DNA of 28,682 nucleotides from Elusimicrobia bacterium RIFOXYB2_FULL_48_7 (GTDB taxonomy: Bacteria > Elusimicrobiota > Endomicrobiia > CG1-02-37-114 > XYA2-FULL-39-19): assembly GCA_001800495.1 (NCBI GenBank), contig MGVM01000088.1, positions 12,311 through 40,992 of the forward strand. The letters are read 5' to 3'. A program made the position numbers and the translations under genes. How positions within the stretch are numbered: position 1 is the first letter of the stretch; each line of letters starts with the position of its first letter. Of this stretch, positions 1 through 28,682 are shown piece by piece. The notes below the pieces were generated by a model. It searched no databases and had not been told where the DNA came from. It was given only the letters and a program-made list of their open reading frames with translations.

Positions 1-854
1 GATCCGTATATAGATGATGGTAAGTCTAAACTTATATTTTTGCTTGATTTTAAAGCTGGCATTTTTATTGTATGAACTAATGTCGATGCATAATTTGAAC
101 TTGCAAGATAAAATGGCCTAGAATAGTCACCTTCCATTTTTACAACGGTATCAGGTCCAGTAGCACCAGCAAATATAGTTTGATTTAAATGCCCAAGCAT
201 GTGTGTATCTATATATACTTCTTGATAAATATTTTCATCTTCCCACTGACCGACTTGATTTGTAATATAAGCATGGGCTGTTATGAGCATTCCGTTGGGA
301 GCTGCGTTTGCTGGTATTGTAATAGTAAGTTCGGAAGCCCAATTATCCGATGTAGTACTATATATTTTCATTAATCCAAACCCGGATGTTGTTGTTAATG
401 AACCACCAATATCAACATTTCCGGTTGCTTGAACGTTGGTTGCTTTAACATTGCCTGCTACTTCAAGTCTCTCTGTTGGCGTTCCTGCTATTCCAATACC
501 AACATTTCCATTTGTTGCGTTTAATTTCATTATGTTTGTGCCCGCACCATTTTTGAAAGTTGTTTCTCCTGCGCCATGGCCTATTTCCATAACATCATTA
601 TATGCCCCAGCGCTATTTTGCAACCTTAATACAGCTGAATGAGCACCGGGATTCGTTGTTCTGATAACGGTTTTTACATAATCTGCCCCGCCATTTATTT
701 CAAATTTCTCTGCTGGGGTTCCTGTAATCCCTATACTGACCTTTCCTGATGGGGTAATCATCATGGCAGGGTTTGAAAGTAAGCCGCTTGCATTGGGTTG
801 ACCAAACAACCAATTATTTTCACCACTTAAACGCCATTCGTTACAGTATCTGCA
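1..854 (-). pseudogene. 3' part (partial, runs off left edge) of a secreted/tail-fibre-like protein, out of frame with 827..1324
   Basis: Manual translation: frame is open from 854 to the window edge (~284 codons; not in the ORF track). It reads ...MMITPSGKVSIGITGTPAEKFEING...NGNVGIGIAGTPTERLEVAGNV..., two GNVGIG-type repeats typical of trimeric fibre/surface proteins. It overlaps the stop of 827..1324. Confidence 0.7.
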
Positions 855-1324
855 TTATTTGCAGCAGCAGCATGAGTGGCTTCTGTTGCCGTATCCGCAT
901 TTTGAGCCCTCATAGCATAACCTACGCTTACAAGTTGTTGTCTTGGCAAAAGTGTTTCCGATGCGAAAACATCCGGCCCGCTTTCAATGGTTATTTCTAA
1001 CCAAAGGTTATCCTGGCCCTTAAAATGTCCATCAATTTTATTCTGATTGCTTTTACCCAAATAAACATTAAATATTCCATTTTTACATGGTACAGACGGC
1101 ATTGTCTCATTCCAAATAGACGCGCCGCCTGATTCAACAGTAAACAATTTGAACGTCAGAGAATAATCTCCGTCCTTTTTGTTAGCTCCACTTGAGTCTG
1201 TTAATCTTCCTTGAACACTAATCATTTCTCTATTTAAGGCATCTTGCGCATATAAGTTGGACAAACAAACAACTAACAAGAGTAACAGCACTTTAAAACC
1301 TTTAACAAAACAGTTCCTAATCAT
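827..1324 (-). CDS. Secreted surface/tail-fibre-like protein, N-terminal part (signal peptide plus 'VQGRLTD...YSLTFKLF...IWNET...NGIFNVYLG' domain)
   Basis: ATG 1324 with AGGAGA RBS and hydrophobic signal peptide. Ends in the stalk-like motif AANNADTVTNGV followed by TAA at 827-829. Confidence 0.8.
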   Translation of the reverse strand: MIRNCFVKGFKVLLLLLVVCLSNLYAQDALNREMISVQGRLTDSSGANKKDGDYSLTFKLFTVESGGASIWNETMPSVPCKNGIFNVYLGKSNQNKIDGHFKGQDNLWLEITIESGPDVFASETLLPRQQLVSVGYAMRAQNADTATEATHAAAANNADTVTNGV

Positions 1325-1407
1325 TTTTTCTCTCCTTAAATTATTTTCTATTCAATATTTCTCGTTCGATCCCAACCCATGGTAATGTTGCCCATTTTAA
1401 CTGCCCT

Positions 1408-1436
1408 ATATTATCACTAGTGTGGTAAAAAGTCAA
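1408..1436 (-). promoter_or_regulatory. Putative sigma70 promoter for 827..1324
   Basis: TTGACT (1436-1431), 17-nt spacer, TAATAT (1413-1408). Confidence 0.5.
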
Positions 1437-1559
1437 GATGAATCTATTGATGTGTCTATGGATGAATCTGCCGGCCCAGGGCTTCCCTATATATTTAGAC
1501 ACCAAAAAAAGGAAAACTCCCCACCCTGCTAGCAAAAAATCAACAAAATACCGGGAATT

Positions 1560-1568
1560 TGCTATAAT
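1560..1568 (+). promoter_or_regulatory. Putative extended -10 promoter for the dehydrogenase operon
   Basis: TGcTATAAT at 1560-1568, 31 nt upstream of ATG 1600. Confidence 0.5.
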
Positions 1569-1599
1569 TAGGGTCAATAATTTAAAGTTTGGAGGTTTT

Positions 1600-2877
1600 A
1601 TGAACCAAAACAACAAGCCCACGAAACCCGTGGATGTAACGATAGTCGGCGGAGGGATGATAACAAACGACCTCATCCTGCCGTCGGTTTACCACATGCA
1701 GAGAACCGGGCTGGTGAAGGACATAAACATCTGCGCGCTTAATTCACCCCCCTTGAAAGCGCTTAAAGAAAACAAGGAAATACTCGACGCCTTCCCGGAA
1801 CAGGATTTCAACGCTTATCCTGCTCTGACCGAAGACCCCAAGAAGAATTTCCCCGCTCTTTATAAGGAAGTGCTCTCTAAAATGGCACCCAGGCAGGCGG
1901 TAATAGTGGCGATGCCGGACCAGTTCCACTACGAAGTGGTGATGGAAGCTCTGAAAAACAACCAGCATGTGCTTTGCGTGAAGCCGCTTGTTTTAAAATA
2001 CCAGCAGGACATAGAAATCGAGAAAATTGCCCTTGAAAAAGGGCTTTTCGTGGGTGTTGAATACCATAAAAGGTTCGACCGCAGGGCACTGATGGCAAAA
2101 CGCGGGTACAAACTGGGACATTTCGGCGAATTTGTTATGGGCGAAGCCAAGATGATAGAACCGTACTATTACCGCTCCTCCAATTTTCAGAACTGGTTCA
2201 CCTGCGAGAATACCGACCCCTTCGTTTACGTCGGCTGCCACTACGTGGACCTGACATATTTCATCACCGGCCTGAAACCCGTTGAGGTCAATGTGTCCGG
2301 CGTCAAGGGGAAGTTCCCCAACGGAAATGTTGGGTACATGTGGGCCAATGGCAGAGTGAAATTCGAGAACGGCGCGATACTTTCGGTAATCGACGGCCTG
2401 GGCTACCCCGATGAGGGCGCGGGCAGCAACGAGCAGTGCCTGTCAATGTTTTTTGAAGGCAAGGGCAAATCCGGGCTCATCAAGCACGACGATCAGTTCC
2501 GCGGAGTGAGCCACTGCTACCTGGAAGGCATAGGGTGCGCGGGCTCGCACTTTAATTTCATAAACCCGGATTTCTACAAGCTTGTGAGCTGGGAAGGCAA
2601 AGGGTTCAAGCCAATCGGATATGGTTATGAATCCGTGGCCGCATCAATAAACGCGATGATAAGGATAGAGGGCGAAGTTGCCGGGCTTTCTGAAGACAAA
2701 TCTCTGAAAAAACGGCAGGAAATAATAAAAGAAATCGATGAAAACGGGTTGATTGCCACACCTGCCAACAGCTATATCAACGAGCTTGTGGTTGAAGCGG
2801 CAAGAATGTCCATTTTGAAGGACGGTATGCCGGTAAAAATAAATTACGGAAAGAACCCGGGAGCAGAATTGAGGTAA
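1600..2877 (+). CDS. Gfo/Idh/MocA family NAD(P)-dependent oxidoreductase
   Basis: Rossmann IVGGGMIT, CVKPL (EKP-like), EYHKRFD and GCHYVD motifs. Start moved from 1438 to ATG 1600, which has a GGAGG RBS at 1591. Confidence 0.9.
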   Translation: MNQNNKPTKPVDVTIVGGGMITNDLILPSVYHMQRTGLVKDINICALNSPPLKALKENKEILDAFPEQDFNAYPALTEDPKKNFPALYKEVLSKMAPRQAVIVAMPDQFHYEVVMEALKNNQHVLCVKPLVLKYQQDIEIEKIALEKGLFVGVEYHKRFDRRALMAKRGYKLGHFGEFVMGEAKMIEPYYYRSSNFQNWFTCENTDPFVYVGCHYVDLTYFITGLKPVEVNVSGVKGKFPNGNVGYMWANGRVKFENGAILSVIDGLGYPDEGAGSNEQCLSMFFEGKGKSGLIKHDDQFRGVSHCYLEGIGCAGSHFNFINPDFYKLVSWEGKGFKPIGYGYESVAASINAMIRIEGEVAGLSEDKSLKKRQEIIKEIDENGLIATPANSYINELVVEAARMSILKDGMPVKINYGKNPGAELR

Positions 2878-2890
2878 AAAGGAGTTTCAC

Positions 2891-3361
2891 GTGGCTTGGG
2901 TGAGGAGCAAAAGTTTTACTGAGGATCGCGGCATTTACATGAACTCGACGCTTGTCGACAAAGTCGTAAAGAACAAGCTTGAGGAGATATGGGTTTCCGC
3001 CCTGCGCAACAACCTGGTGGACATCAGGATCTATTTTTATTTCCCGAACCAGCCCGAACCAAAACCGACAAAGAAAGGCATATGGATTTCCTTCAAGCAC
3101 ATCCCGAAACTTATCCAGGCGTTTGAGAAACTGATTGCCAACCCTGAAGCGCTGGTGGACGTGGAGCTTAAAAGCGATAAAAAATCGCAGTTAAGAACCT
3201 ACAGCGCTAAATACGATAATAAAAATCTTGTGCATATCCGCCAATTTTACCTGAAGGCCGGGGAGTTTGCTCCTGGCAGGGGCATAGCTTTCCCGCTTGA
3301 CGTGCTTCCGCGGATGATCGAAGCCCTGAAAAAAGCCGCCCCCCTCGACGGAAAGGTCTAG
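2891..3361 (+). CDS. Protein with two tandem PC4/p15 (YdbC-like) ssDNA-binding domains
   Basis: Two PC4-like motifs: VDIRIYFYF..PKPTKKGIWISF..IPKL and VHIRQFYL..GEFAPGRGIAFPL..LPRM. GTG start with GGAG RBS at 2881. Confidence 0.75.
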   Translation: MAWVRSKSFTEDRGIYMNSTLVDKVVKNKLEEIWVSALRNNLVDIRIYFYFPNQPEPKPTKKGIWISFKHIPKLIQAFEKLIANPEALVDVELKSDKKSQLRTYSAKYDNKNLVHIRQFYLKAGEFAPGRGIAFPLDVLPRMIEALKKAAPLDGKV

Positions 3362-3387
3362 AAAACCCGGGAATTCCGCTTACACAA

Positions 3388-4116
3388 ATGAAAAAACTTT
3401 TAACCGCTGTGATTTTTGCCGCCATTTCTTTTGTAAACGCTTACCCTGCTGAAACCAGCCTTGACCACATCCTGAAACAGGCGGGGCTGCGGCAGGAAAA
3501 AATAGAGAAAGGCGTCGTTGACATGAATTTCACCGCCAACACCGCCTTCCTGCAGAAAAATACCGAAGGCAAAACCGAAAAAAAGATAAACAGCTCGAGG
3601 GTTGTCTACCAGAAACAGCCGGATATATTAATTGAAAAATATTCCTCTATGGAAATAGACGGCAAGGCACTAACCGCGAATGAACTGGACAAAGAAACCA
3701 AGAAAAGGCAGAAACGCACCGACAGGAGGCAGTCCAAGTCACCCTTCAGCCCTTCAATGAAGGATTCGTACGCCCATGCCCTTTCAGGCGAAACGGAATT
3801 TGAAGGCCGGAGCGCCTGGGTTGTAAGTTTTACCCCTAAAGAAAAGAAGGAAACATTTATTGAGGGTAAAGCATACATCTCAAAGAAGGATTTCAGCGTG
3901 CTCGGGATGGATTTTGTCCCCGCGGTCCTACCGCCTGTCATAAAAGCCATGAAAATGAGTATGTCTATGGCCCCGGTGGATGGATACTGGCTGCCCGCAA
4001 AATTCCGGATGGAAATAACGCTGAAAATAACGTTTATTTTCACCCTTGCCGACAAACGCATCGAGATAGAGGAAACCTACTCGGACTATAAGCTGAATAC
4101 GCCCAAAAACCAATAA
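3388..4116 (+). CDS. Secreted LolA-like / outer-membrane lipoprotein-sorting fold protein
   Basis: Signal peptide MKKLLTAVIFAAISFVNA, then the beta-rich segment 'FEGRSAWVVSFTPK...EGKAYISKKDFSVLGMD' characteristic of LolA/MucB-like folds. Confidence 0.55.
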   Translation: MKKLLTAVIFAAISFVNAYPAETSLDHILKQAGLRQEKIEKGVVDMNFTANTAFLQKNTEGKTEKKINSSRVVYQKQPDILIEKYSSMEIDGKALTANELDKETKKRQKRTDRRQSKSPFSPSMKDSYAHALSGETEFEGRSAWVVSFTPKEKKETFIEGKAYISKKDFSVLGMDFVPAVLPPVIKAMKMSMSMAPVDGYWLPAKFRMEITLKITFIFTLADKRIEIEETYSDYKLNTPKNQ

Positions 4117-4127
4117 GGTAGCATTAG

Positions 4128-4156
4128 TTGATTATTTCCATAAATTAATGTATATA
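4128..4156 (+). promoter_or_regulatory. Putative sigma70 promoter for the isomerase-IMPase-LbH operon
   Basis: TTGATT (4128-4133), 17-nt spacer, TATATA (4151-4156), in an AT-rich intergenic region. Confidence 0.4.
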
Positions 4157-4197
4157 TATTGATAATTTAGTAAATATTTAAAAATTTATAGGAGGAT

Positions 4198-4232
4198 TAC
4201 CCCATACTCTTCCTAGCGAGTAGAATGGGGTA
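4198..4232 (+). repeat. Bulged-hairpin repeat, copy 1 (TACCCCAT-ACTC-TTCCTAGC-GAGT-AGA-ATGGGGTA)
   Basis: 8-bp outer stem, 4-bp inner stem, 8-nt loop and 3-nt bulge. Related copies at 18675-18709 and 24073-24106. Confidence 0.75.
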
Positions 4233-4248
4233 TCCACAAGGAGAGAAC

Positions 4249-5085
4249 ATGAAGTATTCAGTTTTCACAGTCAGCCTTCCGACACTTAAGCCGGAAAGAA
4301 TCGTGCAGGAGTTCAAAAAAATGGGCCTTGACGGCGTAGAATGGAGAGTACACGAGGCATTCCATTTCAAGCCGGAAGAGCTTGAAAAAAACGCGGCTTA
4401 CATAAAGAAACTCACAGCCGACGCCGGGCTCGGGATTTCCAACGTCGCCACATACACAAAGATTACCGAGCTGGACCTGAGCAAAAGCCTTATAGCCGCC
4501 ACCGCGGCCATGGGCGCGCCGTCCCTGCGCCTGGGCATGCTCTGGTATGAAAAATCCAACACCGCCTACAACAAACTCTACAAGGAAGCCAAGGACACCA
4601 TTGAAAAACTCGTGCCTGTCCTCAAACAGCACAAGGTAAAACTGGTGTTTGAGCTTCACCATGAATCAATAACCCCGTCAGCCAGCGCGCTTTATTCGCT
4701 GATAAAGGATTACCCGCCTGAAGTTGTCGGCGCGCTTTACGACCCCGCGAATATGATAGTTGAAGGTTACGAGGCCTTTGCGTTCGACCTGCTGGGGCCC
4801 TACGTCGCGCACGTGCACGCCAAAGATGTAATGTTCGTTAAGGACGACAAGGGAAAATGGGGCAGAAAATGGATGGTTTTGGGCGATGGCATGGCAAACT
4901 GGACCAATATTTTCACCGCGCTGGACAAAATCAACTACAAGGGCTACATCTCATCGGAAAACATAACCATAGGCGGATTGAAGGAAACGATGAAAGAAGA
5001 GGAACACCAGAAATTCTGCCTTGAAACGATCACGAAAGAAATTTCTTTCCTGAAAAAAGCGGAAAAAGAAACCTTAGGGAAATAA
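4249..5085 (+). CDS. Sugar phosphate isomerase/epimerase (xylose-isomerase-like TIM barrel, AP endonuclease 2 family)
   Basis: Metal-binding motifs ELHHES, YDPANM, HVHAKD and SSEN. Start set at ATG 4249 with AGGAG RBS at 4239. Confidence 0.88.
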   Translation: MKYSVFTVSLPTLKPERIVQEFKKMGLDGVEWRVHEAFHFKPEELEKNAAYIKKLTADAGLGISNVATYTKITELDLSKSLIAATAAMGAPSLRLGMLWYEKSNTAYNKLYKEAKDTIEKLVPVLKQHKVKLVFELHHESITPSASALYSLIKDYPPEVVGALYDPANMIVEGYEAFAFDLLGPYVAHVHAKDVMFVKDDKGKWGRKWMVLGDGMANWTNIFTALDKINYKGYISSENITIGGLKETMKEEEHQKFCLETITKEISFLKKAEKETLGK

Positions 5086-5111
5086 AAGGATATTTAAAAA
5101 GGAGCGATTAA

Positions 5112-6029
5112 ATGGACATTTTTGAAAAACGGCTGAAGAATTTTGCAAAAGAAGGCGAACTTACAGCGTTCAACCTGGCGATGGTCGCCGAGGCGCTGGA
5201 CACGGTTGAAGAACTAAAAAGAAAAAACATCGGCGGCGAGATAGTTGAAAAAAGGATGGCTGAGGAATACAAAACCTGGGACCCCGACATTTTCAAGGTT
5301 GACAAGGACACGGAAAACGGGTTCCGGCGCAGACTGGAAGCGAAAAACAAGCCCTACGTCCTGCTTTCCGAAGAAGTTGAACGCCTTGAGATCAACAAGG
5401 ACAAGCCCGGCGAACTGCAATATGTCGTGGCCGACCCCTTTGACGGGAGCATCCTGTTCAAGAAAGGCATACCGGATTTCTGGTACAGCTCCCTTGCTTT
5501 TTATGACAAAAACATCAAGCCGCTTACCAGCGCAGTGGGCGACTGTATAATGAAAACGCTCACCTTCGCCAATGAAAAAGGCGCTTTCGGCTCGGTGCTT
5601 GAAGGCGACAATATCGTGCACAAATTCAAACTTGACGCCGCGTACAGGGAAAAGATGGGCAGGAAAAATGTTACAGAGCTCAAGGACGCCAGCCTGGAAT
5701 CCTACGCGCTCAAGCCGGGAAAATTTCTGCTTCCTTTGATAGACAATTACAGGGAAGTCGTCAAGAATTTCAAGTTTTTCATCCCCAACGGCGGGCCTTA
5801 CGGCTTTGTTGACGTGGCGGAAGGAAAAATTGACGTTTACTTCGCCACCAAGCAGCCGTTCGTTGACGTGTTTTCCGGCATTTACATAGCCGAGCAGGCG
5901 GGAGCGGTGGTGACGGATTTCAACGGCAACAAGGTCAACTGCGTGGACAACGTGCACGGGATGTTCGACGTGCTGGTCTCAACAAACGAAGAACTGCACA
6001 AAAAAGTGCTTGAAAAAATAAAAAAATAA
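5112..6029 (+). CDS. Inositol monophosphatase / FBPase (FIG superfamily) protein
   Basis: LLSEE, VADPFDGS (DPxDG motif), and 'VAEGKIDVY...FVDVFSGIYIAEQAGAVVTDFNG'. GGAG RBS. Confidence 0.88.
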   Translation: MDIFEKRLKNFAKEGELTAFNLAMVAEALDTVEELKRKNIGGEIVEKRMAEEYKTWDPDIFKVDKDTENGFRRRLEAKNKPYVLLSEEVERLEINKDKPGELQYVVADPFDGSILFKKGIPDFWYSSLAFYDKNIKPLTSAVGDCIMKTLTFANEKGAFGSVLEGDNIVHKFKLDAAYREKMGRKNVTELKDASLESYALKPGKFLLPLIDNYREVVKNFKFFIPNGGPYGFVDVAEGKIDVYFATKQPFVDVFSGIYIAEQAGAVVTDFNGNKVNCVDNVHGMFDVLVSTNEELHKKVLEKIKK

Positions 6030-6044
6030 ACGGAGGGAGCTGAC

Positions 6045-6995
6045 ATGGAAGTACTCAAAGTAAAAGACTTAAAGAAGGAAGATGTACCCAAGGAAATGAG
6101 GGTTGAAAGTTATTTCGACCTCAAGGCGCACCCGTTCAAGCACGAAGCGCTTCTAACGGGCGAAGGCGTGAATTCAGTGGTCAGCGTTATAGGCAAAATA
6201 GGCAGTTATTCGAAGAAATGGATCGCCGACACCATAAGCGAAAACCTGAAAAAGAACCCGGTGCTGAAAGTCCAGAAGAGCTTTGACAAGATCAACACCC
6301 ACGGCCATTTTGAAGTAATACTTGAAGAAGGCGCGGTTTTCTCCCCATCGTGCATTTTCGGGTCAAAAGACGCTGGAAAAGCTGGTAAGCTATACGTTTC
6401 CAAAAACGCGGTAGTATTCGGAAGCGACATCTACCTGGATGAAGGCGATATTTTCATAGATGAAGGCGCGGTTATTGAAGCAAGCGCCGGCTTGAAAGGG
6501 CCCACCATCATAGGCAAGAAAACCAGCGTCCGTGAAGGCGCGTACCTGCGCGGCAACGTTATAATCGGCGACGGCGCTGTTATCAGGGGCGAGCTGAAGA
6601 ACGTGCTCATACTGGACAAGGGCAACTTCCCCCACCCGTCATACCTGGGAGATAGCATCTGCGGCTATATGTCGCATTTCGGCAACCAGGTCACTGCGGC
6701 GAACCTCGGCATTTATGAGGGCTTGAAAGACGCTGACAAGAGAACAAACCTTGTTTTCCGGCTTGGCGGCAAATCATACGACATCGGCACCCCGAAAATG
6801 GGCGTAGTTGCCGGAGATTTCTGCCAGATCGGCTGTTCTTCAACGACAGACCCGGGAACTTTCCTTATGCCGCATACTATTTCTTACACGCTTACCAGGA
6901 TCAGCAAGGGTTTTTATGGCCCCAATGAAATCCTGAAAAACAAGGCACTTGAGAAAGGCATCATTGAAAGGTCTCCTTTCAATCCGAATAAATGA
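6045..6995 (+). CDS. Stand-alone left-handed beta-helix (hexapeptide) transferase, similar to the C-terminal domain of archaeal-type GlmU/sugar-1-phosphate acetyltransferases
   Basis: Hexapeptide repeats 'LKGPTIIGKKTSVREGAYLRGNVIIGDGAVI' and 'HPSYLGDSICG...FGNQVTAAN...KMGVVAGDFCQIG'. No N-terminal nucleotidyltransferase motif. Confidence 0.75.
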   Translation: MEVLKVKDLKKEDVPKEMRVESYFDLKAHPFKHEALLTGEGVNSVVSVIGKIGSYSKKWIADTISENLKKNPVLKVQKSFDKINTHGHFEVILEEGAVFSPSCIFGSKDAGKAGKLYVSKNAVVFGSDIYLDEGDIFIDEGAVIEASAGLKGPTIIGKKTSVREGAYLRGNVIIGDGAVIRGELKNVLILDKGNFPHPSYLGDSICGYMSHFGNQVTAANLGIYEGLKDADKRTNLVFRLGGKSYDIGTPKMGVVAGDFCQIGCSSTTDPGTFLMPHTISYTLTRISKGFYGPNEILKNKALEKGIIERSPFNPNK

Positions 6996-7010
6996 CCGGA
7001 GGAAACACCA

Positions 7011-9284
7011 ATGCAATACCAGATTAAAAGCGATGATAAGTCAGTTGACCTAATCGGCAAGTCGTACAAACTGCATTTCACCCTTAACGATTCCCAAACC
7101 ATGGGCCTTGAAGTCTACAACGACGGCCTTCTGATGGGAAAGACCCGCTACTTCGGGAAAATAATCCTGAAACCAGAGGGCGCCATGCCGCCGGTATCAG
7201 GCACGGACGCCATTGAAGGAAAAAATGTGGAAATGATCGCATCCCGCGCGAGAGTCATCAACGACTGCCCCGAAAATCCTTACATAGAAATCGAGCTAAC
7301 TCACCCGAAAGCCAAGGGGTACATCCAGTTTTTCCCGGTTGACGGCAACAACATAGACATCAACGTGAAAGTCAGCGTAACATACCCGAAAACATCCAAC
7401 ATGGGTTTCGTGATGTTCTGCCTTGACTGCCAGACGCCTTCCGAAAGGGTGCGCCTGATGCCCGGGCCTTATTCCGGATGGAACCAGGACGGCAAAAGCC
7501 TGGTGATCTACCCCAGGTTTTTCCGCTCGCTTTACCGCCAGTTCACAATGATAAAGCACTACATAGTCAAAGAACCCAAGTCCATACTGTCATCGCACCA
7601 GGGAATGGTGTTCTCATACCCGGAAGGTATGCTGGGCGCCCTCACGGAGCTTGATTTCGGCACGGAAGTCGCCGGAAGCTGGCGCGTAGAACTGGGCAAC
7701 GATGACGTTTGGGACCCGGTCCTGCTTGAAAAAGCCGACAAGTTCGCACCGCCGGACCCGGGAATCCAGTACCCGCGCTACGATTTCGACAGGTACCTGG
7801 ACAACTGGCGCGTATTCATGAAACGCCCGGAACTTTTCGTTGAACTGGGCGACGGCATGGGATTTTTCCACCGCGGCTATCACAGAGTGCTAAAAGGTTT
7901 AATGCTTCCCTGCGGAGCGCACCCGTTCAAGGGATTTTTCCGCGACACGGAAGCCAAGTCAAGAAAGTCACGGCTCTGCGAATTATCTTGGGGCGGAAGC
8001 GCGAACTGCCTGCTTGCCTACACCCTTTACCTGACCGGCGAGGAATGGGCAAAAAAGAAAGCGGACGAGATCGTAAAAGCCACCGTTGAATTCAAGGACG
8101 GCGGCTATATGATAAAGGAAGGCCCCGTAAAAGGCGCCTGGTGGAACGGATACCTGGTTGACGAAGACCGTTTCTGCGACCGCTTTGCCAGCGATAACCT
8201 CTACACGCCGGACTGCGGCATCACAAATTATTTCTTCGGCAAAATATTGCTTGAAAAACACGCAAAGAACGACAAACTTCTCAAGATGATAGAAACCAAC
8301 TGCGATTACCTGAAACGCATAGAGTTCAAGGACGGCGGCATACCCTTCGGGTTCAAACCCGACGGCAAACCCTGCCTCGACAGGCATTCCCTGGAATACA
8401 AGGGCGACTACGCGGTGCCGTCGGCATTCGCGGCTATATCGCACCTCATCTGCTGGCAGCTCACAGGTAACGCTGAAAGAAAAAAAGACGCAAAACGTTT
8501 GCTTGACCACCTGCTGATGCACGTTGAAAAGAACAACTGGCGCTTCCACGGTTACGATACTTACAGCGCCAACAGCCAGGGGCTTGGATGGATACTTGCG
8601 ATACTGGGCGAATTCGTGATGGCTGGCTTCGCTGAAGCCAAGGCGCCTGCGGAAAAGTCATTCAGGGCGCTTTTAAGTTTCCAGCATTCCTACGACACCG
8701 GCATAGACAGGCACGCTAACCACCTGACCAGGCCTTCAGGCGGAAAGATGAAGAACCGCGGTACTTTCCCCACGGGCTCAAGCCGCCATTACATGCAGGA
8801 TTACAACACCGGCCACAACCGGTTCGACCCTGCGCTGGGCCTTCACAACTACTACAAGGCCACCGGCGACCCGAGAGGATACGCTTCGCTTCTGAACTTC
8901 CTAAACAACCTCACATACCACCAGTGGACAAATTCCGACGCCAACATCGGCTTCGGCGCCACCAGTGAAAGAATAAGCTTCAACGACGGCGATTTCAACG
9001 ACCAGGTGCAGACACAGCATTCAAACCCGCTCCAGCAGCTGCTTTTGAACCAGGGGCTTTTCCTGCTCGGCGCAGGCGTGGATATCGCGAAGATCACGCT
9101 CGGCAAGGAACTGGAATTCACTCTTAAAAACCCGGCGCCCACGGCCACCTGGATAATGATAGGCGGCAACAAAGGCAAACCGGTCTGCGTGACAAGCGGC
9201 GGCAAGAAGGTTTATGCCGGCCCCGCTTCCTACATCCCGGTCCAGGTAGACAAAGAAACCACCTTCAAGGTGACAACGATATAG
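7011..9284 (+). CDS. Large hypothetical protein, probable beta-sandwich plus (alpha/alpha)-toroid glycosidase/lyase-like fold
   Basis: 757-aa ORF with a GGAGG RBS and codon style like its neighbours. Beta-rich N-terminus is followed by Trp/Tyr/Asp/His-rich helical repeats. The fold call is inference. Confidence 0.6.
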   Translation: MQYQIKSDDKSVDLIGKSYKLHFTLNDSQTMGLEVYNDGLLMGKTRYFGKIILKPEGAMPPVSGTDAIEGKNVEMIASRARVINDCPENPYIEIELTHPKAKGYIQFFPVDGNNIDINVKVSVTYPKTSNMGFVMFCLDCQTPSERVRLMPGPYSGWNQDGKSLVIYPRFFRSLYRQFTMIKHYIVKEPKSILSSHQGMVFSYPEGMLGALTELDFGTEVAGSWRVELGNDDVWDPVLLEKADKFAPPDPGIQYPRYDFDRYLDNWRVFMKRPELFVELGDGMGFFHRGYHRVLKGLMLPCGAHPFKGFFRDTEAKSRKSRLCELSWGGSANCLLAYTLYLTGEEWAKKKADEIVKATVEFKDGGYMIKEGPVKGAWWNGYLVDEDRFCDRFASDNLYTPDCGITNYFFGKILLEKHAKNDKLLKMIETNCDYLKRIEFKDGGIPFGFKPDGKPCLDRHSLEYKGDYAVPSAFAAISHLICWQLTGNAERKKDAKRLLDHLLMHVEKNNWRFHGYDTYSANSQGLGWILAILGEFVMAGFAEAKAPAEKSFRALLSFQHSYDTGIDRHANHLTRPSGGKMKNRGTFPTGSSRHYMQDYNTGHNRFDPALGLHNYYKATGDPRGYASLLNFLNNLTYHQWTNSDANIGFGATSERISFNDGDFNDQVQTQHSNPLQQLLLNQGLFLLGAGVDIAKITLGKELEFTLKNPAPTATWIMIGGNKGKPVCVTSGGKKVYAGPASYIPVQVDKETTFKVTTI

Positions 9285-9310
9285 TAGCGGTTTGATTTAT
9301 CAAACCCTAC
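9284..9310 (+). repeat. GTAG-type REP palindrome (GTAG-CGGTTTGAT-TT-ATCAAACC-CTAC)
   Basis: GTAG...CTAC ends, 8-bp stem and ATTTAT centre, overlapping the stop of 7011..9284. Confidence 0.7.
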
Positions 9311-9322
9311 CCCCAAAAACAC

Positions 9323-9356
9323 AAAAAACCGCAGCTTCATCACTGCGGTTTTTTTA
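9323..9356. terminator. Bidirectional intrinsic terminator
   Basis: AAAAAACCGCAG-cttcatca-CTGCGGTTTTTTT, located between convergent genes. Confidence 0.85.
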
Positions 9357-9359
9357 TTC

Positions 9360-9379
9360 CGGGGACACAATACTCAATT
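9360..9379 (+). repeat. GGGGAC-type repeat, copy 1 (CGGGGACACAATACTCAATT)
   Basis: First 13 nt are identical to 15501-15513 and both copies end in AATT. Confidence 0.55.
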
Positions 9380-9380
9380 A

Positions 9381-9557
9381 TTATTTCTTCTCAAGCTTAT
9401 TGTATTGTCCTTTTGTTATAAATATTCTCTTATGAAAAGGTTCTTCCAGTTTTTGTGCCAACATGTCCCTTTGGCCGTAATCCCAATTAATGATTCTTCG
9501 TGTTTTTAAATCTAAATCGATAAAATATCTGGTATTCTTATCTTCTTTTTTTCTCAT
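9381..9557 (-). CDS. Small hypothetical protein (58 aa, below the ORF-track cutoff)
   Basis: MRKKEDKNTRYFIDLDLKTRRIINWDYGQRDMLAQKLEEPFHKRIFITKGQYNKLEKK*. It fills the gap up to the terminator and has protein-like composition. No SD seen. Confidence 0.6.
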   Translation of the reverse strand: MRKKEDKNTRYFIDLDLKTRRIINWDYGQRDMLAQKLEEPFHKRIFITKGQYNKLEKK

Positions 9558-9693
9558 TATTGTATACCGGTGTCAGACGAACCGATGTCAGGTTCGACTA
9601 ACTTGACTTACAACGGCTAACACTGATAATCATTCTACCGCTTTTGGGATGGATTTTCAAGGCAGGTGACAACAAAAAATCGTAGCAGGTGGG

Positions 9694-9894
9694 TTATCTT
9701 TTTCCGTAGGAAATGACTTTTTTTACCGAATTGTCTGCTTTTATGCCTTTAAGGGCGAAGATCCTTCTTCTTATCATATTTAGCGCATTTATTCTTTGCC
9801 CGGGTGTCATAGCGAGCGATTCTTCCAGTGAAGCTTTGTCTGCTTCTTCAAATGAACTGAAATATTTTACTGTTACTTTTCTAACCCTCGCCAT
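9694..9894 (-). CDS. Small basic protein coupled to the nucleotidyltransferase (antitoxin-like)
   Basis: 66 aa with 'FSSFEEAD...LAMTPGQRINALNMIRRR'. ATG lies 1 nt after the NTase stop. Confidence 0.7.
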   Translation of the reverse strand: MARVRKVTVKYFSSFEEADKASLEESLAMTPGQRINALNMIRRRIFALKGIKADNSVKKVISYGKR

Positions 9895-9895
9895 A

Positions 9896-10402
9896 TTACT
9901 TACCCTTTTTGCTTTTCGCGGCTTTTAATGTTTTGTAATCCGTTGAATCAGAACCCTGCTTTCTTCCCCGGCGCGGCAATTTACTTAATATTTCCTTATT
10001 TTTAATAAGTTCATCAATTCCAATATAATACGCTGTCAGGTCGCCGTATTTTCCCCTGATGCGGTGTTTCATTATCTCGCTGTCTTTCAAGCCGGTCAGG
10101 CCGTTGAGAAGTTCTATTTGGTTAGGTTCAACCCCTATGCGCAATATAACCGTCTTTTCGGTGTCAAAATAACCTTCGTCAATCCGCAAGCCGGCGAATT
10201 CCCTGATCGCGGCGGCAACTTTCTCTGAATTTCCTTTTGTATGCGCGATGTAAAAATCGATATCCCTTGTAGCCCTGGGTTCCGAATAAAACGTCACGGC
10301 ATAAGCCCCGGTTATGCAATAATCAACTTTGTGCTTGTTCAGCAGTTCAATAAAATCCCTGAAATCTTCCCTGTTTTGGTTGTTATTTGCCCCGTTTTTC
10401 AT
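9896..10402 (-). CDS. Minimal Pol-beta-superfamily nucleotidyltransferase (DUF6036-like)
   Basis: 'DFRDFIELLNKHKVDYCITGAYAVTFYSEPRATRDIDF' gives a G(A/G) motif plus DxD. Start is ATG 10402 or TTG 10405. Confidence 0.8.
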   Translation of the reverse strand: MKNGANNNQNREDFRDFIELLNKHKVDYCITGAYAVTFYSEPRATRDIDFYIAHTKGNSEKVAAAIREFAGLRIDEGYFDTEKTVILRIGVEPNQIELLNGLTGLKDSEIMKHRIRGKYGDLTAYYIGIDELIKNKEILSKLPRRGRKQGSDSTDYKTLKAAKSKKGK

Positions 10403-10409
10403 CAATAAA

Positions 10410-10438
10410 ATTATACATAATTAGGTATTAGTATACAA
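10410..10438 (-). promoter_or_regulatory. Putative sigma70 promoter for the NTase pair (near-leaderless)
   Basis: TTGTAT (10438-10433), 17-nt spacer, TATAAT (10415-10410), then 7 nt to ATG 10402. Confidence 0.6.
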
Positions 10439-10463
10439 CATTCAATTTTCAGAATTCCTTCAA

Positions 10464-10492
10464 TTGACCGGGGGGCAATAAATATGTAAAAT
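10464..10492 (+). promoter_or_regulatory. Putative sigma70 promoter for the GH3 gene
   Basis: TTGACC (10464-10469), 17-nt spacer, TAAAAT (10487-10492). Confidence 0.55.
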
Positions 10493-10529
10493 ACCCGATA
10501 CATAGCCATAATACAGACACAAAAACACC

Positions 10530-10550
10530 GCCCATAAATGGGCAACTACA
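10530..10550 (-). repeat. GTAG-type REP family A (minus strand TGTAGTTGCCCATTTATGGGC)
   Basis: Variant of the 12284 and 15528 copies with a compensatory C-G/G-C swap in the stem. Confidence 0.75.
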
Positions 10551-10563
10551 GAGAGGCCACAAC

Positions 10564-12279
10564 ATGGAAAAAACAAACAAGTTCGTGAAGGATCTTATCT
10601 CAAAAATGACGCTGGACCAGAAGGTCGGCGCTACGCTGACGCTTGGCTTTACCGGCACCATGATAACACCGGATATTTATGACCAGGTTACCAAGTACCA
10701 CTGCGGCGGGCTCCGGCTCACCCCTTCCACCCGGCTTTTCCGCGACTACGTTGACCCAAAGACCGGCGAAGTGCTGGTAAAAATAGACAATATCAAGGGC
10801 TACAAGAAAAGTTTCAACTACGCCCCATACGTAACCCCGGCGCAATACAGGGACATACTGATGGAACTGCAGGACCTCGCGATGAAGCGCCCCGGCGGCA
10901 TCCCGCTTCACTTCTGCATCGACCAGGAAGGCGGAGCCAGGGTAAATTATAACTTCGGCGGCGTGGCTATGTTCCCCAAGCAGATGGGCCTGGTTGCTGT
11001 CGACGACCCGAAAATCGCTTACGAAGTGGCGCGCGCTAAATGCAAACAGTGCGGCCCCGTGGGTTTCAACTGGATACATTCCCCCCTGCTTGATATCAAC
11101 GTGAACCCGGATAATCCGGAGATAAACACCCGCGCATACTCCGACAATGTGGATGTTGTCACCGAATATGCGATACAGGAATGCAAAGGCTTCAAGGACG
11201 GAGGGATAATCGCCACCGGAAAGCATTTCCCCGGCGTGGGTGACACCGCCAGCGGCGCGCATTTTGAAGTCCAGCAGGTCAACGTGGACAAAGACACAAT
11301 GCTGAAAAGGGATCTGCTTCCCTACCGCGAACTGATAAAACTCAACCTGCTTCCTTCAATAATGCTGGCGCACAGCATATTCCCGGCATTTGATGAAAAA
11401 GACCTAGCGACTTTATCAAAACCAATCATCACCGGGCTTTTAAGGGAGCAGATGGGCTTTGAAGGCGTAGTAACCACCGACAGCATGACGATGTACAGCA
11501 TAGCGAGCAGATACGGCGGCATCCCCAACGGCTGCGCGATGGCGCTGGCCGCAGGCGCGGACCTTGTGCTGATGAAAGCCGAAAACCAGCTTGTGCCCGA
11601 GACCTTCAACGCGATAAAGAAGTATGTTGAAGAAGGAAAGATAAGCGAAAAAGACCTGGATGACAAGGTTTACAGGATACTCAGCATGAAGCATGCCTAC
11701 GGGTTGTTCAAGAACGGCAAAGTTTCCAGCGCCGACCCGGATGAAGCCGCTAAAGACAAAAAAATAGCCGCGCTTGCCCAGAAGGTTGCCCAGCGCTCCA
11801 CGATAGTTGCCCGCGACAGGAAAAAGATCCTGCCCCTGCCAAAAGACGGCAAGACGCTGGTGATAGAGCAGATGCTCACTACCGCCAACGACGTTTACTG
11901 GCACCCCAGCCTGCTTTTTAAGAAATGCCTGCAGCGCAACAAGAACACCCGCCTGCTGGAAATCGGTTTCAAGCCGGACGAAGCCGACAAGGCGGCGGTC
12001 AAGCGCCTTACAGAAGAGTTTGATACTATAATTGTAACGAACTATTTCAAGAACGGCACCTCCAACGCCGCCATGGTGAAAGAGATAGCCGCGAACAAGA
12101 ACAAAAAAGTCGTTGTTTTAGCCGATACCCCCTACAAGCTGAGCATACCGGACGAGATAGACACCTGCGTGGTTATTTTCGGCCCGTCGCCTTCCACATT
12201 GGAAGCCGCGGTCGGAGTGATATTCGGCGAGATAAAAGCCGAAGGCAAATGGCCGGTAGAGTACAAGATTAACCCGTAA
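10564..12279 (+). CDS. Glycoside hydrolase family 3 (beta-N-acetylhexosaminidase/NagZ-like, two-domain)
   Basis: CIDQEGG, SPLLDINVNPDNPEINTRAYS, KHFPGVG, and nucleophile region GVVTTDSMTM. C-terminal GH3_C-like domain present. Confidence 0.92.
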   Translation: MEKTNKFVKDLISKMTLDQKVGATLTLGFTGTMITPDIYDQVTKYHCGGLRLTPSTRLFRDYVDPKTGEVLVKIDNIKGYKKSFNYAPYVTPAQYRDILMELQDLAMKRPGGIPLHFCIDQEGGARVNYNFGGVAMFPKQMGLVAVDDPKIAYEVARAKCKQCGPVGFNWIHSPLLDINVNPDNPEINTRAYSDNVDVVTEYAIQECKGFKDGGIIATGKHFPGVGDTASGAHFEVQQVNVDKDTMLKRDLLPYRELIKLNLLPSIMLAHSIFPAFDEKDLATLSKPIITGLLREQMGFEGVVTTDSMTMYSIASRYGGIPNGCAMALAAGADLVLMKAENQLVPETFNAIKKYVEEGKISEKDLDDKVYRILSMKHAYGLFKNGKVSSADPDEAAKDKKIAALAQKVAQRSTIVARDRKKILPLPKDGKTLVIEQMLTTANDVYWHPSLLFKKCLQRNKNTRLLEIGFKPDEADKAAVKRLTEEFDTIIVTNYFKNGTSNAAMVKEIAANKNKKVVVLADTPYKLSIPDEIDTCVVIFGPSPSTLEAAVGVIFGEIKAEGKWPVEYKINP

Positions 12280-12283
12280 AATC

Positions 12284-12305
12284 GCCGATGAATCGGCAAC
12301 TACAA
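12284..12305 (-). repeat. GTAG-type REP family A (plus strand GCCGATGAATCGGCAACTACAA)
   Basis: 22-nt exact match to 15528-15549, with hairpin GCCGAT/ATCGGC, 4 nt after the GH3 stop. Confidence 0.85.
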
Positions 12306-12314
12306 AACAATATA

Positions 12315-12338
12315 GATTCCCGCTTTCGCGGGAATGAC
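12315..12338. repeat. dRS3-like / CGTC-type REP (GATTCCCGCTTTCGCGGGAATGAC)
   Basis: Matches the ATTCCC-N8-GGGAAT consensus of Neisseria dRS3, followed by GAC. Confidence 0.8.
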
Positions 12339-12348
12339 AATCGTTTTT

Positions 12349-13662
12349 ATGTTCAAAAAACTTACCAAGAACCTGGAAGCATACCTGGACATATCCAATC
12401 TCATAGATACTTCCAAGATGAGCCTGAATAACGCAAGGTACCTGCAGGTGCTGGTTTGCCTGCTGTTGTTTTTCACCGCGTTCAACTACATTTCAAACGG
12501 CATTTTCGGGCAGTACCTGAGCAAAACCTACGATTACGAGCTTATCTACAACGCCGGCAAAAAGATAGTCGACGGCAACGCTAACAAGATATACGACGAG
12601 TTCCTCTCGTATGGCCCGGACAAAAGCAGTTTGATGTTTATGTACCCCGCCGTGCCGGGCATTGTTTTCGCGCCACTGAGCCTGTTTGAATACAATACCG
12701 CGAAGTTTATAATGCTGCTGCTCACGCAGGCGTTCGTGCTGATTTCTTTTCTGCTGTTACTGCGAAACCTCGGCCCCTCTCTGCCACGGCTTGAAAAGAT
12801 CATTATGTTCTTCATGTTCTTTAATTATTACCCTTCCTTTCTCTGTTTTTATATGGGGCAGAGCGAATTTTTCCTGCTTGCGTTTTTCTGCCTGTTCTTT
12901 TACCATTTCCAGAAAGGCAACGATATCCGCTCCGCATTTTTCCTGTCGCTGGTGATCTATTTCAAGATATTCCCCATATTTTTCCTGCTTTATTTCCTAT
13001 GGAAGAAGGAATACAGGTATTCCGGGATACTTTTTGCGATGCTTTCCGTGATGGGCCTGCTGTCTCTGCTGGTGGTCGATTTCCAGACCCAGAAACAGTA
13101 TTTCCTGCACATTCTGCCGTTCCAGGCGCTGGATTCATACCCCGACCACCAGTGCATAACCGGGTTTTTCTCAAGGATATTCACCTCCAGCCAGTTCACC
13201 GCGGGATGGATCCACAACAACTTCCTCAAGGACCTGTTTGTCTATTCCACTACCGCCCTTGTGCTGTTTTTCACCGCAAAAGCCACCCGCCAGAAACTGA
13301 ACCGCGGCGATGAAAGGTACAAATACGAGTTCTCGATCCTTATCGTCATAATGCTCCTGCTTTCAAGGATAACCGACACCCATCATTTTGTTTTTCTGCT
13401 CATACCGTTCTCATACCTGTTAAAGTATTACCTTTCCAAGAACAAAATTGACGAGCGGGCCGCGCGCGACACGAGTATAATGATTTTCTGCTACGCCGTC
13501 CTGGCCACTTACGTGCCCATAATCCACAGGAAATACGACTGGGATGTATTCGCGGTTTTCATGCAGGGGATTCCCATACTTGTGTTATCCGTCCAGTTTT
13601 ACGTCCTGGTCATTTTCTGGCTCTTGTGCCTGCGCCAGTTGAACAATTTAAATCATGAATAA
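12349..13662 (+). CDS. GT87/DUF2029-like GT-C membrane glycosyltransferase
   Basis: 'DYELIYNAG...FMYPAVPGIVFAPL...GQSEFFLL...IYFKIFPIFFLLYFLWKK...DHQCITGFFSR' in a polytopic hydrophobic protein. Start could be 12334 (inside the repeat) or 12349. Confidence 0.8.
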   Translation: MFKKLTKNLEAYLDISNLIDTSKMSLNNARYLQVLVCLLLFFTAFNYISNGIFGQYLSKTYDYELIYNAGKKIVDGNANKIYDEFLSYGPDKSSLMFMYPAVPGIVFAPLSLFEYNTAKFIMLLLTQAFVLISFLLLLRNLGPSLPRLEKIIMFFMFFNYYPSFLCFYMGQSEFFLLAFFCLFFYHFQKGNDIRSAFFLSLVIYFKIFPIFFLLYFLWKKEYRYSGILFAMLSVMGLLSLLVVDFQTQKQYFLHILPFQALDSYPDHQCITGFFSRIFTSSQFTAGWIHNNFLKDLFVYSTTALVLFFTAKATRQKLNRGDERYKYEFSILIVIMLLLSRITDTHHFVFLLIPFSYLLKYYLSKNKIDERAARDTSIMIFCYAVLATYVPIIHRKYDWDVFAVFMQGIPILVLSVQFYVLVIFWLLCLRQLNNLNHE

Positions 13663-14071
13663 AATATTAAAGATAATTTCCCCTTTGGTTTTCATTACTT
13701 GGCTCATTTTTTTCTGCGTGGGCCTGCCCGCCAGGATACAGACCATCAAACAGGAACTCAGTATTACAAAATCAATGGACGATGAACAGAAAAGAACGCT
13801 GCTATACGGAGATTTTTACAAGTTTATCCAGTCCTGCAAGGCGCAGATACCGGAAAATGCGGTTGTTTTTTTGGTTTCCGACAGTATTTTTGAATATTAC
13901 TACGGCTCGTACTATTTATACCCGCGGAAAGTGCTGGTGAACGAGCCGGACAAAAAGATTGACGGGCTTTCAAACAACAAACCCGTGAACCTGACAGAGG
14001 AATTCTGCCTGAAAAACAATATTTCCTATGTTATAGTGCCAAGATTATCCAAAATAGTAAAAGTAAAATAA
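13655..14071 (+). CDS. Hypothetical membrane-anchored protein
   Basis: N-terminal TM segment and 'YYYGSYYLYPRKV' motif. Overlaps the upstream stop, suggesting translational coupling. Confidence 0.7.
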   Translation: MNKILKIISPLVFITWLIFFCVGLPARIQTIKQELSITKSMDDEQKRTLLYGDFYKFIQSCKAQIPENAVVFLVSDSIFEYYYGSYYLYPRKVLVNEPDKKIDGLSNNKPVNLTEEFCLKNNISYVIVPRLSKIVKVK

Positions 14072-14074
14072 CTT

Positions 14075-15535
14075 ATGAACCTGATTATCGCATATCTTGC
14101 CATCTTTTTGCTTCTTGCCGCCGGGTTCATGCTGACGGTCCTTATCACCGGCGACAAGATCACGCTCAAGGCGGAACTCTATGCGGTTTCTTTCGGCCTG
14201 GGAACCGGGCTGGTGTTCCTGGAAATGTTCATCGCCTCCTGGTACGGCATCCACCTCACCACGAAATTGTTTTACATTGCCTTGTTCGTTAATATCGTCC
14301 TGCTCTACATTTTTTCCGCGAAAAAACTGCATAAACGCAAGCTGTCGCTTGTTCTCATGAAAAAAAAGACGCAGAAGTTCGGGTTTGTTGAGGTGTTTTT
14401 AATCCTGGTGATCATTTTCAACATCGCCCTGACCCTGGTTGACGCGCTCGCCCTGCCGATGAAAGACTGGGACGCTGTCGCCATATGGAGCTATAAGGCA
14501 AAAATAATATATTATGAATCCATAAAAAGCGCCGGTTATTTCACTGACCCGACAAAAAGTTATTCGCACCCTGACTACCCGCTTATGGTGCCGTTCATGC
14601 AGGCGTATATCTATACGGCCATCGGGCACGTTGACGACAGGCTTGCGCGGCTGATTTTCTTTTCCTACTATTTTTTCCTGCTGTTATTCGTGTATTCGCT
14701 GATGAGCAAGTCCATCGCGCGCAACCATGCCCTTTTCTTCACCGCGCTTTTCGCGACTCTTCCCGCTCTTTTGAACGAATCGGTTTCCGGTTACTCGGAC
14801 CTGCCGCTGGCATTTTACTACTTTCCCATGGCTGCTTACCTATACCTGTTTATCAAGGAAGGCCGCAGTGAACACCTGGCGCTTTCAGCGGTATTTTCAG
14901 CGCTGTGCGTGTTCGCAAAGAACGAAGGGATGGCCCTGCTCCTGATAAACCTGGCGGTTCTGGCGGGTTTCTTTTTCTCTAAAAGCAGGGAGGGCGTTCC
15001 GGCTTTGCACGGCGCTGACCGGAAAGAACTGAAGAAGCCCTACAAACTGCGCCAATTATTTTATTATACGGCGGCCGTGCTTCTGATCATATCCCCCTGG
15101 CTCATTTTCCGCAGGAATATAACCGTGATACAGGAAGATTATTTTTCGCAGCTCAATTTGCAGGTAATTATCGGTAATTTACCAAGGATTCCCCTGATAC
15201 TTTCGTCATTTGTCACGGAATTCGCCGATTTTAAAAGCTGGAACATACTCTGGATAATCCTTGTGGTTCTCGCGCTTTTCAACATTGAGCACCTGCTTCA
15301 AAAACCTCTTGTATTTCTGAACGTGTTGTTCCTGGCGCACCTCTGCCTCTATGTAATAATCTATGTGATAACCCCCTGGGAACCGCAAATACTGATCAAG
15401 ACCACCATTTCCCGGCTTTTGATCCACCTCGCCCCCATTGCGGTATTCCTGTGCGCCGAGCTGTTCAGTTCCGGCACTCGGTACTTCACTGTTTCCAATT
15501 CGGGGACACAATATTTAATTCAAAATAGCCGATGA
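14075..15535 (+). CDS. ArnT/PMT-like (GT-C) membrane glycosyltransferase
   Basis: 'MKDWDAVAIWSYKAKIIY...SHPDYPLMVP...GYSDLPLAFY...AKNEGM' in a polytopic protein. Confidence 0.75.
   Translation: MNLIIAYLAIFLLLAAGFMLTVLITGDKITLKAELYAVSFGLGTGLVFLEMFIASWYGIHLTTKLFYIALFVNIVLLYIFSAKKLHKRKLSLVLMKKKTQKFGFVEVFLILVIIFNIALTLVDALALPMKDWDAVAIWSYKAKIIYYESIKSAGYFTDPTKSYSHPDYPLMVPFMQAYIYTAIGHVDDRLARLIFFSYYFFLLLFVYSLMSKSIARNHALFFTALFATLPALLNESVSGYSDLPLAFYYFPMAAYLYLFIKEGRSEHLALSAVFSALCVFAKNEGMALLLINLAVLAGFFFSKSREGVPALHGADRKELKKPYKLRQLFYYTAAVLLIISPWLIFRRNITVIQEDYFSQLNLQVIIGNLPRIPLILSSFVTEFADFKSWNILWIILVVLALFNIEHLLQKPLVFLNVLFLAHLCLYVIIYVITPWEPQILIKTTISRLLIHLAPIAVFLCAELFSSGTRYFTVSNSGTQYLIQNSR
15501..15520 (+). 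repeat. GGGGAC-type repeat, copy 2 (CGGGGACACAATATTTAATT)
   Basis: 18/20 identical to 9360-9379. Lies inside the 3' end of 14075..15535. Confidence 0.55.
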
Positions 15536-15549
15536 ATCGGCAACTACAA
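15528..15549 (-). repeat. GTAG-type REP family A
   Basis: Exact 22-nt match to 12284-12305. Contains the TGA of the upstream gene and the first base of the next ATG. Confidence 0.85.
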
Positions 15550-17294
15550 TGGAATTAAAATATATATTTTCTTTCCTTGGCGTTTATACTATTCTTGTAA
15601 TGCCCGGGATAATGCTGGCTTATTGCCTGTTCAGGGACAGGGAGCTCAAGGAGATATTCCTGCTCGGGAACACGCTGGGGCTGGCGCTGGCGATTTTCAC
15701 CGGTTACTTCGCCTGCATGGCCGGGCTTGCCCGCATAAATTATTTCGTTTACGTCCTGGGCGCGCAATACGTTGTTTCTATCTCCCTGTTCCTGTCCGCG
15801 CTGAAAAGCAAACCGTCTTTCAAGCTGCCCGGCGCGTCATCCTTTCCGCTTATCTTTCTTTGCCTGGTTGTCTTTGTTTCCAGGCTTATACCGCTGTTTT
15901 ATACACAGTTTCCCCGCGGGTGGGACCCGTCTTTCCACTGCATAATAGCCCAAAAACTACTGATAACAGGTATCCTTCCTGACAACTGGATGCCGTTTGA
16001 ACCCTCAGCCATGAATTACACTATGGGCAGCCACATCCTGCTGGCGCTGGTTTCAAAGTTCACCGGGATACCTGTGCACCAGGCGTTCAAACTGTTTTAC
16101 CCTTTCCTCGCGGTGCTGGCCGCGCTGGGAATTTACTGCCTCGCGTTGTATTTTACTGATAACCGTAAAATCAGCGTTCTGAGTTTTGTTTCGTATTCTT
16201 TCCTTGCCAACTGGGGAAGCGTGGATTATTACAACTGGGGCGGGCTGCCTAACATGTTCGGCATGCTTTTCCTGCTGGTTATTCTTTTGTTGGTGCTCAA
16301 ACAACCGGCCGGCACGGGCAGGGTAAAAAACATTCTTATAGGAAGCATATTGCTGTCCGCCGTGTACCTCACGCACCATTTGAGCGCAGTGGTGATAATC
16401 TCCCTGTTCTCTTTCTACGCGCTGCTGGGCCTTATCCGCTCCGGAAAACTTGATAAGACATCAAGCGCATTTATTTTTATCACGCTATTGTCTCTTGTCC
16501 TGTCCTTCATCCCGCTGCTGCCGTTCATTTCAAAAGTTGGCACTATCACATCAACAACCGCGCTGAAGTATTTCGACGAGCCGATGATCCTGCCGCACAC
16601 CGCGCTGAAAAATGTGGGGATGCTTTTGTCTGCGCTTGCTATTACAGGCATTTATCTTGTTTTCCGTGAGAAACGTATGGGTGAAGCCGGGAGGTTTTTC
16701 CTTGTTTACTGGGCGGCGGAGCTTTTGGCTGTATATTTCTGCCTTGATTATGTTTACAGGGCGTTCACGATGCTGATTTTCAAGGAAAATTTCACGGCGT
16801 TCACGCCTTCAAGGTTCCTGACGGACATGGCGTACCCGCTTTCAATATTTTCCGCGGTGTGCTTATACAAGGTTCTTGAAAAAATAAAGTTTAAAGGAAG
16901 TTTTGCCTTAATTGTAGCGGCAATGGTCATGTACGGTTCGCCCGCGATAAAAAACCAGTGCGGACCTGACCGTTTCGCCCCAAAGGACGCCGCCGGTTAT
17001 GAATGGATGGGAAAAAATACGCCTGAAGGCGGGGTGCTGCTTGTATGGGATTACTGGGCGCCTTATATCGCCTGGAGGGAAACTTTATACACGCCGCTGC
17101 CTTCTTCCGAAAACAGGGCCAATGAGTATTCGCTGGATAAACTTAAGGTGGAAAATTTCGACAGCGCAAGGGCCTGGCTGAACAAGTACGGCCGCAAGGG
17201 CTACCTGCCGCTTGACGCTTCTGTAAAACCTGACCTGAACGCTGTCAGGTTAACCGCGCAGCTTGATAATTTGTGTTTGTACGAAGTGAAATAA
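15549..17294 (+). CDS. Polytopic GT-C-like membrane protein (DUF6541/DUF6044-like)
   Basis: 'PRGWDPSFHCIIAQ...NYTMGSHILLA...WGGLPNMFG...LTHHLS...FTPSRF' followed by a C-terminal soluble domain. Confidence 0.65.
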   Translation: MELKYIFSFLGVYTILVMPGIMLAYCLFRDRELKEIFLLGNTLGLALAIFTGYFACMAGLARINYFVYVLGAQYVVSISLFLSALKSKPSFKLPGASSFPLIFLCLVVFVSRLIPLFYTQFPRGWDPSFHCIIAQKLLITGILPDNWMPFEPSAMNYTMGSHILLALVSKFTGIPVHQAFKLFYPFLAVLAALGIYCLALYFTDNRKISVLSFVSYSFLANWGSVDYYNWGGLPNMFGMLFLLVILLLVLKQPAGTGRVKNILIGSILLSAVYLTHHLSAVVIISLFSFYALLGLIRSGKLDKTSSAFIFITLLSLVLSFIPLLPFISKVGTITSTTALKYFDEPMILPHTALKNVGMLLSALAITGIYLVFREKRMGEAGRFFLVYWAAELLAVYFCLDYVYRAFTMLIFKENFTAFTPSRFLTDMAYPLSIFSAVCLYKVLEKIKFKGSFALIVAAMVMYGSPAIKNQCGPDRFAPKDAAGYEWMGKNTPEGGVLLVWDYWAPYIAWRETLYTPLPSSENRANEYSLDKLKVENFDSARAWLNKYGRKGYLPLDASVKPDLNAVRLTAQLDNLCLYEVK

Positions 17295-17310
17295 CACAGG
17301 CAGCAGACGG

Positions 17311-18723
<1,413 letters not shown>

Positions 18724-18781
18724 TCATTTTGCAATCATTGATTTATAGTATTCGGTAATACCTCATTGTACCCACGGACTG

Positions 18782-18811
18782 ATTATATTATATATGTTTT
18801 CTTTATGTCAA
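18782..18811 (-). promoter_or_regulatory. sigma70 promoter for gdhA
   Basis: Consensus TTGACA (18811-18806), 18-nt spacer, TATAAT (18787-18782). Confidence 0.65.
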
Positions 18812-18841
18812 GAATTCGATTTATCCCTCAACCTTTTTTCA

Positions 18842-18871
18842 TTCACAATCCTGGTTAAAGTATGCTATAAT
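18842..18871 (+). promoter_or_regulatory. sigma70 / extended -10 promoter for the GT39 gene
   Basis: TTCACA (18842-18847), 18-nt spacer, TATAAT (18866-18871) preceded by TGc. Confidence 0.55.
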
Positions 18872-18903
18872 ATTTTGCAGGCACAATTTGGGGGCACAAT
18901 AGT

Positions 18904-20370
18904 TTGAAAGTAAAAACAAAAACATTCTTGTTGATAATACTGGCCATGGGATTGGCAGTGAGGCTTATAAATCTTAATACGCCTCTTGTCGATGCTCATT
19001 CCTGGCGGCAGACATTTACCGCCATGATAGCAAATAACTTTTATTTGCATGGGTACAAAATAATGTATCCGGAAGTTGATTATAACGGCAACGATAGCGG
19101 GTATGTTGCAAGCGAGTTCCCCGTATATCCCTTCATTGTAGCGCTGCTATATAAGATTTGGGGCATGCATGATGCGCTCGGCAAGGCAATATCGATAGCA
19201 TTTTATCTTTTATCCTCAATTCTTGTTTTTTTTCTTTTCAGGAAATATTCAAGCGAAAGCACCGCCAGGTGGTCGCTGATATTCTATTTATTCCTGCCCC
19301 TGAATATCTTTTACAGCCAGGCCTTTATGCCTGAATCGATGATGATGTTTTGTTCGATAGGCACGGTTTATTTCTTTGATAAATGGGCCCAAAAAAGGAA
19401 TATTATTTATTTTCTCTTCGCAGCCGTGTTTTTTACCCTGGATATTCTAATAAAACCCTTCACTCTTTACCTGCTGCTTCCCTTGGGCTACCTTTTTTTC
19501 AAGGATAATAGCGGCATTAAAAAAACTAAGCTTCTGCAGATTTATCCTTTTTTATTGTTTATCGCCCTGTCCCTGATATTCCCGGTCTATTGGTTTGCTT
19601 TCTGGCACAAAAACCTGAACCCCGAACTTTTTGGCCATATATGGAATGCCCGGGATCGCTGGGGAAATATAAAATGGTGGCTCAATCCGCACTGGTATTC
19701 AAGGGTTTTTCTACAGCATATAACTGAGAATTGGCTTGTATTTTCCGGTGCCGTATTTTTTATTATGGGGTATATACGCAAACCAGTGTTGGAAAGCGAA
19801 AAGGTTTTTCGCTGGTGGTTTATAGCAATAATAATTTACTTTTTCCTGATAGCCGGCGGCAACTTCCCGCATGAGTATTACCAGTTCCCCATGGTTGTAC
19901 CTGTGTGTTTTTTCATCGGCAAATACCTTGACTTTTTCTTCCGGGATCTTACGGCACAACCGGGACTGTATAAAAAACCATCGTCAATCCTGATTTTATT
20001 TTTATTGTTTTGTATGATTCCAATTTCCGCAGGGAAACTAATGCACAGAATGCGGGGCTGCATGCAGAAGGAATATTTTGAATCGGGCAGAATAATTGAT
20101 TCAACAACGGAAAAACAGGGCTTGATTGTAGTATCGGATTACGATTTGCCCGAAGTAATCTATTATTCAAAAAGAAAGGGCTGGCATATCACTCCCGACC
20201 AGCAATCACCTGAACTAATCGAAAAATACCGAAAAAAAGGCGCCGAATATTTCTCAACAACAAGAATAAATGAATTCAACAACGACAGGGTTTTTTCCGA
20301 TTATATGTCAACAAACTTTAGATTATTGCCTGCCTCAAGCACAAAATTCAAAATATTCGAACTCAAATAA
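18904..20370 (+). CDS. Glycosyltransferase family 39 / ArnT-like GT-C membrane protein
   Basis: 'DAHSWRQTFTAMIANNFY...YVASEFPVYPFIVA...YSQAFMPESMMMF...LIKPF...HEYYQFPMV'. TTG start. Confidence 0.8.
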   Translation: MKVKTKTFLLIILAMGLAVRLINLNTPLVDAHSWRQTFTAMIANNFYLHGYKIMYPEVDYNGNDSGYVASEFPVYPFIVALLYKIWGMHDALGKAISIAFYLLSSILVFFLFRKYSSESTARWSLIFYLFLPLNIFYSQAFMPESMMMFCSIGTVYFFDKWAQKRNIIYFLFAAVFFTLDILIKPFTLYLLLPLGYLFFKDNSGIKKTKLLQIYPFLLFIALSLIFPVYWFAFWHKNLNPELFGHIWNARDRWGNIKWWLNPHWYSRVFLQHITENWLVFSGAVFFIMGYIRKPVLESEKVFRWWFIAIIIYFFLIAGGNFPHEYYQFPMVVPVCFFIGKYLDFFFRDLTAQPGLYKKPSSILILFLLFCMIPISAGKLMHRMRGCMQKEYFESGRIIDSTTEKQGLIVVSDYDLPEVIYYSKRKGWHITPDQQSPELIEKYRKKGAEYFSTTRINEFNNDRVFSDYMSTNFRLLPASSTKFKIFELK

Positions 20371-20391
20371 CACTTTTTTTCATCAGCGTTT

Positions 20392-20943
20392 CTACAAGTC
20401 CCTTGTGTATCTTTTCAGGTTGTTCTTAAGCAATTTCCTGCCGCGGATCAAGCGCACGCCCACTGTATCCACCGGGATATTGAGGATTTTTGCGATTTCA
20501 TCGTATGGCATATCTTCCAGTTCCTTAAGTATGATCACTTCGCTGTATTTTTCGGGCAGTTTCGCGGTTTCCCTGCGCACAAGCTCCTGCATTTCTTTTT
20601 CTATGAGCGAATCCACCAGTTTCGGCTCGGAATTGTCGGCAAACTGCTGCTGGCGGTTTTCGGCGTCGCCTGCTCCGAGCCTTGGGGCATCGATTGAAAC
20701 AACCTCGATGTTGCGCTCCCTGTGCCGCCTGCGCGCGCGGTTTTTTTCGTTGCAGAGGTTTATGGCTATCCGGTAAAGCCAGGAAAAAATGCCGGCCTCA
20801 TTCCTGAAATTTTCGAAATTCTTGTACGCCCGGATGAAGGCCTCCTGGGTTATATCCTCCGCCTCCGCGCCGCTGCCGGTATACTTGAAGCAAAGCCTGA
20901 AGATTTTTTCCTTGTTTTCCTGGTATACTTGTTCAAATTGCAT
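20392..20943 (-). CDS. ECF-subfamily sigma-70 factor
   Basis: Region 2 'AEDITQEAFIRAYKNFENFR...FSWLYRIAIN' and region 4 'LPEKYSEVIILKELEDMPYDEIAKILNIPVDTVGVRLIRGR'. Confidence 0.93.
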   Translation of the reverse strand: MQFEQVYQENKEKIFRLCFKYTGSGAEAEDITQEAFIRAYKNFENFRNEAGIFSWLYRIAINLCNEKNRARRRHRERNIEVVSIDAPRLGAGDAENRQQQFADNSEPKLVDSLIEKEMQELVRRETAKLPEKYSEVIILKELEDMPYDEIAKILNIPVDTVGVRLIRGRKLLKNNLKRYTRDL

Positions 20944-20971
20944 AATTTAGGGGACGGAGTCAGTTTGTCAG
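20943..20971 (+). repeat. RAYT-flanking element copy 1 (TAATTTAGGGGACGGAGTCAGTTTGTCAG)
   Basis: 29-nt exact reverse complement of 24121-24149, and 26-nt exact reverse complement of 21997-22022. Confidence 0.9.
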
Positions 20972-21955
20972 CTTATAACCGCTCTTTTCTGCCAGCCTTT
21001 CTCCGCGCCTTACTGCACCACTTACCGATTGTTTGGTTATTCCAAAATACCGGCCTATCTCTGCCATATTAATTCCCAAGTCCCTATTTAGCCAGAAAGC
21101 CGCCAGGCTTCTAGCCTGAGATGCTTTATCCTTGCGGCTGAATTTTAATATATTTGCCTCATCGATTCCCATCAAATTGCAAGATAATTTTATCACCCTA
21201 TTGATATCCCAGCCATCTTTTTTCAATTTCTCTTTCTTTTTCAGGTTTTCTTCCGAAATTTTCAATACTTCATTTACGAAATCGACATCGCCTAGCAGTC
21301 GTTCATCTCCGCGCCAATTCTCCTTTAATTCCTTTATGCTGTCCCACCCGGCCAGGCTTCGTTTTAACCCGCCGCCGGATAAATCTCTGCGTTTGCCCGT
21401 GTCTTTCGCTTCGTCAATGAAAGCCAGATACTTTTTTACTGCTTCCGTTCTGTTTGAATCGAAATGCTCCAATATTTCTCCTGTCGTCTGAAAAACATGT
21501 ATCGCAGCTCCAAGCAATGCCTGATGCCCGCTCCATTTGTATTCATTAAGTTCGCTGATATCTTTTACCAGCCTGGCCCTGAGCGGGTTCAGATGAATAT
21601 ACCTGACCAGCTCCAACAAATAATTGTCTTCCTGGCAAAGTATTGATTTATACCTGTTTTGATATAAATATCCGCTCCTTTCGTATCTGGTGTTGAAATA
21701 AACCGCGTATCCGGTGAGCAATTTGCGCATTAATTCGCTTAATGATTTAGTCCCGGTTCTTATCAATAAATGAAAATGGTTGGGCATCAAAACCCAACCA
21801 TAACACTTGCAGCCTGTTTGTTTCAGTCCTTCTGAAAGGCGCCGCAGAAATTCTTTGCGATCCTGATCGTCTTTGAATATTTCTCTTCGTTCCAATCCCC
21901 GTGCAATTACATGGTATACTGCCCCTGGAATATCAATTCTTCTGTGTCTAGGCAT
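20960..21955 (-). CDS. REP-associated tyrosine transposase (RAYT; Y1/IS200-like HUH) with C-terminal DnaA-C-like HTH
   Basis: 'YHVIARG...IFKDDQDR...VLMPNHFHLL' (HUH), 'YQNRYKS...LVRYIHLNPLRARLV...YKWSG' (catalytic Tyr region), and C-terminal 'ARSLAAFWL...NMAEIGRYFGITKQSVS'. Confidence 0.9.
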   Translation of the reverse strand: MPRHRRIDIPGAVYHVIARGLERREIFKDDQDRKEFLRRLSEGLKQTGCKCYGWVLMPNHFHLLIRTGTKSLSELMRKLLTGYAVYFNTRYERSGYLYQNRYKSILCQEDNYLLELVRYIHLNPLRARLVKDISELNEYKWSGHQALLGAAIHVFQTTGEILEHFDSNRTEAVKKYLAFIDEAKDTGKRRDLSGGGLKRSLAGWDSIKELKENWRGDERLLGDVDFVNEVLKISEENLKKKEKLKKDGWDINRVIKLSCNLMGIDEANILKFSRKDKASQARSLAAFWLNRDLGINMAEIGRYFGITKQSVSGAVRRGERLAEKSGYKLTN

Positions 21956-21961
21956 AATATA

Positions 21962-21991
21962 TTTTTACCATTTTCTTAAGCTATTTGTCAA
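21962..21991 (-). promoter_or_regulatory. Putative promoter for a leaderless RAYT transcript
   Basis: TTGACA (21991-21986), 18-nt spacer, TAAAAA (21967-21962) preceded by TGg, then 6 nt to ATG 21955. No SD. Confidence 0.55.
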
Positions 21992-21996
21992 TAAGA

Positions 21997-22022
21997 CTGA
22001 CAAACTGACTCCGTCCCCTAAA
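21997..22022 (-). repeat. RAYT-flanking element copy 2 (plus strand CTGACAAACTGACTCCGTCCCCTAAA)
   Basis: Exact inverted match to 20946-20971 and direct match to 24121-24146. Confidence 0.9.
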
Positions 22023-23010
22023 ATTGGTAGCGGAGGCCGAGGGCGGCAGAGGCATTGATGTCTGCGGATTCACCGGAAAACCATATTTTAAAGTCGCCGA
22101 AGAGAAGATCAAACCCGTAAAGGATCCTCAGGTTGACCTGCGGGATGGAGGAAGAGCTGGCGCCGGACATCTCATCATTTGGAGCAGTGCGGGTGTTAAG
22201 CGGGTTGTCGGTTTGCGTCAAATGGATGTTGGTCATTGCATATGACATTTCCCCGTTTGTTTTCCCCATGTTGATATCTGCCTGGAGCCCTGCAAAAGGC
22301 GCAAACCATGAAAACCGCCTGCTTGCGATACCTTTAAGGTTTATCGAGGCAAAATTCCAGTTGACATTAATACGGTTATTCGAATTATAGGTGCGGTTAT
22401 AGGTAGTCGTGCCGTTAAACTCGGTAAAGACATCGCTCCCGGATGACGAACCGTTAAATTCGATCTTCCCGCTGATCGAATTCACGGCTATCGAGCCGAG
22501 GAAATCAAACCCGTCGGTTTTCTGCTCGAACAGCTGCATGCGCAGTTCAGCGCCGGTGACATTATTCGACAGCAGCAATGAATTATCCGTGGTTCTCAGT
22601 GACAGCCCTCCGGATTTCAGCCCCACGTCATAGCCACCCGGAAGTCCGTATTTGATATAAAGGAAAGATGAGGGCAGGGCCAGCGAAGTGAAGGGCGGGT
22701 TGCCTCCGCGCTCAAAAACATAATAATCAAGCCGCTTAAAGGCGTTTGCGTCAGTGTTTGTAATGGCAATGTTCCCGGAAAAACCAAGTTCCAGCCCTTT
22801 CACCGGTAGGGCTTTTGCCGAGGCATTCATTTCAGAACTTCCGCAGAAAGAAATGAGACTGGCGAACTGGTCAGACCACCAGCCCATGGTCAGGCCGATG
22901 TCGTGGCTGAGATCGGAATCCTCCGCTTTCGCTTGCGGGCAAATACCCGTTGTGATTCCCAGGACAAGCAAAACAGCCAGGAACCAGATCCGTCGGTTGA
23001 TTATTGCCAT
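22018..23010 (-). CDS. Putative outer-membrane beta-barrel protein (DUF6588-like)
   Basis: Signal peptide, alternating beta-strands ('LPGGYDVGLK', 'FAPFAGLQADI'), and C-terminal beta-signal ALGLRYQF. Confidence 0.7.
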   Translation of the reverse strand: MAIINRRIWFLAVLLVLGITTGICPQAKAEDSDLSHDIGLTMGWWSDQFASLISFCGSSEMNASAKALPVKGLELGFSGNIAITNTDANAFKRLDYYVFERGGNPPFTSLALPSSFLYIKYGLPGGYDVGLKSGGLSLRTTDNSLLLSNNVTGAELRMQLFEQKTDGFDFLGSIAVNSISGKIEFNGSSSGSDVFTEFNGTTTYNRTYNSNNRINVNWNFASINLKGIASRRFSWFAPFAGLQADINMGKTNGEMSYAMTNIHLTQTDNPLNTRTAPNDEMSGASSSSIPQVNLRILYGFDLLFGDFKIWFSGESADINASAALGLRYQF

Positions 23011-24038
23011 TTTATAAGGGTTTTTGAGGCCGATGAATTTTCCGTGAATACGGTTATTGTCGGGGAGTATTTTATGGTATAGACGCCTTTTTTATCCTGC
23101 AGTGACGCCTTGTACGCGAAACTTCCGTCGCTTTCAACGTTCACCGTTGTGTCAAGCAGGGACACGGGGGCGATGACGCCCGGTTTCAGCTCGTTTTCAA
23201 CCAGCGCGGTTATGTTCAAGCGCACCTTCCGCACGCCGGGAGCAATAACTTTACCCCTGATGGCCACGCCGCCTTTTTCAAGCTGCGGCTCTTCTAACAA
23301 AAGCTGCTCGCTGACTTTCTCGTAAACCAGGCTCATTATCTGGATCTTATCGGCTATGGCCGGTTTGCCATCCGGGCGGGCGAGTATCACGTTGAGTCCT
23401 TCCGTCAGCTGCGCCTTGATCTCAAACTGCATGTTTTTCACCGGCACGCTTTTGTAATCTATCTTTCGCGGGCCGCCCTTGCTGTCACCGCCTGCGCTAG
23501 CGTCTTCCGACAGGAAATACATGGTGTTCATAATAGCCGCGTCAATGGAAGTAATGTTAGGATTGGTGACAACCCCCTTGATAGACACTTCCCGGCTGTT
23601 AGTTTTTGGTTCTGTCGGCGAGGTAAAAACTATCTGGGCCTGCGCGCCCCAGTTCTCGTTTGAGGCGTTTTCCTTTTTCTGCTGTGAGATCAGGTACACG
23701 GGGACGGCTATTTCGCTCCTGCCGGCGCTGACCCTTATGATGTTAAGACCTGGTTCAAGGGTTACTTTTTCGCTGAAACTGCCGTTGATAACAGCCGCTT
23801 TTACAACCGGCTGGCCGGCGCTTTTTTTCAGGGTGAAAGGCTCCACCGAGATGCTTACCTGCCTTACCAGGTCCGTTTCAACCCGGCCGGAGACCATCTG
23901 GGAGCTGTTTTTCGTTGAGGTCACGGATGGCGACAGCAGGGTGATAAACCCACCGGATGCCGCATTACAAATGGCCGGGCAAAATACCGCAGAAATAGAT
24001 GCCAGGCTGATAAGTGCAAAAATCTTCGTTTTTCTCAT
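23001..24038 (-). CDS. Secreted protein with repeated Ig-like (glucodextranase-B-like) domains
   Basis: Start reassigned to ATG 24038 (MRKTKIFALISLAS..., GAAGGG RBS). Repeats 'NGSFSEKVTLEPGLNIIRVSA', 'QFEIKAQLTEGLNVILAR', 'DGSFAYKASL'. Overlaps the next gene by 10 nt. Confidence 0.7.
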   Translation of the reverse strand: MRKTKIFALISLASISAVFCPAICNAASGGFITLLSPSVTSTKNSSQMVSGRVETDLVRQVSISVEPFTLKKSAGQPVVKAAVINGSFSEKVTLEPGLNIIRVSAGRSEIAVPVYLISQQKKENASNENWGAQAQIVFTSPTEPKTNSREVSIKGVVTNPNITSIDAAIMNTMYFLSEDASAGGDSKGGPRKIDYKSVPVKNMQFEIKAQLTEGLNVILARPDGKPAIADKIQIMSLVYEKVSEQLLLEEPQLEKGGVAIRGKVIAPGVRKVRLNITALVENELKPGVIAPVSLLDTTVNVESDGSFAYKASLQDKKGVYTIKYSPTITVFTENSSASKTLIKWQ

Positions 24039-24072
24039 AAATTTCCCTTCTATCTCATTCCTTAAACTGACA

Positions 24073-24106
24073 TACCCCGTATCCTTCCCATCAGATAGCA
24101 AGGGTA
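24073..24106 (+). repeat. Bulged-hairpin repeat, copy 3, degenerate (TACCCCGT-ATCC-TTCCCATC-AGAT-AGC-AAGGGTA)
   Basis: 29/35 identical to copy 2. Confidence 0.65.
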
Positions 24107-24120
24107 TCAAACTCACTAAA

Positions 24121-24149
24121 CTGACAAACTGACTCCGTCCCCTAAATTA
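24121..24149 (-). repeat. RAYT-flanking element copy 3
   Basis: CTGACAAACTGACTCCGTCCCCTAAATTA, a 29-nt exact inverted match to copy 1, 5 nt past the stop of 24155..25417. Confidence 0.9.
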
Positions 24150-24154
24150 CTAAA

Positions 24155-25417
24155 TTAATACTCATAGCCTACGCCCAGCATGTAGGAGTAAGCGTTGAAG
24201 TTATACTGGAAATATTTTTCGTAGAGCATGTTGGACCGGGAATTCCTGAAACTGCACGAAATGCTTGCCAGGTATTTTTTCATCACAGGGAAAGCGAACC
24301 TGAGGTTCATCACGTTTGAACTCTGGTAAATTTTTTCCTCGTCCGCCGCGTAGTTACCGTTGACATCCTGGACAATGCGGCTGGAATAATTTTTCCGGAT
24401 TACGTCATAGGAAATGCTGAGGTCGGAGTTGGCGGGCAAAAACCTGAAGGTCACGGACGGCGTGATGCAGGTCTGCCTGTAGTCATAATAATCCCCTATC
24501 CCCTTTATTTTTTCCGTGTCGAACTGGTTCTGGTTGGAGTCCTTGGCTATGCTTTCGTAGTTTATCCCCAGGAAAGTCTTGACTTTCCTGCGACCTTCAT
24601 CATCCGCCCCAAGGGGTACCTTGAAATCCGGTATGAGCTGGCTGACACCTACGGTAAAATTGGAATAAGCGTCCTTTCTTTTTGTGTCAAGGTAATGGCC
24701 GTCAACTATTGAAACCACCTTCTGGTCGCCGTAATTGCTCTGGGTCGCGCCCAGCTTGCAGGCAAGGAATGTGCGGTTAAGTAGCCATTCCATCTTTATG
24801 AATGTCTCGCCGCTTGCTGTATCAAGGACTTTGTCCCCCGATAGCAGCTGGGAATATTGCGTTGAATCGGCGGAAAGCGCCCGGTAATTCGGGAAGGTGG
24901 TGGAATATATCCTTTCACCGAAGGTTATGCTTATCGGTTTTTCAAACTTTTTTTCCATGCTGACTTCAAGGTGGGTTTTGCCGTAATCATAAAGGCCGCT
25001 GCCCCAGGATTCATCGGCGGTTTCCCTGGCAAGCTCGCTCTTGAAACCCAGTTCGCCCCTTAATATCCAGCTGGTGTTTAGCTTGTCCACAATCTTTGTG
25101 TAAAGAAGATTGTCCCAAGTCTGCACGTAAATGTTGCCTTCTTCTTCAATTTCCTTCGGCATCATGGTGCCGGAATAATTTGAATTAAGGCGCGGTAAAA
25201 GTGTAAGTTTTTCGTTAAAGATCACGGCAGGAACATAGTCAATGTCGTAGCTGATGCTCGGGGTCCCCGAGTTTTCGAGGTAAAAAGCGTTGCCGAAACC
25301 CAGCGACGCGTTGAAGAGCGGCATGATCTTTGTTTCCGCTGACGCCTGTCCGGCAGACATAAGAGCGGCCGATCCCGAAACAAGCAGCAGGGCCATAAAT
25401 TTGATTTTCCGTGTCAT
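24155..25417 (-). CDS. Putative outer-membrane beta-barrel protein
   Basis: Start reassigned to ATG 25417 (GGAGGG RBS). Signal peptide, Tyr/Ser/Asn-rich amphipathic strands, and C-terminal YMLGVGYEY. Confidence 0.72.
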   Translation of the reverse strand: MTRKIKFMALLLVSGSAALMSAGQASAETKIMPLFNASLGFGNAFYLENSGTPSISYDIDYVPAVIFNEKLTLLPRLNSNYSGTMMPKEIEEEGNIYVQTWDNLLYTKIVDKLNTSWILRGELGFKSELARETADESWGSGLYDYGKTHLEVSMEKKFEKPISITFGERIYSTTFPNYRALSADSTQYSQLLSGDKVLDTASGETFIKMEWLLNRTFLACKLGATQSNYGDQKVVSIVDGHYLDTKRKDAYSNFTVGVSQLIPDFKVPLGADDEGRRKVKTFLGINYESIAKDSNQNQFDTEKIKGIGDYYDYRQTCITPSVTFRFLPANSDLSISYDVIRKNYSSRIVQDVNGNYAADEEKIYQSSNVMNLRFAFPVMKKYLASISCSFRNSRSNMLYEKYFQYNFNAYSYMLGVGYEY

Positions 25418-25484
25418 TTTAAGTTTCCCTCCGTAAAAATCTGTGTTTTTATTATACATTTTTTTGCCTCAATTTTCCTGTCAA

Positions 25485-25522
25485 TGCAAAAGGAGAATGG
25501 ATGCGCATCCATTCTCCCTTGC
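25485..25522 (-). terminator. Putative terminator / perfect 26-bp palindrome
   Basis: GGAGAATGGATGCGCATCCATTCTCC (25492-25517) is self-complementary and is followed by TTTT on the minus strand, 38 nt after the stop of 25556..26773. Confidence 0.55.
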
Positions 25523-25555
25523 AAACTATTTTCCCGCGCTCTCGCGCGTTTTCTG

Positions 25556-26773
25556 TTATTTGTTCTTTGAAAGGTCGCTGGTGGCGACTTTCACGAAAAT
25601 GCTGGGCGACCAGATCACGTCTATGCTCCTGCTGCCGAATTCAGTGGCTGTCCATATGCCTTCATGGTTGAGCTCGCTGAGTTTCACCGCCCAGTTGTCC
25701 GGGGTGATGCTGCGCAGCATGTTGACGAAGCTCCCTAAGGAAAGCTGCTCGCCGTCATCCTTAATCCATGTTTCCCTATGGGAAAGCGAAGTGCCGTCCG
25801 CGAAGTTTACAGTGTTCGTCCAGTCAAGTTTCTTGTTTATCAGCTGGCTTAATGTCATGTCGCTCCAGGCATTGATATCATTTACCTTGGTCCCGTCCCA
25901 ATAAGAATCGCAGGTGGTATGGGCCCAGGTCAGCCCGTCAACAAGAGCATACTTGCCATTAGCATTATAAATGCTGTCCCTTTTGCTGGGGTCTACTGTC
26001 ACGGTCTTTGAAAGCTCATTGGTTGTTGACTGGTACTTCGGGAGGTAATATTCCAATGTTCCCAGCGTAGCCGTGCCTGCTGTCCCGCCGACATGCGCCA
26101 GGCGAACCTTGGTGATGTCATCTGAATTCGCGGCAGTTTTTAGCTTAATGTACGAATTCTCGTAGATCACGTCATATTTATAGGTTGAATTGAACAGATC
26201 CGTGAAGGTCGGGACCTTGTACAGGTCGCCATTTTCCGCTTGGAACGCCACGGAATCGCCCTTGTCGTTAGAAACTCTGCTGTCGATGCTCTTGGCATAA
26301 AACTCCGGAGCCGTGATGTCAGACAGCGCGCCTGAATCCCACTTGTTGGGGTCAAGCTCGCCGACCCTGCGGATGTCCGGGGCGTTGGTTTCAAGATCAA
26401 CCGGAATATCCTTGTTAAGCGTGTATACTGCCTTGAGCGTGTCTACGCCAGTATCCCTTTTGGTGTAGGTAAGGAACTCAATCTGGTTCGGCTGGGGAAC
26501 GAGGATGTACTGTTCAAGCCGCACCCTGTTGCCGTGGACGTCGGTTAAACTCTTGCCATCCTGGTATTCGCCGAGTTTGAGATCCTGCACGCCTATGGTT
26601 TCCATCTGTTCCCTGCTCTTGCTGTCGTTTACTTCCTGCTTGAGTTCGCTTCTCAAGGAAGCCAGCGGGCCCGCGACCATTTCTTCCGCCAGGCAGAACT
26701 TTGCTGCCGTTCCCAAGATTATTGCTGCCGCGATAACTGCTTCGATTCTTCTACTGATGTGCATGCTTTTCAT
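25556..26773 (-). CDS. Secreted hypothetical protein
   Basis: AGGAGGA RBS, signal peptide, 405 aa. No family confidently recognised. Confidence 0.75.
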   Translation of the reverse strand: MKSMHISRRIEAVIAAAIILGTAAKFCLAEEMVAGPLASLRSELKQEVNDSKSREQMETIGVQDLKLGEYQDGKSLTDVHGNRVRLEQYILVPQPNQIEFLTYTKRDTGVDTLKAVYTLNKDIPVDLETNAPDIRRVGELDPNKWDSGALSDITAPEFYAKSIDSRVSNDKGDSVAFQAENGDLYKVPTFTDLFNSTYKYDVIYENSYIKLKTAANSDDITKVRLAHVGGTAGTATLGTLEYYLPKYQSTTNELSKTVTVDPSKRDSIYNANGKYALVDGLTWAHTTCDSYWDGTKVNDINAWSDMTLSQLINKKLDWTNTVNFADGTSLSHRETWIKDDGEQLSLGSFVNMLRSITPDNWAVKLSELNHEGIWTATEFGSRSIDVIWSPSIFVKVATSDLSKNK

Positions 26774-26797
26774 TTTCCTATCCTCCTGTTCCTTATT

Positions 26798-27358
26798 TTA
26801 GATTCCCGCGATTGAGATAATTTCTTTTGCCTGGCTGTTGGCCAGGTTCGTCAGCGCCTTGTCCGACGTCTTTTTTACGGCTACTTCGTACAGCACTTCT
26901 GAATTAACAACCACTTTTGCCCGCGCCAGGCGTGCCGCTTGCACTGCTTCGCCTGCCTTGACCGAATCATAAATGTGATGCCCCCTGATCCCTATAGTGA
27001 TCAAAAGGGCCAGTGTCACTACTGCCATTGTATATCTCGGCTGAAGCACGGTTTTGAAACCACCGGCCAGCGCTTCCTTTATATTATCCAGCAAACCCGG
27101 CTCACTGGTTGTTGCTTCTTCAAGTTTCTTGCGGAAAACGCTGTCAAAATCGTTTGACAGAGCCGGCACAGCCGTGTTTGAAAGGTTGTTCTGGAATAAA
27201 TTGTGAAGTTTAAGCAGGCTCTGGCTTTCCCTGGCGCAGGATGCGCATGCATCCAGGTGCGCCTTTAGCAGGCCGGCTTCTTCTGCGGTTATAATGGCGT
27301 CTATCTGTTTGTTTATGAGTGCTTCGGTTTGTTTGCAACTTATGTTTTGATTTTTCAT
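26798..27358 (-). CDS. Zinc-binding (zf-HC2/ZAS) transmembrane anti-sigma factor
   Basis: Start ATG 27358 with AAGGA RBS. 'SCKQ...HLDACASC' gives Cys plus HxxxCxxC, followed by a single TM 'YTMAVVTLALLITIGI'. Confidence 0.85.
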   Translation of the reverse strand: MKNQNISCKQTEALINKQIDAIITAEEAGLLKAHLDACASCARESQSLLKLHNLFQNNLSNTAVPALSNDFDSVFRKKLEEATTSEPGLLDNIKEALAGGFKTVLQPRYTMAVVTLALLITIGIRGHHIYDSVKAGEAVQAARLARAKVVVNSEVLYEVAVKKTSDKALTNLANSQAKEIISIAGI

Positions 27359-27426
27359 CTTGCTATCCTTTCTCGGTATTTGCGGCTTCACCTAGTTAGA
27401 TGACACAACCTTCCAAAATCTTTCAC

Positions 27427-28682
27427 TTACCTTACAACTATTTTTCCGGTTTTATTACCCGCGGCCTGCGAGACAAGATAAATATACATGCCTGGGACTA
27501 GTTTTTCTCCTGCTTCATTTTTTCCGTCCCATTGGACTGTAGCTGAAGTTGACGGTAGTTTCTTCACCAGCCGCCCGCTTAGCGTGAATATTTTGATTTC
27601 GCCTCCGGAGGCTTCGTTAAAAAGGAAAGTCACGCGGCTCACTTTTGAAAAATCAACCGGGTTAGGGTAAGCAGTTATATTTGGGCTTATAGCCGGAAGC
27701 GCTGGCGCGGCCGGTGGAATATCCGGCGGCGTAGTTGTGCTGGCTACTACACCTGTCCTGAACGTAAAGCGGGTCAGGGAATGCTTAGGAAAATTGTAAA
27801 CAAAATCGACTGATGGCTGGATGGCGGCTGTTGTGATCAGCACTGTATTGGGCGCCGTAGTGATGTTTATAGACGTATAATCCGGCGCGTTTAATGTTTC
27901 TACCGTGGCCGACAGGAGGCTTGCGGCTGAAAGCCCATTAATTACAATTCTTGCCGTGGTATCGTTTGTAAGCCCGCGGTTAACTACATAAACCCATCCG
28001 CTGGTATTATTTGTTGAGATAACCGCCGCGGCGTCCAATACCGGGACATTGGCCTGCGCGGGAATTATGCCGTAATCAACAGAATTAAATACGGGAGAAT
28101 TACTCACTGTAACCGCGAGGTTAACGCCCCGGGCGGTTTCCGAGTACATTCTGAAAACCTGGCCGAACGCGCTGGGTATCGGGGAAGAATGGCCGTCGCT
28201 TTCAGTCGTGATCATCGCCTGCCACCACGCGCTTTGCATATTGGTGTGGTTTGTGGCCGATATTTTTGGGTCCTTGATAAAAACATTGTATAACAGCGCT
28301 GAATAAAGGGCGGAAGCAAGCATTTTGTTCCTGTCCACTATGCGGATCGAATCAGGCCCGCCATCAGGAATGAAAAAAGCCGCGTGTTCAGTCACTGCTA
28401 TATCCATGCCCTTATTTTGCGCGGAAGCATATTGCGCGATATCGGATTCCAACAGTGAAAAATTGCCCCTTACAAATTCAGGTGCGGCAAGCAGCGCCGT
28501 GAAAACTTTTTGCGTATCAGGGTCATAGGTACCGACAGCGGGAGCATAACTATTGTGGACTGCCATAAAATCAGCTTTTTGCTGGATCGCCTGGAGGACC
28601 CGGCTGTTCCAATCCTGGTAATCTGAAATATGGAATAGTCCGGTATCATGGACACCCAGGACCCCGATCTTTATGTCCGGGT
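27427..28682 (-). CDS. Secreted GH51/alpha-L-arabinofuranosidase-like enzyme (5'-partial) with C-terminal FlgD-Ig/T9SS-like tail
   Basis: Frame is open to the right edge (PDIKIGVLG...WNSRVLQAIQQKADFMAVHNSY). Contains 'IAVTEH', an Alpha-L-AF_C-like 'YVVNRG...FPKHSLTRFTF', and tail 'YPNP...IKIFTLSGRLVKKL...WDGKNEAGEKLVPGMYIYLV'. Confidence 0.7.
   Translation of the reverse strand, partial: PDIKIGVLGVHDTGLFHISDYQDWNSRVLQAIQQKADFMAVHNSYAPAVGTYDPDTQKVFTALLAAPEFVRGNFSLLESDIAQYASAQNKGMDIAVTEHAAFFIPDGGPDSIRIVDRNKMLASALYSALLYNVFIKDPKISATNHTNMQSAWWQAMITTESDGHSSPIPSAFGQVFRMYSETARGVNLAVTVSNSPVFNSVDYGIIPAQANVPVLDAAAVISTNNTSGWVYVVNRGLTNDTTARIVINGLSAASLLSATVETLNAPDYTSINITTAPNTVLITTAAIQPSVDFVYNFPKHSLTRFTFRTGVVASTTTPPDIPPAAPALPAISPNITAYPNPVDFSKVSRVTFLFNEASGGEIKIFTLSGRLVKKLPSTSATVQWDGKNEAGEKLVPGMYIYLVSQAAGNKTGKIVVR

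Follow-up and report, generated by a model that had tools for sequence, protein, structure and literature searches.

A dispersed hairpin repeat with a Shine-Dalgarno tract in fixed register upstream of start codons in one family of Elusimicrobia

Correia elements and the ERIC/IRU repeats are MITE-like palindromes present in mRNAs, in which the folded repeat alters mRNA processing or stability; they are 100-150 bp long, insert in either orientation, generate a short target duplication of defined length and have no particular link with ribosome-binding sites (RBSs). The ompA 5' hairpin, ermC and cryIIIA are single-gene features that act as 5' stem-loop stabilisers and/or STAB-SDs. REPs are recognised by a 5' GTAG/CGTC-type tag, are found in both orientations, often as inverted doublets and mostly after genes, and flank their RAYT (Y1 HUH) gene. 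MIRUs point in the direction of the genes around them and differ in the number of tandem copies, as exploited in MIRU-VNTR typing, and they contain small ORFs overlapping the flanking stop and start codons, which leads to translational coupling. They are described as 40-100-bp repeats in operon gaps, with about 40-50 copies carried in polycistronic mRNA and with filled and empty sites between related species (PMC3184786). Neisseria REP2 and the Borrelia plasmid IR are dispersed repeats that are located directly 5' of ORFs, form stem-loops and supply the RBS, and REP2, with about 26 copies before co-regulated genes, carries a promoter, an ATG and two internal stem-loops (PMC3184786).

The repeat considered here was encountered in a window (the whole stretch of DNA analysed, 28,682 nucleotides) of the genome of Elusimicrobia bacterium RIFOXYB2_FULL_48_7, a MAG from a groundwater metagenome that comprises 2.2 Mb in 223 contigs and is 79% complete. 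Like REP2, it supplies the downstream RBS, with the Shine-Dalgarno (SD) tract in register in 57/60 copies and an extra SD at filled sites, whereas its unit is ~46 nt long, contains one bulged hairpin, is mostly intra-operonic, and shows neither promoter, ATG nor sequence likeness to REP2. The ATG and the promoter are both outside the repeat, as the ATG follows at a variable distance (13-18 nt) and the predicted gdhA promoter is external. In common with MIRUs, it sits in operon gaps and shows filled and empty sites between related species, but it has an SD in register instead of a conserved ORF. The likeness to REP/BIME/REPIN families consists of an imperfect palindrome of small size that is repeated tens to hundreds of times, is lineage-specific, would be co-transcribed with its neighbours and is composed of a master sequence with compensated variants; in contrast with REPs, the hairpin lacks the 5' tag, lies sense and before starts, and flanks no transposase gene found. 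Correia and ERIC/IRU repeats are near in kind, acting once transcribed, but are not RBS-tied as this repeat is, while the likeness to the 5' stabilisers and STAB-SDs is confined to the proposed mode of action, the present hairpins being a copied, sequence-conserved family. The element is assigned to the small interspersed bacterial repeats and is neither a classical REP nor a conserved regulon; what sets it apart is the single-nucleotide register of its SD, together with a strict sense polarity and an exclusive RBS location.

Hairpin copies of the window and the repeat unit

The copies of the window and the adjoining features are located as follows.

4190..4195, plus strand: SD-like tract AGGAGG 5' of copy 1, read from the sequence as a putative relic of the gene's original RBS
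4198..4232, plus strand: hairpin copy 1, with an 8-bp outer stem, a 4-bp inner stem, the 8-nt loop UUCCUAGC and the 3-nt 3' bulge AGA
4233..4248, plus strand: linker of copy 1 with the predicted working SD (AAGGAGA at 4238-4244, GG +8/+9 at 4240-4241), assigned from the fixed-register logo
4249..5085, plus strand: xylose-isomerase-like TIM-barrel gene, 278 aa (PF01261, E 2e-26)
17311..18660, minus strand: gdhA, 449 aa, the downstream gene of copy 2
18661..18674, minus strand: linker of copy 2 with the predicted working SD (GGGG at 18669-18666; gdhA ATG at 18660)
18675..18709, minus strand: hairpin copy 2, with the loop UUCCAAGC, the bulge AGC and the inner stem AUCC/GGAU
18715..18719, minus strand: SD-like GGAGG 5' of copy 2, read from the sequence as a putative relic
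18782..18811, minus strand: predicted sigma-70-type promoter of gdhA, a 12/12 consensus match
24070..24109, plus strand: hairpin copy 3, degenerate, opposite in orientation to the minus-strand genes on either side and 33 nt ahead of the start at 24039

The initial annotation had described copies 1 (4198-4232, plus) and 2 (18709-18675, minus) by their stems, loops and bulges, by a GGAGG 5' of both and by an ATG 16 nt (copy 1) and 14 nt (copy 2) past the hairpin, and every one of these elements was re-read exactly. The outer stems are identical, and two compensated base-pair changes separate the inner stems, ACTC/GAGT vs ATCC/GGAT; copy 1 has the loop TTCCTAGC and copy 2 the loop TTCCAAGC, and both have a 3-nt bulge on the 3' side. 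Against the covariance model, the two copies score 59.9 bits (E 1e-17) and 63 bits (E 9e-19), respectively. Each folds at ~-14.7 kcal/mol (z -3.6 and -2.9), and in 80-nt context folds of both copies the SD beside the hairpin is unpaired. The true start of the TIM-barrel gene is likely to be 4249 rather than the in-frame ATG at 4225, which lies within the hairpin arm. Copy 2 sits ~66 nt into the predicted gdhA leader, a position derived from the 12/12 consensus promoter, while no strong promoter match was seen for copy 1, which may be operon-internal. In contigs from two DNA runs over positions 3500-19500, both hairpins were unchanged and no presence/absence variants were seen. The third copy had been presented as degenerate, antisense and beside a RAYT end, which agrees with a weak covariance-model match of 16.4 bits (vs 60-63 for copies 1 and 2) adjoining a solo transposon end (TIR copy) at 24120-24146; it is probably a decayed or rearranged copy.

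The assumption of a three-copy motif proved wrong in scale. A loose pattern gave 44 matches in the host genome vs 0 in the reversed control, nhmmer found 54 copies at E < 0.01, and the covariance model (R1, built from alignment A1) found 69, while a structure-only scan, which required the loop pattern and paired arms but left the stem sequence free, gave 60 copies vs 4 in the reversed genome. The repeat is present in ~60-70 copies per genome, at roughly 3% of genes. When the covariance model was applied to the relatives, 54 copies were found in the congeneric species and 17 diverged copies in the sister genus, the family having no genera besides these two; 58 additional genomes from the order and class yielded no copies. 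The strict pattern matched three times in 185,579 species genomes, which is chance level, and not at all in viral contigs; in metagenomes it retrieved 69 stretches bearing 83 hairpins from a few groundwater or soil samples, of which 79 hairpins lie in the same start-proximal sense context with a modal distance to the start of 14 nt. The repeat is confined to one bacterial family. Rfam 15 gave no match at the gathering score or at permissive E-values, the best score being 21 bits vs 53 needed, in keeping with the earlier statement that the hairpin corresponds to no named motif.

The repeat unit of ~46 nt is constructed from a 35-nt bulged hairpin followed by YYAAnRAGG in fixed register. Among 50 full-length copies, the conserved core consists of the loop UUCYWAGC and its closing C-G pair, the 3-nt bulge is mostly AAC, AGC, AGA or GGC, and the 3' flank has the consensus YYAAnRAGGWR with GG at +8/+9 in 48-49 copies; in the structural scan, the GG is found at this position after the stem in 57 of the 60 copies. 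The outer stem is 8 bp long, and the two central pairs of the 4-bp inner stem accept almost any Watson-Crick combination. Since the register of the GG is fixed relative to the hairpin, the SD core is part of the repeated unit. On the 5' side, an SD-like 4-mer occurs within 16 nt of the hairpin in 76% of copies vs 16% of controls (the equivalent distance before hairpin-free genes), and this upstream tract keeps a looser register than the downstream SD; the 5' flank is a variable SD-like tract, and the sole conserved flank is the 3' YYAAnRAGG. All SDs beside the hairpins are purine-rich. In the sister genus the stems are entirely different, yet loop and bulge persist and GG still occupies +8/+9, even in start-less arrays.

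Direct tandem arrays with a period of 49 nt, corresponding to the 35-nt hairpin and a 14-nt linker, were also found, including one of at least three units before a response-regulator gene, three tandem copies that precede a tRNA-Arg(CCT) gene and a fourth copy that follows it, and, in the sister genus, arrays of five or six units at two paralogous loci. Two further readings of the unit were dismissed. Conservation of a mini-ORF in the 3' arm (AUG-GGG-UAU-UAA) is contradicted by the CTAT/ATAG and CAAT/ATTG variants and by a YYAA that is not always TAA, and the conserved positions of loop and bulge misfit the T-loop and K-turn patterns. A pseudoknot between loop and SD seems improbable, as the 7-nt linker looks too short to span the 12-bp stem.

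Genomic position, covariation and turnover of the copies

A census of orientation and distance showed almost every copy to be sense to its gene, with the start codon 13-18 nt past the stem. A sense start codon occurs 8-25 nt downstream of 47 of the 60 structure-defined copies, and four more are upstream members of tandem pairs. Most of the other nine belong to arrays at an assembly gap, precede the tRNA (one copy), lie at a contig end (one copy) or are separated from the start by a second small hairpin; one lacks an SD-like GG and one may lie within an ORF. None of the 60 is antisense to the gene it precedes, inverted doublets are absent, and the tandem copies of the host genome are direct. 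Orientation tracks the gene in at least 55/60 copies vs the contig GC skew in 47/60, a share equal to that of all genes. About 30/54 copies are situated in intra-operon gaps, where the upstream gene ends no more than 25 nt before the hairpin, and the S10/spc ribosomal-protein operon harbors copies before rplB, rpmC and rpsH.

The host genes further include gyrB, recA, serS, glmS, rplM, rpsK, L25, gcvH, ptsI, ilvB, argB, a Mur ligase (murC-type) and alanine dehydrogenase, together with a Pit transporter, a PorV/Q-type protein, the TIM-barrel isomerase and gdhA, and the downstream genes are functionally unrelated housekeeping genes without a common theme. The tagged genes were also examined for codon adaptation as a sign of high expression; against a reference set too small for the purpose (three genes), no signal emerged. 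An association with tRNA genes was also considered and dismissed, with just 2/30 tRNA genes lying near a copy.

In an alignment of 29 copies, the proposed structure is 97.4% paired and 8/12 pairs are changed on both sides; the observed covariation score is reached by 0/500 shuffles and collapses in slid registers. The copies of A1 were picked with a pattern fixing CAT/ATG and the loop, which makes the invariance of these positions in A1 partly circular, and in unbiased sets the CAT/ATG position covaries too (CTAT/ATAG, CAAT/ATTG, CCGT/ACGG). The stem pairs are near-purely Watson-Crick (1020/1068 cells), the remainder including 10 G-T and 18 A-C or C-A; the G-U excess that would mark RNA-level selection is absent from these 1068 stem cells, in which G-U does not exceed A-C. 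Moreover, many compensated variants represent amplified, species-specific sub-families (CTTCAT/ATGAAG, 5 vs 0; CCGCAT/ATGCGG, 6 vs 1; CCCAAT/ATTGGG, 1 vs 7), so that the covariation cells count copies rather than events. The covariation is not a proof of RNA function, because a DNA-level hairpin or templated palindrome correction fits equally. Templated correction of quasi-palindromes is a Ripley-type template switching. Nevertheless, the bulge and the loop have not been 'corrected' away, and the hairpins at the three sites common to the congeners are still well paired despite many differences, with compensated changes, which argues for selection for the hairpin shape.

Those three sites, before rpmC, a 486-aa gene and a 261-aa gene (the latter with a loop insertion in its copy), are all that is shared among 30 hairpin genes of the congener that have both an orthologue and assembled upstream DNA in the host genome. 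In metagenome contigs, sites are common in 26/26 cases within the same species vs about 2/30 in other species (60-93% protein identity), the latter figure being composed of one site from the automatic scan and the loop-insertion copy found by eye. Alignments of filled with empty sites display a clean difference of 49-55 nt, equivalent to the hairpin plus one extra SD-like tract, and in several of them the native sequence, including the original SD, reaches the 5' side of the hairpin. The gdhA orthologue of the sister genus (85% identity) and that of a different family (65%) lack the hairpin, and the gdhA copy of the window would by parsimony be a gain. A loss is exemplified by one host-genome gene that keeps just the 3' arm and the linker, while empty sites show no significant excess of excision footprints (9% vs 4.5%, p 0.2). 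Because the sites differ between congeners and the sub-families are species-specific, copies are gained and lost on a short evolutionary time scale.

The flanks were also compared. In the host genome, the 5' and 3' flanks of the same copy are more alike than cross-paired flanks (permutation, 5/20,000), a signal carried by few copies, and the corresponding permutation in the congener was not significant. In fixed register, the likeness peaks at a 48-nt offset (z 3.7), near the 49-nt array period, and obvious direct repeats of 10-14 nt including the SD are seen at about five copies. Both flanks share a consensus in any case, which is relevant to a target-duplication reading. The flank data fit an element of ~38 bp that inserts with a target duplication of ~10-11 bp centred on the SD, and they fit equally an SD-hairpin-SD unit copied by short-homology recombination or template switching.

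Competing explanations for the repeat

The initial annotation had proposed either a leader RNA or a REP/PATE family mobilised by an HUH enzyme. From the latter proposal, a dispersed, spreading repeat with lineage-specific sub-families has been retained, while the REP hallmarks and the link to Y1 are absent. A classical REP/REPIN or PATE, namely a ssDNA hairpin mobilised by an HUH Y1 transposase (RAYT/TnpA) whose proximity to start codons is incidental, would be consistent with a short bulged palindrome in many copies, a master sequence with a cloud of compensated variants, near-only Watson-Crick pairs, the conserved YYAA tetranucleotide after the stem and the Y1 transposases encoded in the genome. 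However, the Y1 genes of G000-G002 (host assembly 79% complete) lie in TIR-flanked elements with GGGGACG-type ends and without the hairpin, and they are present too in the hairpin-free relatives G003 and G004, so that a Y1/RAYT link was rejected both on the different ends and on the wider distribution. The GTAG or CGTC tag is likewise absent, the copies lie sense at RBSs instead of at 3' ends or in mixed orientation and form no inverted doublets, and their orientation follows the gene (at least 55/60) better than GC skew (47/60), which renders this explanation very improbable. One sister-genus hairpin is found ~200 nt before a TIR-flanked Y1 element, of which it is not part. In a search for a parent element, no segment of 0.3-4 kb bounded by hairpin arms with extended inverted ends was detected in these MAGs, which often lack IS copies, and MITE-type terminal inverted repeats are present as the perfect 8-bp outer stem, a feature that is trivial for any hairpin. 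It is also quite unlikely that the hairpin serves as an RNA processing or 'punctuation' signal, at which an RNase P-, E- or Y-like cut 5' of the hairpin would free stem-protected cistrons, the 12-bp stem and the UUC-starting loop resembling a tRNA acceptor/T-arm minihelix. This idea draws on the many copies in short operon gaps (about 30/54, including the S10/spc operon), on a stem of 8+4 = 12 bp with a loop that opens with an invariant UUC, and on the three tandem copies and the fourth that flank the tRNA-Arg gene in one transcript-like unit. The details misfit: the 8-nt loop shows a pyrimidine instead of the T-loop purine and its invariant A is displaced by one position, the 3' strand carries the bulge, a CCA-like tail is absent, and just 2/30 tRNA genes are near a copy.

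As to the proposed leader RNA, what stood was the presence of sense copies in leaders and intercistronic gaps with a fixed SD register; what fell was a conserved regulon, because the positions turn over between congeners and the genes are functionally unrelated. A post-transcriptional regulon of another sort, in which a family-specific RNA-binding protein beside the SD would tune the translation or decay of ~60 mRNAs and the arrays before the tRNA, before the response-regulator gene and after the sister-genus LacI-type genes would be CsrB-like decoys, is a minority possibility. The conservation of loop and bulge across genera while all stem positions vary, the strictly sense orientation at a fixed distance to the SD, the existence of arrays of 3-6 units without start codons, and the well-paired hairpins with many compensated changes at the three congener-common sites are in its favor, but its targets have no common function and, unlike those of known regulons, form an almost wholly different set in the congener. 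Nor was a candidate protein found; CsrA sites need a GGA in the loop, which UUCYWAGC lacks, and a CsrA-type site can be discarded. Outside hairpins, the loop or its complement occurs 30 times vs 33 expected, with no extra genomic copies, and a trans-acting RNA carrying either was rejected on the same chance-level count. A comparably small share of the probability falls to enzyme-free spread, in which the SD-flanked cassette would be copied between RBSs by short-homology recombination or replication template switching, lost by slippage between direct repeats and kept paired by templated quasi-palindrome correction. By itself, this process would explain the sense orientation, the exclusive RBS location, the AGG register on both sides, the 49-nt arrays, the high rate of gain and loss and the absent parent transposase, and the almost purely Watson-Crick pairing agrees with it. 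It leaves unexplained the constancy of the loop and of the 3-nt bulge across genera, which templated correction should erase in the case of the bulge; in addition, the homologies are just 5-10 nt, and the excision footprints are not enriched (9% vs 4.5%, p 0.2). Rather doubtful as well is an RBS-homing element that would recognise the SD itself, possibly through the pyrimidine loop CUUCC or the CCCC arm, which are complementary to GGAAG/GGAGG, and would insert directionally, duplicating the SD and giving factor-bound leaders (~3% of genes) and decoy arrays.

Proposed role and significance of the cassette

The hairpin is best explained, with a probability of roughly 0.55, as one member of a dispersed 'hairpin plus Shine-Dalgarno' cassette family that is restricted to one lineage, is spreading and RBS-tied and may play a role in RNA. 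A new copy would enter the spacer that separates the native SD of a gene from the start codon, bringing or duplicating an SD and leaving the old one as a 5' relic. The cassette would then be transcribed within leaders and operon gaps, where the carried SD would be the one in use. With less certainty, the stable stem-loop, bordering the RBS on its 5' side, could keep the SD single-stranded, might insulate the cistron from upstream sequence and translation, and might act as a 5' stem-loop that slows mRNA decay. Several promoter-proximal copies display by eye a TATAAT-like box 7-40 nt upstream, which would place the stem at or near the 5' end of the transcript. The unused upstream SD resembles a STAB-SD. 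At the RNA level, we infer a leader stem-loop or insulator, possibly factor-bound.

A putative trans-acting partner, i.e., a copying enzyme or an RNA-binding protein, is suggested by the constancy of loop and bulge across genera, with variable stems, and by the strict polarity; an inverted hairpin would keep both SD and stem yet is essentially absent, so the polarity calls for such a partner. A passive insulator role leaves the strict orientation and the conserved loop unexplained.

Small bacterial repeats are usually viewed as extragenic passengers. The repeat described here is tied to the RBS with single-nucleotide register and strict polarity, and yet its host genes differ between sister species. 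For the discovery of RNA motifs, it offers a caution, as a spreading palindrome can yield strong covariation and a leader position without a conserved regulator. RBS homing, if true, would be a novel way for a bacterial mobile element to choose its targets and would add a global post-transcriptional layer that is likewise new. If the role of the 'hairpin plus Shine-Dalgarno' cassette is confirmed, a repeat can rewrite translation-initiation regions genome-wide, including those of ribosomal-protein operons, and the cassette would be a natural portable 'hairpin + SD' module, like the RBS insulators designed in synthetic biology.

Gene starts and promoters beside the window copies

In the mechanical list of open reading frames, the isomerase-like gene is begun at ATG 4225 (window 4225-4251), which is located within the 3' arm of hairpin copy 1 and shares one frame with the start at 4249. 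The latter is likely the true start, and automatic annotation may over-extend hairpin-preceded genes of this type by 8 codons. Upstream of gdhA, the gene preceded by copy 2, back-to-back matches to the consensus promoter were found at 18782-18871, between gdhA and the divergent gene starting at 18904.

Predicted promoters between gdhA and the divergent gene
18811-18782, minus strand: gdhA side, 12/12 consensus match
18842-18871, plus strand: divergent-gene side, 11/12 consensus match with an extended -10 TG

Hairpins in operon gaps and tandem arrays

The gaps of the S10/spc ribosomal-protein operon are normally tight and translationally coupled. In this operon of the window's genome, G000 (C202:1-9340), hairpins were observed before rplB (1998), rpmC (4675) and rpsH (two, 6788-6869), that of rpmC being also present in the congener. 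On the minus strand of G000 C178:4020-4330, a TTGACA-like box is followed by three tandem hairpin units, a tRNA-Arg(CCT) gene, a fourth hairpin with its Shine-Dalgarno sequence and a protein gene, and the tRNA gene appears to be embedded within the hairpin array. Two paralogous arrays of G002, the genome from the sister genus of the same family, each comprise 5-6 hairpin units of two alternating stem types with a 49-nt period; they immediately follow LacI-type regulator genes, lack start codons and are candidate non-coding arrays.

Paralogous arrays in G002
C85:6830-7115: L060
C12:14770-15030: L036

Loop insertions and decay of hairpin copies

Seven G000 hairpin copies carry a loop insertion of 45-60 nt, which forms a hairpin of its own with the arms CCCTAAA...TTTAGGG and is flanked on both sides by a partial duplication of the hairpin loop letters (TTCCAAGC / AAGC).

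G000 copies with a loop insertion
C3:3705-3791: type A
C39:1311-1396: type A
C65:5633-5720: type A
C41:8390-8471: type B
C217:2564-2657: type B
C83:6565-6657: type B
C164:~3200-3300: type B

The insertion looks like a second small element targeting the hairpin loop, and its arm ends are similar to the TTTAGGGG termini of the Y1 transposon in the window.

Ends of the Y1 transposon in the window
20946-20971 and 21997-22022: 26-nt terminal inverted repeats of the Y1 transposase, perfect
24120-24146: third, solo copy, 2.1 kb off, adjoining degenerate hairpin copy 3

At G000 C106:~1660-1697, only the 3' arm (ATGCGGCA) and the TTAAGGGAGG linker are left before the gene, the congeneric orthologue of which bears the full hairpin. 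This partial hairpin is a truncated remnant, which shows that hairpin copies decay by deletion.

Follow-up and report, generated by a model that had tools for sequence, protein, structure and literature searches.

A TIRtron and a solo terminal repeat in an ECF sigma operon of an Elusimicrobia bacterium

Background

[quoted passage not shown] In the sections of that paper considered here, the TIRs start with the GGGG motif, lie at fixed distances and overlap the 3' end of the gene, low-copy TIRs occur elsewhere in the genome as single, paired or grouped copies, and several paralogues may coexist, each with its own TIR. In the sections considered of Quentin, Siguier, Chandler and Fichant (2018, BMC Genomics 19:475, PMC6006769), TnpA_REP subclass 2.1 has a two-domain architecture and a length of about 330 aa (the C-terminus of 2.1.2 being Bac_DnaA_C, HTH_23 or HTH_28), and REP-like hairpins are lacking in its vicinity; recognition of the ends by the HTH is doubted there on the ground that GGGGWSAS is unlike a DnaA box. 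The TIRYT family is very large (at least 7,976 of 8,000 scored candidates at E of 1e-10 or below), for which we found no biochemical tests in the literature covered under that name.

The element analysed here belongs to this known class, TIRYT/TIRtron of the first scheme and TnpA_REP subclass 2.1 of the second, and shares with it the architecture, end geometry, dispersal and coexisting paralogues just listed. It lies in the window (the whole 28,682-nt stretch of DNA analysed, from Elusimicrobia bacterium RIFOXYB2_FULL_48_7); Elusimicrobiota are not among the hosts named in the sections of the 2013 paper considered. We think it very probable that this TIRtron inserted into a resident six-gene operon, that a third copy of its end is a solo TIR, and that an Ig-like and an OMP-like gene simply happen to lie between the repeats.

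The TIRtron and its transposase

The element and the copies of its end (E) are as follows.

20950..22018 (-), TIRtron, about 1.07 kb, from a GGGGAC terminus to a GTCCCC terminus
20960..21955 (-), TIRYT gene, 331 aa, Y1/HUH domain and C-terminal DnaA-domain-IV-like HTH
21962..21991 (-), putative transposase promoter: TTGACA -35 box (21991-21986), 18-nt spacer, TAAAAA (21967-21962)
20946..20971 (-), E1, right (gene-3') TIR, its iterons forming the last four transposase codons (K-L-T-N) and the TGA stop
21997..22022 (+), E2, left (promoter-side) TIR, its first G completing the TAG stop of the OMP gene
24121..24146 (+), E3, solo TIR, 9 nt past the stop codon of the 434-aa gene, GGGGACG end towards that stop
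24063..24078 (+), degenerate second TIR-like unit (GGGG, 3 nt, GTCAGTTTA on the - strand), oriented as E3

The catalytic residues of the TIRYT, namely the HUH pair H60/H62 and a Tyr cluster at 96-102, are invariant in the alignment of its homologues. The protein matches Pfam Y1_Tnp (E=4e-14) and, just above the cutoff of 80, NCBIfam REP_Tyr_transpos (80.2 bits). Its HTH (approximately residues 239-324) resembles DnaA domain IV, as suggested by a Bac_DnaA_C match (E=3.5e-6) whose 27.4 bits fall under the gathering score of 31.5, by a match of a profile of 20 homologues to DnaA domain IV in the PDB (E=0.0015), and by precomputed PF08299 annotation on most homologues. The inner iteron adjoins the -35 box and only 6 nt separate TAAAAA from the ATG, so that the TIRYT mRNA would be nearly leaderless; a consensus promoter scanner made no call at 21962..21991, which is why we give the promoter as putative. 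Contig C78 of the same genome carries a paralogue (55% identical) that shares the GACTNCGTCCCC core and has distinct iterons; one solo copy of its TIR is found on contig C35.

The 26-nt element E occurs three times exactly in the window, as a sequence-only reading of this DNA had reported, and no copies are expected by chance (100 dinucleotide-preserving shuffles). The tandem unit noticed in that reading is likewise present (AAACTGAC twice), and the terminus, GGGGACGG, fits GGGGWSAS at 7 of 8 positions, with G instead of A at position 7. E1 and E3 indeed match over 29 nt, but this does not make them a better pair than E1 and E2: the three additional nucleotides (TTA) lie outside the CCCC terminus, in an A/T-rich flank, while E1 and E2 have a further ATAAG in common on their inner side when a 1-nt gap is allowed, as expected of the two ends of one element. 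None of the three copies forms a stable single-strand hairpin (MFE 0 kcal/mol). The description as an HUH/Y1 element whose ends are genuine inverted repeats, and not REP hairpins, is supported. A true GTAG REP family is also present alongside E in the window, and a GTAG REP there folds at -4.9 kcal/mol.

Genome-wide (in a MAG 79% complete), the E family comprises six copies, three of them in the window and the others singly on contigs C25, C55 and C170. Four of the six, i.e., these last three and E3, are solo copies, and those on the other contigs are unrelated to any cargo.

The resident operon

The remaining genes form an operon, given below with amino acid identities to the colinear orthologues in the nearest relative (L125/L126).

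20392..20943 (-), ECF sigma gene, last of the operon, 6 nt beyond the right TIR; 70%
22018..23010 (-), OMP-like beta-barrel, weak DUF6588 match; 61%, same operon position
23001..24038 (-), Ig-like secreted protein, weak Glucodextran_B match; 63%
24155..27391 (-), upstream part of the conserved operon, made up of the next three genes
24155-25459 (-), 434-aa gene; 59%
25556-26773 (-), 405-aa gene; 63%
26798-27391 (-), zf-HC2 anti-sigma gene; 42%

On the minus strand of the window, the transposase gene stands between the OMP and sigma genes. In the relative the order is anti-sigma, 405-aa, 434-aa, Ig, OMP and sigma (42-70% identity), with neither a TIRYT nor a TIR, and the sigma orthologue follows directly after OMP, across a 13-nt spacer. 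Since the Ig and OMP genes keep the same order in the same operon where transposase and TIRs are absent, they are, by this comparison, resident operon genes and not captured cargo. By the same comparison the TIRtron (20950-22018) is read as an insertion, specific to this lineage, that separates the OMP gene from the ECF sigma gene, although loss of the element from the relative may be an alternative. The two genomes are only 60-70% identical in protein, and their spacers cannot be aligned base by base. The 434-aa/Ig spacer measures 116 nt in the window vs. 22 nt in L125, and OMP ends in RYQF-stop in the window vs. RYQVKI-stop in the relative.

A conserved layout across the family

In each of the seven full-length homologues examined, two from this genome and five from three relatives, the inverted ends terminate in CGTCCCC and carry variable tandem 8-mers. 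Whether homologues with a DnaA-C-like HTH have similar GGGGAC ends had been proposed as a check, and such ends were found at 60 of 80 homologous loci surveyed across several phyla; these 60 usable loci have in common the consensus (G)GGGACG, which is related to GGGGWSAS, two tandem 8-nt iterons, a -35 box at the left iteron and an almost leaderless ATG, with fixed TIR-to-gene distances. Unit length in the TIR-bearing loci is 1.05-1.12 kb, with the geometry seen in the window. Of 62 TIRs, 56 have iterons with a period of 8, iteron units are at least 75% identical in 61% of TIRs vs. 7% of shuffles, and an exact TTGACA occupies the -35 position at 19 of 60 left ends vs. a single one of 60 right ends.

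Iteron similarity correlates with HTH-domain identity when the HUH domain is controlled for (partial Mantel r = 0.39, p = 0.001) and not with the HUH domain when the HTH is controlled for (r = 0.02, p = 0.35). Iteron sequence thus appears to track the HTH domain and not the HUH domain, a result that shared ancestry can inflate, as iterons and HTH both evolve fast and may just follow recent divergence better than the slow HUH domain does. The earlier idea that the C-terminal HTH may bind the iterons gains plausibility from this covariation and from the family-wide layout.

Solo TIRs are commonplace in the family. Extra TIRs lie within 10 kb of 19 of 62 TIRtrons, and of the 21 solo copies that could be assigned, 19 have their GGGGACG end turned towards the 3' end of a gene. 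Left TIRs are also duplicated in tandem at four other loci (L055, L081, L103 and L119). One genome (G002) contains three perfect solo copies as well as a second, partial copy of the element, and many MAG contigs begin exactly at a TIR terminus; the partial copy and these contig starts point to recent duplication or mobility.

Alternative explanations for the nested repeats

E1 and E3 had been taken as the possible outer ends of a 3.2-kb composite with the OMP and Ig genes as its cargo, which the transposase could then move, excise or invert. The nested layout of E is real, extra TIRs near TIRtrons do point outward (14 loci vs. 1) and often bracket one or two whole genes, and at one of the 80 loci (L118) the proximal left TIR is missing and a left-type TIR lies 2.5 kb upstream, with two genes in between. 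Yet the two envelope genes stand in the relative's six-gene operon in the absence of both the transposase and E3, and 5.8 billion proteins contain a single homologue cluster for the OMP, found every time in that operon; this cluster offers no second setting for the Ig-OMP unit. The orientation of TIRs follows the 3' end of the adjacent gene, and they bracket genes because they occupy intergenic gaps. Contigs from three runs cross E1, E2 and E3 colinearly, with none of the alternative junctions, joints or circles that had been predicted at E, a search of little power as only low-depth contigs were available. Of the three outcomes that the earlier reading had named as refuting cargo capture, two were observed (solo copies away from any cargo, and the two genes kept in the operon of a relative that lacks the transposase), and the third, absence of junctions, only in the low-depth contigs. 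We regard mobilised cargo as very unlikely. A transposase-independent variant, in which recombination between E2 and E3 would switch the two surface-protein genes on or off by deletion, could point to perfect 26-nt direct repeats that flank exactly these genes. Similar repeat pairs, however, surround unrelated genes at many TIRtrons, two other assemblies of the same population show the identical arrangement, and the same contigs (again with low power) hold no deletion junction, making such a switch extremely unlikely.

The TIRYT might also be a domesticated DNA-binding regulator, with solo TIRs as operators or 3'-end elements that modulate their neighbours, in this case an envelope-stress operon and its sigma factor. 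Iterons that adjoin a conserved -35 box, solo TIRs in fixed orientation just after stop codons and low copy numbers, with each paralogue single-copy, would all suit such a role, as would the argument of Bertels et al. (2017) that RAYTs in general behave like housekeeping genes. Strict conservation of the HUH and Tyr residues, absence of the element from the relative's orthologous site and the signs of recent duplication or mobility speak against it, and we judge it very improbable. A bolder extension of the preferred reading would have TIRYTs seed their own ends in cis after the stops of neighbouring genes, with GGGGACG always pointing away from the transposase gene. The nested ends could then now and again serve as alternative termini for inversion, deletion or movement of flanking host genes (here Ig and OMP), and an HTH-iteron code would keep the ends of each paralogue private. 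The outward bias of extra TIRs is also predicted by such nested alternative ends; we consider the scenario as a whole very improbable.

Proposed mechanism and implications

The TIRtron consists of one TIRYT gene and its cognate inverted repeats (1.07 kb), the TIRYT being in all likelihood a RAYT-like Y1/HUH single-strand DNA transposase fused to the DnaA-domain-IV-like HTH. Each TIR comprises the GGGGACG terminus, conserved in the family, and next to it two tandem 8-nt iterons that are specific to the element. We postulate that the conserved HUH/Tyr domain acts on the conserved terminus, while the variable HTH binds the variable iterons and could thereby give each paralogue private ends. As the left iterons adjoin the -35 box of the nearly leaderless promoter, HTH binding there may also autoregulate the TIRYT gene. 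The insertion point was presumably the gap of a few bases that separated OMP from ECF sigma in the pre-existing operon, and E3, with about 90 nt of extra spacer, was probably seeded close behind the stop of the 434-aa gene, in a neighbouring intergenic gap. A preference of the TIRYT for acting near its own gene would explain why extra TIRs cluster near TIRtrons, and the copies that survive or are targeted could be those whose GGGGACG terminus lies against a gene at its 3' end.

For the window, the corrective is to annotate the two envelope genes as part of a conserved ECF-sigma operon and not as transposon cargo. More generally, the GGGGACG terminus with its HTH-covarying 8-nt iterons, the left-end promoter, the clustering of ends and the orientation of solo ends to gene 3' ends are testable features, and offer a rational start for the first biochemistry of an HUH enzyme with inverted repeats instead of hairpins.

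Comparison with known systems

REPtrons (E. coli TnpA_REP and Pseudomonas REPINs) have, like this element, a single-copy Y1 gene between inverted short repeats, a repeat scattered through intergenic DNA, chiefly downstream of genes, and a repeat family of its own for each paralogue. In contrast to REPs, which occur in hundreds, TIR copies number 3-6 here, E has neither a palindrome nor a GTAG tag, and the protein carries the extra HTH domain; without palindrome or tag, and with six copies, E is not a classical RAYT/REP system. With IS200/IS605 elements (IS608, ISDra2) the TIRYT shares the HUH/Y1 catalytic fold family (Pfam Y1_Tnp), but those elements lack terminal inverted repeats, rely on subterminal hairpins in a single strand and build up to high copy numbers; the TIRs and an NCBIfam transpos_IS200 score of 17.4 bits against a cutoff of 55 exclude that identity. 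Resemblance to composite or cargo transposons and to one-ended capture by IS91/ISCR is confined to the superficial layout of genes between repeat copies, whereas the intervening genes here are native to the site, and a cargo transposon is rejected on the position of Ig and OMP in L125.

The closest match remains the TIRtron, from whose published GGGGWSAS the terminus here differs at one of eight positions. Tandem 8-nt iterons, their contact with the -35 box and the 3'-end orientation of solo copies are not mentioned in the sections of Di Nocera et al. considered. As to the doubt of Quentin et al., again within the sections considered, the variable iterons beside the GGGG motif co-vary here with the HTH domain, and this covariation makes them a plausible target for it.

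Operon context of the transposase and its flanking repeats

Three exact copies of the 26-nt repeat E are present in the window, as claimed in the sequence-only reading, at 20946-20971 (minus strand, E1), 21997-22022 (plus strand, E2) and 24121-24146 (plus strand, E3), where shuffled sequence would be expected to have none. The 29-nt match between E1 and E3 is real, yet it does not make them the better pair, since its extra 3 nt are A/T-rich flank outside the CCCC terminus. Read directly, E1 and E2 have five further inner-side bases in common if a 1-nt gap is allowed, and such inward similarity is what would be expected for the two ends of one element. The genes of this region are as follows:

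20392-20943, minus strand, ECF sigma factor
20960-21955, minus strand, 331-aa transposase, Y1_Tnp domain plus weak Bac_DnaA_C match
22018-23010, minus strand, OMP-like gene
23001-24038, minus strand, Ig-like gene
minus strand, 434-aa and 405-aa genes, unannotated
minus strand, zf-HC2 anti-sigma factor

The 331-aa protein scores 80.2 bits with NCBIfam REP_Tyr_transpos (cutoff 80). Single-stranded E does not fold (MFE 0 kcal/mol) and, having no hairpin, was ruled out as a REP; an Rfam search of the region matched no family. A GTAG-tagged classical REP family is found alongside these hairpin-less terminal inverted repeats (TIRs) in the window (9284, 10530, 12284 and 15528), with the palindrome GCCGAT/ATCGGC and a hairpin of -4.9 kcal/mol (z = -2.5). 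The iterons of the right TIR, i.e., the tandem 8-mers inside it (window 20960-20974), code for the C-terminal residues of the protein (K-L-T-N-stop), and the iteron sequence is thus under both DNA-site and coding constraint; similar tails, K/Y-L-I/L-S/N, end the proteins in our alignment of homologues. With its flank, each E copy also resembles a promoter directed outward (CTGACA, 16 nt, TAAAAT or TAAATT; 20944-20971, 21997-22024 and 24121-24148); this pattern was rejected as a promoter because it would give antisense transcripts or a start within the sigma factor ORF, and it is probably non-functional.

The two envelope genes, OMP and Ig, had initially been taken for cargo that the nested ends could capture or mobilise. 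Among 5.8 billion proteins, a single homologue cluster other than OMP itself was found, 61% identical and from another Elusimicrobia MAG, an informative relative reached by protein look-up in metagenome assemblies. Genomes of other relatives gave no usable synteny; even in one of the same genus (G001) no OMP or Ig homologue was found, and the neighbouring proteins are just 30-40% identical. The informative relative has the operon order anti-sigma, 398 aa, 434 aa, Ig, OMP, sigma, and all six genes are colinear with those of the window (42, 63, 59, 63, 61 and 70% identity, in operon order). Its operon lacks the transposase and none of its spacers contains a GGGGACG-type repeat, the OMP-sigma distance being 13 nt and the spacer between the 434-aa gene and Ig 22 nt, versus 116 nt in the window. 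Given this colinearity in a relative without the transposase, Ig and OMP are native operon members, and by the sequence-only reading's own refuting conditions their capture or mobilisation is not supported. By sequence comparison, we consider E3 and the TIRtron (the transposase gene with its TIR pair) to be lineage-specific insertions into operon spacers. An inversion between E copies was also dismissed as the source of the unusual sigma-last order, which the relative has as well. At the insertion, OMP ends in RYQF-stop, its TAG completed by the first G of the TIR (RYQVKI-stop in the relative), and the sigma ATG follows 6 nt past the right TIR; an empty OMP/sigma junction would read roughly CAATTTTAAATTATGCAA if TA were duplicated. 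The six-gene operon (window 20392-27391 and, in the relative, L125:5872-11546), with anti-sigma first and ECF sigma last in two Elusimicrobia MAGs, encloses genes for four functionally uncharacterised proteins, secreted or of the envelope, and its aa identity between the MAGs is 42-70%.

The alternative junctions that mobile nested units would leave did not appear either. In three public runs that contain the stretch as Logan contigs, the reference arrangement is kept across E1, E2 and E3, and no joint falls at any E; circles, deletions and inversions have no support, though contigs of only 3-7x depth could miss rare variants. Joints and depth peaks at 21620-21920 derive from conserved HUH domains of other organisms. 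Two other assemblies containing the locus do not count as independent evidence, since they match the window at 100% identity.

TIRtron architecture across homologues

The genome of the window, a 2.2-Mb MAG (79% complete) that the names of homologues assign to Elusimicrobiota, harbors three paralogues of the transposase, which is RAYT-like, of the Y1/HUH type and with a DnaA-domain-IV-like HTH (TIRYT). The second paralogue is a complete TIRtron (G000:C78:971-2047, L007) with a TIRYT 55% identical and inverted ends that have the core GACTNCGTCCCC as in E and different tandem 8-mers (TATTTGTC/TATTTGAC, on a common GACTACGTCCCC core); a solo copy of this type (G000:C35:6805-6822) overlaps a 543-aa ORF at its 3' end. 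The third, shorter paralogue (G000:C72:990-1830, L008) is 37% identical and ~235 aa long, without a match to the HTH region; GGGACGGTTCTAGTTAT flanks it on both sides in direct, not inverted, copies, and an unrelated CGTCCCC motif lies 7 nt from its start. Decay or rearrangement of a TIRtron may have produced this locus.

Three relatives have full-length homologues, five in total, and every one possesses inverted ends that finish in CGTCCCC; the tandem 8-mers on the inner side are variable. Whether homologues have similar GGGGAC ends was examined at 80 loci in genomes chosen as species representatives (44-64% identity; Elusimicrobiota, Omnitrophota, Desulfobacterota and others), where 60 usable TIR pairs start (G)GGGACG. 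Surveyed units measure 1.05-1.12 kb; they start ~57-65 nt 5' of the ATG at the left terminus and reach 16-40 nt beyond the stop at the right one. The internal repeat has a period of 8 in 56/62 TIRs, and 61% of TIRs reach a unit identity of 75% or more, vs 7% of shuffles. An exact TTGACA adjoins the iterons at 19/60 left and 1/60 right ends; at left ends a -10-like hexamer comes next, and the ATG ~7 nt on. From this succession, the TIRYT gene seems to carry its own promoter, nearly leaderless and overlapping the TIR, at the left end. A full-length TIRYT homologue was not found in PLSDB plasmids.

Several loci depart from this layout or add to it. A 13-nt tandem duplication (GTCCCC and the next 7 nt), seen at one outer TIRtron end in each of two relatives (L011:1428-1446 and L025:2536-2554), could be the footprint of a nicking or joining reaction. 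L118 (7434-12975) is the sole locus among the 80 whose proximal left TIR is absent; a left-type TIR occurs 2.5 kb upstream, two opposite-strand genes separate it from TIRYT, and 1.9 kb downstream there is an additional right-type TIR. Among the 80 MAG contigs, over a dozen start or end within ~200 nt of the TIRYT gene (e.g., L045, L089, L094, L101, L111 and L083) and several start exactly at a TIR terminus; assembly breaks at these places suggest that the element, or its end, exists in several contexts. The right end of the element on contig C66 of one relative (G002) has a second copy on its contig C6.

Solo and extra terminal repeats

Solo copies of the E family are found on contigs C25, C55 and C170, in all three cases where an ORF ends (3' side); in relatives, the number of solo copies is 0-4 for each family. 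Extra TIR copies lie at most 10 kb from 19/62 TIRtrons, which on a rough estimate looks far above random placement of a few per genome. Tallied by eye, their direction is outward from the transposase gene at 14 loci, towards it at one and both ways at two. This outward direction follows from a simpler rule, namely that the GGGGACG side abuts the 3' end of an ORF: where a neighbouring ORF was assignable on that side (21 solo copies), it presented its 3' end in 19 and its 5' end in 2. As TIRs sit in intergenic gaps, they often exactly bracket one or two genes, and the E2/E3 bracket is an expected by-product. Beside E3 there is a degenerate second unit (24063-24078), and other left ends have tandem TIR duplications too. 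Two MITE-like units of ~100 bp, each made of two facing TIRs, occur 7 kb from a TIRtron (L067:2660-2759 and 3222-3321), with further solo copies nearby.

The C-terminal domain and the iterons

A 20-homologue profile matched DnaA domain IV in the PDB (E=0.0015, residues 239-324), and a phmmer search of the PDB with the N-terminal 200 aa gave nothing relevant. Mean pairwise identity in the homologue alignment is 0.61 for the HUH domain vs 0.40 for the C-terminal domain. In 62 elements, with those transposase residues omitted whose codons lie in the right TIR, iteron similarity follows HTH-domain identity with the HUH domain controlled (partial r = 0.39, permutation p = 0.001) and does not follow the HUH domain in the reverse control (r = 0.02, p = 0.35). 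Shared ancestry inflates such tests, and fast-evolving HTH domains and iterons may just track recent divergence. The covariation fits a division of labour between a catalytic and an iteron-reading domain, in which the conserved GGGGACG would fall to the conserved catalytic domain and the variable iterons would be read by the variable HTH.

Relation to known elements

The original view of an atypical HUH element was right in substance, yet the class is already known. Di Nocera et al. 2013 (PMC3733652) gave RAYT-like genes with flanking TIRs the name "TIRYT" and called the units "TIRtrons", with a GGGGWSAS consensus and TIR families occurring as single, dimeric or grouped copies. Quentin et al. 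2018 (PMC6006769) assigned most TIRYTs to TnpA_REP subclass 2.1, with a Bac_DnaA_C or HTH C-terminus, and expressed doubt that the C-terminal domain recognises the ends. No further paper using the term was found in the literature searched. The window element is a new member of TIRYT/TIRtron, in Elusimicrobiota, and possibly new for the family are the way the iterons are built and covary with the HTH, a promoter lying within the left end, extra ends clustered close to the gene and the 3'-end orientation rule of solo ends.
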